Below are positions 1 through 64,000 of a stretch of 64,000 bases of DNA, one piece after another. The DNA comes from Planctomycetota bacterium (GTDB taxonomy: Bacteria > Planctomycetota > PLA2 > JAEUHO01): positions 224,001-288,000 of the forward strand of contig CBDCTJ010000007.1 in assembly GCA_965222115.1 (NCBI GenBank), written 5' to 3'. The stretch's first letter is position 1. Each line of letters starts with the position of its first letter. Both the position numbers and the translations under genes were made by a program. Below the pieces are notes generated by a model. The model did no database searches. It had not been told where the DNA came from and worked only from the letters and a program-made list of their open reading frames with translations.

Positions 1-1
1 G

Positions 2-1897
2 GCGGGCGATGACGTACCTGCCAGCGATGCGCATCCATCAACGAAGGCCGCGGACTCTCGTACGCCATCAATTTCTGTCCACGGCCTGGCAGCCAAAATC
101 GATACCGTCATCACCAACAAGCTCGACGGGTTCGACATGAAGCCCGCACCCCGCTGCGACGACGCCACCTTTTTGCGTCGCGTGTATCTCGACGTGCTCG
201 GCACGGTCCCTACGCCCCGCGCCGTAGAAGAGTTTCAAGCCTCCAAGGATCCGAACAAGCGTCGCATCATCATTGATCATCTCGTGGATCACGACTCGGC
301 GGCGGACTACTGGGGCATGTGGTGGTACCGCACGCTTACCGGCATGAGCGTCCATGCACGTCCCAGTCGCGACGGCGGTGGCGGACGTGCACTTGCGGGT
401 ATCGGCGGCAAGAAATTCTATGCGTGGCTGAGCCAGCAGATGAGGGACAACCGTCCCTACAACGAGATGGTGCACGATCTTCTTACTGCCACGGGGCGCA
501 CGGATGAGAACGGAGCCGCCGCCTATTTTGCGCGCTGGGACGGCAATGCCAACAATGCCATCGGCGCCGCGTCGAAACACTTCTTGGGTATGCAGATTCA
601 ATGCGCCCAGTGCCACGATCACATGTACGAAGAAACGTGGAAGCAGTCCGACTTCCGTGGCATGGCAGCCTTCTTTGCCACCACCACGCAACGTCGCGCT
701 GCGGAGTATCGCGAACTCCGAGAGCTGCGCCGAAAAATGAACACGCAGCGCCTCGCCAAGAAAGGCGGCGACAACGAAATCGCCCGCCCCGGTAAGTCTT
801 CGCCCAATATGGAAGGCGAGGGCATGGAGGGCGACGAGATGGACGGCGAGGGTATGGATGGCCCAAGCTCGAACCGCCCACGTGAGATGGACGGACCGCG
901 CGGGAGCAACAACGCCCGATTCACAGCGGAAGACCGCAAGCGCATGATGGAACTGCGCAAGTTCGGTAATGTGTATGAAGTTGTCGATACACCGGTGCGC
1001 AATTCGCAACTTGCCAAGCGTCTTGCCCGTCGTCTGAAGAACCGAAAGCTCAGTGAAGAACAACGGCAGCGCATCGAACTGCGATTCGCTACGCCCAAAC
1101 TTTGGCACGGCGCAGAGGTGCCCGACATGCCCGGCATTAGCCGGCGGCTGGTGCTGGCGCGTTGGATCACATCCGATGACAACCCCTACTTTGGCAAGGC
1201 ATTGGTCAATCGCCTGTGGGGCGCGTTCTTGGGTACCGGCATTGTGAATCCGGTCGATGACTTCAACAGTTTCAATCCCCCGTCGCATCCTGAGATTCTC
1301 GACATGCTGTCGAGGGATTTCTTGGCCCACGGCTACGACTTGAAGCGCGTGATGCGTGTCATCCTCAACACCGAGGCCTACCAACGCACGTCTACATGGT
1401 CGGGCGAGGAGGCACCGGAGCCGTCGCTATTCGCCGTGGCCAAAGTTCGCCCGCTTACAACCGATCAGCTTTCGTTCGCACTCATTCGCGCTATGGGGCT
1501 GGAGCAGCGCTTCAACCGTCAAACGCGAAACGCCGGAAACCGGCTACGTGCGACGTTTTCGAAGCTCTTCTCCTTCGTCTTTGATGACGACGAAGCCAAG
1601 GAGAGCGAAGACTTTGAAGGCAGCATTGCACAAGGGCTCTTCATGATGAACAGCCCCATTCTTGAACGGACCATTTCCGGCAGACGCGGCATGCCGCTGC
1701 AGCGACTTATGACAGCGCACAAGACCGATGCCGCGCGCGTGAAGCAACTCTACCTTGGCGCCTTTGGACGGCACCCGACGGCAAAGGAATCGCGTCGTGC
1801 GGTGAAGTTTGTCAAGTCCGCCGATGCGCCTGAAGAAGGCTACGAAGACCTGCTCTGGGCCCTTGTGAACGCCGCAGAGTTTATGACCAATCACTAA
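2..1897 (+). CDS. DUF1549/DUF1553 (PSD1) planctomycete-type protein, 5' partial
   Basis: Frame is open from base 2. Motifs DDATFLRRVYLDVLG, FLGMQIQCAQCHDH, NPYFGKALVNRLW, PPSHPEILD, LVNAAEF. Confidence 0.9.
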   Translation, partial: AGDDVPASDAHPSTKAADSRTPSISVHGLAAKIDTVITNKLDGFDMKPAPRCDDATFLRRVYLDVLGTVPTPRAVEEFQASKDPNKRRIIIDHLVDHDSAADYWGMWWYRTLTGMSVHARPSRDGGGGRALAGIGGKKFYAWLSQQMRDNRPYNEMVHDLLTATGRTDENGAAAYFARWDGNANNAIGAASKHFLGMQIQCAQCHDHMYEETWKQSDFRGMAAFFATTTQRRAAEYRELRELRRKMNTQRLAKKGGDNEIARPGKSSPNMEGEGMEGDEMDGEGMDGPSSNRPREMDGPRGSNNARFTAEDRKRMMELRKFGNVYEVVDTPVRNSQLAKRLARRLKNRKLSEEQRQRIELRFATPKLWHGAEVPDMPGISRRLVLARWITSDDNPYFGKALVNRLWGAFLGTGIVNPVDDFNSFNPPSHPEILDMLSRDFLAHGYDLKRVMRVILNTEAYQRTSTWSGEEAPEPSLFAVAKVRPLTTDQLSFALIRAMGLEQRFNRQTRNAGNRLRATFSKLFSFVFDDDEAKESEDFEGSIAQGLFMMNSPILERTISGRRGMPLQRLMTAHKTDAARVKQLYLGAFGRHPTAKESRRAVKFVKSADAPEEGYEDLLWALVNAAEFMTNH

Positions 1898-1948
1898 CGC
1901 AACCCCAAGAACGAACCCACTCACTTAGTCGCTACTACGAGGCCCGCT

Positions 1949-3307
1949 ATGTCTACAAACAACCGTTCATCAAGAAGCAACTCGTCGCGCCGCGACCTCA
2001 TTCGCGCTGGCTTGGGACTGGCCGCGGTTTCTGCCGTCAACCTTCAGTGGCCGGGCGCACTGCCCCGAACATTGGCTGAAGAGGACGCGGCGCTTCCTGG
2101 CTTCGGTCAAGCGAAACAGATTGTATTCCTCTACATGAATGGCGGCGCCAGTCACCTTGAGACGTTTGATCCCAAGCCGGGCACAAGCACGGGCGGCCCC
2201 ACGCGCACGATTCCTACCGCTGTAACAGGCGTTCACATTGCCGACAGCCTGCCGCTCCTTGCCAAACGCATGAACGATGTGTGCGTCATTCGCGGCATGA
2301 GCAGCAAAGAGGGCAATCACGAGCGCGCACGCTACCTCATGCACACGGCCTATCCCCCTACGCCCACCATTAAGCACGCAGCATTTGGTTCGTTGCTCGC
2401 GCACGAAGTGGGCAATCCCGATGCCGAGCTACCCGAGTACATCGCCATCAATGGCCCCGGCGCGCGTCCTGGCTACCTGGGTGCCGGATACGCACCGTTT
2501 CTCGTGCGTGTACGCGGCGAAGATCCAAACGTGCGCGGAGGCGGCGCCAACAACCGCCGTCGTAAGGGCGGCGACAAGAGCATCGTTTCCAACTTGAAGC
2601 AGCCGGGCGGCATGAGCAAGGAGCGCCGTGATCGTCGACTGGCGATGCTGTCTTCGCTCAACGAAGACTTTGCGCGGCCGCGCCATGAGGGCGTGAGTGC
2701 GGCGCAAGCCGCCATGTTCGAACGCGCTCGTCGCTTAATGGATTCACCCAAGAATACCGCCTTTGACATGGAATCCGAATCGGCTGAAACCCGGGCGCGC
2801 TACGGCAAGAGCAGTTTCGGGCAAGGCTGTATGCTCGCCCGTCGCCTGATCGACCAAGGTGTCAAGTGCGTCGAAGTCATGTCCAACGGTTGGGACACGC
2901 ACGACGACAACTTCAATCGCGTCAAGGCACTCAACGCGGGCGTCGATCAAGGTGCCTCCGCGCTGATTGATGACCTGAAGAAGAGCGGTCGCTTAGACCA
3001 AACGTTGATCGTGTGGCTCGGCGACTTTGGTCGCACGCCGCGCATTACCGCAAGCCAGGGTCGCGGCCACTACCCACGCGCTTGGTCCACCTTTATGACA
3101 GGCGGCGGTGTTCAGGGCGGTCGTGTGATTGGTGCCACGGACGCTAAGGGAGAGACAGTGGTCAATGGTAAAGTAAGTGTCCCCGACTTCTTTGCTTCCA
3201 TTGCCCACGCCACGGGCATGGATGTGGACAAGACGTTCCATTCCAACGGTCGGCCCATAACGATTGTGAAGGATGGCGCGCCGCTACCAGACTTGTTCAA
3301 GGCATAG
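1949..3307 (+). CDS. DUF1501 domain protein with Tat-like signal
   Basis: SRRDLI leader; YMNGGASHLETFDPKP, GWDTH and GDFGRTP motifs; usual partner of DUF1549/1553 genes. Confidence 0.92.
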   Translation: MSTNNRSSRSNSSRRDLIRAGLGLAAVSAVNLQWPGALPRTLAEEDAALPGFGQAKQIVFLYMNGGASHLETFDPKPGTSTGGPTRTIPTAVTGVHIADSLPLLAKRMNDVCVIRGMSSKEGNHERARYLMHTAYPPTPTIKHAAFGSLLAHEVGNPDAELPEYIAINGPGARPGYLGAGYAPFLVRVRGEDPNVRGGGANNRRRKGGDKSIVSNLKQPGGMSKERRDRRLAMLSSLNEDFARPRHEGVSAAQAAMFERARRLMDSPKNTAFDMESESAETRARYGKSSFGQGCMLARRLIDQGVKCVEVMSNGWDTHDDNFNRVKALNAGVDQGASALIDDLKKSGRLDQTLIVWLGDFGRTPRITASQGRGHYPRAWSTFMTGGGVQGGRVIGATDAKGETVVNGKVSVPDFFASIAHATGMDVDKTFHSNGRPITIVKDGAPLPDLFKA

Positions 3308-3348
3308 ATCCTCTTCCCGTTCCTGAAGCTGAATCTTTCGCCTTACCC

Positions 3349-3789
3349 CTATCCATCCCTCGACGGCGGCTTTCGCATTCGCTTGGTTTCGCCGCGCCGC
3401 CGTTTCTCGTCAAGCCGCCTGCGCTTCGAAGCACGAGTTGGCTTCGTAGCTTTCCGAGGGCGCTCGCGCTTTAGCGCCTCTTGAATCATCTCGACCAAGC
3501 GCTTGATGGCCTCATCGACATTGCGACGTTGGTCGCGGTAGCGATCCGAGGCCACCACGATCTCGCCGCGTGTCGTGATGCGTCGCTCCAGTTTCTCTTG
3601 CAACCGCTTGCGCGTTTCGTCATCCAGTACGGCGGAGGTTGCGAGATTCCAACGTAGGTGCGCCTTGGTTTCGGTCTTGTTGACGTGCTGCCCGCCGGGG
3701 CCACCCGAACGCGCAAACGTAATCTCCACCTCGCTGGCAGGAATCGTCAGTGCAGGATGAATCACTAGGTCGTGGTCAGGCCGAGCCAT
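3349..3789 (-). CDS. arfB: Alternative ribosome rescue peptidyl-tRNA hydrolase ArfB (YaeJ)
   Basis: RSGGPGGQHVNK (GGQ) motif and basic tail RKATKPTRASKRRRLDEKRRRG. Start trimmed to the ATG at 3789. Confidence 0.93.
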   Translation of the reverse strand: MARPDHDLVIHPALTIPASEVEITFARSGGPGGQHVNKTETKAHLRWNLATSAVLDDETRKRLQEKLERRITTRGEIVVASDRYRDQRRNVDEAIKRLVEMIQEALKRERPRKATKPTRASKRRRLDEKRRRGETKRMRKPPSRDG

Positions 3790-3837
3790 GGGTCGATTGT
3801 GCATGACGATCGGCGGCGTCGGTACTCTACGGCGCTG

Positions 3838-4581
3838 ATGATCTCCGAATCGCACCCCGCCCGGCGTCAAGCGCGACGCAAACTCATGCGTGCCGGCGTG
3901 TGGGTGCTCTATGAGGACAACCATCTCCTCGGTATCGCCAAGCAGGCCGGCGTGTTGTCGCAAGGCGGGCCACGCGGGGTGCGCGCATTGCCCGACCTCT
4001 TGGATGCCTACCGGCGCGAAGCCGAATCCAAGGAAGGACGCGCCTACATCGGCCTCGTTCACCGCCTGGATCGAAACGTATCGGGTGCCATGGTCGTGGC
4101 AAAGACGTCGAAAGCGGCATCACGTTTGTCGGCCTTGTTTCGGGATCGGAGCAACGACCTCAAGAAGGAGTACGTGGCGTGGGTCAGCCGCATACCCGAG
4201 GAAGACCACGGTGAACTCAAGCACCGACTTCGTCGCCACAAACACATCACGCGCATTGCCCACGGCGGCGACACCGACGGCAAGGACGCGCACCTCTCCT
4301 ATGTCGTAGAAGGCAAGTCGATCCACGCCGCGAGGTTACGCATCACACTGCACTCCGGTATCACGCATCAGATTCGGGCACAATTCTCAATCGTCGGCCA
4401 CCCACTGATCGGCGACGAAAAGTACGGAGGCCCCTCCGCCAAGCGTCCCGCCCTCCACGCCGTTGCGTTGTCATTCCCGCATCCGGTTGGCGGTAGTCCG
4501 ATGGTGATTGGCGCTCCCATCCCCGACGACCTCAAGATCATCGACGCCCGATACCACATCCGCCCGGCAGTAATGGGGTAG
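3838..4581 (+). CDS. RluA-family pseudouridine synthase
   Basis: LYEDNHLL, VHRLDRNVSG (catalytic Asp), GITHQIRAQ, GHPLIGDEKYG. Start uncertain (3838 or 3886). Confidence 0.92.
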   Translation: MISESHPARRQARRKLMRAGVWVLYEDNHLLGIAKQAGVLSQGGPRGVRALPDLLDAYRREAESKEGRAYIGLVHRLDRNVSGAMVVAKTSKAASRLSALFRDRSNDLKKEYVAWVSRIPEEDHGELKHRLRRHKHITRIAHGGDTDGKDAHLSYVVEGKSIHAARLRITLHSGITHQIRAQFSIVGHPLIGDEKYGGPSAKRPALHAVALSFPHPVGGSPMVIGAPIPDDLKIIDARYHIRPAVMG

Positions 4582-4634
4582 CAGCAACACCGGAACTCGT
4601 GACTTTGAGTCACATCGCGTTCATAATAGATCGT

Positions 4635-6389
4635 TCACTTCAATCGAATTGTAAGACGCTGCAACTCTCGTGAATCCGTAACCTTAAGATCAGAGATACC
4701 GGCTCCCACGCCGGGAAGACTTGCACTCAGGCGGTAGGTGCCCGGTGCGAGCCAAAGCAATGGGCCCTTCGTCGACTCTTCTGCGTCGCGTTCCGTGAGA
4801 TTGAACACGTCCCACATCGAGCCAGATTCACGCGTTGACCCATTTTTCAGTAGTTTCAGATCGAAACCCCGGACTGGCTGTGCATGCTGATCGACTACGG
4901 TGAGTGACACGGGAGCACCCGCTAGTTCCAAGGGTACCTCTACGGTGCCGTGCATCGCTCCGATTCTCACATAAGCTGCGCTACCCGCAGGGTTCCACCA
5001 CGTCCGATACCCAGATATGTCGTGTCGATACCCGCGCGGCACGATTCTGTAAGTGCCAGGAGGCAATTTGACGGCTTCCCTTGCCTTGCCGCCGCGAAAT
5101 GAAATCACGATGCGCGCACCTAGCCTTGGCAAAGATCCGGAAGCATCCCGGCTCCAAATCTCCAATTCAAGTTGCCCGTCGAATCCGGACTTGTCACGGA
5201 AGTGAGCTAGAAATTGGACCGGTATCCAAGCGTCGGCAGATCGCTCTAGCGAAATCGTCTCTCTTGCCACGCCGCCCGGCTTGAGTTGAATGGTACGCGT
5301 CACATCCTTGAAGCCAATGCAGCGGACAAAGATTTTGCTCGTCATTTGCTCGGCGGAGGGCATGTCTCCCTGGTAATCGGGAAACATGTAGAATCGACGC
5401 CAACTTACCGAATCTTCATGCAGCGCCTCTGCGGCCGGGGGGAATGGCCAGGAGCGAGGGCATGCCGCACCACCGAAGCAGTTTGGCGGAAAGTCAAATG
5501 CGACCACCGGACGTAGGCCGCGGAGTGGCAAGCCCGTGCGATCATCCAATATTTGCACCCTAAACTCGAACGTAGGTAGCATCTCGACTCGTATCTCAGA
5601 TTGTGCGGGATCAACTCTCTGCTGAGCAGAAAGCCTGGGAATCCACCCTCGCATGGATACCCATGCGACCAGCTCCTCGTCAAATGGCAATCCGCTGAGA
5701 CGAAACCGTCCATGCGCGTCCGTCGTTGCTTCAGCGATGGCGCCACGCTTTCCGGCGAACAGCACACGCTGGCGGTCTTCCGCGACGCTCCCAATACGAT
5801 TTGCTGGCACGTGTACTTTGACTCGAGCACCAGCCATGGGTTCACCACCGAGCTTTACGACTTCTCCAGTCAGGACGCGACCAATATCCAAATTCACCGA
5901 GATAACGGATGTGGCGTCCAGATCCGCAATTGGCATTTGCCATGGCAAATAGCTCCCGCAATGAACGTTGAGGAACGCCACATCGTCGCGAGCTTTGAGT
6001 TCACATCTGCCCGAGGCGTCGCTCACCGAAGTTTCGCCAACTGATATGAGCCCATTTGTCTTCTTCGTAAGTGAAACGCGCGCGCCCTCAACCATCGAAC
6101 CGTCGCGCCCATCCGAGACTTGCACGGTCCACTTCGTGTTGCTTGAGCGACTCACGGCGTCCGCTTCGATTTCACTAGGCGACTTAGATTTGGGCTTGTC
6201 CGGTCCCGCGCCGCCTCGAAGGACGGGAGTCGCAATCATTTGCACCGTTCCCCTCTCTTCGGCGTTGTCTGGAGTTGCTATATGGTCCTTGCCTCCAAAA
6301 TCTTCGCCGAATAGGAGCAGCCACATGGCAAGTAAGAGCGCGCATGCGGCCATCAACCAAACGAATCGCTCCCTATTTGGCCTAGTCAT
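4635..6389 (-). CDS. Membrane-anchored carboxypeptidase-regulatory-like (beta-sandwich repeat) protein
   Basis: N-terminal hydrophobic helix; repeats such as VSDASGRC, GEPMAGARV, TTDAHGRFRLSGLP, LPPGTYRI, LAPGTYRL. Confidence 0.7.
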   Translation of the reverse strand: MTRPNRERFVWLMAACALLLAMWLLLFGEDFGGKDHIATPDNAEERGTVQMIATPVLRGGAGPDKPKSKSPSEIEADAVSRSSNTKWTVQVSDGRDGSMVEGARVSLTKKTNGLISVGETSVSDASGRCELKARDDVAFLNVHCGSYLPWQMPIADLDATSVISVNLDIGRVLTGEVVKLGGEPMAGARVKVHVPANRIGSVAEDRQRVLFAGKRGAIAEATTDAHGRFRLSGLPFDEELVAWVSMRGWIPRLSAQQRVDPAQSEIRVEMLPTFEFRVQILDDRTGLPLRGLRPVVAFDFPPNCFGGAACPRSWPFPPAAEALHEDSVSWRRFYMFPDYQGDMPSAEQMTSKIFVRCIGFKDVTRTIQLKPGGVARETISLERSADAWIPVQFLAHFRDKSGFDGQLELEIWSRDASGSLPRLGARIVISFRGGKAREAVKLPPGTYRIVPRGYRHDISGYRTWWNPAGSAAYVRIGAMHGTVEVPLELAGAPVSLTVVDQHAQPVRGFDLKLLKNGSTRESGSMWDVFNLTERDAEESTKGPLLWLAPGTYRLSASLPGVGAGISDLKVTDSRELQRLTIRLK

Positions 6390-6891
6390 CGGACCAACCC
6401 CCTTCTCCAGAACCTCGGCCCGCATCGATGATCAAAGTCGCGCTTACAAACATAATTGCGGATGCAATCACCAAGCGCGAATGGTATGTCGCTTCGATAG
6501 CAGAGCCAAAGCACCCACAGGGACGCTCTGGTGGGCCTACAGCAATCAGCTCGAGCACGATTGCGAGCGTCACAATCATTGATGTATAGAGAGCAGCGAG
6601 AGACAAGTACAATGCCCTTCGCACCAAAGAGTACAAGAGAAGCGCGCCAAGGAGAATCTCGCTAGCGATTAGAGTCCAACCCGTCGCACGCGCGACATGA
6701 GTGCTTAGTGAGAATCTATCCTCTAGATAGGACAAGAACACCCTCGACTCAGTCAGCTTTGCGATCCCCAGGAACATCCAAATCAGAGCCAACCCAAGGG
6801 CTAAGAACTGGTAGGGCGCAGGCCTCAGACGCAAGACCGCGCCCTCCATGTTCTCGCGCGTACCAGACTCTATGCGCTCGAAAAGTTTCAT
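6382..6891 (-). CDS. MauE/DoxX-family membrane protein
   Basis: Four hydrophobic segments, GIAKL, EILLG, and the MauE-type PCGCFG motif. Confidence 0.8.
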   Translation of the reverse strand: MKLFERIESGTRENMEGAVLRLRPAPYQFLALGLALIWMFLGIAKLTESRVFLSYLEDRFSLSTHVARATGWTLIASEILLGALLLYSLVRRALYLSLAALYTSMIVTLAIVLELIAVGPPERPCGCFGSAIEATYHSRLVIASAIMFVSATLIIDAGRGSGEGGWSDD

Positions 6892-6955
6892 GCTCTTGTG
6901 ATCAAACGACGCTCTTGAAGTACTTGGTCACGAGAACAAGCCAAATCCCAGCGGA

Positions 6956-7408
6956 TTACGGAGGACAGACGCAGCGGAGCGACTTTTGTGCGGTGGGTGT
7001 ACCGGACACGTCGTCCCATTCCTTATCGCAGGGAATGGTACACGTCCACTGGACGCAGGCTTCTGTACCCTTGACCTTTGGAACTCCATCCACGTTGACG
7101 TTCGCCGGAGGGTCATCAGCCTTGAAACCCTTTTGACACTTCGAACTATTCACCGTCCCGTAAGTGCCGCAAGTACAGATACTGTATCCGCCCCCTGGGT
7201 CATGCGCCTTACACTGGTCTCCACTTCCGCAAGGTGTTCCCACATTGCAGCCCGTGTGTAACCATACGTCAGTAGCCGATTGTGCGGCCCACCGGTGGAT
7301 AGACTGCGAGCAGCCGTCACCATCGGCATTGGCGAGCTGCATAGAGCCAATAATGACAACCGCACCGGCAAATAGCTGAATCGTCTGAATGCTCTTCTTA
7401 CAAAACAT
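6956..7408 (-). CDS. Secreted cysteine-rich small protein (12 Cys in predicted mature part)
   Basis: Strong RBS (GGGAGG) upstream; signal-like N-terminus ending ANA; Cys-rich mature region. Confidence 0.75.
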   Translation of the reverse strand: MFCKKSIQTIQLFAGAVVIIGSMQLANADGDGCSQSIHRWAAQSATDVWLHTGCNVGTPCGSGDQCKAHDPGGGYSICTCGTYGTVNSSKCQKGFKADDPPANVNVDGVPKVKGTEACVQWTCTIPCDKEWDDVSGTPTAQKSLRCVCPP

Positions 7409-7502
7409 TGCGAGTACACCTCCCTATTTATTCCACCGTTACACGCGGGCATCATCCCCCGAGATCCGGTGGCACTTCACGTAGCTATGTCCCACAGGGA
7501 TC

Positions 7503-7550
7503 GTCCCCGGGGTATGTCCCCGGGGTATGTCCCCGGGGTATGTCCCCGGG
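7503..7550. repeat. 13-bp tandem repeat (GTCCCCGGGGTAT), about 4 copies
   Basis: Units start at 7503, 7516, 7529 and 7542, with a palindromic CCCCGGGG core (last copy truncated); degenerate copy at 7486-7500. Confidence 0.95.
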
Positions 7551-7825
7551 ATCTAACTCCGTACATTAGCAGAGAGTTCCGTAATTGCAAGTCGTAGCAA
7601 GGTGCTCTTGGCAATGGACGTGTGCCTACGCCCAATAATGCCAATTAGCGATGTAGCAACTTAAGTCTCAGACCGCAACCAATTCGCCTGAAATGAAGGC
7701 CGCACAGCACAAAACAGAGATCCGGCTGTTTCGCGAAGAGAGGAGAGTGGAAGTCATGGTCGCCGGAAACATCACGAGAGTTATGGGACGTCTTACCGAG
7801 TAGCCAGCTCGTTGAATGATCTCGT

Positions 7826-9022
7826 TCAGCGTATCGCCTCGGCAACACACGATTCGCAGATGCTATGAGACACGCGAATGGATCCATCGCGTGGCACAAA
7901 CTCGCCGACGGGTATCCATGTGCCGTTCGAACTACTGCGGAGGCGTTCGCACCACCCACAAATGTTCGCGACGCCTTCTTCATTACCAAGTACGACTCGC
8001 TTCGCATCGACATTGTCGGGAAACCACTTGGCAATGGTTCGAAGCACGTCGCGCTGTCCCTCGATAAACTCCGTTCGCGATTGAATTACGCCCTTTGATT
8101 GAGCCAGACCGTCGATGTCGAAGTCCTTAAACTCCTCCGCCCACGCGTCGACTTGGCAGATGCGCTGAAACACGCCGCTCGCCATCATGTTTCGCGTGGC
8201 GCGCGCTTCAGAAACGGCATTCACGCGGTCCCAAAGGGGTGCGATCTGACGCCCAATCTCGATTCGCAAGTGTGCGTATTCGTCGCGTTCTCCGGTTGCC
8301 TGAAGGCGTGATAGTGCATGGTGAGCATGTTCCTGCGCACGATCCCACGCTTCGGTGGCGGACAACGCGGCCACCCAGGCTGCATCCAACGCGCAGCATT
8401 GCGCAATGTCATCTTCGGGAAGCGAAGGTGCTGCCTCCAACGCCGCCTGTGCATCGTCCGGCCGGCCTTCGAGCAGATACACCTGAGAGCGAAGGCCGCA
8501 AAGTGACGTTGTATCAAGCGCCTCGGCGTCGAGACGCTTAGCAAGTTCGGCTTCCATCCCCTGCAAGTGCTCTCGCGCGCGCTGAGCATCGCCTGCGAAT
8601 ATCGCGCTTTTGGTAGATGACTCATGAAAATCTTGCCGCGTCCATGGATGCGCCTGATCCCCCTCGCGCTCCAGCAAACTTTCAAGTTCTCGCAGCGTCT
8701 GCGAAAGCCCTCCCGTATCCCTCAAAACGGCTGCGCACGCCGCAGTGGCGCCGAGACTCAAGAACAGCGCGGGAACATCACCATGGACGCGCGCCCACGC
8801 CGCCGCAGCGTTGCCGCAAACCCATGCCTCAAAGGCGCGGCCGCAACGGCCGTACGTGACGGCCAAATAGTGCGCAGCGACAAACCCGCCATACGTGTTT
8901 CGAGTATCGGCATCAAATAGAACGCCTTTGAGTAAGCGCTCGGCTTCCATCGAGTCACCGGCCTCGGCACGTTGACGTCCCGCCTTCAGTGTGGCGGCGG
9001 TCTGATCATCGATTCTTGACAC
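7826..9022 (-). CDS. Helical (TPR-like) protein with C-terminal CxxC...SHxICxxC putative Zn-binding domain
   Basis: Ala/Leu-rich helical repeats; ICGWC...W...SHSICESC, resembling the tail of many response-regulator/PAS proteins. Confidence 0.65.
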   Translation of the reverse strand: MSRIDDQTAATLKAGRQRAEAGDSMEAERLLKGVLFDADTRNTYGGFVAAHYLAVTYGRCGRAFEAWVCGNAAAAWARVHGDVPALFLSLGATAACAAVLRDTGGLSQTLRELESLLEREGDQAHPWTRQDFHESSTKSAIFAGDAQRAREHLQGMEAELAKRLDAEALDTTSLCGLRSQVYLLEGRPDDAQAALEAAPSLPEDDIAQCCALDAAWVAALSATEAWDRAQEHAHHALSRLQATGERDEYAHLRIEIGRQIAPLWDRVNAVSEARATRNMMASGVFQRICQVDAWAEEFKDFDIDGLAQSKGVIQSRTEFIEGQRDVLRTIAKWFPDNVDAKRVVLGNEEGVANICGWCERLRSSSNGTWIPVGEFVPRDGSIRVSHSICESCVAEAIR

Positions 9023-9222
9023 GATTCACCTGCCTATGAGAAGGACCTGAGAGAATCTACGCGCGTTCATGACCGAACCGACGTCAACGCGAGCACTTCG
9101 TCCAATTGGATCTTAACCCGCAACGCAAACCGCGTTCTAGATTCTGAACGATCTATCAAGACAGTCACGTGACGAAGTTTATTCATACGATGCTCTTGTT
9201 GGTGCCCGACTCGCCGCCAAGT

Positions 9223-10059
9223 CTAGACTCGATGAAACTCGCCTTCGTTACACACAGCAAATCCTTGTGGCAACAAGGGACGTGCGCAATCGTCCGCATG
9301 CAACAAGCCATTGGAATGGTTGAGGTGAATGAATCGCACGTCGGTGTCGCAGCCTGCCAACATGGTAACCGTGTCGGCGACGCGGGGATGCGGAATCGTT
9401 GACACGTCGCGTCCCGGGAGTTCCGTGTCGTCGTAAAACGTGCCATCGATGAGGGCGATGTCAACCCGTCGAATGATGGACAGCCACTCGTCGTTCCAAG
9501 CATCGATGTCGGGCACATACGCCAGCGACTTTGTGGGCCCGCGAACAACGAATCCAAGCGTATCGGTATCTTCACCGCGGTGAGGCGAATCAACCGCGTC
9601 GATCCTCACATCGTCCATCGCGAATGACTGACCGGCATCCAATTCATGAAACACGATTTGGTTGCGCTCGATCAAGTGTGACCACGGGCGATTCTCGCGC
9701 AAGAACCGATGCATCCGTTTCGTTCCATGAACCGACAACGACGACACATTGAGCCCTTCCGTGCCCAAGTGTGCCAAGCCAATGTAGTGACCCATATGAG
9801 CGTGTGTCAGCAAGAGTGCATCGGGGCGAAGCGTACCGAAGCACCGAAGAAGTTCGGCAAGCTGCAACTCGATGGCTGGCGTCGCATCAACGAGCAACAC
9901 ACGGCCCATTGACGAACGAATGGCAATGGACGCAGGACGACGAACGAGCGCCGGGTCACGGCGCGCGGCCTCACAGTTCTTGCAGGCGCAGCCTACGTGG
10001 GGCACACCGGCGTCTTGTGCGGTGCCCAAGACCAGCACACCGGCACCGGGTGGCATCAC
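9223..10059 (-). CDS. PqqB/PhnP-like metallo-beta-lactamase-fold hydrolase
   Basis: GTAQDAGVPHVGCACKNC, LTHAHMGH, PHRGE, DGTFY, IHLNHSN. Confidence 0.85.
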   Translation of the reverse strand: MMPPGAGVLVLGTAQDAGVPHVGCACKNCEAARRDPALVRRPASIAIRSSMGRVLLVDATPAIELQLAELLRCFGTLRPDALLLTHAHMGHYIGLAHLGTEGLNVSSLSVHGTKRMHRFLRENRPWSHLIERNQIVFHELDAGQSFAMDDVRIDAVDSPHRGEDTDTLGFVVRGPTKSLAYVPDIDAWNDEWLSIIRRVDIALIDGTFYDDTELPGRDVSTIPHPRVADTVTMLAGCDTDVRFIHLNHSNGLLHADDCARPLLPQGFAVCNEGEFHRV

Positions 10060-12650
10060 GACGTCGCAGGCTCCTCGCTTGCCAACTCAAGCCGTTGGAG
10101 ACGACGCTCGAGGTCGGCGTTGCGCTCTCGCATGGCGGCCAGCTCCTTGTTGAGTTCCTTGAGTTCGCCGGACGCACCCTTGGCTTTCTTCAGACGTCCA
10201 ATCGCGGCGCGTGCGGCGCGTGGGACGCGACCGTCCGGATGGTGCATGGGCGCACCAGCGAGAATGGCAATCGCGCGCGGATCCCCGATGCCACGCAGCG
10301 CCGCAATCGCAGCCGCCACAATGCGGAAGTCGCTCTCGCTCGCAAGATCGGAGAGCACATCAAAGACCCCGTCGCGACGTTCCATGCGACGTGCAATTTG
10401 AGGCAGCGCACGTATCGCCGCCGAACGTAGGCGCGGCGGTTTGCCGTAAGCCGTGGCCCCTATCACGATGGGCAACACGGATTCATCTGCAAGTGCTGCC
10501 AATCCATCCACGCAGCCCATACGAATCGTCTCGGCCCAACTGTCGCGCTCCGCGAGCGCCTTCTCCAAGACGGCCTTGGCGCGCGGACTGCGTGTCTTGC
10601 CCAGCGATCGCGCTGCGGATGCCTCAACAAAGATTGACGGATCGCCCGTCGCAAGGAGATCGATCAACGCGGTTGCCGCAACCTCGTCGCCACGGTAGCG
10701 CCCAAGGGCTGTTGCCGCGGCGCGGCGAACCTTGGGATGTTCATGACCAAGCGCACCGATCAAGATGTCGCGCGCATCGTGATGACGCATACGACCCAAG
10801 GCCACGGCACATTGACCCGCAAGCCCCCAGAAGGTGTCACGCATCGCAGCCTGAAGCGCGTCCATGCTCTCGCGCGTAACGTCCTTTGCCAAAGCGCGCC
10901 CAGCACGAATGCGACTTCGAATGCCTTCGTCGCTCGCCAGCAGCGCGCGTTGGGCCGCGGGAGACTGATCCACCGTTACGGTGCCAAGGATGTCACCGTT
11001 TGGATCGAATGAGATCCAAATAGGCGCCTTCTCGACGCGAAACACAAACGACTGATCTCGATCGGCGATGCGAATGTCGCGCGACTCCACAGTGCCGTCG
11101 GCATGCCCCACACGAAGCGTGGTGCTCAAGCGGAATGCATCCATGGTGCCTTCCACCGCACGATGCGTCTGTTTCACACGCACATGCAATACGTTCTCGT
11201 CGTCGTGGTGTGTCCACGACACCTTGAGCTCGGGATGGCCCGCATGAAAGACCCACTGGTCGAAGAACCAATCCACATCGCGGCCCGTTGCGAGTTCGAT
11301 GGAACGACGCAAGTCCTCGGTGACCACCGAGCGTCCGCGATTCTCGGTCGCATACGTTTGGATCGCACGGAAGAAGGAGTCATCGCCAAGTTCCCGGCGC
11401 AGCATATGGAGCACAAGCCCGCCCTTCTCGTACAAGTGGCGATCAAAGAGATCAATCGGCTCGTCGTAACGGCGATCCACAATGGCGCGGCGGTATTCAC
11501 CGCCATCTTCGCGCTTGTAGGACTCAAGCTTTGTCAAACGTTCGTATGCCGCCTCGTCGTCGCCAAGGGCGTGCTCTTTCCACAACACTTCTGACCACGT
11601 TGCGAACCCCTCGTTGAGCCACGCATGGCTCCATTCCCGGCACGTGAGCAGGTCCCCCCACCACTGATGGGCAAGCTCGTGGGCAATCAAGGCATCCATA
11701 TTGTAGTCGAGTTCGGTACGCTCATCGAAGAGCACAATGTCGATCAACGTGGTGGCCGTCGTATTTTCCATGCCACCGAAGATGAAGTCTTCCACAACCA
11801 CTTGTGCGTACTTTTCGTACGGATAGCGAACACCGAACTTCTCTTCGAATACATCCATCATGGCGGCGGTGCGCTCAAAACATCGCTTGGCGTCGTCCGC
11901 TCGACCTTGGGGCACATACACCGTGAGGGGTGCATCGCCCGCGCGCAGCATCACTTCATCAAACTCGCCGACGGCCACCATCACGAGGTAGGCGCTGTGC
12001 GCGATCCGCTGTTTCCAGTGCCACGTCACCGATTCGTCGTCGTGTGGCGTTTTAGAAAGCAACTGCCCATTGCTAATGGCGGTGAAGCCCTTTGGAACGC
12101 GAATCTTTGCTTGGGTTGATGCCTTCTCACACGGGTGGTCAAAACATGGAAACCAAAAGCGGCTGTCTTCGTCCTGTCCCTGTGTCCACGCTTGATACGG
12201 CTTCTGCGGATAGGCCTCGTCCGGCTGCACAAAGTACATTCCGCGCCGCGGCGTGCCGTGGTATGCAACGGTTACGTGAGTCTCGTCGCCAATGGACAGG
12301 GGCGTCGGCAACTGAATCGTGAGGTCCATGCCCTCGTGCTGAAACGAAAGCGCATTTCCATCGCTACCCGTCACACCGTCGATCACAAGCTCGCCCGCGT
12401 GCAACTTGACCTTGCTCACCCCTTTGGTGAGCGCCGCCACGGTATGCGTGACCGATCCCGAAATGTGTACTTCACGTGGATCAATTGTAATGTCCAGCGC
12501 ACTGTGACGAATGTCCACTTGCCGATCGGGTGCATAGCGGCGCTTCGTACCGGGAAACGCAAACGGTTCGCGTGCTCCCATGCCCAATCCGTGGGAGCGG
12601 CGTCCGCATCCCAAGCCATGGTGGCTGCCCGATGTGCCCAGATACGACAT
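10056..12650 (-). CDS. M1-family aminopeptidase with C-terminal HEAT repeats and coiled coil
   Basis: GGMEN, HELAHQWWG...WLNEG zinc motif, YEKGG; HEAT-like repeats (VRRAAATALG). Confidence 0.93.
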   Translation of the reverse strand: MSYLGTSGSHHGLGCGRRSHGLGMGAREPFAFPGTKRRYAPDRQVDIRHSALDITIDPREVHISGSVTHTVAALTKGVSKVKLHAGELVIDGVTGSDGNALSFQHEGMDLTIQLPTPLSIGDETHVTVAYHGTPRRGMYFVQPDEAYPQKPYQAWTQGQDEDSRFWFPCFDHPCEKASTQAKIRVPKGFTAISNGQLLSKTPHDDESVTWHWKQRIAHSAYLVMVAVGEFDEVMLRAGDAPLTVYVPQGRADDAKRCFERTAAMMDVFEEKFGVRYPYEKYAQVVVEDFIFGGMENTTATTLIDIVLFDERTELDYNMDALIAHELAHQWWGDLLTCREWSHAWLNEGFATWSEVLWKEHALGDDEAAYERLTKLESYKREDGGEYRRAIVDRRYDEPIDLFDRHLYEKGGLVLHMLRRELGDDSFFRAIQTYATENRGRSVVTEDLRRSIELATGRDVDWFFDQWVFHAGHPELKVSWTHHDDENVLHVRVKQTHRAVEGTMDAFRLSTTLRVGHADGTVESRDIRIADRDQSFVFRVEKAPIWISFDPNGDILGTVTVDQSPAAQRALLASDEGIRSRIRAGRALAKDVTRESMDALQAAMRDTFWGLAGQCAVALGRMRHHDARDILIGALGHEHPKVRRAAATALGRYRGDEVAATALIDLLATGDPSIFVEASAARSLGKTRSPRAKAVLEKALAERDSWAETIRMGCVDGLAALADESVLPIVIGATAYGKPPRLRSAAIRALPQIARRMERRDGVFDVLSDLASESDFRIVAAAIAALRGIGDPRAIAILAGAPMHHPDGRVPRAARAAIGRLKKAKGASGELKELNKELAAMRERNADLERRLQRLELASEEPATS

Positions 12651-12711
12651 CGTGTTTCTCCAAGCTACTGTTCCGAGTTAGGACGCGAACCGAAGCCGTG
12701 CCGATTCTGTA

Positions 12712-13593
12712 TTAGTCGCCGTGATCGTGTCCTTTGTGGTCGTGGCCCTTGTGGTCGTGTCCGTGACCGTGCCCGCCATGACCATGACCATGACCACCGT
12801 GACTATGCCCGTGCCCATGACTATGCCCGTGCGCATGCTCCTCGTAGAGGCTCACGCCCGCCATCAAGGCAATGCCCAATGCCAGGGCAATGACCGTTCC
12901 TACCATCCGCTTGCCGCGTGCGTGCTTGCGCATCTCGGGAACCAAGTCGGCGCAGGCAATGTAGAGAAAGCCGCCCGCGGCCACTGGCACAAGTATGTGC
13001 TGCAAGCCGAAGTCGTTATGCGTGATCAGCACAAGTAAGGCACCTAGCACGGCCACCAATCCACACAGCAGATTGAAGAACAGCGCGCGTTTGGCAGAAA
13101 ACCCAGCGTGCATCAACACGCCGAGGTCACCAAACTCCTGCGGAATCTCGTGCAAGAGAACGGCCAACGTGGTGGCCATGCCCGCCTCTTCGCTAATGAG
13201 CCATGTACCAGCGATCAACATGCCGTCAATGAAGTTATGGAGCGCGTCGCCGATCAGATTCATCCAACCCACGCTATGAACGCCGCCGGGACCGTGATCG
13301 TGGAGGTCTTCGCCGTGGTGATGCCAATGCAGGACGCCTTCGATCAAGAAGAAGCCCACCAATCCGCCGAGCACACCCCACGCAATGGTGTTCGTAAACC
13401 CTCCTGCATCGGCAACCGAGTGCGGCAGGAGATGGAGGAAGGTGTCGCCGATGAGTGCCCCGGCTGCCAGTGCGACCAACAGGTGCAACTTGGTCTTGAT
13501 GGCATTGCCGCGCACAAGCAGCACGGCGCCGATGAGGCTGATGAGCGAAACCGCAATTACGGCGGCCAGAATGGGGAGTGATTCCTTAGGCAT
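12712..13593 (-). CDS. ZIP-family divalent metal transporter with His-rich tail
   Basis: FLHLLPH, GDALHNFIDG, LHEIPQEFGD; long His/Gly C-terminus. Confidence 0.92.
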   Translation of the reverse strand: MPKESLPILAAVIAVSLISLIGAVLLVRGNAIKTKLHLLVALAAGALIGDTFLHLLPHSVADAGGFTNTIAWGVLGGLVGFFLIEGVLHWHHHGEDLHDHGPGGVHSVGWMNLIGDALHNFIDGMLIAGTWLISEEAGMATTLAVLLHEIPQEFGDLGVLMHAGFSAKRALFFNLLCGLVAVLGALLVLITHNDFGLQHILVPVAAGGFLYIACADLVPEMRKHARGKRMVGTVIALALGIALMAGVSLYEEHAHGHSHGHGHSHGGHGHGHGGHGHGHDHKGHDHKGHDHGD

Positions 13594-13652
13594 AAGCGCG
13601 AAACGGTACCTGCACGGCACGCGCGGGAAGCACGAAAGTCGCAGCGTGTTGG

Positions 13653-14159
13653 TTACTGCTTCGTATGGCTATCGTCCGATACAGGCCCGCGGCGTACAGC
13701 AATCAAGTGAGGCAACGCGGGCGCAATCCAGCCAAAACACTCAACCGCGCCGCTTGGACGTCCAGGCAGATTTACGACTATGGCTCGCCCGCATGCGCCT
13801 GCGAGTGCCCGGCTCCCCATGGCATGCACTGTTTTCGCAAGACTCTTGCGCCGCATCTCTTCCGCAAGACCGGGGATATCGAAGTCGATCACGTCGCGCG
13901 TGGCCTCGGGCGTTACGTCGCGTTCCGCGAGCCCCGTGCCACCGGTCGTCAACACCAAGGGCACCTCGGAAGCCCGCCGACGAATAGTCTCGGCAATCTG
14001 CGCACGATCATCGGCAACCACATCGACGTGTTTGAGGTCAAACGGCGTATCGACAAGTGAAGCGCGTAGCAACGCCTCGGTTTCATCGGCGCGCTCACCC
14101 CGCGCGGCGCGGTCACTTACGACGAGCAAGGCAACAGCTAGCGACGTTCGTTGCGTCAT
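13653..14159 (-). CDS. MogA/MoaB molybdenum cofactor biosynthesis protein
   Basis: VVSDR, TTGGTGLAERDVTPEA, SRALAG, NLPG. Confidence 0.92.
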   Translation of the reverse strand: MTQRTSLAVALLVVSDRAARGERADETEALLRASLVDTPFDLKHVDVVADDRAQIAETIRRRASEVPLVLTTGGTGLAERDVTPEATRDVIDFDIPGLAEEMRRKSLAKTVHAMGSRALAGACGRAIVVNLPGRPSGAVECFGWIAPALPHLIAVRRGPVSDDSHTKQ

Positions 14160-15355
14160 GGGGTCGTCCTCGTCGTGCCAAGTGCATCTTCAACGAACGA
14201 AAGCTCGCGCGCCAGGGCTTCTACGAGTGACGAATCGCTGCCAGCTTCATCGTCATCGGGTAGCACGTCCCAGGTGTAGGTCTCAACTTCGATGTGGGAC
14301 ACGCCTCCGTGTTCGCGCACCCAGGCCAGCGCGTCCAATAAGGGCTCGCGCGTCGTATGCAGTAGGCCGCTCATGCGCTCGCGATACACCGGTACGTGAA
14401 AATGCACGCGCCACAACGCAGGCAAGTCCTGTCGTGCGAGCGCAAGCGGCAAGTCCTCAATCACTTCAAGCAATCCTGAGTCATGCCGCACGCCAACCTG
14501 ATGCAGGTAGACGGGCTCGTCAAATAGCTCAAGCGCGTGACGAACATCGTTGTCATCCGAAGCGCGGACTTCAAGGGCCGACGACGCCTGCAACTTCACA
14601 ATGGCAATGTCCGCATCGACGAGGGCTGAAAGACTTGACGGAATGTCTTCATGCACCACGGCCTGATGGCACACGTCAAAGCACACGCCGAGGTAGGTGC
14701 GCAACGTGCTGGCATTCGATCCGGTAGCGTCGAGGGCCTGCGTGAGGGGACCCTGAAAGAACGCTATCAGCTCATCCGTGGTCTGAAGCGCGCATCCCGG
14801 CTCGGGTTCAATGCCCAAGCGCACGCGGATACCGGTTTCATCCTCAAGCAGAGCCAACGTGCGCGCCACATCCACGAGATGCCGCGCCCATGCGCGTTCT
14901 GAACGCTCCTCGGTGGGCCATGCGCGCCAATGCCCCGGCGACGTTGAGAGCGAGAGTTCATCGCCCGGCAATACGTTTAGACGCGTCATGGCACGGGCAA
15001 AGGCGTTGGTGTAGGCAACGCGTTCGGGTCGCGCCCAGCCGGGTCGATACACGGCGTCTTTTAGCGGTTGACCATGAAACGCGCCGTAGACGAACGCATT
15101 GCCCGTAAACACATGCAGCCGCGCGTCGCGAAGCAGCGCCTGAAGTTCCTCGTCGCCCGACTCGTCGTCAACGCCGGGCGCGCTCAAACGAATGGCAAGT
15201 CCAAAGGCGTCATCGCGACGCAGGCCAAGTCGCTCCTTCAGGGGTAACACCGCGTGCCCAATTGCGTGCGACGTCGCTACGCGTGTGCCGCCCGGATGAA
15301 CATTCATCCCGTACGAGAGCCACAAGGGCGAGCCGTGTGCATCCAACAAGCGCAT
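14156..15355 (-). CDS. eboE: Metabolite traffic protein EboE (xylose-isomerase-like TIM barrel)
   Basis: YGMNVHPG, YGAFH...KDAVYRPGW, IEPEPGC, CFDVCHQAV, YLHQV, WRVHFHVP, EVETYTWDVLP. Confidence 0.9.
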   Translation of the reverse strand: MRLLDAHGSPLWLSYGMNVHPGGTRVATSHAIGHAVLPLKERLGLRRDDAFGLAIRLSAPGVDDESGDEELQALLRDARLHVFTGNAFVYGAFHGQPLKDAVYRPGWARPERVAYTNAFARAMTRLNVLPGDELSLSTSPGHWRAWPTEERSERAWARHLVDVARTLALLEDETGIRVRLGIEPEPGCALQTTDELIAFFQGPLTQALDATGSNASTLRTYLGVCFDVCHQAVVHEDIPSSLSALVDADIAIVKLQASSALEVRASDDNDVRHALELFDEPVYLHQVGVRHDSGLLEVIEDLPLALARQDLPALWRVHFHVPVYRERMSGLLHTTREPLLDALAWVREHGGVSHIEVETYTWDVLPDDDEAGSDSSLVEALARELSFVEDALGTTRTTP

Positions 15356-15415
15356 GCGCGCACCCTACCAAGACCCCTGCGTGAGTATCGGGCGGGGCAT
15401 TGTGTTGTGCGGACG

Positions 15416-18226
15416 TTATCCGGCGCGAACCGTCTCGGGGCGGGGATCGCTTTGCCACTGGGCGCGCATCATGCGAAAGCGTTCGCTCGCGCCTGTCGTG
15501 GCAGCTGCCATGGCCGCCATGCGTCGCTTGGCCTTGGAACGGTGCCCCACACTTCGACCAAGCTCCCCCACGTGGGCAAAGACAACAGAAAGCATGCGAT
15601 GAATGCGCGAATCGTCGGCGCGACTTCGATGCGTCACTTCGAGCAACGCGCTACCGGCCTTGGCCGCATTGCGCGCCTCTTCGTCACGCCCACTTAAGCA
15701 GCACGCCTCCGCCAGGTAGGCATAGGCCCCCGCACGGACGTCGGCCGGAAGCGACATATCGCGCCCAATCTCGGCGAAGAGTTCGCGGGCACGTGATTCC
15801 AATCCACTTGCCAACGCCAACCGTGCCGCTGCAAGTCGTGAGAGCGGTGCGTGGACGTCACTACGAAGTACGGCCTCGGCACGCCGACGATCGCCAGCGC
15901 GTAAGAAGGAGTCAAAGAGCGCGAGTTGTGCCGCATTGGCTTCCCGCAACAAGCCCGCTGCGCGCAAGTCACGTTCACTGCGTTCCAGAAGAGGTTCCGC
16001 ACCGGGGCTGCCCGCACGCAAGTCGGCCTCCGCGAGAATCGCTGCCGCGCGAACGCGAGCCATCGCTCCGTTGGCGCCCTCGGCCGCCAAGGCAGCAAAG
16101 TGCCGTTCTTGCCCTAAATCACCGCGACCGCGATGCGCCAAGGCCAACGCCAATTGAATCTCAACCAACAAATCACGAAGATCGGCCTGCACGGCAACAT
16201 CGGCCGCGCGCTCCAAGTGCTCGACGGCGCTGTCATACGACGCACAACGTGCGTGGGTCTGGCCCATGATGTAACGCGAGCCCGCTTCGCCGCGCGAGTC
16301 TTGGAGCAGACGATAGAGTTGTGCCGCTCGCGCAAGTGCGTCAAGACCCCCGTGGAGCTTTCCACGACGAACTTCTTGCACGCCCCAGCGCTCGTGAACA
16401 TCAGCGGCGGCGGCAAGATCGCCTTGCGTAAGCAACAACGAGCTGGCACGACGAAGGTGTGCCACGGAACATCCGGTACGGGCATCGGAAGTGGCACAGG
16501 CGGCGAGCGACGTATGCCAACGCGCAAGTGCGTAAAGATCGTCGTCAGCAATCACGCGCCGCGCCACACGCCATGCTTCCCGCGCACCCTCCACGTCATT
16601 GACATCGAACCGCAAGTCGGCGAGCAGCGCGAGCGCTTCAAACGCATGTGCGTCGGGGCCTTCAACGTGATATTCGGAGAGACGCTGCTGCAACATGGCG
16701 CGCGCGTGCCCCTGCTTGGACTGCTCACAGAGCAGGAGCCCTTTGAGGTACCAGAGCCCGGCGCCAATATTTTGTGCGCGCACGGCAGTCAGCGTAGCTA
16801 CCTGAGACGCGTCTGCATGACGCTCGGCGCGTCGCAGGAATCGAACGATGTTGATCAGCAAGTGGGTCGGCTGCGGTGTGGACTGCGCAAGCGTGATACC
16901 CGCGGTCACAATCACATCGAGGCACCAAGCGGGATAATCCCAGGGATCGGAAAACGCGTCGAGGGCATGTTGCGTGGCCACATGGAGTAGTGTCTCGTCG
17001 TCTCCAAGTACGGCGGCGTGGACGCGTTCGACGTACGAGCGGATGCCCTGACTTGGCGTCGGGTCAATCTGTCGCCAGGCATTGCAGTAACGGGAAACCG
17101 CACGCCCCATCGCTTCGGACGTAAGACCCTGGCGGTACGACTCGCGCGAGGCGCGGCTCGCGAAGATGCGGTCAAGTACGCGACCGCCGCGCGCCGCGGT
17201 GGCCTCCTCGAGAAGCTGCGTCACAAAGGACTGTTTCACGCCCGCGGCCTCGGCCAATACGCGCACGTCATCCGGACCGGCCATTAAGCAGGCCACGTTG
17301 AGCACCGCGGCAACCGGCCCACCACTGATGCGCGCCCACGTGGCGTAGTCGCCTTCGGACGTCGTGGGCACATGTAGATCGGAAGGCATGGTGTGCAGCG
17401 TTACGTGATGCCCGTCGCGCACAAGGTGACCGCTGCGGCCAAGTGCTCGCACGCTTTCAACAATGGCACCGGCGCGTCCCCCACAACCATGCGTCAGGGG
17501 ACGGGCAAGCCGCTTGGCCGTGTCGGCGTCGCGTAGCCAACGCTTCAACATGAGTTCGACTTGCGCGACCGAAAGCGCATCGATGTGAATCACTTCACCA
17601 TCGAGCGGCTCCGCCATGCTGTTTACACTGATCAATATTCGAATGGCGTCACTGGGTTCGCTCGGTTCACTAAGGAAGAACGCACGCGACGCCGGAGGAA
17701 GAAGGTCAAAGTCATCGATGATGATGGGATTCCCACCTGCCACGCGTGCGAGCAAACGTCGGAGTCGCGGAATCGACGGCCGCATATAGTGGCACTCCGA
17801 TTCGCTGCCCATCAGCCAGAGCGACATGGCCGTCACTTCCAAATCGGATTTGGAGATGGATGTGCGTAGGGCCCGTTCAATCTCTGAACGTGTACACTGA
17901 TCAAACACCCGTCGAAGCGCTCGACGAATGGGTTCGTATTCATCTTCACTGGGATCGCTACACGGCACAACCCACATAGGCTGCGGGGCGGGCTGCGCCT
18001 GAATGGCGAGCGCCACTTCGTGAAGCAGGCGCGTGCGTCCCGATATGCTGGCCCCACGCACCACGATTCGCCGTGGGCCACTACGACCCATTTGCAGGAG
18101 CGCGCGTATGGCATGCAGCGCGGGCTCACGTCCCGTTAACGGAACGTTCTTGCGATACGGTAGCCAAATGGGGTCAGCGGGACCTTTCACCGGGCTTCTA
18201 TCGACCGCGTGTGCCCCTCGACCCAA
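15416..18226 (-). CDS. AAA/STAND-like NTPase (degenerate P-loop) with TPR repeats
   Basis: LTGRE, GASISGRT (Walker A variant), IIIDD (Walker B); helical TPR-like C-terminal half. Confidence 0.7.
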   Translation of the reverse strand: MGRGAHAVDRSPVKGPADPIWLPYRKNVPLTGREPALHAIRALLQMGRSGPRRIVVRGASISGRTRLLHEVALAIQAQPAPQPMWVVPCSDPSEDEYEPIRRALRRVFDQCTRSEIERALRTSISKSDLEVTAMSLWLMGSESECHYMRPSIPRLRRLLARVAGGNPIIIDDFDLLPPASRAFFLSEPSEPSDAIRILISVNSMAEPLDGEVIHIDALSVAQVELMLKRWLRDADTAKRLARPLTHGCGGRAGAIVESVRALGRSGHLVRDGHHVTLHTMPSDLHVPTTSEGDYATWARISGGPVAAVLNVACLMAGPDDVRVLAEAAGVKQSFVTQLLEEATAARGGRVLDRIFASRASRESYRQGLTSEAMGRAVSRYCNAWRQIDPTPSQGIRSYVERVHAAVLGDDETLLHVATQHALDAFSDPWDYPAWCLDVIVTAGITLAQSTPQPTHLLINIVRFLRRAERHADASQVATLTAVRAQNIGAGLWYLKGLLLCEQSKQGHARAMLQQRLSEYHVEGPDAHAFEALALLADLRFDVNDVEGAREAWRVARRVIADDDLYALARWHTSLAACATSDARTGCSVAHLRRASSLLLTQGDLAAAADVHERWGVQEVRRGKLHGGLDALARAAQLYRLLQDSRGEAGSRYIMGQTHARCASYDSAVEHLERAADVAVQADLRDLLVEIQLALALAHRGRGDLGQERHFAALAAEGANGAMARVRAAAILAEADLRAGSPGAEPLLERSERDLRAAGLLREANAAQLALFDSFLRAGDRRRAEAVLRSDVHAPLSRLAAARLALASGLESRARELFAEIGRDMSLPADVRAGAYAYLAEACCLSGRDEEARNAAKAGSALLEVTHRSRADDSRIHRMLSVVFAHVGELGRSVGHRSKAKRRMAAMAAATTGASERFRMMRAQWQSDPRPETVRAG

Positions 18227-18350
18227 CCCTCGAGGTAGAAATCAAATTCGTCGTTGTGGCTGGTTCGACGTGCTTCGCGGCGACTCGGCCGGATTGCCAC
18301 GCGCCCGGCTTCTATTTGTTCACTTTCTTAGACACACTCACGCATTTGAC

Positions 18351-19613
18351 TTACGCCGTTGGCACGCGGGGACCTGCTCCATGCCCTGCTCCATGAAAGT
18401 GAGGCCCGCGAACAACTACGTGTGGCGATACGCGTGTCATGACGCGCGCAGCGATGGCGTCGGCCGCGCCGGGTCGCCCGAACGCTTTGGCCGCATGCGC
18501 AGCACGCGCAAGACGCGCGGGTTCGCCGAGCAACGCACTTACGCGTAGCCGCACGTCTTCGGCAGTCAGTGCGCGAAATCCAGCGCCCGCTTCAACGACG
18601 GCATCTGCGTTGCGTTCTTCCTGTCCGGGTATGGAACCCGATATGAGAAGCGGTTTCCCCATGGCCATGCACTCGGAAACCGTCACACCGCCACTCTTGC
18701 CGATGACGAGATCTGCCGTCGCCATCCACGATGCGACGTCGTCAACAAACCCCAGCACACGCAATGTGGCGCCGCTGGGACGCGCCAAACGAGCTACGCG
18801 CCGCCGCATTCGCTCGTTGCGCCCACAGATGGCCACCACTTGGATGTCACGGCGGTCCAGCCACATCCCATGAATGGCGCGCTCCGTATCGCCGGCGGCA
18901 AACCCGGCCGATAGAAATAACACGACCGGCGAATCGGGACGCAAGCCGTGCATCGCGCGCGCATCGTGCATCGACGGCGCCTCTACGAACTGACGACGAA
19001 CGGGTATGCCGGTTGCTTCTATGTGGGCGGGGGGCACGGCGAAGCGCAGCGTGAGGCGCGACCCAATGATTGGAGTAGGTACGAAGTAGCGAGAGACGGA
19101 CGGCCAGTACCAGATGCGATGTGAGTCGTGATCGGTGACGACCACCTCCAGTTGGGTTTGCAGACGACCACGCGCAATCGCGGGCGAGAGAATCTCGGGG
19201 CCCAAAAAATGCGTACACACGACGGCATCGGGACTCGCCTCCTGACAGGCGCGCAAAAACGTCGCGCCGCAGAGTCGCGTCAACCCGTGGGTCAACGCGG
19301 AGCCGCGCTTGTCGCTGGCTTCATAGAGCGCGCGCCACACCGCCGGCATTCGATCCACAAGTTTGAGGTAGCCACTTCGATAGATGCGACCGTAGCCCGC
19401 ACGCATCATTCGAACCGCATCGATGTGCTCGACGTGGGGACGCAAGGGGTGACGCTGAAAGGCATCCGTCAATGCGACGCCGGCCATGGTGTGTCCATTG
19501 CCCGCCGACCCGCTTACCACCCAAATGCGTTTGCGGTCGGGGACCGTGACGTTAGAGGCAGCAACTCGGGGGGCACTGGCATTGGAGGCGTCGCGGGCGT
19601 TGGCGTCGGTCAC
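18351..19613 (-). CDS. MGDG synthase/UgtP-family glycosyltransferase
   Basis: SAGNGH, VCTHF, VVTD, TGIPVR, KSGGVTVSE, IPGQEERNA. Confidence 0.9.
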   Translation of the reverse strand: MTDANARDASNASAPRVAASNVTVPDRKRIWVVSGSAGNGHTMAGVALTDAFQRHPLRPHVEHIDAVRMMRAGYGRIYRSGYLKLVDRMPAVWRALYEASDKRGSALTHGLTRLCGATFLRACQEASPDAVVCTHFLGPEILSPAIARGRLQTQLEVVVTDHDSHRIWYWPSVSRYFVPTPIIGSRLTLRFAVPPAHIEATGIPVRRQFVEAPSMHDARAMHGLRPDSPVVLFLSAGFAAGDTERAIHGMWLDRRDIQVVAICGRNERMRRRVARLARPSGATLRVLGFVDDVASWMATADLVIGKSGGVTVSECMAMGKPLLISGSIPGQEERNADAVVEAGAGFRALTAEDVRLRVSALLGEPARLARAAHAAKAFGRPGAADAIAARVMTRVSPHVVVRGPHFHGAGHGAGPRVPTA

Positions 19614-19764
19614 AGACTAGATTCCCAAATCACAGGCGGGCGGGGCTATCGTACCGTGCACACGCGGCTTCGCGCCGGTGCGGTCGTGTACATTCGCAAG
19701 ACCACGAGTGAACTATTCAAGCCATTGGCGGCGTTGTTTCCAACGCCCACCACGAAAAGGTCGT

Positions 19765-20844
19765 ATGAGTCGAGCGTATCGAGATCCGGGGCAACCACCG
19801 GCATGGATGAATGCGCTGCGTTGGCTCAATGCCTCGTTTCGCTTGGGTCGGTTCTTTTCGGTCGAGGTGCTCATCTACTGGGTGGCGGCACTGCTGTTGC
19901 CGCTCATCTTCTGGCTTGAGTATGGTCGCGTAGGCTTCGAAGGCAGCGAGCTTGCGTATGTAACGCTCTCAAGCACGCTTTGGCTGCTGTTTGTCGTATG
20001 GGTGCATGAAATGGGACACATTCTGGCGGCGCGCCGGTTTGGCGTGCATACGTCCCATATTTCACTGAGCCCTCTTGGTGGTTTGGCGCACCTCAATACA
20101 CCGGCACCCAACGCACGCGCGGACATCAAGATTTCGCTCGCCGGGCCCTTGGTCCATGTGCCTTGGATGCTCATTGCGTGGGCGGGTCGCGAGTGGATCC
20201 CCCACGACGTTCTGCGACCCGATGGCTGGGCGTTCGGACCGCTTCAATTCAGCGCACACTATTTGTTTTCACTCAATCTCGCCCTGTTCCTCTTCAATCT
20301 GCTCCCGTTCTTTCCCCTGGATGGCGGGCGCGTGTTTCGCGCGTGGCTCTCCCTGCGCACCCATCCCAATCGCGCCACATTGATTGCGTGCCGCGTCGGT
20401 AAGGTCGGTGCACTCCTGATTGGCCTTGTTGGCTTGCTCAGCATGTTTGGACTGTTTGGCGACTCATGGTGGGGCGTCATTCTGGTGATCCTCGGTATCA
20501 GCGGATATCTCACGTGTCGCCGCGAGATGATTGCGGCACGTTATGGCCACGGTCCCTTCGGTGCCGAGAGGCGTGAGGCGTGGCAGCGTGATCCCGATGC
20601 GTGGAAGGGGAGCGGCGCATCCGCAACTAGCTCCCTTGACACCAAGCCCCGTGTCACCAAATCCCGTGTCACCAGGCGCAAGGCGCGCGAGGTGGAACGG
20701 AAGGCGGAACAACGTGAGGCATTGCGCGCAGAAGTTGACGCCCTGCTTGACAAGGTGAGCCGCGTCGGCATGTCGGGACTCACCCCCCGCGAACGAAAAC
20801 AACTCAAGCACGCGTCGAAGAAACTTGCGAGCGACGAGACGTAG
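19765..20844 (+). CDS. M50 site-2 protease with C-terminal DUF6576-like tail
   Basis: HEMGH, ISLAGP, FNLLPFFPLDGGR; tail EVDALLDKVSRVGMSGLTPRERKQL. Confidence 0.9.
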   Translation: MSRAYRDPGQPPAWMNALRWLNASFRLGRFFSVEVLIYWVAALLLPLIFWLEYGRVGFEGSELAYVTLSSTLWLLFVVWVHEMGHILAARRFGVHTSHISLSPLGGLAHLNTPAPNARADIKISLAGPLVHVPWMLIAWAGREWIPHDVLRPDGWAFGPLQFSAHYLFSLNLALFLFNLLPFFPLDGGRVFRAWLSLRTHPNRATLIACRVGKVGALLIGLVGLLSMFGLFGDSWWGVILVILGISGYLTCRREMIAARYGHGPFGAERREAWQRDPDAWKGSGASATSSLDTKPRVTKSRVTRRKAREVERKAEQREALRAEVDALLDKVSRVGMSGLTPRERKQLKHASKKLASDET

Positions 20845-20948
20845 GCACCGACACGTGATTGGGTGGCGCGGGGGTTCGGCCGCGAATCGAGGCGACCCAC
20901 CCGATGATGCTTCGCTCCCCTCGCTGCTGGCAGTACCCTTCTTCGCTC

Positions 20949-21025
20949 GGGCGAATAGCTCAGTTGGCTAGAGCACCTCGTTTACACCGAGGGGGTCGGG
21001 GGTTCGAGTCCCTCTTCGCCCACCA
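20949..21025 (+). tRNA. tRNA-Val (TAC)
   Basis: GGGCGAATAGCTCAGTTGG...; anticodon arm CCTCG-TTTACAC-CGAGG; T-loop GGTTCGAGTCC; acceptor TTCGCCC-A-CCA. Confidence 0.97.
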
Positions 21026-21072
21026 TGTTTCCATCCGCAAGCCCTCACCTTTCTCTCTTCCACCGGCACCTG

Positions 21073-21116
21073 TCTTCCTCCGACACCCTCTTCCTCCGAC
21101 ACCCTCTTCCTCCGAC
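21073..21116. repeat. 16-bp pyrimidine-rich tandem repeat (TCTTCCTCCGACACCC), about 2.75 copies
   Basis: Units at 21073, 21089 and 21105 (partial); degenerate copy at 21056. Confidence 0.85.
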
Positions 21117-21193
21117 CTACGCGCGCCGTCCTTGATTCCTTCGTTTCTCATTCATTCGTCGCTGAGCGCGACACGCATCGTCCGAGTTTCGCC

Positions 21194-22285
21194 ATGAACG
21201 ACTCATCCCCCAAGGGCGATCACGAATCCCGCCGCGTCGCACACGTGCCGGCGCACTGTGACGGTCAGCGCCTCGATCGTTTTCTGGTCGAACACTTTCC
21301 GCGCTATTCGCGCAAGACGTTGCAGCGCGTAATTCGCGCCGGCTTGATACGGGTCAACGCGCAGCGAGGGAAGCCGGGAACCGTTCTCAGGGGCGGCGAC
21401 TACTTGGAACTTCCTGTTCTTAGCGAAGCCGTCGAACAACTGAAAGCGCAGCGAGAGCAATCACGCACCAAGGGTCATGTCGCCGACGACATCGTGGAAC
21501 TCTATCGCGATGACGATCTCATCGTAATCAACAAGCCGGCCGGTGTGGCGGTGCATGGCGGTGCCAGTCACACGCCGCAGGCAACCATCATCGACCGCAT
21601 GCGTACCGACATTCTTGCGGGCTTTGGCCTTGTGCATCGCTTGGATCGCGACACGACCGGTGCCCTGGCCTTGGTGCGCGGAAAAGACGCACGAAACAAC
21701 ATGATGGCGCTGTTTGCGTCGGACAGGCTCGAAGGGGATTCATCGCCTTTGGACGGTGCGGGACGCGCCGTGACGAAGCAGTACACCGCCATTGTGAGTG
21801 GACAGTTGGATCCGCGTGACGGCGTCATTGATCTTCCGCTATCCCCACCGGTGGGTCGGCGGCGACGCACGCATGTAGACCATGAGCAGGGCAAGGCCGC
21901 GTTGACCGAGTACCAAACCGAAGAGGTCTTCACGCGTGCATCGCGGCTCACGCTGTCCCTCCGAACCGGTCGAACGCATCAATTGCGTGCCCACCTACAA
22001 GCACGGGGCGCGCCGTTGTTGGTGGATCCGCTGTATGGCGGTCGGCGCAGCTTGCATATTCGTGATCCGCGGCGCCAGCGTGACCTCTATCTCAAACGCA
22101 CGCCTCTACACGCTTCACGGCTTGTCTTCCCACACCCCACGTGCGATGAACTCGTAGACGTGGCGGCACCCATTCCCGAAGATATGCGCTACGCACTGGA
22201 ATTGCTGCGCGTCATTACGGGACGTGGTCTCAAGCGTGGCGGCCTACCGCCCGATGCGAGGCCGCCGACCGCGATGGGAACGTAA
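21194..22285 (+). CDS. RluD/RluA-family pseudouridine synthase with S4 domain
   Basis: GQRLDRFL (S4), INKPAGV, VHRLDRDTTG, TGRTHQLR, DPLYG. Confidence 0.92.
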   Translation: MNDSSPKGDHESRRVAHVPAHCDGQRLDRFLVEHFPRYSRKTLQRVIRAGLIRVNAQRGKPGTVLRGGDYLELPVLSEAVEQLKAQREQSRTKGHVADDIVELYRDDDLIVINKPAGVAVHGGASHTPQATIIDRMRTDILAGFGLVHRLDRDTTGALALVRGKDARNNMMALFASDRLEGDSSPLDGAGRAVTKQYTAIVSGQLDPRDGVIDLPLSPPVGRRRRTHVDHEQGKAALTEYQTEEVFTRASRLTLSLRTGRTHQLRAHLQARGAPLLVDPLYGGRRSLHIRDPRRQRDLYLKRTPLHASRLVFPHPTCDELVDVAAPIPEDMRYALELLRVITGRGLKRGGLPPDARPPTAMGT

Positions 22286-22338
22286 CAACGGCCAGCACGC
22301 CGAATTTCTAAACACAACGAGATGATGATTATCGCGTG

Positions 22339-22437
22339 CTATCGACGTGTCTTGATACGGCGGCGCTTTTGACGCTTGGGGCTACAGGGACGCTTGCCAT
22401 GATTGGCCTTCTTGACGAGGCGGCGATTGACGGCCAT
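22339..22437 (-). CDS. bL37-like small ribosomal protein (32 aa)
   Basis: MAVNRRLVKKANHGKRPCSPKRQKRRRIKTRR. KANHGKRP is the actinobacterial bL37 signature; GGAG RBS 7 nt upstream. Confidence 0.8.
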   Translation of the reverse strand: MAVNRRLVKKANHGKRPCSPKRQKRRRIKTRR

Positions 22438-22562
22438 GGCGAAACTCCAATGAAACGACCCAAGGGTGGGCGACAAGCGGCGCAGAGGGTACCAGCAAAT
22501 GCAGGGCAACCCACTTTCGCCCCCACGCCGGAGCAACACGGGCGGCGCTGCGTGTTGTTTGG

Positions 22563-23375
22563 CTAGCCCTCGGAAGCCGTGGGCGCCACGAGCCGGCCAC
22601 TTTGCGCGTAGAAGTCGCGGGGGTTGTTCCACACCAGTTCCTGGATGTCGGCTTCCGCCCACGCCCGGCGACGCAGCTCCAAAATCGTGCGCGGCACCAT
22701 CATTGGATCGCTCGGACCCCAATCCGCACTGCTGTTGATCATGCAGCGCTCGTGTCCGTACTGGTCCAGCAGATTGGCGGCACGCGCGGGCGAAAGTTTG
22801 GTGTGGGGATACACCGTCATGCCAGCCCAGCAGCCAAAGTCACGCACCAGATCCATCGTCTCCTCGGTGTTGTGGTCATAGAGCACGACATCAGGATCCA
22901 CCTTCATCTCGCGAAGGATGGCCAGATTGCGCTCCGTGCCGCGACGTTTCTCGCGATGGCACGAGTGAATCAACATGGGCATCTTACGCTTGAGCGCCAT
23001 TTCAATTTGCGCGACCATCATCCGTTCTTCGGCGTCGGTGATGTCGTCGAACCCGATTTCGCCCACCGCCACACATCGCGGGTGATCCAAGAAGGGTTCC
23101 ATGGCCGCCAGCGCATCCAACGCCAACCCCTCATCGTTGGCCTCTCGCGGATTTACGGAAATGGTGTGGTACTGATCGATGAGATACATCGCCGCTCGCT
23201 GATGTTCATAGCCCGCAATGCTGTGCCAGTAGTCCACAAAGGTCCCAACCGACGTCCGTGGCTGCCCCAGCCAAAACGAGGGTTCCACAACAGCTTGCAC
23301 GCCAGCAAGCGCAAGGCTCTCGTAGTCGTCGGTCGTGCGCGCATACAGATGGATATGCGGTTCGAAGATCTTCAT
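22563..23375 (-). CDS. eboB: TatD-family hydrolase, EboB type
   Basis: PHIHLYARTTDDY, EPSFWLGQPRTS, VGEIGFD, DHNTEET, YPHTK, NSSADWG. Confidence 0.85.
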   Translation of the reverse strand: MKIFEPHIHLYARTTDDYESLALAGVQAVVEPSFWLGQPRTSVGTFVDYWHSIAGYEHQRAAMYLIDQYHTISVNPREANDEGLALDALAAMEPFLDHPRCVAVGEIGFDDITDAEERMMVAQIEMALKRKMPMLIHSCHREKRRGTERNLAILREMKVDPDVVLYDHNTEETMDLVRDFGCWAGMTVYPHTKLSPARAANLLDQYGHERCMINSSADWGPSDPMMVPRTILELRRRAWAEADIQELVWNNPRDFYAQSGRLVAPTASEG

Positions 23376-23609
23376 GCGCGTGTTCTAACGCCGGGCGCCA
23401 CCGGAACCGCCAATCGATTCCGAGCTGGGCCGCGTCTCGCCTTCACAAAGTGAGACGACACCTACAACTAGCTGACAAGTGTCAGGCGAACGGAATCCAA
23501 GGGACCCGCAGTGCCGATTCGGGGTCGAAGCGGTCGATAGGAGAACACGTATATCCAGGCCGCTCGCGCCGCGAGGTGGTCAACGTGAACAATTGCTGGA
23601 GCCGCCACG

Positions 23610-26600
23610 GTGAGCCTCAAAGGCACGCTAGACACATTCAGCCTGCAGGAATTGCTGCAGATGCTGGCCTTCAATCAGAAGGTAGGCACGCTGGTCCTTG
23701 AGACCGCGTCCGGGACGGCTGCGTTGTATCTGAGCCGCGGCCGCGTGAGCTTCTTTGCGTCGGACCCGGTCGTGTCCGAATGGATGGGCCGCCTGGCCAA
23801 GCGCACGTGCCGCCAACCCCGTCGTCTCGATCAGGCCATTCGCGATCAGAAAGAATCGCGGCGCTACATGGGCAATATCCTGCTGCAAATGAGGCTTTTT
23901 ACGGAGCAGGAGGTCCGCGACCTCTACACCGACGTTGCCGCCGACCGCATTTTTCATATTCAGTCCCAAGAAATCCACAGCTTCGAATTTCGCGAGGGCA
24001 TTTCGGTTGGCCCGGACGGAAGTGCAAGTACGCCGCTTGATCCACTCATGCAAGTGGACGCGCTGTTGCTCGATCTCACGCGAAAGATGGACCACTGGGC
24101 AAGTTATCGCGAACAGATCACCAGCCTTGATGAGGTATACGAGCAGTCGGGTGAAGCATGGGAGCCGACGTCACTCGGAGACGTAGATCCCGGTCGCGCA
24201 CATGCTGTTGCCCACGCCGTAGACGGCGTGCGAACCGTTCGCCAAATCGCCGAAGCCAGCGGCGTGGATCTCTTCACGACGGTACAAGCGCTGATCGCGC
24301 TCCTGGATCAGGGCGCCATCCGTGTCGCGAGTACCGCCGGTTTGTATGACCGTGCGCAACGTGTCATGGAAGAGGGAGACGCGCGCACCGGCGCGTCACT
24401 GCTCGGTGCGCTCGCGGGACGGCAAGACGCCCCAATGGATGCCGCGCTCTTGGAGGCGGAAGCCTACGAGTCGCTGGGCGAAGACCGCCTTGCCGCGACG
24501 GCCATGGAGCGCTACGCAAACGCTGAACATCAAGACCCCGAACATCGATATCGCGCGCTGTACAAAGCGGCATCCCTGCGGGAAAACGACTTGGCATCGT
24601 GGCTTACCGTGTGCGATGCATACCTCCAGCGCCGCGATGTGCTCTACGCCGTTCGGGAGTCCGCGGCGGAAGCCGTACACATTGCTGCACGCCTTTCGCT
24701 AGAAGAGTCGCGGCCCCACGACGCCGCGACGCGCTTGCAGGCATTCGTCGATCTGGGCGACGTTCGTTCCGAAGATCGCGTACTCCTGGCCGACCTGTAT
24801 GCCGCCAGTGACGACATCTCGGCAGCGGCCAAGACGCTCTGCGCGCATGGAGACGACATCCTCGCGGCGGGACGCCCGGGAGCGGCGTTGGCGGTGTACC
24901 GCCGTGCGCTACGGCTCGACCCGCAATGCAAGTACGCAAGGAAGCGGGTGGGCACGCTCGAACCGAGCATGACCGTTCCGCGTCGTTCCACCCTCCGACG
25001 CACACTTCCCACCCTCCTTATTCCGGTGCTGCTTGCCGCAGCGGGCATTGCCGGATGGAACGCCATGAAGCAAACCGACGAGACGGTCGATCTCGTCGCC
25101 GATCGATCCAAAACGCTCGTTGCGCGAGCCGATGATCGTGGCGCTGCCTTAATTACGTCGTTTCAGAAGCACGTAGACGCGGCTGCGGTGAAAGAGGATG
25201 GCTACGACGCGTTAGTCAAAGAGGCGACCCATCTTCGTGAGCGCGTCGCAGAAGCCATGGCCACGGACGACGGCGAAATCGAGGCCATGGCCAAGTCGCT
25301 AGACAACGCGCGGCGGGGCGGAACAAGCGTTGCGGAGCAAATCCGAGAAGCGCTTCGTGAGTGCCAAGCGAGAGCCGATGCGCGCGTGACTAAGGTTCTT
25401 GGCGCGCTAAAGATCCGTTGTGAACACGCGTTGCACAAAGGAAAGAAGGCCCACGCAGAAGGCAACTTCACGGATGCGCATGGCCTGCTCCTCGAGGCTC
25501 AAAGTCTATCCGTGCACAATGAAGATGTTCATTTGCAGGCGGAGGCGCAATTTGCTGCTGTGTCGCGCTACCTCAAGAAGTTTGAGGACGTGCGCAACGC
25601 CATGGAGCATGCTGAAGTTGCTGGCGACTTGCAACAAGCGTACGCCACAGGCATCGAAGGCATCCGTGAACTCTTGGACTCCGACGTCACGCGTTCTCTT
25701 CGTTTCCCGGTTCAAGTCACCAGCACCCCACCGGACGCTGAGATTTACGTGGGCGGCGTCGATACCGGTCTGCGCACGCCCACGGTGATTCACTACAGTC
25801 CCATGAGCGAAGACACGTTCCTCAAGGTTCGCCTCCCAGGTTACACAACATTTGAAGTTGAATTGCCCACGCTGTCCCATGCAACGCGTCCAGAATCCAC
25901 CGCGCACGAATGGAAGAACGTCGTGGATTGCACGCTTGCCCCAGGACCCAGCGCTGTGGTTCATTCCCGCGTCTCCCCCACGTTGACACACGTGTGGAGC
26001 TCGGGCGAGCAGTCCTTTGTACTTGGCAGCGAAGGGCATGTGATCTTCGCCGTGGACACACAACGCAGTCGACTGGTCCAGCACACCAGCACGCCTGCCC
26101 ATGCAAGCGCCTTCGTAAACGCTGGAGCCATGAGCGACGGGTACCAATGGACGTTCTCCGATGACGAAACACTGGAAGTTCATCGCGGCGACGGCTTGAC
26201 ATGGCGCAGGCGACTCTCCACACCCATGGTGGGCGCCCCGGTGCTTCGACGTGAAATCGTCTTGGTGCTCACAGCTTCCGGCGCCGTGTTGGGCCTTGAT
26301 GCAAAGACCGGTGGGCTGGCATGGCAACACGCGCTGCCGTCGCGTCCGCGCCATGGTCTTCGTCGTACGACGGCAGGCGCCACCGTGACCACGGTGCGAG
26401 GTGAAGTTTTTCAGTTTCATGCCGGGACCGGCGTGTGTGACTCCATCGCTCCTGCACGCGATGAGCGCGCCGGCTCTGTCCGACTCGGTCGCGGCGTTTT
26501 GGTTGTGGGATCGGGGAAGGGCGGTTTGCAGTTCTTTCGCTCCGCCGGTCGGCCTACCGTACTGAAACACACGCGCCGCGTAACAGGCCACCAACTCGTG

Positions 26601-26900
26601 TCGTCAGGCAAGGTGGCGGTTTGGAAGAGCGACGCGGGGGTCGTCGCCCTTTACAAAGACACGAACGTGCCCAAAGTGGTTTCTGGACTCCCCACGCATG
26701 TCGCCGAGCTCTTGCTGGTCGATGACACGCTCTATGCCGTTGAGGAAGGCGGGCAAGCCGTCATGGCCGTCTCACTCAAGGCCCCCAATGCGCCGCTCTG
26801 GCGTTGTCCGCTTCCGCACGTGGCTACCGGGACCCTAACGGCGTCGGGCCCCCATCTCTTGGTGGTCACCGAGTCGGGTTTGGCCGTCATCGAACGCTAG
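23610..26900 (+). CDS. DUF4388 - TPR - TM - PEGA - PQQ-like beta-propeller protein
   Basis: MSLKGTLDTFSLQELLQML (DUF4388/PatA-N), TPR helices, central TM helix, VTSTPPDAEIYVGG (PEGA), LDAKTGGLAW propeller motif. Confidence 0.8.
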   Translation: MSLKGTLDTFSLQELLQMLAFNQKVGTLVLETASGTAALYLSRGRVSFFASDPVVSEWMGRLAKRTCRQPRRLDQAIRDQKESRRYMGNILLQMRLFTEQEVRDLYTDVAADRIFHIQSQEIHSFEFREGISVGPDGSASTPLDPLMQVDALLLDLTRKMDHWASYREQITSLDEVYEQSGEAWEPTSLGDVDPGRAHAVAHAVDGVRTVRQIAEASGVDLFTTVQALIALLDQGAIRVASTAGLYDRAQRVMEEGDARTGASLLGALAGRQDAPMDAALLEAEAYESLGEDRLAATAMERYANAEHQDPEHRYRALYKAASLRENDLASWLTVCDAYLQRRDVLYAVRESAAEAVHIAARLSLEESRPHDAATRLQAFVDLGDVRSEDRVLLADLYAASDDISAAAKTLCAHGDDILAAGRPGAALAVYRRALRLDPQCKYARKRVGTLEPSMTVPRRSTLRRTLPTLLIPVLLAAAGIAGWNAMKQTDETVDLVADRSKTLVARADDRGAALITSFQKHVDAAAVKEDGYDALVKEATHLRERVAEAMATDDGEIEAMAKSLDNARRGGTSVAEQIREALRECQARADARVTKVLGALKIRCEHALHKGKKAHAEGNFTDAHGLLLEAQSLSVHNEDVHLQAEAQFAAVSRYLKKFEDVRNAMEHAEVAGDLQQAYATGIEGIRELLDSDVTRSLRFPVQVTSTPPDAEIYVGGVDTGLRTPTVIHYSPMSEDTFLKVRLPGYTTFEVELPTLSHATRPESTAHEWKNVVDCTLAPGPSAVVHSRVSPTLTHVWSSGEQSFVLGSEGHVIFAVDTQRSRLVQHTSTPAHASAFVNAGAMSDGYQWTFSDDETLEVHRGDGLTWRRRLSTPMVGAPVLRREIVLVLTASGAVLGLDAKTGGLAWQHALPSRPRHGLRRTTAGATVTTVRGEVFQFHAGTGVCDSIAPARDERAGSVRLGRGVLVVGSGKGGLQFFRSAGRPTVLKHTRRVTGHQLVSSGKVAVWKSDAGVVALYKDTNVPKVVSGLPTHVAELLLVDDTLYAVEEGGQAVMAVSLKAPNAPLWRCPLPHVATGTLTASGPHLLVVTESGLAVIER

Positions 26901-27012
26901 TCCGGGCTAGTCAGCCCAAAAGCTCACGGTTTGCGACGAAACGGCCGATAGGGCACTGGCCGCGTGGGCAGCGGGCACGGATCTGCTGCCTGGAGCGGCC
27001 AGGAGATTCCCG

Positions 27013-28107
27013 GTGGGACTACTTAGCACCCTATTTGGCGGCCGCAAGGTCGAGCACTATCTGAGGCGCAGCCGCGAGCGACTTGCCATGGGTCGCCTGG
27101 AAGATGCAACCCGCGTCATTGAGGCGGGTCTGGAGCGCTTTCCGGGCGCACACTCGCTACGTGAAGTGCAGTTGGCCATTCGCCGCACGCAGGCGCGCGA
27201 TGCTATGCGTGATCTCAAGAGCCGCATTGAAGCCGATGCGGATCCGATCGCGTTCGAGCAACTCATTAAGCTGTACCGCGAAACGGAAATGCCGGCGGAG
27301 GCGCTCCGCGCGGCGTCGCAATACACAGCGGCCCACCCCGACAGCGATACACCCCATCTCTTGTTGGGCGAAATGTACCTCGGTCGATTCTTTGAAGACG
27401 TGGACGCGCGTTCGGGACTCCATGCCCATCAACACTTGCGTCGCGCACGTCAAATCAACGCCGATGCGCTAAAGCCTTTGTTGCTGTTGGCGGAGTTGTA
27501 CTACTGCGTGGACGCACCGCGCCGCCTGGCCATGGTGGCGCGCGACTTGCGGGCCATCGGAACGGGCGATGAACACGTATCGTCGGTACTGGAGACCATT
27601 GAGCCTCACAGTGACTTGGATCAGGAGCTTCGCGCCGACAGCCATTTCGAACGCATTGAAGTGGACGGTGTATTTCCTCGCGACCCCTCGACATGGCCCC
27701 TGCGTACGCATCGCAACCGCGGCGCCATCATGCAAGAAGAGCGCGCCAACCGCGCGGTACGTTCCCTGGTGTCAAAGAACGCCGTGGAAGAGGTCGCCAT
27801 TCTTCGAACCAACGGCGCCGTCATCGCCTACCGCAGCAAGCACGAGGCGGATCCCGACGACGAACAAGACCCCGCCTTGGTTGCGATTGCCCGCCATGTC
27901 AACAAAACGGTATCGCGCTATGCGCGGGAGTTTGACCTCGGCGCCTTCAAGCGTTGCACCGTATTGGGGCCGGAAGGGCATCTCATCGTGGGCCGCGTCG
28001 GCAACGTGGTGGCAGGCGCGCGCGCACGCACGTCGGTCGAAGCCGGACGCGTATGGGACCGCGTACGCATTCGACTCGAAGGCGCACTCAAGGGAGCGGA
28101 CGCATGA
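27013..28107 (+). CDS. TPR protein with C-terminal roadblock/LC7-like domain
   Basis: N-terminal TPRs; C-terminal VAILRTNGAVI...FDLGAFKRCTVLGPEGHLIVG, typical of roadblock folds. Confidence 0.7.
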   Translation: MGLLSTLFGGRKVEHYLRRSRERLAMGRLEDATRVIEAGLERFPGAHSLREVQLAIRRTQARDAMRDLKSRIEADADPIAFEQLIKLYRETEMPAEALRAASQYTAAHPDSDTPHLLLGEMYLGRFFEDVDARSGLHAHQHLRRARQINADALKPLLLLAELYYCVDAPRRLAMVARDLRAIGTGDEHVSSVLETIEPHSDLDQELRADSHFERIEVDGVFPRDPSTWPLRTHRNRGAIMQEERANRAVRSLVSKNAVEEVAILRTNGAVIAYRSKHEADPDDEQDPALVAIARHVNKTVSRYAREFDLGAFKRCTVLGPEGHLIVGRVGNVVAGARARTSVEAGRVWDRVRIRLEGALKGADA

Positions 28108-28460
28108 AGACCATCCTCAATGAGCTGACGGAGTCGATTTCTTCGCGCGGCGCCATCGTCATGCTGGAAGACGGCATGGTGGTCTGTGCGGACATTCGCG
28201 ACGGGCCCGCCGAAGATCGCTTGGCCGCCTTGGGTGCCGCGATCTTGCGAGAGCTCGGTACGAGCCTGCGAAGCGCAGGCGTCAAGGAGTTCCGCCAAAT
28301 CGAAATTGCGGCGGAACACGGCAAAGTGATTCTTGCCGAAGCAGGCGCGACGTTCTTGTTGGTGCTGTTGGGACCACAAATCGAAATTGGGCCCGCCAGC
28401 ATCGAGATTCAGAGTGCAGCCGCGAAGTTGGCCAAGCTGGCCGAGTTCGCCACCGCGTAG
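28104..28460 (+). CDS. Roadblock/LC7 domain protein
   Basis: GAIVMLEDGMVV...FRQIEIAAEHGKVIL; ATGA overlap with the previous gene, GGAG RBS. Confidence 0.85.
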   Translation: MKTILNELTESISSRGAIVMLEDGMVVCADIRDGPAEDRLAALGAAILRELGTSLRSAGVKEFRQIEIAAEHGKVILAEAGATFLLVLLGPQIEIGPASIEIQSAAAKLAKLAEFATA

Positions 28461-28583
28461 GGACTGATCGCCGAGTCCAAAATACAACAAGACATTCAGT
28501 GAACAGAGAAGCCCGGTCGAAAAGAGTAGTGACCTCGCGCACGGACAGCCGGCGCGAACTCAAACTGTTGGAGTTGCGATACG

Positions 28584-29618
28584 ATGGTTCAAATCAACTT
28601 CGCACAAAAAGAGATTCAGTGCAAAATCGTGTACTACGGCCCGGGCATGTCGGGCAAGACCACGAACCTCGAACTTGTACACGGCAAGGTGCCCGATGAT
28701 CACCGTGGCGAGTTGACGTCCATCGCAACGACGGGGGAGCGTACGCTCTACTTTGACTACATGCCATTGGATCTGGGACAGATCGCGGGTATCCGTACAA
28801 AGTTCCAGCTCTATACGGTTCCCGGTCAAATCTATTACAAGTCCACACGTCGCTTGGTGTTGCAAGGCGTGGACGGCATTGTGTTCGTCGCCGACTCAAG
28901 CGAAGCCAAGTTGCGCGAGAATTTGGAGTCGCTGCAAGACCTCGAAGAGAACTTGCGCGAGATGGGCAAGTCGATTCACGACGTGCCGATTGTGATTCAA
29001 TACAACAAGCGTGACTTGCCGGACGCCATGTCGGTGGAAGATCTACAGCGGGAAGTCAATCCGCACGGTTTCCCTCATACCGAGGCGATCGCAACGAGTG
29101 GTGAGGGCATTTTCCCAACACTCAAGACGCTTGCTGGCATGGTGCTGGAGTCGGTCAACGCGGGCGGCCTGACGCCGCCACGCCCCAAGGTCAAGGCCAA
29201 GCCCAAGGAAGAGAGTCCGGAACCGGTCGCGGTCGCAAGTGGAGCGCCTGGTACCACTGCCGCCGCAGCGACGCAATCGTCCAGTGCGGGTGGACTCAAA
29301 ATTCAACGACCCACGGGGGGAGCACCCGCCGCAACCACGACTGCGTCGGCCAACACCAAGGCGGTCGCAAAGGGCTCGCGAGCAAGCCACGCCCCGCGTG
29401 GTGTCGGCAGGCCCATGCCGTCGTCAAGCAACAACGGGAGTTCGGTGGTGCCCCAACCACCGTCGCCCGCTCAATCCACTCCGCGTCAATTGGAAGACCG
29501 CGTCATCCGTGTGGATGGCCTGCGGCGAGCACGTGGAGGCAACAACAAAGTGGCATTGATTGCGGGGCTGGCGCTACTGATCGCCGGTGTTGCCTACTTC
29601 ATTGCGACGCAGCTTTAG
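28584..29618 (+). CDS. mglA: MglA-family small GTPase with Pro/Ala linker and C-terminal TM helix
   Basis: KIVYYGPGMSGKTTNL, RTLYFD, LYTVPGQ, GVDGIVFVADS, QYNKRDLP. Confidence 0.93.
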   Translation: MVQINFAQKEIQCKIVYYGPGMSGKTTNLELVHGKVPDDHRGELTSIATTGERTLYFDYMPLDLGQIAGIRTKFQLYTVPGQIYYKSTRRLVLQGVDGIVFVADSSEAKLRENLESLQDLEENLREMGKSIHDVPIVIQYNKRDLPDAMSVEDLQREVNPHGFPHTEAIATSGEGIFPTLKTLAGMVLESVNAGGLTPPRPKVKAKPKEESPEPVAVASGAPGTTAAAATQSSSAGGLKIQRPTGGAPAATTTASANTKAVAKGSRASHAPRGVGRPMPSSSNNGSSVVPQPPSPAQSTPRQLEDRVIRVDGLRRARGGNNKVALIAGLALLIAGVAYFIATQL

Positions 29619-29644
29619 ACGAAGAGACTCGTAGAGGACTCATC

Positions 29645-30172
29645 ATGACCAGCCGAACCGACAAGAGCATTCGCGACGATGCGTTGATCTTCTATCAAGA
29701 AGACATTGACGCACTGAACGCCATTCTCGATGCATTCCTCAAGAAGAGCGCAGCCAAGTCTGCGTTGCTCGTTGACAAGGACGGGCACATGATCACGTCA
29801 CGCGGCGACACCGAGAACACGGATCTCGACACGATCTCGGCACTGGTCGCAGGATCCTTTGCCGCCACACGCGCGCTCGCTCACCAGTTTGGCGAAAAGG
29901 ACTTCACCGCGCTCTTCCATCAGGGCCGCAGCGAAAGCATGCAGCTCGCCCTGGTTGGGGATCGCGCACTCTTGACCGCGCTGTTTGACGACAACACGAC
30001 CATCGGCATGGTGCGCCTTTACGCCACGGAAGCCGCACGTCGCTTGACGCAACTCTTTGAACAGAAGCGCGAACGCGAGCGCGCAGCGGTCCCCGCAGGC
30101 GGCGATCGCGACAACGGCGCCTTCAAGGAGGGTGCAAGCGGCGCGCTCGACGAGGTGTTTGGCGACGCCTAG
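29645..30172 (+). CDS. mglB: MglB-type roadblock protein (putative GAP)
   Basis: ALLVDKDGHMI, ISALVAGSFAAT, GEKDFTALFHQG, FDDNTTIGMVRL. Confidence 0.9.
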   Translation: MTSRTDKSIRDDALIFYQEDIDALNAILDAFLKKSAAKSALLVDKDGHMITSRGDTENTDLDTISALVAGSFAATRALAHQFGEKDFTALFHQGRSESMQLALVGDRALLTALFDDNTTIGMVRLYATEAARRLTQLFEQKRERERAAVPAGGDRDNGAFKEGASGALDEVFGDA

Positions 30173-30301
30173 TCGAGACGGCACAAGACCCACCGGAGCC
30201 GCGCGCGATTCTCGTGCGCGGCTCTTCGCGTTTTTGGCCTCGAATGGCCAACCCTCTGAAAGGGGTTGCCGTCTGTCGGGGCTTGCCGGTTGAATCCCGG
30301 C

Positions 30302-31540
30302 ATGAATGCACCCTCCAAGATTCCGGTTCAAGGCGCCGTGGTGGAACTCGACGGCGATGAAATGACGCGCATTGTCTGGCAGTTCATTCGCGAGAAGCTG
30401 ATCCTGCCCTACCTCGACATCAAGTTGATCTACTTTGACTTGGGCATGGAACATCGCGACGCCACCGACGACAAGGTCACGTTGGACGCCGCGAACGCCA
30501 TTTTGGAACACAACGTGGGCGTGAAGTGCGCCACGATCACACCCGATGAAGCGCGCGTGGAAGAGTTTGGCCTCAAGAAGATGTGGAAGAGTCCCAACGG
30601 AACCATTCGCAATCACTTGGGCGGTACCGTGTTTCGGGAACCGATTCTCTGCGGCAACGTGCCGCGACTGGTGCCGGGCTGGACCAAGCCCATCGTCATT
30701 GGTCGCCACGCCCACGCGGATCAGTACAAGGCAACCGACTTTGTGGTTCCCGGGCCCGGTACGCTGCGCGTTTCCTTTGAGCCCAGCGATGGCGGCCAAC
30801 CCATCAACGAAGAAGTCTATACGTTCGACGCCGGCGGTTGCGCCATGGCGATGTACAACACCGACGCGTCCATTCGCGACTTCGCCCGTTCGTGCATGAC
30901 CGTGGCACTGCGCAAAGGATGGCCGCTGTACCTATCCACCAAGAACACCATTCTCAAAGCCTACGACGGACGCTTCAAAGACCTCTTCCAGGAAGTCTTC
31001 GACGCCGAGTATGCCAAGTCCTTCAAAGACGCGGGACTCACGTACGAACACCGGCTGATCGATGACATGGTGGCGCAAGCACTGAAGTGGAACGGCGGCT
31101 TCGTGTGGGCCTGCAAGAACTACGACGGCGATGTGCAGTCCGACACCCTGGCGCAAGGTTTCGGTTCGCTGGGACTCATGACGTCGGTCTTGGTGTGCCC
31201 CGACGGCAAGACGATTGAAGCAGAGGCAGCACACGGCACCGTCACGCGTCACTACCGCCTGCATCAACAGGGGAAGAAGACGAGCACGAATCCTATTGCA
31301 TCCATCTTTGCGTGGACGCGCGGCCTCGCCCATCGCGGCAAACTCGACGGCAACGACGCCTTAGTCAAATTTGCCGAGTCCCTCGAAGCCGTGTGCGTCG
31401 AATCAGTCGAAGCCGGCAAGATGACCAAGGACTTGGCGCTGTTGATTCATGGTGAGAGCATGAACGACAGCCATTGGCTCACCACTGAGGAATACCTTGC
31501 CGTGGTGGACGAGGGCTTGCGCGCGAAGATGTCTGCCTAG
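30302..31540 (+). CDS. icd: NADP-dependent isocitrate dehydrogenase
   Basis: [51 protein letters not shown]. Confidence 0.98.
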
Positions 31541-31661
31541 GAGCGTGTCCCCAAATCAGCCAAAGGCGGCTTCGCGTACACCCTCCTAGATGGTGAAGAA
31601 GAGTCTTCATGGATGAGGGAGCCAATTGGTACGTTGCGGCATGAGCCTGTTCGAACGAGGG

Positions 31662-32795
31662 CTAATGCCCGCCGGCGCTGGGTCCCGTGCTGTAGACAAA
31701 ATCGTAGAGATAGACCTCGCCGCCGTGAGTCACGTATTGCATAACGAGTTCACGGTTCATGGTCATGGCGCCGGCCACGTAACTTGAAATGGACAGCCCT
31801 CCGGTAATATCGATCGCAACGCGTCGCTGCACGCCGACGCGAGCCCGCATGAACTTTGCCCAGTGACCTGCTGTGCTCTCCACGGCATGCCCGTCCTGAA
31901 AGTCAATCGCGTTGGGATCGGCTTCCACCGTGACGTCTGGTCGATAGAGCTTGATCATGGCTTGGCACGCGGGGAGATCCTTGTGCGACCCGCGAGGCCC
32001 CGTGGACCCCACCAAGACGACGTGACTCAACGCTTCGTGCGGTCGAATGGCTCGCAAGATTTGTTCCCAGTTCCAGTAGGTGCGCATGCTCGCGCGAGTC
32101 TTAAGTGATGCGGCATTACGAACGGCCCCACCCAGATCGCTACCGAGCGATAGGGGCGTGCCCGTTGGATTCTCGTCGTTTCTTGGTCCATCAAACACGA
32201 CGGGGTTGCTCGAGATTTGCACCGTCTTGTTTGAGGGCGACACAAAGAGCAGGAGCTCCTTAATCTGCTTGGGAATGTCGTCAGCCAGTATCTTCGACAG
32301 TTCCTGGGGACGCTCCCAAAGCCAGTTTTTCGACGCAAGCAGCGACCCAAGCAACAACATGGCCAGCGATCCCAACAAGAAGAACGGGACCGCGCGACCG
32401 ACATGAGGGGGACCGTGCAATAGAAAATGCGCCAGTTGCTCGGCAAACACAACGCCGCTCGCAGCGATACCTGCCTGCAAGAGAAAGCGGCAGGACTTGT
32501 CCACCCAGTTCCGCGAATCCGGATTGGAGTGGTGGAGTCGATAGTAGACAACCACGCATGCAATCAACGCCAGCAGTGCGATGACCGCGAATACCGCCGA
32601 ACCCCAATTGCCGATATCAAGATTGCTGCTGACGATCTCAACTAGCGAAATGCCCAGCCAGTGACCTCCGAGAAGCGCCAGAATCGACACAAGGAAAGGG
32701 CGCCAAGGAAACCCACGCTTGTGGGCATGCTGCGCGTCAATTGTCGCGCCATCGTTGCCGGTCGTAACTGCTTCGCTTGGGATGTCTACGCTCAT
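31662..32795 (-). CDS. CRISPR-associated multi-TM protein with C-terminal CARF-like domain
   Basis: Four hydrophobic segments, then a Rossmann-like region LLLFVSP...NWEQILRAI...VAIDITGG...MQYV; next to the array trailer, same strand as cas genes. Confidence 0.75.
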   Translation of the reverse strand: MSVDIPSEAVTTGNDGATIDAQHAHKRGFPWRPFLVSILALLGGHWLGISLVEIVSSNLDIGNWGSAVFAVIALLALIACVVVYYRLHHSNPDSRNWVDKSCRFLLQAGIAASGVVFAEQLAHFLLHGPPHVGRAVPFFLLGSLAMLLLGSLLASKNWLWERPQELSKILADDIPKQIKELLLFVSPSNKTVQISSNPVVFDGPRNDENPTGTPLSLGSDLGGAVRNAASLKTRASMRTYWNWEQILRAIRPHEALSHVVLVGSTGPRGSHKDLPACQAMIKLYRPDVTVEADPNAIDFQDGHAVESTAGHWAKFMRARVGVQRRVAIDITGGLSISSYVAGAMTMNRELVMQYVTHGGEVYLYDFVYSTGPSAGGH

Positions 32796-32962
32796 GGTCC
32801 TTTGCTCCTTTGGAAATACTGAGACATGGGATCTCGCACGATTCAATCTTAATTTGTATCTAGTCGCACGATAGTCAATGCCGTCCGCCACTTTCAAGCA
32901 CACGGCGCAGTCTGCCGGTCATTCGAACTGCACAAGCCGAAACTAAATTTGCAGCGCCCTGA

Positions 32963-35900
32963 ACGCTCATTGATGAACGACGACGACGGCGACGACGACG
33001 GTCTTGATCGCGCCCGTAGGCGCTCATTGATGAACCGTTTCGAGTGTCAGTCGAAGGATCTCCAGAAGGTGTCCTGATCGCGTTCGCAGACGCTCATTGA
33101 TGAACATCTCCCTCACCGAGATTCTCGGCCCCGCCGAACTCGTCTTGATCGCGTCCGTAGACGCTCATTGATGAACTGTCGCGAACTCCGCGCGCTCAAC
33201 CGCGCAGGGCAGTCTTGATCGCGTCCGTAGACGCTCATTGATGAACCAGATCCTCTCGGAGACGCCGCGGAATCGGAAGTGGTGTCTTGATCGCGTCCGT
33301 AGACGCTCATTGATGAACGAAGATCCTTTCGAAGGGGCTTGAGGTCGAGCGTGTGTCTTGATCGCGTCCGTAGACGCTCATTGATGAACCTGGGCTGAGC
33401 ACACTCGCCCAGTTATCTACGAGTCTTGATCGCGCCCGTAGGCGCTCATTGATAAGCGTACCTCCGACCGATATCGATCGCTGATGGCACGTCTTGATCG
33501 CGTCCATAGACGCTCATTGATGAACGCGTCGCACTTCAGTGACGCTCTCCTCGGAGCTGCCTTTTCTTGATCGCATCCAGAAACGCTCATTGATGAACCC
33601 TACACTGTGGTGGACGCCACCGAGCTGCCTAGTCTTGATCGCGTCCGTAGACGCTCATTTAAGAACCAACTTGCGCGAGGCCTACTTGCGCGAGGCCGAC
33701 GTCCTGATCGCGCCCGTAGGCGCTCATTGATGAACCTGCCGACTCCAACGCCAAAGTGGAAGAGCTCGGGTCTAGATCGCGTCCGTAGACGCTCATTGAT
33801 GAACGTGCAGATCTCTCGGAACAAGGATGGCATGACCGTCTTGATCGCGTCCGTAGACGCTCATTGATGAACCAGTGGCGACCACGCACCGTGTGCATAT
33901 TGCACACCGTCTTGATCGCGCCCGTAGGCGCTCATTGATGAGCTAGCGCGCTGCCCAAGCGTGGGGCAGTAGACAAGGTCTTGATCGCGCCCGGAAACGC
34001 TCGTTGATGACAAAGTACCCTCTCCACTCCGTGACCATCGAGAAGTCGTGATCGCGTCAGTAGACGCTCATTGTTGAACTCGCCTGGTGGCAGGCGCGGG
34101 CCGTGCGACGCGAGTCTTGATCGCGTCGGTAGACACTCATTGATGAACACACCCCCATGAAGCGTCTGCTTCTTCTCGTGGCCGTCTTGATCGCGTCCGT
34201 AGACGCTCATTGATGAACTCGAGTACAACAGCTCGACGTACCAGTCGAGACGAAGTCTTGATCGCGTCCGTAGACGCTCATTGATGAACGGGCTGGAAGC
34301 GCTGGCGAGCACCGGTACAGGTGTCTTGATCGCGTCCGTAGACGCTCATTGATGAACTTAGATCCGCTAGTCGAGGTCATAGAAGACTCGTCTTGATCGC
34401 GTCCGTAGACGCTCATTGATGAACTCGCCGAGGATCGCCCGCCCGTCACGCCGCCTACGAGTCTTGATCGCGTCCGTAGACGCTCATTGATGAACGCGCT
34501 CAACGCCACGACCTCGGCGGCGGCTGTGCTGTCTTGATCGCGTCCGTAGACGCTCATTGATGAACGTGAGCTCGGTCTGGACCTCGGAACTTCGGTTCCG
34601 TCTTGATCGCGTCCGTAGACGCTCATTGATGAACATGTCGCTCTCTGGAGCAACGAGCGCGTGATCGACGTCTTGATCGCGTCCGTAGACGCTCATTGAT
34701 GAACCATTGTTGGTTGACTCCCAACTATCTTGTTCTCTGTCTTGATCGCGTCCGTAGACGCTCATTGATGAACTGGCTCCGCGCTGGGTCGAGGTTCCGA
34801 CGGTGCCTGGTCTTGATCGCGTCCGTAGACGCTCATTGATGAACCGCAATGTTGAAGATAAGCGAGGAGCACGTCGACAGTCTTGATCGCGTCCGTAGAC
34901 GCTCATTGATGAACGTGTAAGCGCCCTTGGAAAGGTCGTTGACACGACCGCTGTCTTGATCGCGTCCGTAGACGCTCATTGATGAACCCAAGAGCAGAAG
35001 GCAGCTCGTGAGGAGTACAACCGTCTTGATCGCGTCCGTAGACGCTCATTGATGAACTCACGCTCGAGTACACACCGGCAACCGTCGCCATGTCTTGATC
35101 GCGTCCGTAGACGCTCATTGATGAACTGACTCACTTGCCATGAGTCACGGATCTGACAAGTCTTGATCGCGTCCGTAGACGCTCATTGATGAACTCTTTG
35201 AAGTGGATCATCGGTGTCGGCTGGGCCAAGTCTTGATCGCGTCCGTAGACGCTCATTGATGAACGCTACGTCATTCGCCCCCTGAGTGAAGGGGTTCAAG
35301 TCTTGATCGCGTCCGTAGACGCTCATTGATGAACGAATCACTGGAGACGGATACCCCAAACGTGTTTCGTCTTGATCGCGTCCGTAGACGCTCATTGATG
35401 AACCCAGAGCAACGACTGGCAACGGTCGTGGGGTGCGGTGTCTTGATCGCGTCCGTAGACGCTCATTGATGAACCTGGGGGACGCGACCCGGCTGCGTTT
35501 GATAGAGGCGTCTTGATCGCGTCCGTAGACGCTCATTGATGAACCCGTCCCTGCGGACGACGACGCGACGACCTCACGCGCGATCCCCTCGGCACCGACA
35601 CGAGCATTGATGAACCCGTCCCTGCGGACGACGACGCGACCCCGGAATCGTCTTGATCGCGTCCGTAGACGCTCATTGATGAACGAAGGCGCTCGACGGG
35701 AGAAGGTCAAGCTGACGTCTTGATCGCGTCCGTAGACGCTCATTGATGAACGGCAAGGCATTTGATGTCGCGCTTTTTCAAAAGCGTCTTGATCGCGTCC
35801 GTAGACGCTCATTGATGAACCGCCACCATTCGGTTCTGCGTCGGATGGCTTTGCGTCTTGATCGCGTCCGTAGACGCTCATTGATGAACAAACAAATGGG

Positions 35901-36517
35901 CAGCCTCGGCTGCGCGGTACGCGTCTTGATCGCGTCCGTAGACGCTCATTGATGAACGACAACACCGGACATATAGACTCTCTCCGTCAGTCGGTCTTGA
36001 TCGCGTCCGTAGACGCTCATTGATGAACGGCCTTAATTAAAGTGGGCGTTGACGTCCGCTGGTAGTCTTGATCGCGTCCGTAGACGCTCATTGATGAACG
36101 ACGCATGCGTTCGCGTCTGCGAGGTGCGCGTCGGTCTTGATCGCGTCCGTAGACGCTCATTGATGAACTTCGTTGCCGGTCGCCATGGTGCTCGCACACC
36201 GCGTCTTGATCGCGTCCGTAGACGCTCATTGATGAACTTGGTCCAGAACCAGCGTGTCGACCAGGCATGGAAGGTCTTGATCGCGTCCGTAGACGCTCAT
36301 TGATGAACGTGGTGATTGCTGTTCAACTATCACCACCAGAGCCGTCTTGATCGCGTCCGTAGACGCTCATTGATGAACGTAAGAGAACATATCAACGAAC
36401 GTAAATTCGAAGTCTTGATCGCGTCCGTAGACGCTCATTGATGAACAATGTGGGGGCACGCTTTACCAGGGTTCGGAAGCCTGTCTTGATCGCGTCCGTA
36501 GACGCTCATTGATGAAC
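32963..36517 (-). CRISPR. CRISPR array, about 50 repeats of 35 bp (GTTCATCAATGAGCGTCTACGGACGCGATCAAGAC), spacers mostly 32-38 bp
   Basis: Repeats counted by eye from 33001 to 36517, plus a partial one at 32963. Degenerate copies cluster at 33001-34148 (trailer). The AAGAC 3' end and cUACGg hairpin indicate minus-strand transcription. Confidence 0.99.
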
Positions 36518-36887
36518 CCCTCAGGGTTCGGTCGAATCTTGCAATTAGCTGTCAGAGAACGAGTTACAACGAATTGGTGTTCCATTGGGGACTCTCAAGG
36601 TGCGTAGATTCCACCACGCGCCTCGTTTCAGCGCTCTTTGCGCCCCATCGCTTTCCGCGCCGGCCGTCAACTTATTGGCTCTGACACGCTTCCTGAAATG
36701 GGGATCTGATTCGACCTTTCGGTCGTCTCGCGGAGCAGGCCGTACCCACGCGGGGCCACAGTCGCCTGCATCTCCTTCATTCTCCGAAATTCAGCCAATC
36801 CTGTCAAGCAGCACCCGGCTGGAGACAGCACCGAATCGTCGGAGAGGCCACGTGGATGGCCTGTGGACGCGAGTTCAGATTGAGACT
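36518..36887 (-). promoter_or_regulatory. CRISPR leader region
   Basis: Apparently non-coding gap between cas2 and the perfectly conserved end of the array; relatively AT-rich next to the first repeat. Confidence 0.75.
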
Positions 36888-37160
36888 CTACAAATAGCGC
36901 ACGCCTCCCGTTGTCACCTTGGTTCGTCGCCAACAGAGCGCGCGCCGCGAAGCGCGCACGTCCATTGGAATGAGGTCAAAGTCGTCGTCAGTGTCGAGGA
37001 GGGCGCCGATGTCTACCAGAAAGTCGTCCAGTTCTTCCCGCGAGACGCGCACTTCAAAGACCGATCGCTGCACACGGCGACCGTAGCGCGAGAGCACGCG
37101 AGCCACGCGGCGCCGAACGCTCGCCGAAGAGATGTCATAGGCGGCGACGTAGTTGCTCAT
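36888..37160 (-). CDS. cas2: CRISPR-associated endonuclease Cas2
   Basis: YVAAYDIS...RRVARVLSRYGRRVQRSVFE; 90 aa; overlaps the cas1 stop. Confidence 0.96.
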   Translation of the reverse strand: MSNYVAAYDISSASVRRRVARVLSRYGRRVQRSVFEVRVSREELDDFLVDIGALLDTDDDFDLIPMDVRASRRALCWRRTKVTTGGVRYL

Positions 37161-39901
37161 GGGTGTCGAAATCCGGGCGCGGGCCGCGTTGGATCGACGA
37201 GATAACGACGCATGGCGCGCGCCAACGCGCGAATGCGTCCATGGTAGGTGAGCGGGTCCTCCCCCTTCCGCAGCACCGTGGGAATGTGAAAGCCCTCGTG
37301 AATGGCAATTCGAAGACGCCTGGCAAGTCGCGGCGACACCGAGACACGAAACGGCCCGAGCCGTGTCTTACGAAAGTCTGAACTCCGTGCAACACGCATC
37401 ACGTCGAGCACACAGCGGTCCATCAAGTGTCGAAATGGCTCCTGAAGATCCGACACCAGTGCATCGTGACCACTGCGCGGGCGATGAAGCACGCCGAGTT
37501 CCGGAAGCAACCCCGCCGACACCACATGCACACGAATCACACGATGAAGGGCCGTCTGCGCGATATTGAGCAGAACATTGACGGGGTCGTTGGCACGCGG
37601 AGCTCGACGCCCTGGAAATGACCATCCCGATGGAAGCCACGACGGAAACAGCTCGTACCACAGCGCCGCGGCGGCGCCTTCCACACCCACGAGCACTTCC
37701 GCCGAGATCGCCGATTCCGCTCGACGAATGTGGGCACGCATCTGTTCCTGGGCATGAGGGTGCTTGCGCGGGCAGCCAAGGGCCCCAATCAGTGCCGCGT
37801 GATTGGCAATTTTGGAGGCGATCAGTTCGCGGGCTGCGGGCAGAGTTCGTTCCGCCTGGCGAACGCAATCGACCTGTGCGGCCACGACGTCAAAGGAGCG
37901 CCTGCCGCCCTCGCCAACCAAGGCCGCCACGTCCCGACCACCCTTGCCGGTCATGGAGAGTGGAATGCGTCGGCGGATCAAGTAGCGAATCGCACGACGG
38001 GAAAGTGACGGATGGCCCAGAACAACGAGGTCGTCGATGTGACTTGTTCCGCACGCGCGCTCTTCGCCGTTCTCGGTGCGCAAGACAAGATTGCCGCGCA
38101 CGGCGTCGATTTCGACGATATCCGATCCCACAATGCCGGTGTCGCCCGTGGGATCTGCCGCCGTCAACGACACCTCACCGGGCAGTCGCCAATCGGGATG
38201 GGCGCGGGAACGCTCGGTACGCGCTTCCCAACCAATGCGACCAAGTGACGTGGGCGCGGGATCGCCGCGCACGTTCCATTGCTTTTGATACTCAAAGGTG
38301 AAGCCAAGAAACTCGAGCGAGGGTCCGATTTCGTGGACGCTTGACTTGGACTCGTTGAGTGCGAGTGCCAGCGCGCGGGCTTCGTCCTTGGCCGCTTGGT
38401 ACATGACCTGCGCTTCTTCTTCCGTCTTCGTAAGCACAACAAAGTCATCGGCATAGCGAATTAGCAAGGCGCCACGGGCCAACATGGCTTCGTCAAATGC
38501 GTCCAGCACGACGTTGGCAAGGAGTGGAGACAGAGGTGCCCCTGTGGGAAGGCCTACCTTTAGCGGCGCCATGGCGCTGCGCACCCAGTTCATAATGAGA
38601 CTTGCCGTGCTCGGAGACCTGAGAAACGCTCGCAGGCGCAACTCACACAAGTCGTGCGGCACATTGTTATAGAAGTCGGCAAAGTCCGACTTCACGGCCC
38701 AGGCGTAGCCGGACTCCTGCGCGCGATGAATACGGGAAAGCGCGTCCACACGCCCGAGGCCGGGGCGAAAGGCAATTGAAGCATCCTCCAGGAGGCATTC
38801 AATCCCGGGAAGGAGGGTGGCGTTAAGAAGACGTTGCAGGGCCATGTCGCGTTTCTTCGGAATACGCAACGACCGGACCTTGCCTGGCTTGGTTTCTACG
38901 TCGATGCGCATCGGTGCCGCGGGTGAATACGTGCCTTGCGCAACTTCCTGCGTGGCCTCCGTGAGTTCACCACTCGGAAGCGCATGCCGTTCGGCCTCGC
39001 GCGAAACTGCGTAGGACGTAAACGCGAGCCGCTCAAGCGACACGGCACGGGTACACGCGTAGGGCTCGGGTCCAAGTTCGGCAATGCGGTAGCGGCCCAG
39101 TCCAAATCGCGTGCCGTTTCCGGCTCCGGCATATTGCCCCAGCACCAGTGCCATGCGGTCGTTGGGTTCCACATCTTGCAACACGACCCGACCCACTGCA
39201 CCGCCTAGCGTCTTGCGCCGCTCCATGGGCCCGTATCCGAGATCGAGCCACACGAGATCCGACGACGTGAGCGTGCCGGTCCGTCGATACGGGGTCGGGT
39301 GCTTCTCAATGAGATTGAGCATCTCCATGCGACGATGCACGCGGCCCAGGAAGGGACCGGGTTCAAAACAGTCCCCATCAAGCCATCGATGCCGTGGGCG
39401 TGTTCGCCCGGCCGTGCGTCGCATGCGCAGGGGTGTCTCGAAGTCAAGTGTAAACGTTCGATGTGCGTCGAGTTTGAATCGTTCTGCTGCAACGCGCTCA
39501 TCGGGTAGCTCAACAAGGGGCGACTCAAAATCCCAGAGTTCGCGTGCGATCAAGTCTTCGACGCGTGTCACGATGAAGTTGCCTCGGAGACGAGTGCCCT
39601 TTGTGCGGCGGGCCGTGCCCATGGCCTGCAGTCCCTGCACGACGCGGGCAAGTTCATCGGCGGCGGCACGCCCATCGCGCGCAATCATGGTGTAGCCAAA
39701 GGCAAAGTTCGCGTCGCGCTCAATCGACGAACGACACTGCTCCGGCGCGTCGAGCAAGAACCCCTCGGGAAACTGATCCGGTTGGTCGAGGGCGAATCCG
39801 TAGGCCGCCGCCGTGAGTGCATAGAGCGCCCCTGCTTGATGGCCCGGCAGCGCGACGTGATCTGTTGCGCGAATCAGAATGCGGACGCGGCAGAGATGCA
39901 C
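37157..39901 (-). CDS. cas1: Cas6-reverse transcriptase-Cas1 fusion
   Basis: GAGGAG RBS then GTG at 39901. Cas6 Gly loop GQYAGAGNGTRFGLG. RT motifs RSLRIP, AFRPG, KSDFADFY, GLPTGAPLSP, RYADDF, FLGF. Cas1 motifs GVEGAAA, DPVNVLLN, GVLH, SDLQEPFR. Confidence 0.95.
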   Translation of the reverse strand: MHLCRVRILIRATDHVALPGHQAGALYALTAAAYGFALDQPDQFPEGFLLDAPEQCRSSIERDANFAFGYTMIARDGRAAADELARVVQGLQAMGTARRTKGTRLRGNFIVTRVEDLIARELWDFESPLVELPDERVAAERFKLDAHRTFTLDFETPLRMRRTAGRTRPRHRWLDGDCFEPGPFLGRVHRRMEMLNLIEKHPTPYRRTGTLTSSDLVWLDLGYGPMERRKTLGGAVGRVVLQDVEPNDRMALVLGQYAGAGNGTRFGLGRYRIAELGPEPYACTRAVSLERLAFTSYAVSREAERHALPSGELTEATQEVAQGTYSPAAPMRIDVETKPGKVRSLRIPKKRDMALQRLLNATLLPGIECLLEDASIAFRPGLGRVDALSRIHRAQESGYAWAVKSDFADFYNNVPHDLCELRLRAFLRSPSTASLIMNWVRSAMAPLKVGLPTGAPLSPLLANVVLDAFDEAMLARGALLIRYADDFVVLTKTEEEAQVMYQAAKDEARALALALNESKSSVHEIGPSLEFLGFTFEYQKQWNVRGDPAPTSLGRIGWEARTERSRAHPDWRLPGEVSLTAADPTGDTGIVGSDIVEIDAVRGNLVLRTENGEERACGTSHIDDLVVLGHPSLSRRAIRYLIRRRIPLSMTGKGGRDVAALVGEGGRRSFDVVAAQVDCVRQAERTLPAARELIASKIANHAALIGALGCPRKHPHAQEQMRAHIRRAESAISAEVLVGVEGAAAALWYELFPSWLPSGWSFPGRRAPRANDPVNVLLNIAQTALHRVIRVHVVSAGLLPELGVLHRPRSGHDALVSDLQEPFRHLMDRCVLDVMRVARSSDFRKTRLGPFRVSVSPRLARRLRIAIHEGFHIPTVLRKGEDPLTYHGRIRALARAMRRYLVDPTRPAPGFRHP

Positions 39902-39918
39902 CTGGATTCTCCTCGTTG

Positions 39919-40863
39919 CTAACTCACGTTCGTTGGTTGTGCCTGGGCTTGGAGCCACGTGTCGATGTGCGCCCGCAGCGACGACAATTCCACCGCCATG
40001 ACGCCAGCATCGCGAAGTCGTCGCACCATGCCACCCCACCTGCGCCGCTCTCGAATGAGGCAAGGAATGGCGACGAGCCACATCTCCGGCAGATCGAAAG
40101 ACCCCGGCATGCGTACGCGGTGGAGAATGGAAAGCGCGCGCTTGCATTGCTTCTCATCAATGCGTCTCGCGCTTCCGCTCTTGGCCTCGATGCGGAGCAG
40201 CGAGACCTTAGAAGGTGGCAGATCAATGCGGGCCACGACATCAAACTCAATCTGCCGCAGGAGCCGTCGCACGCGCCGACTCTGACTACGTCCATGCACA
40301 CGATGGTGCGTGGAAACGGCTAGATTCTTAATCGTGGCTACCGATACATTTCGCATGCGAGCCATGTCGTGCAGCGCGCGCTCAATGGCCACGGTCAACC
40401 AATCGCCGAGGACAAAGTTCAGCGCCTCACCACGCACGATTTCGTAGTCAACGTGCACCAGCCGCTTGCCTTGGTAGGCGGCCTGGATGGAGCCTCGCTT
40501 GATAGCGCCCGCGTCAACGAGTCGATGGGTGAATTCCAAAAGAACGTCAGCGCGCACGGCGTCCGGCACCTCCCGACGTCGTCGCGTCGTTGCCTGACGT
40601 ATGCGTGTCTGTCCGCGTGCCTCGCACGTTCGAAGCCGCGAAAGGATGGGATCCAGTTCACGGGCGTGCTCGGCCAGATAATCGGCGAGGGCGATGAAGT
40701 CTTGGGAGAAGGAATGCGCATGGTGCGCATTGAGATTGAACGAGCGCATAAACCGACGTAGCTGCGCCGCGCGCAGCGCGTCGTCCAGTTCGTCGTCCCG
40801 CCATACGCGCCTGCCTGAAGGCGGGGACGCTAGCTGCCATGATCGGGCGGGACTCATAGTCAC
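39919..40863 (-). CDS. Card1/Can2-like PD-(D/E)XK nuclease domain protein with no evident CARF domain
   Basis: NFVLGDWL, IEFDVV and IEAKSG resemble the Card1-type restriction-endonuclease-like motifs; overlaps the csx1 stop. Confidence 0.65.
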   Translation of the reverse strand: MTMSPARSWQLASPPSGRRVWRDDELDDALRAAQLRRFMRSFNLNAHHAHSFSQDFIALADYLAEHARELDPILSRLRTCEARGQTRIRQATTRRRREVPDAVRADVLLEFTHRLVDAGAIKRGSIQAAYQGKRLVHVDYEIVRGEALNFVLGDWLTVAIERALHDMARMRNVSVATIKNLAVSTHHRVHGRSQSRRVRRLLRQIEFDVVARIDLPPSKVSLLRIEAKSGSARRIDEKQCKRALSILHRVRMPGSFDLPEMWLVAIPCLIRERRRWGGMVRRLRDAGVMAVELSSLRAHIDTWLQAQAQPTNVS

Positions 40864-42668
40864 GGGTACTCACGAAACTGTACGTGACGGAATACAGACG
40901 TCTTGTGCACCGCGCCCTCTTGATCCTCCTTCGACGATGCGACGCGTTTCGTTGTGGCATACAATGGCAACACGCCACGATTTCGTGCGGCGTCCACTGC
41001 AACGAACACCGCACCCGGTTCGCCCTGAACCAGAATCAAGTCGCCTGTCCTGGCTTCTTCATCCAACCACGATTCGATGAGGGAGCGAAGGCCCTTGAAC
41101 ACGGATTTGCTCGTTCCCTCGGGCGAAACGGAGGACCACGCAGCAGCCAGCGTGGGCGGTGGGAAAACCAAATGTTCGCTTGGTATCTCGAAGCGCTTGT
41201 GTATCTCTTGGCGCTGCACTTCGGTAAGTTCGTGATTGAGCAGCACAATGAGCCGCTTGTTTTCTTCGTTCACCTTGAGGGACGACACGTCCACCTGCAT
41301 AGCAAGCTCGATGGCGGCGCGCAATCCTTCGAAATAGGCCTCCGCATCGGACACGATGGACTCAGACGCGTTTCTTTTTGAGGTCCAGCCATGATCGAGA
41401 CCATTTCGGGTATCGCGAAGGCTCTTGGCAAAGGACCGGAGTGTATCGATCGCGCCTACGTCTTTGAGCGCCTCGTAGTAGGGGCGCAGTTCTTTGTGCA
41501 TATTGGCGTCGTGTTGGTTGCTTACTCGAAATTCTGCCTCTTCTTTCTCAACCATCTTCATGAACAGGTCTGCTTTACGGCGCCCATCCAGTCCCTTGCG
41601 CGTGGTGTATTGAATCCTCCCCGCGTTCGCGCCACGCATGCCGAGCGACCCAATCGTCTCCACCATCGCTGTGCATGCCTGCATGGTGAGCTTGTGGTCG
41701 AGAAGGAGGCGGGCATAGGCCAACTGCGTCTCGAAATAGGCCTCGTCGAAGAAGCCAGAGATGGGCTCCGTGGAAGCCAAATCGCCAAATTTGTCAAGCA
41801 CCAACTGAAGCAGCGTCTTGGCAACGATGTTGCCTTCGGCTGTTGCTGCCTCAAGTCGCTTTGAAATGAGTGAGATCCCCGCACGCGCCTTCTCGGCGAT
41901 GTTGTGCATCTCCACATTTCGAATCGCATCCGTAATGCTCTGCAGCGCTTCCGCGATGGCCTTGTCCCGAAATCCAGCAACATTCAGCGCCGTGTCGCGG
42001 TCGGCTAGGGAAGCAAGCTTGCTCGCATCGGCGTCGTCCACAAGGCAAGCGACGGCATCCGTCCAATCGGCAATCTCGTAGAAACGTCTGTAGTCCATCA
42101 TGGGCGTGGGCGTGGTGGCGTCGCCATCAAACAGCCCGTAGAGCACGTGCCTCAAACGCACACCGCGCGTGAGGCGCAAAAACTGCAAGGCGCTTGACAC
42201 GACGACCGGCAGCGCGCGAAACCCATGGGTCATGTCCATGACCAGTTCACAGTCGCGCGGAACTTCGTTGAGCAACATCTGAAACGTCTGCCACTGCGCT
42301 TCATTTGATTGATCTTCGGAGAGCGAGACGAAGCTCAGCTCAATGGAAGACCCCTCATCCGTTGCACGCGCCACGCACGCTGCCAGCCCGTCTTTGAGCC
42401 TTGCCTCGCCAGTTGGTGTTTTGTCCCAATGTTTGGCCTTCGCAGAAGGCGTGCCGAATACGCTCACTCGCTTCAGACGCGGCCCCACATCCGCATCTTC
42501 GAGAAGCAGCTTGACTTGCGCGATCTGAACATACTGCGCCCGGCATTCTCCCTTGCCCTCCCAGGAGTACGTCGTTTCTTGGTAGTTGCCAATACCAAGA
42601 AAGCTGACGTAGTGGACCGGGAGTTCGCCGTCACTGGTATTGTCCTTCGGGGCGGGGCCACTAGGCAT
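40860..42668 (-). CDS. csx1: Csx1 (TM1812-type CARF + HEPN) fused to a Csx20-like ring-nuclease domain
   Basis: SFLGIGNY, MDMTHGFRALP, HEPN RNGLDH; C-terminal LLNHELTEVQ...GDLILVQGE...YATTKR...FRHVQFREY, typical of Csx20. Confidence 0.88.
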   Translation of the reverse strand: MPSGPAPKDNTSDGELPVHYVSFLGIGNYQETTYSWEGKGECRAQYVQIAQVKLLLEDADVGPRLKRVSVFGTPSAKAKHWDKTPTGEARLKDGLAACVARATDEGSSIELSFVSLSEDQSNEAQWQTFQMLLNEVPRDCELVMDMTHGFRALPVVVSSALQFLRLTRGVRLRHVLYGLFDGDATTPTPMMDYRRFYEIADWTDAVACLVDDADASKLASLADRDTALNVAGFRDKAIAEALQSITDAIRNVEMHNIAEKARAGISLISKRLEAATAEGNIVAKTLLQLVLDKFGDLASTEPISGFFDEAYFETQLAYARLLLDHKLTMQACTAMVETIGSLGMRGANAGRIQYTTRKGLDGRRKADLFMKMVEKEEAEFRVSNQHDANMHKELRPYYEALKDVGAIDTLRSFAKSLRDTRNGLDHGWTSKRNASESIVSDAEAYFEGLRAAIELAMQVDVSSLKVNEENKRLIVLLNHELTEVQRQEIHKRFEIPSEHLVFPPPTLAAAWSSVSPEGTSKSVFKGLRSLIESWLDEEARTGDLILVQGEPGAVFVAVDAARNRGVLPLYATTKRVASSKEDQEGAVHKTSVFRHVQFREYP

Positions 42669-43920
42669 TGGGGTCGATCTCGTCGGCAAACGCGCTTGCG
42701 TCGTTCCAAGCCTTCTTCCACTTCTTCTTTTTGTCACGAATTCGTTTTGCACACTTGGCGCGGACTTCGTCGGGTGCGTTTCGAATGTCCGTACCCATGA
42801 CGTCAATGATGTGCTTGAGTCGATCTCTCCAGGTGACATTGCCTTGGGGGCCCGTAGCGCGAATATCGCTGTCTCGGTGTTCCTGCAATATAGCGATCAC
42901 GTCATCAAGCAAATCAGACTTCACAACCGCCTTGGGCACGTAGATCGTCTCGCCCTCGAGTACGACCATACGTCCGTAGCCCGCCGACGTCTTCCCACCA
43001 ATCCCCATCGATTCCAGCGCTTCGCTGAGTTCATTGAGCGCAAAGCGTTTACCCGCGGCATCGGTGCCGGATACCGCCAACAAAAACTTCGTGCCCGGCC
43101 TGATCGTGAGAAAGTTCACGGGATTGGGCGAGTCATAGTCGTTGGGCATCGAGCGCTCCCCGCTCGACTGTCCCTGGCCGTAGTAGGACTTTTGATGCAC
43201 GGTGAGAACGTCTCGGACATATGGCGTCTTGGGCTCAGACTTTGTTGGTGGCACCATCCATGCATCCATGAAGTAGAGCTCGCCCCGGCGCTCGCCCGCC
43301 CGCGGCGCTTCACCATCGGGCACCGGAAACAGCTTGTTCATGTCCGCATCAGACTGTGCTGCGGGCGAACCGAAGAGCCACCGAATGGCATCTCCGGGGC
43401 CGTGCTTGATAGCGTTTCCATCTTTGGCAACGGGTTGAAATGTAGAACGATCCGACTCACTGTGCTTCTCATCGAGAGGATGGAGGAGTGGCTCGCCGGT
43501 CAGACGCGGCCCGTACTTCTTTACGAGGGCATGTTGCAGTAGGCCCTTTAGCGAGGAGCCGGAGAGTATGGGTGTGCCCCACGTGTGGTGAACCGTGAGC
43601 CCCACTTCCGATGCCGATGGATTGCCATGACCAATGAGCAGGCGTGACACCGCCTCTACTGTGTAAGTAAACGTGGCGCCGTGCGCGTGCAGTGACTTCT
43701 TCCACCGCTCAAAGGCTTGACTGTAGGCGTCGCCAACCTTGATGCCCTCAAGCGCTCGATACCACTGCGACTGCTCGGTGATACTTACCTTGCCAAAGTC
43801 GTCGCTGGCGGGGTCGGTAGTAATCGGCGCCAACCGGTCGTAGACCAATCCGGCGTGCGCATCGTTAGGGTAGTTCGGCGCATGAACGCCCTCTAATTCT
43901 CGTATCGCCTTACGCATCAC
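42661..43920 (-). CDS. cmr6: Type III-B RAMP Cmr6
   Basis: RLLIGHGNPS, EVGLTVHHTWGTP, GSSLKG, DVLTVHQ, DSPNPV, GIGGKTSAGYG. Confidence 0.95.
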   Translation of the reverse strand: MMRKAIRELEGVHAPNYPNDAHAGLVYDRLAPITTDPASDDFGKVSITEQSQWYRALEGIKVGDAYSQAFERWKKSLHAHGATFTYTVEAVSRLLIGHGNPSASEVGLTVHHTWGTPILSGSSLKGLLQHALVKKYGPRLTGEPLLHPLDEKHSESDRSTFQPVAKDGNAIKHGPGDAIRWLFGSPAAQSDADMNKLFPVPDGEAPRAGERRGELYFMDAWMVPPTKSEPKTPYVRDVLTVHQKSYYGQGQSSGERSMPNDYDSPNPVNFLTIRPGTKFLLAVSGTDAAGKRFALNELSEALESMGIGGKTSAGYGRMVVLEGETIYVPKAVVKSDLLDDVIAILQEHRDSDIRATGPQGNVTWRDRLKHIIDVMGTDIRNAPDEVRAKCAKRIRDKKKKWKKAWNDASAFADEIDPNA

Positions 43921-44311
43921 TTGGTTCCGCCTGTGAATCGTCTTCCGCCATTGAGTCCCGGGCCTGCATTGCCCGCTTAAACCATTGCGCCAAGTAGAGG
44001 CACTCGCGCGTGGTCACCATGTAGGTATCGAGGTCCATGTTCTTGACGCGCGTAAACATGTCCGAAAGCGAATCCCCCACATTGAGTGTGCTCGGAAATG
44101 ACTTGGCCAAATCGGTACCGAAGCGCTCCCGCACCTTCTCAGGCTTATAGCGCTGCACAAACGCAAGCGCGCCTACGAGTCCACTGCGAACCACATTCGG
44201 CCCCAAGCTATTGACCAGTACCTTGTAGCCATCCCAGTAGTCACGCTTCTTCGGAACTGCGCCAACGGCCTTGTATGCAAGTTCGGCACGTTTCTGATCT
44301 CTCGTCATCAT
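43910..44311 (-). CDS. cmr5: Type III-B small subunit Cmr5
   Basis: TRDQKRAELAY, SGLVGALAF, TRECL...WFKR; position between cmr4 and cmr6. Confidence 0.92.
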   Translation of the reverse strand: MMTRDQKRAELAYKAVGAVPKKRDYWDGYKVLVNSLGPNVVRSGLVGALAFVQRYKPEKVRERFGTDLAKSFPSTLNVGDSLSDMFTRVKNMDLDTYMVTTRECLYLAQWFKRAMQARDSMAEDDSQAEPSDA

Positions 44312-45204
44312 GATGCACCCCCTCCCTTCTGCGCGCGAAGCACGCGGCAAACGCCTCGTCCCACCGTGGCCTTGCCTCCAAGCTGAAGAACGAGCTTGTC
44401 GGTGGGCATGCCGGCGTCGAGTACGCTCTCTTCGTCGAGACTTGAGCCGTTTCTGCGCGAACGCTCCGCAGCCGCTTGACCCACGAGCAGCGTTTCGGGT
44501 GGGAGGCTCTCCTCATACCAGAGCGCCCCATCTTTCACGGTGCCTGTCTTGTGGTCAATACTGTTGCGCGCATCAACCTGCGTCGCGGTTTCCCACAGGT
44601 AGGCCATGGTGTCGTCATCCACAACGACAAAGCGACGCGTAAACGAGCGTTGTTCGCCACTGTCGGCCCCGTCGGGGAAGACCCGCACCGCGATGTACTC
44701 GGCCCACGCGGATACTTCGGCACTCGTCGAACTTCGCAAGTCAAGATCCTCAAGCACTACGTGTGACTTGAGTGCCACGTCCGACGCGCCAGCCGTAAGT
44801 GCCTTGCGATTCTCAACCGACACGCTGCCAGGGGGCGGCGTGGCGTCTTCGCGAAAGTCACGCGCGGCGAGCGACAGCAGCAGGGGGGAAGTTACCCACG
44901 CAAATACACCCCTGAGCGCACGAACGGGAAGCGCCAAGAGACGCGCATCGCCAACCACGATGGCGCCCGCGTGCTCACTTGCACCCTTTGAGTCGGGCCC
45001 AAACACGGCTTTCCAGGTTTCGTCGTCGCAGGCCGCGTCGTTCCGCGCGCGGTCGCGCAACACCCCCTTGATGCTCGAACCGGGCACCATCGGAATGCCC
45101 GTGGCCTTCATGCGCGCAATCGGCAAATCAACAATGCCGACTCCCTGCCCCGTTCCCGCATGCAGCGGGGACAGCGCGTGCACGATGTACGATGTTCTGA
45201 TCAT
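44308..45204 (-). CDS. cmr4: Type III-B RAMP Cmr4
   Basis: HALSPLHAGTG, IVDLPIAR (catalytic Asp), PGSSIKG, GALWYEESLPPET, QLGGKATVGRG. Confidence 0.96.
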   Translation of the reverse strand: MIRTSYIVHALSPLHAGTGQGVGIVDLPIARMKATGIPMVPGSSIKGVLRDRARNDAACDDETWKAVFGPDSKGASEHAGAIVVGDARLLALPVRALRGVFAWVTSPLLLSLAARDFREDATPPPGSVSVENRKALTAGASDVALKSHVVLEDLDLRSSTSAEVSAWAEYIAVRVFPDGADSGEQRSFTRRFVVVDDDTMAYLWETATQVDARNSIDHKTGTVKDGALWYEESLPPETLLVGQAAAERSRRNGSSLDEESVLDAGMPTDKLVLQLGGKATVGRGVCRVLRAQKGGGAS

Positions 45205-45301
45205 GACTACTCCTTCGTGGCGCCGCATTGGCCGAGGTATTGCCCACGCCTACGGACGCACTCGCACATTGCGTTCTCTCGTGTGAATGATTGGATTCGC
45301 T

Positions 45302-46564
45302 TCAAGTTGCAGACGCTTCAGGGCCCGCGATGAGCAGACCGAACCCGTCGTCGGTCTGTTGCCCCCACTGCGCAAGCCAAAGCGCTTGGATTTGCTCGGG
45401 CGAAAACGAAAGCCCGTCTTCGCGCTCAATGCCAAAGACACTGCCAGGCGGCAGGGCCCATAAGACGGTGCGGAACCCGCGGTTGCCTGAGGAGCTGTTC
45501 TGCAGTGACCATCCCGCCACCGGCATGGCGCGGTTCATCATTGCGCCGGTAATTCGGATGCGGCCTATGCCCGCCGGTCCATCGCCCACAAGCCCATCGC
45601 CGTCGGCGGCGAATCCATCGGGGCACCATCCGTCTTCAAAAATGGTGGGTGTCACGGTGTACAGACGCAGCGCACGCGGCTGCAACTTCGCAGCATGTGT
45701 GAGAAGCGCTTCGGGGCACGAGCCAAAAGCCTCGCTCGCCAACGAAACGTTCGCGAGACGGCGATCCCCGGCAAGCGTTGCACCGGTGACGCACGCAACG
45801 AGCGATTGATGTACGTCGTCGGTAGCCACGCCAAGGGCCATGGCCCAGCGATGCACAGGGGCGCGCTCGGGATCCTTGCCGTCAGTTTCCGCGCGGACAA
45901 GCGTCTCTCGAAACTCACCACTCCACAACATGGACTCTTCGGCGGTAAACGTGGTCGGGTCAATTGCCACATGGGTGTCGATACGTGAATGGGGCTCATG
46001 GCCCACGACAAACTGTTTAGGCGGTGGCGCCCTGTCGTCTTGCCCCATAAGCCAAGCGAGCATCTCTTCTTGCGTCCACCACGCAGGACCCCGAGCCGGT
46101 TTCCCGTCGTGCTCCATGAACCCAAGCCGAAGTGCGCTTGCACGCGCGTCGTCTCGACCGTCGATCACCGCCACGGAGGGATCGGGGCGCCACCAACGCA
46201 ATCGCACGGGCGCCTTTTCGGATTGCACATGCACCGCGTCAAAGGGCGCCGGCCACATGATGTGCTCGTCCGTCCACCGATCACACGTTGCAGGTCCACG
46301 CAAAGCAAGGGAGGCGCGAATCTTGAGTTCATCCTTGAGGGCTAGCCACTCGTCGGCTGTATTCACCTTTGAGCGATCGCGCTCCCGCACTCGTCCGGTT
46401 GCGGTACAGAGCGCACCTCGTGCGGTACGCGGCATGGGCCACGGCAAGCTGAAGGCACGGTTGGTTGAACCGGCGTACCACCCCCGCCCGTCTTTGGCGA
46501 AGAAGCCCGTACGGGGCGCAAGCACGGCCCAATGAGATATCGATGGATGCGTTTGAGTATTCAT
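45302..46564 (-). CDS. cmr3: Type III-B RAMP Cmr3
   Basis: FAKDGR, PWPMPRT, LAGDRR, TPTIFEDGW, VAGW, PPGSVF, DGFG. Confidence 0.92.
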   Translation of the reverse strand: MNTQTHPSISHWAVLAPRTGFFAKDGRGWYAGSTNRAFSLPWPMPRTARGALCTATGRVRERDRSKVNTADEWLALKDELKIRASLALRGPATCDRWTDEHIMWPAPFDAVHVQSEKAPVRLRWWRPDPSVAVIDGRDDARASALRLGFMEHDGKPARGPAWWTQEEMLAWLMGQDDRAPPPKQFVVGHEPHSRIDTHVAIDPTTFTAEESMLWSGEFRETLVRAETDGKDPERAPVHRWAMALGVATDDVHQSLVACVTGATLAGDRRLANVSLASEAFGSCPEALLTHAAKLQPRALRLYTVTPTIFEDGWCPDGFAADGDGLVGDGPAGIGRIRITGAMMNRAMPVAGWSLQNSSSGNRGFRTVLWALPPGSVFGIEREDGLSFSPEQIQALWLAQWGQQTDDGFGLLIAGPEASAT

Positions 46565-48468
46565 GCGGACACCCCTTTCGCAGACGATGTATACGTCGCG
46601 CGCTGAATCTCAAGTGCGATGACGTGTAGCTGAATCCACGACTGAACCTTTGCCAGTGCCTCTTTGTAGGAGGTCATCTGATCAAGTCCCAATAGGCCGT
46701 AATCGACGAGCGAGCGGCGCGCTCCGCTCCCGTCCCGGCGATTCAAAGTCCGCAGGACGTCTCGCGCGAGAATGCCAACCCACGTCTTGGATGCGCCCGG
46801 GTCGGTCACATGACTTGCACGCGGCATGCGAGCCAGGGAATCGAGTACTTGATGAAGTTTGGTGAGCGGAACCTCGGCGCTTGTCGTTGCGTCGCGACGA
46901 ATGCGTGTTTTGGCGCTCTCGAGTTCGGTCACGGGATCGCTAGGCCACTGCTGGCGCCACTCATGAGACGCGCCCCCGCGCTTGTCGAAGCGAATGGCCA
47001 ATGCGTTTCGCTGGTCCCGCTTCGATGCCTGCGCGTTCTTGGCAAGTCGCTCGGCATTTCGCCCCAAGTCCAGAAGTTCCCCCATACCCGTCAGCACGTG
47101 ACCGATGCCAATGCCCACCGAGAGCGTGGGTGCGTCGTTTCCGTCCGGGACGCAAGGCGCCATTTCTCGTTCAAACAGATCGTGAAGCGCTTTGGCACAC
47201 GACACCACCGTCTCCAGAGGTGCAAACGCGAGCACATCGTCACCTCCGGCATAGATGAGTGAACCGTCGTGTCTCTGAACTTCGTCTTCAACCTTCCCCG
47301 CGAAGTTAGACAGGCACCTTGAAACATTGCGCAGACCGTTTGCGCCATCCAACGTGGAAACGCTTTGAATAAGCTTGCCCATATTGTCCCCATCCGCAAC
47401 GAGGACGGCGACGTGATGGGGTGGTTCGACGGGACGCTCTACCTCGATGGCGCGCGCGACCGCACTTTGTGCGGGGTCGATATAGGAATCCTTGAAGTCC
47501 TCTTGAATCCGGGTGGCAAGCTCACCGGAGACATCGCCAATCTCTTTGCAGAGCGAAGCAAGACGACTCTCGATGAGTGCTTGAGCATCTACCGCGAGGA
47601 TCTTCCCGTGCGGGGAATTCGGTTTCAGCGAGCCGAACTTCTTGGCTTGGGGATCGCGACTTAGCTCGTCGAGGGCGTTGGCGCCTTTTGCGTCTCGCCG
47701 CGCTGCTCGAAGCCAAGTGGCCAACGCAACATTGGCCACCGGAGTGAACTGCTCAGGATCACCTCCGCAGCGCTTGACGATGCCAATGGCATCCAGGTGC
47801 TCCGTATTCGGTATGCGATACCTCTCCGCGGCCTTGGCGAAGGTAGTTTGTTTGCGATCGCCGGCAAGGACGCTGTAACGACCGCCGTCGAGACTGCTTG
47901 TGGGAACGCCCGCGCGAACGGAACTACGGGGATCTTGCGCAAAGTCCTTTAGCGTTTTCCGGGCGGCGATCGCTGTATCGAGTTGCATCCGCGCTTGATC
48001 GAAGTCATCGGCGGCAGGCGTCCAGGCGGCATAGATTTCAAGCAGCGAATCGACCTGGTGTCGCCACGCATCGTCTGCCGATCCGTCGATCAAAGGGCCC
48101 GCGTGTATGTCACCTTTGACGTCGGTGGCAATTTGCTTCCAACGCTCACGGGCCGCTTTGACGCACGCACGACCGGCCTGCTCCGGATCGATGTCGCTCG
48201 GCAACTGGGCAAGGATCTTGTTGGATACCGAATCATCGGAATCCTCGTCCAGCGCTGTATCGCCCTTGTCAAAGGGCGGGAAAATCAACGTGGCGTCAAA
48301 CCGATTGGCCAACTCCGCGGCCGCCGCCTTGGAGATTTCACTCAACACGTGACTGCCAAACCACAGGTCTCGAGAGCGGCGCGCCTGGGCAATAAAGTCC
48401 TGCACGGGACCCAGGGCGACGGCCAAGAGATGACCTGAAGAAACTTGCGTGGTGTGTTCGCTCGCCAT
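46561..48468 (-). CDS. cas10: Cas10/Cmr2 without HD domain, cyclase motif intact
   Basis: Starts directly at LGPVQDFIAQARRSRDLWFGS; ADGDNMG and YAGGDD palm motifs; 635 aa. Confidence 0.96.
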   Translation of the reverse strand: MASEHTTQVSSGHLLAVALGPVQDFIAQARRSRDLWFGSHVLSEISKAAAAELANRFDATLIFPPFDKGDTALDEDSDDSVSNKILAQLPSDIDPEQAGRACVKAARERWKQIATDVKGDIHAGPLIDGSADDAWRHQVDSLLEIYAAWTPAADDFDQARMQLDTAIAARKTLKDFAQDPRSSVRAGVPTSSLDGGRYSVLAGDRKQTTFAKAAERYRIPNTEHLDAIGIVKRCGGDPEQFTPVANVALATWLRAARRDAKGANALDELSRDPQAKKFGSLKPNSPHGKILAVDAQALIESRLASLCKEIGDVSGELATRIQEDFKDSYIDPAQSAVARAIEVERPVEPPHHVAVLVADGDNMGKLIQSVSTLDGANGLRNVSRCLSNFAGKVEDEVQRHDGSLIYAGGDDVLAFAPLETVVSCAKALHDLFEREMAPCVPDGNDAPTLSVGIGIGHVLTGMGELLDLGRNAERLAKNAQASKRDQRNALAIRFDKRGGASHEWRQQWPSDPVTELESAKTRIRRDATTSAEVPLTKLHQVLDSLARMPRASHVTDPGASKTWVGILARDVLRTLNRRDGSGARRSLVDYGLLGLDQMTSYKEALAKVQSWIQLHVIALEIQRATYTSSAKGVSA

Positions 48469-48471
48469 GAG

Positions 48472-49884
48472 CTAGTCCTCCACTTTCAAATTGTGATTGT
48501 GTTTCCTGAGCCACGTAAAGAAGGCCTTTCGCAGTCGAAAGCCCGCGGGCTCCTTCCGCGCCGCTTCCAGCGGTTCGAATTGCGCTGTGTCCTTCGCTCC
48601 AAGCAGCTTGTCGAACGGGGCGGCCGTCTTTCCGCGAATGGGTCGCTTGCCGTGGCAGGGCACGACTTCCCCGCCTTTCGGATAGCCGCGGTGAAGCCAC
48701 AGTGCAAACGGAGCAAACTTCCCATTGAGTATTTGAAGAGGACCTACAATTAGTGGACTTGCCAAACGGTCGTGGGGATCTCTTTCATCGGCTCGACGCC
48801 ACTGCAACTGGAAGTTCCTGGGCTCGTCGTATCGTCCGCCGTTACGCCCCTTCTTTTGCCACTGGGTTTGAATGGGCAACCCAAATCCCGCGCGGGGCCA
48901 CGCCGGATCCGGATTGTGATAGGGCTTATGATCACGCGTCTTTCCCTCAATGTGCCGCATCTTGTCAGGCTCGGGCCAGTTACTGATGCTGGGACGATTT
49001 GCTTCGCCCCTTCGGCGAGCGAACTGCTTGTCGTGCTTATTAAGATCCCCAACAGGGGGCTGTGCCTGTCGGAAGTCGGATAACCAACGCAGGGCATTCC
49101 ATGCCGCAGCTTCGCCTTTAGGGGAGGCGGTTCCGAGGGCCAACCCAGCACCCTTTAACCGAAACATATCGGTAAGCGGCTCCGACGCGGTGCGGCCAAG
49201 AGAAAGGTTGTCAAACAATATTCGCACAGCCTCAATCTTTGCTTCGCTGGGGAGCCATTTGCTTAGCTCCTCGTTTTCAACGTCGATCAACCGCAATGCA
49301 CCAAGCCCTCGACGCGTTCGTCCGCCGTATCCACCAAACAGGATCCAGGCGCGCAAGGCGTCGCGCACCTGCGCCTCGACGTCGTCGGTCTTGGGTCCAC
49401 GGACAGTAAGCTTGAACTTGAGGCCGGGGGTCCAACGCTCGGCCGCGGGCGTTCCATCGCTTTGGGATCTCGCCGTCCACAGGGCGTAAAACCCGTCGTC
49501 TCTGAAGCCAACTTCTTCGCGTCTGATCTTGCTCTTCTCGACGCTGCCAACCTGAACGCGAACCGCTGAACGTACTACCCCCTTTTCTTCTCCGTCGGTC
49601 CCCCCCCAGATCTGGGATTCCATCTTGTAGAGTTTCTCCGCATCGACATCTTCGCCATTCATCGGCAGCTCGGGCAGCGTAGCGCGCCACCAAGCACGCA
49701 GATGGCCGCGAATGGTTGCGCCACGAATGGGCTCATCCTCATCGACCCTTCGTGTTTCCGTGCCGCCCCCCAGAATGGGCGTCACGGTTTCTAGATGCAA
49801 CGTGATCGAAAACTCACCCGTGTCGTCTCGGGGATTCGGAATCGACAGTTCGGAGAACGACGTTGGAAATTGAGACATAGTCAT
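48472..49884 (-). CDS. cmr1: Type III-B RAMP Cmr1
   Basis: VTPILGGG, IRGHLRAWWR, FGGYGGRTRRGLG, PRAGFGLPI, RLASPL. Confidence 0.94.
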   Translation of the reverse strand: MTMSQFPTSFSELSIPNPRDDTGEFSITLHLETVTPILGGGTETRRVDEDEPIRGATIRGHLRAWWRATLPELPMNGEDVDAEKLYKMESQIWGGTDGEEKGVVRSAVRVQVGSVEKSKIRREEVGFRDDGFYALWTARSQSDGTPAAERWTPGLKFKLTVRGPKTDDVEAQVRDALRAWILFGGYGGRTRRGLGALRLIDVENEELSKWLPSEAKIEAVRILFDNLSLGRTASEPLTDMFRLKGAGLALGTASPKGEAAAWNALRWLSDFRQAQPPVGDLNKHDKQFARRRGEANRPSISNWPEPDKMRHIEGKTRDHKPYHNPDPAWPRAGFGLPIQTQWQKKGRNGGRYDEPRNFQLQWRRADERDPHDRLASPLIVGPLQILNGKFAPFALWLHRGYPKGGEVVPCHGKRPIRGKTAAPFDKLLGAKDTAQFEPLEAARKEPAGFRLRKAFFTWLRKHNHNLKVED

Positions 49885-50248
49885 CCTTGTTTCGAAATTG
49901 GCCTATAGCGCGACATCGCAGGTGGACGCCACGAAGCCGCAATGCCACCCCGTGGCACGGGGCTTCAAACTCATGAGCGGAAGTCGCGGCCGCGTGCTAC
50001 GAGAAAAACTGTTTCCCCGGCAAGGCCCCACTGACTCGCTACTCCTTTGATGCTCATACCCTACGCCATCACCAAGTCGTGTAAAGGCAAGTAAAGGGTG
50101 GCCTTGTCCAGCGAGCAGGACGTGCATCCGACGACTGAATGTGAGTCACGGTCGCCGACTTCATCGTCATAACGAGCATTCGCACGGCTGTTATCCGAGT
50201 ACGAAAGTTGCGACTTGCCCCGATTCACACGTTTGGGATTGCGCCTAC

Positions 50249-50608
50249 CTACAGGGGCGAGGCCACACAACGTACAGCCGACGTCGTTACGAGACGCAAG
50301 GCGTGTTTCTTGGCAGCCGGTACGTCTCCAATGAGTGCTGCAATGGCCTGTTCGAGTTCCTCACGCGTGCAGGCAACCGTTGCACGCTGTTGTAGCGCCA
50401 CACACAGGGCACTACCAAGCGCGACGGCGCCCGAGCATCCACGCACCCGGTAGGCGGCGTCCACGATCACGTTGTCTTTGACAATCAATTGAAGATTGAA
50501 CTCGTCACCACAAACGTTGTCGATTGCGCGTACCGCGTGGGTGGCCTCGGCCAACAGGCCGACGTGGCGCGGATTTCGAGCGTGATCGAGAAACTGCGGC
50601 GAGAGCAT
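50249..50608 (-). CDS. IscU/NifU-N-like Fe-S scaffold protein
   Basis: FLDHARNPRHVG, NVCGD, VRGC, GDVPAAKKH. Confidence 0.85.
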   Translation of the reverse strand: MLSPQFLDHARNPRHVGLLAEATHAVRAIDNVCGDEFNLQLIVKDNVIVDAAYRVRGCSGAVALGSALCVALQQRATVACTREELEQAIAALIGDVPAAKKHALRLVTTSAVRCVASPL

Positions 50609-50694
50609 GATGTTTCGTGTCTCATGGTCGCCGATCGATCGCAAGTTCTCGCGCGGCCCTCGACGGGCGTGGCGATGCCCGTAGGATGATTCGC

Positions 50695-51333
50695 ATGGCA
50701 AAACTTGTTGGCACCAGCGGACCGGTCGAAGGCAAGACGTTTGAAATCGACAAGGGCGCAACCTTTGGGCGCGAGGCGCACAATACCTACCCGTTGCAGG
50801 GCGTACGGGGGTGTTCGCGCGACCATGCCAAGGTGTGGCAAGTAGGTGCACGCCAATACTCCATCGCCGACGTGGGCAGCACCAACGGCACGCTTGTAAA
50901 CAACGAGCGCGTCTCGCGCGCCAACCTCAAAGAGGGCGACGTGATTCAAATCGGTGAGGCCTCGTTTCGCTTTGAACTCGGCGAGGCGGAAAAGCCCAAG
51001 CCCAAAGTGGTTGACGCGGCCGAGAAGGCGCGACGAGAACAGGCGGCAGCCGCCCTTCGTGGCGACCCATCGAGCGCGAGTAGTGCAGGATCACAATCGC
51101 CCGAACCTTCGCTGCAAGTCAAACAGCGCATCTTGCAATACAACAAAAAGTCCAAGGGCGGATCGCAACTCGGATGGGACATGTCGCAAACGGCAGGTCC
51201 CGTTCGTTACATCATGATGGGTGTAGCGGTTGCGCTGTGCGTCGCGCTCTTCTTTCTCATGAAGAACCTTGCGACAGGCGACGGCGAGCCCACGCGTAGG
51301 AACACCGAGGACTCCTCATTCGAGGGCGACTAA
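50695..51333 (+). CDS. FHA domain protein with C-terminal TM helix
   Basis: FGR, SRDHA, DVGSTNGTLVN, LKEGDVIQIG. Confidence 0.92.
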   Translation: MAKLVGTSGPVEGKTFEIDKGATFGREAHNTYPLQGVRGCSRDHAKVWQVGARQYSIADVGSTNGTLVNNERVSRANLKEGDVIQIGEASFRFELGEAEKPKPKVVDAAEKARREQAAAALRGDPSSASSAGSQSPEPSLQVKQRILQYNKKSKGGSQLGWDMSQTAGPVRYIMMGVAVALCVALFFLMKNLATGDGEPTRRNTEDSSFEGD

Positions 51334-51394
51334 CTCTCCACCCTCCAATAAATAAAATTGAGCCCTTCAACAAAGATGGGTCACGCGAACACGG

Positions 51395-52380
51395 TTAGGC
51401 GAATCGTCGAATCAGCTCGGCCAATGCCGACGCCGCATCGTCCCAACTCCATGCCGGTGGCGATACGTCGACGGGCGGAGTTTGGGAAACTGCCGTCAAA
51501 GCCTCAGTCCATGTGAGGGGCGAGGCGCCGCGCGGTTCGGGTACGAGGACCAGTCCCCGCGCCCCGCGGGTGAGTAACTCGCGGTGCGCAGGAATGTCAC
51601 TGGCGATCACGGGCAGTCCCATCGCTAACGCTTCAATAACCGGCAAGTGCGATCCTTCATAGGCGCTTGGTGCCAATAGCCACATACTTGATTCGTACGC
51701 CTCTCGAACCGCTTCGTCGGATGTATCACCGGTTACGTGCCGCAAGGGCAACTTTGCATGGGTGGCGACCCACAAAGATGCTGCGCAACGCTTTCGCGGT
51801 TCGTCACGCCCCACCATGAGCAATCCCGTGCGCGGTATGTCGCGACGCGTTGCGGGCGATAACGACGTAGCGTTATAGATGGTGTGGATGTTCGGTTCGG
51901 CAACACCATGCGCCTCAATCAACTCGCGCTTGACGACATCCGAAACGGTGACGATTGCGCGCGCACGGCGCAAGACGCGTCCGTACACCGTGCGCGCATA
52001 CATCCTGCGATGCCACCGGGCGTAGCCATGCCGATGGCGCAGGTCATGCACGGTAACAATTGTTGGCGGGTTGGCCGTGACGGGGCCGTGGTCCGTAAGC
52101 GCCGCGAGCCAAGTCATCGAGCGACCCTTGGCACGTATCAGTCTGTGCACATGGCGCCAACCACGCCATCCTGCCTCGGGTGCCAAGGGTTCGCGATAAT
52201 GAAAGACGTTATCGGCAACGATCTGTTGAGCTTCATAGCCCGGATCTTGAGACCAATGCACATGAAACGTGGCATGCGGAAGACGTAGCGGAAGCCGTTG
52301 CAACAACTCAACCGTTCGACGTTTCGCGCCCGACATGGCGGATCCGAACGGTGTGGCATCGACAAATACGTGTGGCAATG
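51395..52380 (-). CDS. GT4-family glycosyltransferase
   Basis: VTVHDLRH, VTVS, EPRK, PSAYEGSHLPVIEALAMGLPVIASDIP. Start approximate (TTG 52380). Confidence 0.88.
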
Positions 52381-52617
52381 GACAAGAGTCCCTAAGGATG
52401 CGGGCGTGAAAGCCCAGATCGTTGCGAATAGACCGAAAACGCCCGCGAAAACGCCCGGACGAACAAGCCGCGACCGACGGAGGAACGCGTTCCTGCGCTA
52501 ATTTCTTAGACGTCGATAAGACGATCCGCGGACCCATCCACCGTCGCGACGCTTGGCGCCGTCCGATGGGAAGCAGGATGACCCGCATAACCCTGAGCGC
52601 CAAATGGAGTCCAACAC

Positions 52618-52710
52618 ATGGCTAAGGTTCTTCGCATGGCGATCGCACTCGCCGCCTTCGTTTGTCTCACGGCCTGCACGAGTGGCGGCTGCTCAAGCTG
52701 CGGCGGCTAG
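52618..52710 (+). CDS. 30-aa micro-lipoprotein A (CxxC)
   Basis: MAKVLRMAIALAAFVCLTA-CTSGGCSSCGG; GGAG RBS, lipobox, downstream terminator, paralogue at 54520. Confidence 0.75.
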   Translation: MAKVLRMAIALAAFVCLTACTSGGCSSCGG

Positions 52711-52744
52711 CCCTCAGCGAACTCCGATAGAAACCAATCGAAGA

Positions 52745-52788
52745 CGGGCCCCGACGACTGTGCGTCGCGGGGCCCGCGTTTCGTTTTG
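52745..52788 (+). terminator. Rho-independent terminator-like hairpin
   Basis: CGGGCCCCG...CGGGGCCCG stem followed by TTTCGTTTT, between convergent genes. Confidence 0.75.
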
Positions 52789-52808
52789 TGCTCCGGCGAC
52801 AAGCCGGA

Positions 52809-53414
52809 CTACGGCGTGGCTTGGAACAGCGCCACCGTGGAAGCCACGAACGGCCGGGCCGCGCCCGACACGTTTGAGGCACCGCGTGCGAGCGTATAGA
52901 ACGTATGCGTACCCGCAGCAACCGGAAACACGCGCATGACGGTGTAAGGCTGGTAATACTGATCCGTGCCGACGCCTTGGCTTCGACCCAGGATAACTGT
53001 CCCATCCGATGTGAGCGGCAACGATACGTTTTGATCAGACACGCCCATGAAGATCGTTCGATCATCTTCAAAGAACAGGCAGTGCCCCGTAGAGATGACC
53101 ACGACGTTTCCGGCCGTCGGCGCGTCAATCGTAACGCTATCGACTTCTTTGACGCCAGTCTCGAGATTCGCAAAGTCTACGGACGCGTTGTTCTCGATCA
53201 GTTCAACACGAGATGCATCATCAATTCGTGCATCATTGTCATTGATCGCAGCGGCATGTGCCGCAAAGTTGGCGTTGACTTCTGCTGCCACAGCGGTCGT
53301 GCCTGCAACAAAGGTGTTGGGCGTTGCCACCGAACTAGCCATCGCGACTGCGACACCAAATAGTGCCAGCGGTAGTACGCTCATACCCAGTACGAATGGT
53401 GTGTTGTGTTTCAT
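52809..53414 (-). CDS. Secreted fibre-like protein, paralogue 2
   Basis: Signal peptide; PNTFVAGTTAVAAEVNANF; short coiled coil; beta-rich C-domain; AAAGGAG RBS. Confidence 0.78.
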   Translation of the reverse strand: MKHNTPFVLGMSVLPLALFGVAVAMASSVATPNTFVAGTTAVAAEVNANFAAHAAAINDNDARIDDASRVELIENNASVDFANLETGVKEVDSVTIDAPTAGNVVVISTGHCLFFEDDRTIFMGVSDQNVSLPLTSDGTVILGRSQGVGTDQYYQPYTVMRVFPVAAGTHTFYTLARGASNVSGAARPFVASTVALFQATP

Positions 53415-53499
53415 GAGAAGAGCTCCTTTCGAGCGGTACATGAGTTGATCTGGCAGTTCCACGACACCAACTCTTAGTAGATTCACATTGAGATGCGCG

Positions 53500-54099
53500 C
53501 TATGGGTTTGAGATAAACAACGCCTGCAAGCGCGCGACAATGAACGTAGCGTCGCCGGTATCAATTCCAACGATCCCCTGTACGGTCGCGTCAAACGTAT
53601 GCGACCCCGCGACTACGGGCACGACAGCGGAGACCATCGTGGAGTCCACGAACGCGTCCGTACCGACGCCCTGTGTACGCCCCATAAGCGCACCGGCCAA
53701 CGAACTAGCGCCATCGGTCAGCTCAAATTGAAGAGCCTTACTGTCGCCCGCGAAGGTGGCCCGCACATGCATAAGCACAAGGACGGACCCTGCCGTGGGC
53801 GCGTTAATCGTGACGCTACCCAGGTCATGGACCGAAGTGTCTCCGTCGGAAACGGTGACACTAGGACTCGTCGCCAAACCTTGTTCCAGGTGCGCAGCGT
53901 TATCAATTCGCGCATCATTGTCGTTGATCGCAGCGGCATGTGCCGCAAAGTTGGCGTTGACTTCCGCGGCAACGGCGGTCGTTCCCGAAACAAACGTATT
54001 GGGTGTGGCGACCGAGCTCGCAAAGGCAGCGCAGAGTCCGAATAGCGCCAAGGGAAGCGTAGCCATACCGGCGATATAGGTTTTCTTGGAACTCATCAT
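53500..54099 (-). CDS. Secreted fibre-like protein, paralogue 1
   Basis: Same N-terminal motif PNTFVSGTTAVAAEVNANFAAHAAAINDNDARID; AAAGGAG RBS. Confidence 0.78.
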   Translation of the reverse strand: MMSSKKTYIAGMATLPLALFGLCAAFASSVATPNTFVSGTTAVAAEVNANFAAHAAAINDNDARIDNAAHLEQGLATSPSVTVSDGDTSVHDLGSVTINAPTAGSVLVLMHVRATFAGDSKALQFELTDGASSLAGALMGRTQGVGTDAFVDSTMVSAVVPVVAGSHTFDATVQGIVGIDTGDATFIVARLQALFISNP

Positions 54100-54134
54100 A
54101 ATACTCCTTTGTTGTTCGTGAATCAGTCGGTTGG

Positions 54135-54293
54135 CTACTGCCAGTCGTCTGCGTCCCAGGTCATGGCATCCCAAACAGGACCGCCGCCACCGCCTCCGCC
54201 GCTTCCACCACCACCGCCTCCACAGCCGACAAGCGGCAACGCAAACAAACAGACGGCGATACCAAGCACGAACGATCGAAGTGCGGTTCTCAT
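54135..54293 (-). CDS. 52-aa lipoprotein with poly-Gly linker and WDxxxWDxxxW tail
   Basis: MRTALRSFVLGIAVCLFALPLVG-CGGGGGGSGGGGGGGPVWDAMTWDADDWQ; AAGGAG RBS. Confidence 0.82.
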   Translation of the reverse strand: MRTALRSFVLGIAVCLFALPLVGCGGGGGGSGGGGGGGPVWDAMTWDADDWQ

Positions 54294-54519
54294 GACAACT
54301 CCTTGAGTCGGGATCAGTGTGTTCCCCCGTGTAGTCGCCCTGCGCGGCGAGAATTAACCCCAAAAAGTCGAGACGCGCTGTTCACACACAAAAGACATCG
54401 CGGTTATGCGCTTCTTGTCGTAGAAAACACACAGCGAAGGAGTCCGACTGAGTGCTTGGCGCCATTCGGAAGAAAGCGGAGTGCCTTCTCGAAACTCATG
54501 CGCCATTGGAGTACAAGTC

Positions 54520-54612
54520 ATGACGAAGATTCTTCGTGTTGCCATCGCCCTTGCCGTCTTCGCTTCTCTTACAGGTTGTGCATTGATCGGTTGCCCGCGC
54601 TGCGGCATCTAG
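54520..54612 (+). CDS. 30-aa micro-lipoprotein B (CxxC)
   Basis: MTKILRVAIALAVFASLTG-CALIGCPRCGI; GGAG RBS; 17/30 identical to the 52618 product. Confidence 0.75.
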   Translation: MTKILRVAIALAVFASLTGCALIGCPRCGI

Positions 54613-54707
54613 CACGGACGGTTCGTGATGCGCGCGTCGCGTGACACGTAATTGGGTTACGTGTGTTTGCTTGACGCGGCACAGCCGCCCGTATTAGCGA
54701 ATACAGG

Positions 54708-55760
54708 CTAGGGAATTCCGCGGATGGCGCGTGCAAGCGTTCCAAACGCACGCGCCGCCGCTTCGGGTGTGGGTACCGTTCGTACGTGGTCGTAGCCACG
54801 TTGAATCCATGTGGCACGTCGCTCGTGACTATCAAGCATGCCGTCGATGGCGCGCGCAAGCGCCACGGCGTCGTCGGACGGAACCAACCACGCGCCCTCA
54901 CCCACCACTTCGGGAATCGAACCGGCGGTGGATGCAATCACCGGCGTTCCACTCCGCATGGCCTCAAGCGGCGGGTACCCAAAGCCCTCCGACCGACTTG
55001 GATAGATAAGTACTGTGGCACCGCGATAGAGCGACGCCAGCGCCGTATCGCTAAGGTCCGAAACGGTACGTACGCCCGCCGGTAATGGCCATCGCGTAGA
55101 ACCCACGAGTACGAGTTCATGTTGGGCATGTACGCAGCGTCGCCATGCGTCCAAAGCAATGTCGAGACCTTTCTTGCGGTGACCCGAGGCACCATCGCCT
55201 AACCCCACCATCAACACATACGGTCGCGAGGGCGGTTCATCGTGATCTCGCGTCGGTAGCGGACGAAACCCGTTGGCAATGACATGTGTCTTGTCGGCGG
55301 CCGCGGGATGCACGGTCAACACATCGTCGCGCGTGGCGTGGCTGGGCGTCACGATCATGGCGGCGTCGCGCACGTTTCGCGCGAGCGCACGTTGAAATCG
55401 AAGCGTCTTCGTGCGGCCTTCAAGTGCGCCATGTTGCACGAACGGAACTTCGTGAACCCATGCGATGACCGGCACGTTGAGCGCGGGCATGGCCGACCAC
55501 GGAGAGATAAACACGCTCACGTCGCTGCCATTCACGAGAGAAGGCAACTGCTTGCGGAAGTCGCGCGCGCGCTTGAGACCAGGCGGTCCCACAGTGAGTT
55601 CCCCAAACGCGCTCATGTCGCCGCTGGGAGTCTCGGGAGCGAACAAGTGGAGCGTTTCATTCGGAACGCCCTCTCGCCAGCCCACAATGAGCGATTGGAC
55701 GGCGCGTGCAACACCGCGGCGCGCACCCCACACAAGTGGCGTGATGTCGATACCAATCAC
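54708..55760 (-). CDS. GT4-family glycosyltransferase
   Basis: [36 protein letters not shown]. Confidence 0.92.
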
Positions 55761-56869
55761 GCTACGACCTCACGCGGTCCCACGAGCGCGCGGTAGCAAC
55801 CGAGCGTTGCGCGGGCTGTCGCCCGCCATGTGAACCGCGCGGCTTGTGCGCGAGCGGTATCGGCCGTTCGTTTCGCATGTTCACCGCTGTGGCCCCACAG
55901 TTCGTGGAGCCCGTCCGCGATCTCGTCCACGTTATGAGGATCTACGCACGTCCCCGCGTTGCCAATCACGTCGGCACATGGGGTACCGCGGCCAACCAAG
56001 ACGGGCTTACCCGCTGCAAGCGCTTCGAGTACCGGCAAGCCAAATCCCTCGCCCAACGACGGATACGCCACAACGCGTGCGCCTGCCATCCACGCGGCCA
56101 GCGCTGCGTCGCCTGCGTGTCCCACCAAGGTGATTCGCGCGTCGGCGTTCGCGCGCGCAACAACCGCATCACACAACCACCCTTTCCCACCGGCCACGAT
56201 CAGTTCAGCCTCCGGAACGCGCCCCGCGAATCGATCAAACGCTTCAAACAGACGCGCGTGGTTTTTTCGGGGCTCAAGCGTGCCCACCGACAGCACGTAC
56301 GGCACGGCACGCTTCATCGGCGAAACCGCGGGCAAGGTTCTCGCCGCCAATGGCGTTACAAACACGCGATCCGGTGACACGTCGAAATACATGCAGAGAT
56401 CGTCGCGCGTGTGTGTCGAAGGCACAACGATCGCGTCGGCCTCGGCGGCAACACGCTTCGTAAATGCGGTGAGGTTGGCGCGCATGATCTCGGTGTAACA
56501 GTCGGGCAGGCGCATGAACAATACATCATGAATGGTGGCCACAAGCTTGGCACGCCGCACCGGCAACCATGCATAGTCGGTCAAATGAAAGACATCGGCG
56601 CGCCCTGAAAACGACTCGGCGCCAAAGCCAAGGGGTCTCAACGCGCGCACAGCGGTGGTAGGCAACGCCCAATCGTGAAGCGTGGCACCCGCCGGCACGT
56701 CGTGGCTCGTACGTGCCCCGCGATGTCGAACGCGGTGCGCGTATAGATGCAACGAATCGCCTGTTGTTTGTGTCAGCTCACGCGCCATAGCGCGCGCAAG
56801 TTCTCGTGTATAGATCGCGATGCCGCTCTGCCCAACAACGGCCGCTCGATAGTCAATTGCAATGCGGAT
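55757..56869 (-). CDS. GT4-family glycosyltransferase (probable non-canonical start)
   Basis: TIHD, VGTLEPRKN, YPSLGEGFGLPVLEA; frame extends upstream to (I)RIAIDY...SGIAIYT at ATC 56869. Confidence 0.9.
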   Translation of the reverse strand: MRIAIDYRAAVVGQSGIAIYTRELARAMARELTQTTGDSLHLYAHRVRHRGARTSHDVPAGATLHDWALPTTAVRALRPLGFGAESFSGRADVFHLTDYAWLPVRRAKLVATIHDVLFMRLPDCYTEIMRANLTAFTKRVAAEADAIVVPSTHTRDDLCMYFDVSPDRVFVTPLAARTLPAVSPMKRAVPYVLSVGTLEPRKNHARLFEAFDRFAGRVPEAELIVAGGKGWLCDAVVARANADARITLVGHAGDAALAAWMAGARVVAYPSLGEGFGLPVLEALAAGKPVLVGRGTPCADVIGNAGTCVDPHNVDEIADGLHELWGHSGEHAKRTADTARAQAARFTWRATARATLGCYRALVGPREVVA

Positions 56870-56940
56870 GGCAACTGACTCCTACGACTTCACGGCACAA
56901 GGACCACGCTCATGCAGGCACGGACGCGCACCGTCGTAGG

Positions 56941-57954
56941 TCAACGATAGAGCAAGATGAGCGGCTGGTCGTCACCAGAAAGCGCCAGTCCCTCTTTCAA
57001 GCAAGTCGCCATCTCGACTGGCGACGCAACCAAACGACGCAGTGCCTCGTGCCGTGCCTGTTTGGACGACAGACGCAGGGCGGCCTGTGCAAACGCCTCA
57101 ACCGTGTCGCAGCCCTCCGACGTCATGCGGGCACCTTCGGGCAAGAAACTCGCCGCAAGATTGAACGCCTTGCAACGCATGGTGTGGCGCTGGGCTTCGG
57201 TGGCCTCGTCCCAGGCCGCCTTGACACGCGCCAAACGCGAGGACGCTTTCGACATGAGCGTGCGTTGTTTGGCCGGCATCCGCTCATAGGACTCGCGCAT
57301 GGTTGCTCGCAACGTCTCCCGCTCACGGTCGGTGAGGGTCTCGGATTCGTTGCGGGCTAGGCCGGACACGAACCACGCCAAGGTGATGTAGTTGTCGGCA
57401 TGGGCGCGAGACAAAAGGGGACGCTTACCCGGCCATGCCTGCGCGGCACGATAGTTGAGAATCTTGCGCAGGACAACACTGGCCGGGAGCTTGGGTGCGT
57501 GGGTCATGCGATCTTCGATGGCTTTTCGAAACGCGGCGATCTTGGTGCGCGCTTCCTTTAGCTTTCCCTTGAGGGCCAACTCACGAATGGACTGCATGGG
57601 CCGGATGGGGGCGAGCAGTTTTTCACGATTGAATGTGCCGCTCTGCGTGAACTCATTCTCCAAGGCGTCGCGCAGCGCCTGCTCGTCGTCTGCGCGCAGC
57701 GAGAACTCAAACGCAGTCTCAATCAGATCCACATAGTCGTGTAGGTGCCCGCGCACGAGGGCGGGTGTGCCACGCACCAATGTGTCGCCCGCTTTGCCCA
57801 CGCGAAACGTGGGGTCAAACATCTTCTCCTTCAGCGGCACAGGAACGCCGCCGCTAACATCCGCCGCAGCGGGCCCCGAGAGTCCGGCGACGACCATGAC
57901 GCCAATCACGGCGAGTAGAAGAGTGCGATACGGACTGGTGGCGACCCATTTCAT
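56941..57954 (-). CDS. Hypothetical secreted alpha-helical protein
   Basis: 337-aa ORF with signal peptide ending AAA; no family recognised. Confidence 0.65.
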
Positions 57955-58063
57955 GCCGCCATTATCGCACCAGGGGGGGTCGCGTGTGTCCGGAAGCGGG
58001 TCCTATCTCACCGTGCCGCGTAAGATCGCAACCAAGCGGGTGTCACAACCCAGGAGGTCTCCC

Positions 58064-59779
58064 ATGACAAGCACGAGCAAGTCCGCGCCCACGGCGACTT
58101 CGCCAGGAAAAGATTGGTCGGCTGGTTACAACGGACCGGTGGCCGCCCCCCGCGGATCCACATTGTCCGCTGCCAACTGGCAACTTGAGGCCGTCACCCG
58201 CATGCTGCTCAACAACCTCGATCCCGAGGTGGCCGAGGCGCCCGAGTCGCTTGTGGTCTACGGCGGCAGCGGTCGCGCTGCGCGATCGTGGGACTGCGTA
58301 CACGCAATCCTGAAGACGTTGCGCAGTATGAAGCCCGATGAAACCCTGCTGGTGCAAAGCGGCAAGCCCGTCGGCGTGTTTCGCACCCATGAAAACGCAC
58401 CGCGCGTCTTGCTCGCCAACAGCCAACTCGTTCCCAAGTGGGCCACCCGCGATGAACACGCACGCATGGAAGCCATGGGGCTTTCCATGTTCGGTCAGAT
58501 GACCGCGGGCTCGTGGATTTACATCGGCAGTCAGGGCATCCTGCAGGGCACCTACGAAACGTTTGCTGCTTGTGGCCGTGCCCACTTCAACGGCACGCTC
58601 AACGGCCAGTTGCTTGTATCGGGCGGCCTCGGCGGCATGGGTGGCGCGCAACCGCTTGCCGCCACCATGGCGGGCGCCACGTTTCTCGGCGCCGATGTCG
58701 ATGGATCGCGCATCGATAAGCGTCTCGAAACCAGATACATCGATGAGCGCATAGACGACATTGACGAGGCGATTGACGCCGCGTGCCGCTATGCAAACGA
58801 GGGCACACCCATCAGTATCGGCGTGTGTTGCAACATTGTGGATTTGCTGGCGCGATTGATTGAACGCGACATTACCCCCGGCGTGCTCACCGACCAAACC
58901 AGTGCCCACGACCCCCTACACGGCTACTTGCCAGAAGGGCTGACCATGGCATCGGGCGCAGCGCTACGCGTCGATGATCCCAAGACGTACGAGCAAAAGA
59001 GTCTGGCCACGATGAAACGCCATATTGAGCAGATGCTCACGCTTCAAGAACGCGGAGCGATCACGTTTGATTACGGCAACAACCTGCGGGGCCACGCCAC
59101 GGAGGGCGGCGCCACCAACGCGTTTGAGATCGAGGGCTTTGTGCCTGCCTATATCCGACCGCTCTTTTGCTTAGGGAAGGGACCGTTTCGTTGGGTCGCG
59201 CTCTCGGGCGATCCCGAGGACATCTACCGCACCGATGATTTGGTGCTCGAGCTCTTCGGCGAAGACATTTACCTCGCGCAATGGATCAAAATGGCGCGCG
59301 AGAAAGTGCAGTTCCAGGGATTGCCCGCTCGCATTTGCTGGCTTGGATACGGCGAGCGCGCGAAATTTGGCCTTGCACTCAATGACTTGGTCGCGAAGGG
59401 CGAGTTGAAAGCCCCCATTGTGATTGGCCGCGATCACTTGGATGCCGGTTCGGTGGCAAGTCCCTACCGCGAAACGGAAGGCATGAGAGATGGCTCCGAC
59501 GCAATCGCCGATTGGCCGCTCCTCAATGCGCTCGTCAATACAGCGTGCGGTGCCACGTGGGTGTCGCTTCACCACGGCGGCGGCGTCGGCATGGGCAACT
59601 CGATTCACGCCGGTCAAGTCATCGTGGCCGACGGCACACCCGAAGCGGCAAAGCGTCTTGAACGCGTGCTCACGGCCGACCCGGGCCTGGGCGTGATTCG
59701 ACATGTGGATGCGGGCTACGACGCAGCATCGTGTTTCGCGCGCAACAACGGCATTGCCAACCCGATGGGTGAGGGGTGA
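58064..59779 (+). CDS. hutU: Urocanate hydratase
   Basis: [49 protein letters not shown]; AGGAGG RBS before ATG 58064. Confidence 0.98.
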
Positions 59780-61074
59780 TTCGCGCCGACCTATTGATCG
59801 TCGGCGCGTCGGAAGTCGTCACGTGCCACGACGAGGCATCGGGCCCGAAGGTCGGCGCGCGCGCCATGAATGACGTGGGCGCCATTCCAAACGGCGCCAT
59901 CGCGATTCGTGGCAGCAAGATTGTTGCACTGGGACCCGAAACGGAACTCAAACGTAGCGTTGATGCGATCAAACGCGTGCACGTGCGCGGCCGATCCATT
60001 GTGCCGGGACTGATTGAAGCCCACACGCACCCCGTGTTTGCTCGGCCGCGTGACGGTGAATTTGCCGCCCGCTGTCGCGGCGCCGACTACGAAGAGATTC
60101 TCAAAGCGGGCGGGGGCATTCACGCGTCGGCCGAAGCGTTGCGCGCAACATCGGAAGACACTTTGGTCGCCGGGTTACTCCCGCGACTTGACGCCATGCT
60201 GCGCCACGGCATCGTGGCCGCGGAAGCCAAGTCGGGGTACGGACTCACGACGGAGAGCGAACTCAAGAGCCTGCGTGCCATCAAGCGTGCCAATCGCCAG
60301 CATCCCCTAACGCTCATCCCAACGTTTCTCGGGGCCCACGTCGTGCCCAAAGCCTCGCCGCGCCGCCGGTACGTGGATGAGATCGTAAATGACATGATCC
60401 CTCGTGTGGTCCGGGGGCGCCTCGCGAAATTTTGTGACGTCTTTGTGGAGCGAAGTGCGTTTCGCAAGGTGGAGGCCGAGCGCATTTTGAACGCGGCCCA
60501 ACGCAGAGGGCTCAAGTTGAAACTCCACGTGGATCAGTTCCGAGACAGCGGCGGTGCCCTATTGGCCGCACGACTGGGCGCCGTATCGGCCGATCACTGC
60601 GACGGCACCGGTCCCCGCGGGATTCGCGCCATGGCCAAGGCGGGCGTCATTCCCGTATTACTCCCCGCGGCGCATCTCTTCACGTGTAGTCGCAAAGAAG
60701 ACGCTCCGCGCGCCGACGCACGCCGCATGATCGACGCGGGGTGCGCGGTGGCCCTCTCGACCGACTTCAATCCTGGCACCAGCCCAACGGAGAACCTCCC
60801 CTTGGTGGCGGCCCTTGGCTGCGCACAGCTCGGCATGACACCGGAAGAATCACTAAGCGCTGTAACGCGCAATGCCGCGGCCGCCAGTGACGTATCGTCG
60901 CGTTTCGGATCCTTGGCCAAGGGACGGTACGCCGACTTTGTGGTGCTTGATGCGCCTTCCTACGTGCACATGAGTTACCGCATGGGTGCCCACATTGTTC
61001 GGGATGTCTACATCAAGGGCACCCGCGTGGTGGATCGCGGTCGCGTAAAGACGCAAAAGAATGGCGCGCCGTGA
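59776..61074 (+). CDS. hutI: Imidazolonepropionase
   Basis: [35 protein letters not shown]. Confidence 0.96.
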
Positions 61075-61159
61075 CGGCTGCGTATAGACGCAACCGCGAC
61101 ACGCCGCAACGACGCTTCTACCATGCCTGGCACGTTCGTGGTTCATAGGAGACAACGCT

Positions 61160-63238
61160 ATGCCTCATCATCAACACATGACGTCACGACCGATCGCCTT
61201 CAAGACGGGCCTTTGGGCGCTTCTGCTCGTGCTTGGGTGTGCTTCACTCAGTAGTGCACGCGAACCCACCGACACGGCGGCGCGGATCGATGGGCGGGTG
61301 GAGATCATGCCCAACGGGGATGGACACGCCATACTCACGATGGACGTCAACCACGCGCCTTATACACAACTCAAACGCGCCTACCCCAATCCACAACAAC
61401 TGATGCGTGACTTCACGGCCGGGCGCAGCAACTGGGAAATCGCTCCCGGCGCTACAGCCGAATACGACGACCGCGCCTCAGCGGTGCACCTCAAAATGAC
61501 GGAGCGCGGCGGCATCGTAAACCGTGGCAACGGTCGCTGGACGCTTGAAATCGACCCGGCCTCGGACTTTGTCGCGCAAACAGCCAACGACGGCCGCATC
61601 ACAATGCACTTCTACGAAGTCGGTAGCTGGGGGCCAGGTGTGAACTACCGCGGCCCGGTGCGCTACCAACTGCCTGAGGGCGCCAAAGATGCTCTGTGGA
61701 ACGAGCGTTCGCGCGAACTCACCTACACGCTGCCGCGCGACTTGGGCAGCGGCCCCGCTTCCCTCTCGGTCGATCTCCAGACCAAGCAACGCATCATGTC
61801 GGCGGTGTACAAAGTCTATGGTTTTGGCGCCGACTTTTCGGGCATGTGGATTGCCAAGGGCGTCATCGAGAACACGGGCAAGAGCCTCATCAAAGATCTT
61901 AAAGTGCGCTACAAGCTTGGGGAGTACAGCGAGTGGAGTACGTGGCAACGCTTCCCCGAACTGGTTCCGAGCCAAATGGTGCGCTGCAACTACTACCCCG
62001 TGCTCAAGTCTCAAATCGCGCGGTTGACCTCCAATACGCCGGCCGACGTTCGCATGGAGTGGTCGTACCGCGACATCGACGGGCAGCAGCATGAGGACTC
62101 TTCGGGCGAGCGCATCACGATTTTGGGTGGGCATGAGTTCGTGTTTAGCAACTTGACACAGGGCGAGAGCACCGGTACGTGGCACGAGTCGTTCAACAAC
62201 GCGCCCCTCGTCGCGGCGTGGGCCAGCCGGGATGACATGGTCGTCAAGCAGTTTGCGGCCATGGCAAACAAAATGGCCGGTGGCGTTGGCGCCAGCAGCT
62301 CAAACGACAACGCCGTCAAGGTACTCCGCACGCTGTACGACATCATGCGCGTCAATGATTTCACGTATCAACACCCGCCGGGCATGGTCGACAAATCATT
62401 GAGCTTTGACGTGCAGATGATTCAAAACGTCAAGTTCCCGCGCGACGTCATCCGCGATCGATCGGGAACGTGCATTGATCTCGCCATTCTCTATGCGTCG
62501 ATGGCCAACGCCGTAGGCCTCAAACCGTTCTTGGCGTTCATTCCGGGACACTGCTTTCCCGTGATCGAGCTCCCGGGCGGCCAACGCATTGGTGTTGAAG
62601 TCACCGGCATCGGCGGCGGCCTCAAGCACGGAAGCGACTCGTTCGCCGAGGTGGTAGACACCGGTATCAAGACGCTTGCCAAGTGGCAACAGGATGGACG
62701 CATCTACGTCATTGACGTTCAGGAAATGTGGACGCGGGGCATCGCCAATCCCGAGCTTCCGCGGCTTCCCCCCAATATACTCAATGACTGGAAAATTAAG
62801 GCCGAGCTGCCTCGCCGTCCGGATCAACCGAAGCAACCTGACCCGCAGCAACCGAGGAATGCGCCTCCCTTCGTAGGCATTTGGGGCGGCAACGTCACGG
62901 AAGCGCTCGATACAGGCGGGAGCATCACGTATCCCGTCGTGATTCAGATTCAACGGGGACAAAACGGCGGCTACACCCTACAGGCCGTTTCACAGGCGCG
63001 CGTACCAACCGCCAATGGTCCGATGAATGTTCGCATTGAACAGACCTATGCGGGTCAGTTGCGTGGGTCGCAACTCGTTTTCAAAGGCACGTCAAAGGTC
63101 GCTACGGCCAATGGACAGAAAAAGCAGATGCCGCCCGACAACGGTGTGGCCCAGATCGTCAACGGCACGCTTCAGGGACGCGCCGGAAACGACAACGACG
63201 GCTATGAAAACTTCCAATTCCAACGCCAGCGCCGATAA
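61160..63238 (+). CDS. Secreted protein with transglutaminase-like domain
   Basis: Signal peptide; QNVKFPRDV...GTCIDLAIL...GHCF...VEVT (Cys-His-acid triad). Confidence 0.75.
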   Translation: MPHHQHMTSRPIAFKTGLWALLLVLGCASLSSAREPTDTAARIDGRVEIMPNGDGHAILTMDVNHAPYTQLKRAYPNPQQLMRDFTAGRSNWEIAPGATAEYDDRASAVHLKMTERGGIVNRGNGRWTLEIDPASDFVAQTANDGRITMHFYEVGSWGPGVNYRGPVRYQLPEGAKDALWNERSRELTYTLPRDLGSGPASLSVDLQTKQRIMSAVYKVYGFGADFSGMWIAKGVIENTGKSLIKDLKVRYKLGEYSEWSTWQRFPELVPSQMVRCNYYPVLKSQIARLTSNTPADVRMEWSYRDIDGQQHEDSSGERITILGGHEFVFSNLTQGESTGTWHESFNNAPLVAAWASRDDMVVKQFAAMANKMAGGVGASSSNDNAVKVLRTLYDIMRVNDFTYQHPPGMVDKSLSFDVQMIQNVKFPRDVIRDRSGTCIDLAILYASMANAVGLKPFLAFIPGHCFPVIELPGGQRIGVEVTGIGGGLKHGSDSFAEVVDTGIKTLAKWQQDGRIYVIDVQEMWTRGIANPELPRLPPNILNDWKIKAELPRRPDQPKQPDPQQPRNAPPFVGIWGGNVTEALDTGGSITYPVVIQIQRGQNGGYTLQAVSQARVPTANGPMNVRIEQTYAGQLRGSQLVFKGTSKVATANGQKKQMPPDNGVAQIVNGTLQGRAGNDNDGYENFQFQRQRR

Positions 63239-63268
63239 CGTCCTCTCCCTTTCCGCGAGGACAGCTGC

Positions 63269-64000
63269 GTGACCCGACTGATTGAGTGCGTGCCCAATAT
63301 TTCCAACGGTCGCGATCCCGATGTGGTCGCGGCCGTGGCCGAAGCCTTCGCGTCGGCAGGCGCCACACTGCTTGGAAGCGATTCCGATCCCGATCACAAC
63401 CGCAGCGTGATTACGATTGCCGGCACGCCGGATCAGGTCATCGAGGGCGCCGTACAAGGTGTGGGCGCGGCGCGGGATCGCATTGATCTCACCGATCACG
63501 AAGGCGCCCACCCGCGCATGGGCGCCACGGACGTGGTTCCGTTTATCCCGCTCGGCGACGCCACCATGGACGACGCGGTTGCATGTGCAACGTCGGCCGC
63601 CAAACGTATTTGGAAGATGTGCGCCATCCCTACCTACCTCTATGGCAAAGCGGCCTCCACGCCCAAACGACGCAATCTCGCTCGCGTGCGCAAGGGACAG
63701 TTTGAGGGCATTCGCGACACGATCGCCACCGACCCGGCTCGCCTTCCTGACTTTGGCGAAGCCGCCGTGCATCCCACAGCGGGCATTACGGCAGTGGGCG
63801 CGCGATTCTTCCTGATTGCCTACAATGTAAATCTTCAAACAACGAACTTGAAGATCGCCAAAGACATTGCCACCTCCATTCGTGAAAAAAACGATGGCAT
63901 GCCCGGTGTAAAGGCTATGGGGTTTGACCTGCCCGAAAAGAAGCAAGTACAGGTGTCCATGAACTTGGTGGACTACCGCAAGACGTCGCCCATCCAGGCC
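63269..64000 (+). CDS. ftcD: Glutamate formimidoyltransferase (FtcD), 3' partial
   Basis: GTG start, LIECVPNIS, DPDHNRSV, HEGAHPRMGATDVVPF, LARVRKGQFEG; runs off the window end. Confidence 0.95.
   Translation, partial: MTRLIECVPNISNGRDPDVVAAVAEAFASAGATLLGSDSDPDHNRSVITIAGTPDQVIEGAVQGVGAARDRIDLTDHEGAHPRMGATDVVPFIPLGDATMDDAVACATSAAKRIWKMCAIPTYLYGKAASTPKRRNLARVRKGQFEGIRDTIATDPARLPDFGEAAVHPTAGITAVGARFFLIAYNVNLQTTNLKIAKDIATSIREKNDGMPGVKAMGFDLPEKKQVQVSMNLVDYRKTSPIQA

Follow-up and report, generated by a model that had tools for sequence, protein, structure and literature searches.

The 64,000-nucleotide stretch of DNA analyzed here (the window) carries a complete CRISPR immune locus. It belongs to a type that has been studied before and can probably record invaders from RNA and answer with an alarm signal. 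Taken as a whole, it is best explained, with good confidence and by analogy with characterized systems, as a complete type III-B locus in which an RNA-capable Cas6-RT-Cas1 adaptation module is combined with Cas10 signaling. This reading is supported by the tight spacing of the genes, the polarity and orientation of the CRISPR array, a Cas10 without an HD domain, the homology of the Cas6-RT-Cas1 protein, and the precedent of Marinomonas mediterranea. What sets the locus apart is one nuclease without the customary signal sensor. New here are this nuclease, which has the Can2/Card1 fold and no CARF domain, a newest spacer that matches the host's own genome, and a piece of an aconitase gene inside an array unit.

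According to the list of open reading frames (ORFs), ten consecutive minus-strand genes occupy positions 36888 to 49884 of the window. Read along that strand, the order is cmr1, cas10, cmr3, cmr4, cmr5, cmr6, csx1-csx20, the gene of the sensor-less nuclease, cas6-RT-cas1, and cas2, followed by the leader, the CRISPR array (33001 to 36517), and a TM-CARF gene (31662 to 32795). The initial annotation had taken 36888 to 49884 as the extent of the system, with a complete set of cmr1 to cmr6, a Cas10 with GGDD and no HD domain, a Cas6-RT(YADD)-Cas1 fusion plus cas2, and Csx1-Csx20, PD-(D/E)XK, and TM-CARF proteins. All of these were found again with scores far above chance (of the Cmr proteins, only Cmr3 falls below a cutoff, that of NCBIfam), and ten genes do lie inside the interval; however, the TM-CARF gene lies outside it, as does the array of 50 repeats, which had gone unmentioned. 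Reading frames are open in all 11 protein genes, and every catalytic motif checked by motif scan is intact. The true starts of three genes lie later than those of the longest ORFs (GTG 39901 for cas6-RT-cas1, ATG 42668 for csx1-csx20, and ATG 40857 for the nuclease). The GC content of the locus is 0.590, versus 0.587 for the genome, and GC3 is coding-like in all genes. As judged from the sequence, family assignments, open genes, and catalytic motifs are in place. An assembled contig of 11,162 nucleotides (nt) from one study spans positions 36490 to 47651 with a difference of one letter, and the contigs of this study cover the array in small parts only. One contig joint, from 35604 to 35534, is ambiguous, with 36 letters that fit either side; the joints from 44422 to 49241 and from 45574 to 46680 were set aside because their sides measured merely 22 and 21 letters. 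Rfam at gathering thresholds gave no match between 30000 and 51000. The same genome has a second CRISPR system, of type I-C.

The type III-B assignment follows from a Cas10 with a cyclase palm, from Cmr1 and Cmr3 to Cmr6 encoded in one operon, and from an adjacent array with a type III-like repeat. Cmr1 (48472 to 49884, minus strand like all genes of the locus; 470 amino acids [aa]) scores 36.3 bits against a cutoff of 28.65 with TIGR01894 and 4.9e-22 with PADLOC Cmr1. Cmr3 (45302 to 46564) matches Pfam Cas_Cmr3 (9.5e-36; 124.4 bits versus 21) and PADLOC Cmr3 (2.3e-45), with a score under the NCBIfam cutoff (25.3 versus 100.4 bits). Cmr4 (44308 to 45228) matches TIGR02580 (1.9e-66; 224.8 bits versus 87) and has its conserved Asp within VDLP (45121 to 45132). 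Cmr5 (43910 to 44350; start codon uncertain) is recognized by Pfam Cas_Cmr5 (1e-15) and TIGR01881 (35 bits versus 27.9), and Cmr6 (42661 to 43920) by TIGR01898 (112.6 bits versus 51.1) and PADLOC Cmr6 (1e-35). Cas10 (Cmr2; 46561 to 48468; 635 aa) matches TIGR02577 (168.5 bits versus 79.4) and the Pfam palm2 domain (1.1e-29); the motif scan placed GGDD at aa 408 to 411 (window 47236 to 47247) and found no C-x-x-C motif. From its primary structure, this Cas10 is judged to be without an HD domain: Pfam Cmr2_N begins at residue 14, the best solved relative is a III-B Cas10 of 612 aa with an alignment starting at its residue 22, and a motif shared with this relative falls at residues 251 to 304 of a 1004-aa Cas10. 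Passages of PMC11229360 report that an HD domain was recognized in just 437 of 1113 type III loci and that other effectors accompany Csx1 in 127 of 411 loci; both HD-less Cas10 and multi-effector loci are common. By analogy, Cmr1 to Cmr6 with crRNA would bind complementary transcripts, and Cmr4 would cut the RNA. Because it has no HD DNase, Cas10 would act by signaling, through cyclic oligoadenylate made at the GGDD palm.

The adaptation module consists of Cas6, a group-II-intron-like RT, and Cas1 in one polypeptide of 914 aa (37157 to 39901), with cas2 adjoining and the RT motifs intact. The GTG start at 39901 is preceded by GAGGAG, and the protein was identified by Pfam, NCBIfam, PADLOC, and homology to 7kft. 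Pfam detects Cas6 (34.6 bits versus 25), RVT_1 (4.9e-27), and Cas1 (1e-46); the motifs are the Cas6 G-rich loop GLGRY and, in the RT, SPLLAN, YADD (aa 483 to 486 of the 914-aa form; window 38444 to 38455), and FLGF. The cas2 gene (36888 to 37160; 90 aa), which overlaps the 3' end of cas6-RT-cas1, was assigned by Pfam CRISPR_Cas2 (1.2e-12), TIGR01573 (40.2 bits versus 24.5), and PADLOC Cas2_IIIb (3.4e-13). The best solved relative of the fusion is the Thiomicrospira Cas6-RT-Cas1 (7kft; E 2.4e-55, query 218 to 867). With this integrase (PDB 7kft/7kfu; PMC8102632), the window protein shares the order of the three domains and the conserved RT and Cas1 motifs, whereas its N-terminal ~217 residues, the first half of the Cas6 domain, are unalignable at the sequence level; Pfam recognizes just the C-terminal half of the domain (residues 234 to 353 of the long ORF). 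The Cas6 domain of M. mediterranea is active and required for RT activity, according to an excerpt of bioRxiv 2023.09.01.555893. The nearest species-level relatives of the fusion protein, at 34 to 40% identity, are MAG proteins from 13 loci, 11 of which are labeled Planctomycetota; these labels are what speaks for the probable planctomycete of the initial annotation. By analogy with M. mediterranea and Thiomicrospira, Cas6-RT-Cas1 and Cas2 would insert new spacers at the leader end of the array (36517/36518), drawing on DNA as well as, by way of the RT, on RNA, and the Cas6 domain would cut the repeat to give an 8-nt 5' tag, AUCAAGAC.

M. mediterranea MMB-1 has a characterized type III-B operon with (Cas6-)RT-Cas1 (PMC5576922), which Silas et al. 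reportedly described in 2016. The window resembles MMB-1 in that (i) it has six cmr genes, a Cas10 without an evident HD domain, and an RT-Cas1 fusion plus Cas2 beside the array, (ii) a PD-DExK gene occurs in an RT-Cas1-bearing type III locus together with a further accessory gene (matched by description), and (iii) host-derived spacers are present and the genome also encodes a type I system (I-F in MMB-1, I-C in the genome of the window). It differs in having a Cam1-like TM-CARF gene on the far side of the array and in its host, which belongs to another phylum by the labels of the RT-Cas1 relatives. The second accessory gene encodes a Csx1-Csx20 fusion in the window, its MMB-1 counterpart being Marme_0671. 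The PD-DExK gene of MMB-1, Marme_0670, presumably lies directly adjacent to RT-Cas1, as we take it from the consecutive gene numbers. Its product has been listed as a PD-DExK “possible nuclease” (PMC6546367; Shah et al. 2018, cluster 45). [quoted passage not shown] The same passages have the system taking spacers from RNA and DNA, host RNAs included, and eliminating plasmids in a transcription-dependent manner.

In the window, the gene between csx1-csx20 and cas6-RT-cas1 (39919 to 40857) encodes a PD-(D/E)xK nuclease of 312 aa without a CARF domain, recognized by its Can2/Card1 nuclease-domain fold and invariant motifs. Its ATG starts 2 nt past the csx1-csx20 stop, 17 nt containing GAGGAG separate its own stop from the GTG of RT-Cas1, and its GC1/2/3 values are coding-like. 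The motifs are GDWL (40396 to 40407), E-F-D (40240 to 40248), and E-A-K-S-G (40174 to 40188). Foldseek matched the model with VC1899 (2.7e-11) and Can2 (7.1e-09), and VIA gave Z scores from 12.6 to 16.5 (Cdn1, 16.5; Can2, 15.3; Card1, 12.9), with model residues 28 to 305 aligned to Can2, Card1, Cdn1, and VC1899 from chain residues about 140 to 154 onward. The profile of the nuclease aligned its motifs with those of VC1899 at E 0.052. The CARF domain of SthCan2 comprises residues 3 to 151, according to an excerpt of PMC7969007. [quoted passage not shown] Of the two parts that define the Can2/Card1 family, the C-terminal PD-D/ExK domain is therefore present and the N-terminal cA4-binding CARF domain absent. 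A limited literature search found no description of CARF-less nucleases of this kind.

Searches with the nuclease gave no match in Pfam, NCBIfam, or PADLOC and only two distant homologs, P0002 and P0003, among 1.84 billion representatives; one homologous-protein search returned the query alone, and tblastn against plasmid records found no match. E204, D206, E224, and K226 are invariant in the family alignment, and all three members are without a CARF domain while keeping the catalytic residues. P0002 matches the nuclease part of PADLOC CARF4--CARF_PDDEXK (1.4e-08; positions 229 to 347 of 364). No genomic context of P0002 or P0003 was found in metagenome contigs (searched with the family alignment and with P0002 alone) or in viral contigs (searched with both). 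A homolog is absent from the 13 related RT-Cas1 loci, and comparison of the family profile with three unassigned ORFs upstream of RT-Cas1 (L003 and L010) gave hhalign probabilities of at most 0.2%. Among 400 other genomes of the phylum, the profile had two marginal matches (E 9.5e-4 and 8.8e-3) with internal stops, which we took as chance. Since neither the 13 related loci nor the 400 genomes yielded a homolog, the nuclease is not a fixed partner of the RT-Cas1 clade, and this weighs against an essential adaptation role.

Because it has no sensor domain, the nuclease, as far as its sequence tells, cannot sense cA4 by itself and is a merely putative member of the signaling layer. Tentatively, and with somewhat less than even confidence, we regard it as an adaptation-side accessory, the positional counterpart of Marme_0670. 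It is possible, though doubtful, that it is instead a Can2/Card1-type interference effector minus its own CARF, switched on in trans and adding DNA/RNA cutting to the cA4 response; the candidate activators, proposed with equal reserve, are the CARF-like Csx20 domain from the gene just upstream and a different CARF protein encoded in the locus. In fold and motifs, the protein agrees with the nuclease domain of Can2/Card1, the order of Csx20 domain and nuclease mimics the CARF-nuclease order of Can2, and the three family members are CARF-less yet conserved in their catalytic residues. Can2 effectors moreover do not act as ring nucleases themselves and co-occur with such enzymes in 66% of loci, but Csx20 destroys cA4 and is no known sensor (both in parts of PMC12409355). 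Also against activation in trans, there is no sign of contact with any CARF protein, and the PD-DExK gene of M. mediterranea is handled as a member of the adaptation set (PMC5576922, in part). Csx20 and the nuclease as one stop-broken gene is ruled out by their different frames and a second stop in the csx1 frame, which means that the pair is not a broken fusion. A two-copy complex prediction of the nuclease scored 0.00 and bears neither way. A minority chance also remains for a nuclease that is neither an adaptation accessory nor an in-trans interference effector.

The signaling layer proper comprises Csx1-Csx20 and the TM-CARF protein. The former (40860 to 42668; 602 aa) has a CARF domain, a HEPN domain, and a C-terminal Csx20 ring nuclease, as assigned by PADLOC, NCBIfam, and motifs. 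It matches PADLOC CARF2--CARF_HEPN (5.8e-103) and CARF_HEPN_CSX20 (1.5e-70 over profile positions 5 to 498 of 498); in NCBIfam, the Csx1 part matches TIGR02221 (96.5 bits versus 76.25) and also TIGR02549, and the Csx20 part matches NF040559 (110.3 bits versus 70; profile positions 1 to 124 of 124). DMTH is found in the CARF domain and RNGLDH in the HEPN domain (41391 to 41408). A homologous-protein search with the Csx20 part gave the query alone. Of the 400 other phylum genomes, 15 have a Csx1-type match, which in every case ends before the Csx20 part of the profile (one extends to position 470 of 498); another 2 matches, to the Csx20 part and in two genomes, each lie in a short ORF of their own (147 and 160 aa). 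Csx1-Crn2 and the proteins behind the PADLOC CARF_HEPN_CSX20 model are likewise cA4-type CARF-HEPN RNases with a cA4-degrading domain of their own and self-limiting. In excerpts of PMC12409355, Csx20 is a ring nuclease that degrades cA4 in vitro, is described as cA4 specific, and has Csx1 strongly associated with it; Csx1 is defined there, as in parts of PMC11229360, as a cA4-activated family. By analogy, the Csx20 domain is taken as a reset device or off-switch and not as a further effector.

The TM-CARF protein (31662 to 32795; ATG 32795; 377 aa) matches PADLOC CARF8--CARF_TM (9.9e-18) and “TM+CARF” (2.2e-15). Four membrane helices are predicted within residues 31 to 155 by the AF2 model and hydropathy, and the CARF domain at the C terminus carries the motif DITGG (31797 to 31811). 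CARF proteins fill all 50 of the structural matches listed by VIA, topped by the Cam1 CARF domain (Z 14.8 and 14.5; 17% identity), with 142 residues aligned to 8t66_B at Z 14.8 and an rmsd of 2.6 over model residues 164 to 368. A sequence-level match to solved chains was not found, and a homologous-protein search returned the query alone; homologs adjoin Cas6-RT-Cas1 in 2 of the 13 related loci. Cam1 is a membrane-depolarizing TM-CARF effector (PMC10808066, in part) that is activated by cA4 (PMC11229360, in part). Like Cam1, the window protein has its membrane helices at the N terminus and its CARF domain at the C terminus, but Cam1 has 206 residues (chain numbering) against 377 aa with four predicted helices. 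On the basis of the model, the TM-CARF protein resembles Cam1, with a putative ligand and putative pore activity.

By analogy, cA4 is most likely the messenger, since Csx1, Csx20, and Cam1-type proteins are all linked to it. It would switch on the HEPN RNase of Csx1 and the Cam1-like membrane protein, and the Csx20 domain that Csx1 carries would break it down and so reset the system. That the signal is cA3, cA6, or SAM-AMP instead is improbable. A related RT-Cas1 locus (L011) does carry CorA plus a DHH protein, a pairing typical of SAM-AMP systems, but a PADLOC scan of the present locus found no CorA, NucC, or SAVED gene. Cam1 was crystallized with cA6 besides cA4 (entries 8t66 and 8t65), and Csx20 degraded cA3 too, at a tenfold-higher protein concentration (PMC12409355, in part); the cA4 activation of the Csx1 family and the cA4 specificity of Csx20 (PMC12409355 and PMC11229360, in part) argue the other way.

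The initial annotation envisaged an RNA-centered system that can learn from RNA, can sense it, and relies on signaling in place of a Cas10 DNase. This agrees with the domain content and, by analogy, with the M. mediterranea model, but “RNA-centered” is too narrow for a kind of system whose model member also takes spacers from DNA (PMC5576922, in part). The “layered effector set” needs amending: Csx20 would be a reset device, and the PD-(D/E)xK protein is sensor-less. The suggestion that the effector combination is undescribed is weak because the characterized M. mediterranea operon has the same ingredients, sharing an HD-less Cas10, GGDD-dependent interference, and a PD-DExK gene (PMC5576922, in part), because HD-less Cas10 and multi-effector loci are common, and because PADLOC already holds a model of the CARF_HEPN_CSX20 fusion.

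Repeat detection and repeat layout define an array (33001 to 36517) of 50 repeats of 35 nt with spacers mostly of 32 to 38 nt. At the low-coordinate end, repeats 1 to 17 show partial degeneracy, and repeats 18 to 50, on the leader side, are 33 consecutive perfect copies; position and this gradient of degeneracy point to a 370-nt leader (36518 to 36887) between cas2 and the newest perfect repeat. Among eight arrays from related loci, seven have a cas-strand repeat of the form GT...stem-loop...ATTGAAAC-like. The minus-strand repeat of the window, GTTCATCAATGAGCGTCTACGGACGCGATCAAGAC, is built alike, with a 5-bp stem and 9 nt on its 3' side; for this reason, the array is oriented on the minus strand. 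Its newest spacer is identical to the host genome at 36 of 36 positions, with no protective anti-tag alongside the match, and an aberrant unit (35545 to 35649) includes 37 nt from the aconitase gene of the host. Host sequence in both fits promiscuous uptake. If the complementary strand is transcribed, a perfect self-match without an anti-tag would make an active system self-harming, which suggests that interference is weak or the strand silent. Megablast of the spacers against phage and plasmid records found no match, and published surveys traced almost no RT-linked spacers to their source, according to passages of PMC5513706. Short matches to the array at E 0.01 or better in 47 of the 400 other phylum genomes were dropped as compositional noise: the five inspected all lay in unrelated ORFs, two running into repeat sequence and one in a low-complexity spacer. 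Matches at the aconitase-derived piece are expected because the aconitase gene is conserved. It is very improbable that we are looking at a remnant, silent or in decay, that tolerates the self-matching spacer because adaptation or interference no longer works, for although the 36/36 identity, the one malformed unit, and a Csx1-type gene in 0 of 16 same-family genomes searched (its kin do not share the locus) would suit such a state, all 11 protein genes are open with the checked motifs intact, the 33 leader-side repeats are perfect, GC3 is coding-like throughout, and an active RT-Cas1 is itself expected to yield self-derived spacers (PMC5576922, in part).

The locus extends the Cas6-RT-Cas1 kind to a Planctomycetota-labeled clade, at 34 to 40% identity to its nearest species-level relatives. 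To our knowledge, cells can keep a heritable record of RNA only through RT-linked type III systems, which also underlie RNA-recording tools. The HD-less Cas10, self-limiting Csx1-Csx20, Cam1-like membrane effector, and sensor-less Can2-type nuclease of the locus form a compact, naturally occurring set that lends itself to study. Its newest spacer and malformed unit are traceable to the host genome, unlike nearly all RT-linked spacers in the surveys (PMC5513706, in part). No settled role of a PD-(D/E)xK gene beside RT-Cas1, M. mediterranea included, was found in the literature searched, and the recognizable fold seen here suggests direct experiments. A more speculative and rather unlikely proposal is that the 312-aa protein founds a rare, CARF-shed Can2/Card1-type family working beside RT-Cas1, as a positionally conserved partner, in the Marme_0670 slot. 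If this is true, it may cut host or invader nucleic acid to prespacer-sized pieces or remove RNA after cDNA synthesis, an “effector” nuclease fold would be tied to RNA-spacer acquisition, and the host-derived sequence in the newest spacer and in the aconitase-bearing unit would be a natural trace of the activity of the nuclease.

Ten successive ORFs, all on the minus strand, occupy positions 36888 to 49884 in the ORF list, and profile searches (Pfam, NCBIfam, and PADLOC) identify them as cas2, a cas6-RT-cas1 fusion, a protein without a family, a csx1-csx20 fusion, cmr6, cmr5, cmr4, cmr3, cas10/cmr2, and cmr1. Most profile matches exceed the curated cutoffs widely (in NCBIfam, 224.8 bits versus 87 for Cmr4, 168.5 versus 79.4 for Cas10/Cmr2, and 110.3 versus 70 for Csx20). 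As an exception, Cmr3 falls below its NCBIfam cutoff, yet it scores 124.4 bits versus 21 in Pfam; cmr1 to cmr6 are all present. Cas10 carries GGDD (47236-47247), the RT carries YADD (38444-38455), Csx1 carries the HEPN motif RNGLDH (41391-41408), and the conserved Asp of Cmr4 lies within VDLP. The longest ORFs overshoot at their 5' ends, and start codons were trimmed: cas6-RT-cas1 starts at GTG 39901, preceded by GAGGAG, csx1-csx20 at ATG 42668, and the family-less gene at ATG 40857, 2 nt past the csx1-csx20 stop. Once its coordinates are corrected, the initial annotation of the locus, including the two fusions, is confirmed; the correction concerns the TM-CARF gene, which is present but lies at 31662-32795 (minus strand), beyond the CRISPR array, and not among the ten ORFs.

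The flanking genes are ordinary chromosomal ones (isocitrate dehydrogenase, a NifU-like protein, an FHA protein, and glycosyltransferases), and the GC content of the locus equals that of the genome (0.590 versus 0.587). Directly upstream of cmr1, the NifU-like ORF (50249-50851, minus strand) and an ORF encoding an FHA domain plus a membrane helix (50617-51333, plus strand) overlap on opposite strands; at least one annotated start must be shorter than the longest ORF. Farther out, a gene for a small Ras/Arf-like GTPase, extended by a long tail of low complexity and ending in a hydrophobic segment, precedes one for a Roadblock/LC7 protein (28584-30172, plus strand); the two look like an MglA/MglB-like pair. 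Two adjoining minus-strand ORFs (52809-53594 and 53500-54363) each encode a hydrophobic N-terminal segment, followed by some 40 residues that are nearly identical between them; they appear to be tandem paralogues of a secreted or membrane protein. A 692-aa ORF (61160-63238, plus strand) matches the anti-phage ProA model weakly and partially (1.2e-12; 46 bits versus a cutoff of 1500).

The reported lack of an HD domain in Cas10 holds. The Pfam Cmr2_N domain begins at residue 14, and the sequence ahead of residue 400 contains no HD dipeptide. Among solved relatives, the closest is a III-B Cas10 of 612 aa, whose aligned part begins at residue 22, while in a 1004-aa Cas10 the corresponding N-terminal motif lies at residues 251 to 304, past the HD region. 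An HD domain is recognized in 39% of 1113 type III loci (PMC11229360), and in the Cmr2 of Marinomonas mediterranea it “is not evident” (PMC5576922). According to the same report, interference in M. mediterranea is lost in a GGDD-to-GGAA mutant and kept in a Cmr4 D26A mutant, and overexpression of Marme_0671, an accessory gene of the operon, is toxic. Judged by the published content of that operon, the present locus is a near gene-for-gene repeat of the model architecture. The effector combination, initially taken to be undescribed, therefore comes close to, without fully reaching, identity with a characterized system. Likewise, the RNA-centered signaling interpretation is sound as biology but has a precedent in M. 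mediterranea and is not new as a kind. Csx1 is accompanied by other effectors in 127 of 411 loci, and Cam1 is so accompanied in about half of its cases (PMC11229360).

The TM-CARF gene matches the PADLOC CARF-TM models at 9.9e-18 and 2.2e-15. Its structure, predicted from four sequences, places four long helices ahead of an alpha/beta domain; all 50 matches listed in the structural alignment are CARF proteins, with Cam1 at the top (Z, 14.8 and 14.5; rmsd, 2.6; 142 and 138 residues aligned). Csx20 is reported to degrade cA4 in vitro and to be strongly associated with Csx1 (PMC12409355), and by homology the Csx1-Csx20 fusion would thus be a self-limiting RNase. If the locus works as the M. mediterranea model does, spacers would be taken up at the leader, both with RT assistance and from DNA, and the Cas6 domain would process crRNA. 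The Cmr complex would then sense transcripts, and the Cas10 palm would produce a signal, probably cA4, which would switch on Csx1 and the Cam1-like membrane protein and would be cleared by the Csx20 domain. Each of these steps is drawn from homology, the direct observations being gene integrity and motifs.

The family-less gene between csx1-csx20 and cas6-RT-cas1 (39919-40857, minus strand) encodes a 312-aa protein that has no match in Pfam, NCBIfam, or PADLOC, although the base periodicity of its ORF is coding-like. Searching 5.8 billion proteins by word index returned only the query itself, and HMMER found two distant relatives among 1.84 billion representatives (P0002, 1.1e-05; P0003, 3.7e-04). 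The three sequences are alignable end to end and have in common G-D-W-L, E-x-D, E-x-K-S-G, and a Gln. With the AlphaFold model (mean pLDDT, 65.8; pTM, 0.66) as query, Foldseek retrieved VC1899 (2.7e-11) and Can2 (7.1e-09), followed by Cdn1 and Card1; structural alignment gave Z scores of 16.5 for Cdn1, 15.3 for Can2, 14.4 for VC1899, and 12.9 for Card1. The fold, together with the E-x-D and E-x-K motifs, bears out the initial assignment as a PD-(D/E)XK protein. A three-sequence profile run against solved chains matched only VC1899 (E-value, 0.052), with the three motifs aligned. P0002 matches the nuclease part of the PADLOC model CARF4--CARF_PDDEXK (positions 229 to 347 of 364; 1.4e-08) and, below threshold, Pfam Card1_endonuc, and a language-model atlas likewise points to Card1-like and NERD clusters.

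In 12 of 13 Can2, Card1, Cdn1, and VC1899 entries, model residues from about 28-32 to about 294-308 align with the chain from residue about 131-154 to its end; the remaining entry, a Cdn1, is spanned over residues 1 to 403 at an rmsd of 5.1. In Can2 of S. thermosulfidooxidans, CARF comprises residues 3 to 151 and the nuclease domain residues 166 to 366 (PMC7969007). The full length of the 312-aa protein is thus equivalent to just the nuclease domain, and the assignment can be sharpened to a predicted Can2/Card1-type nuclease without the CARF sensor. Because the published definition of Can2 comprises CARF plus nuclease, the protein is not a Can2. Its position in the operon corresponds to that of Marme_0670, which is handled as an adaptation component alongside RT-Cas1 and Cas2 (PMC5576922) and is listed as “PD-DExK, possible nuclease” in a survey of type III accessory genes (PMC6546367).

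With one genome scanned per species, Cas6-RT-Cas1 relatives (34 to 40% identity) were found in 13 loci, 11 of which bear Planctomycetota-type labels. By tblastn with the window proteins, cas2 is present in 11 of these loci and Cmr4 and Cmr6 are present in 2, while neither the 312-aa nuclease nor Csx1-Csx20 was found in any; since many of the contigs are short, these absences are weak evidence. TM-CARF homologues adjoin Cas6-RT-Cas1 in two loci, one of which repeats the order cas2, array, TM-CARF. A search of 400 other genomes of the phylum gave nothing credible for the 312-aa nuclease profile, TM-CARF matches in 2, and a Csx1-type gene in 15. The Csx20 part of the profile matched within none of the Csx1-type proteins of those 15 genomes (one reached 470 of 498), and it matched separate short ORFs in two genomes of the 400. 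Ten ORFs upstream of RT-Cas1, from seven of the 13 loci, were scanned with profiles. Four are informative as type III or accessory genes (the TIR part of a SAVED-TIR profile, CorA, a DHH protein, and a type III-D Cas7); the other six comprise one with matches to IetS profiles and five without any match. Such variety fits the published description of the RT adaptation module as an autonomous unit that pairs with type III effector modules of various kinds (PMC5513706). The 312-aa nuclease, with its effector-type fold and no sensor, is not a fixed companion of its RT-Cas1 clade.

The CRISPR array (33001-36517, minus strand; 50 repeats of 35 nt) lies downstream of cas2, from which it is separated by a 370-nt leader, also read on the minus strand. 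The repeats nearer to cas2 (18 to 50) are perfect, and 12 of repeats 1 to 17 carry one to six changes, indicating that new spacers are added at the end facing cas2. Arrays were seen in eight of the 13 related loci, and in seven of these the cas-strand repeat consists of GT, a stem-loop, and then ATTGAAAC or a close variant. The minus-strand repeat of the window is built alike, its 5-bp stem being followed by 9 nt, which argues for reading the array on this strand with a putative 8-nt crRNA tag, AUCAAGAC. A second system, of type I-C, is encoded in the host genome (contig C7:863346-873139) and comprises Cas3, Cas5c, Cas8c, Cas7c, Cas4, and Cas1c; its separate array has about 30 repeats, which differ in sequence from those of the window.

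The 49 inter-repeat segments were compared against the whole 4.55-Mb host assembly. The newest, leader-proximal spacer (36447-36482) matches C7:1109513-1109548 in all of its 36 nt, as a second search agrees. The source is intergenic, some 165 nt downstream of the stop codon of a 423-aa ORF on the minus strand, and overlaps one copy (C7:1109468-1109575) of a short, hairpin-bearing repeated element. Such intergenic elements, about 65 to 80 nt long with a small hairpin, have at least five further copies (C7:1017455, 1412248, and 2980979; C1:56846 and 649919). By our reading, no anti-tag flanks the source, and the spacer would therefore be self-targeting if that strand is transcribed. A second spacer (35752-35785) matches a host ion-transport gene (Pfam Ion_trans, 3.2e-35) at C3:170785-170810 over 26 contiguous nt of its 34; the 8 nt that would adjoin the crRNA tag fail to match. 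Apart from the aconitase piece described below, the remaining matches, of 16 to 21 nt, were regarded as chance.

One array unit, at 35545-35649, is malformed: of one of its repeats only the last 10 nt (plus strand) are left, and the place of the rest is taken by a 37-nt piece that agrees at every position with the host aconitase gene (C7:2858138-2858174). One 24-nt part-spacer is present in two copies, one on either side of this piece, and the length of the unit is almost kept (71 nt). Faulty integration, template switching, or recombination may have produced the unit. In the predicted array transcript, the piece would be antisense to the aconitase mRNA; lacking an upstream repeat tag, it should not become a guide. 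Host-derived spacers are reported in M. mediterranea upon RT-Cas1 overexpression (PMC5576922), and for natural RT-linked arrays a published account has almost no spacer source traced (PMC5513706). The predicted CARF-less Can2-type nuclease and the host-derived content of the array are the points that deserve follow-up at the bench.
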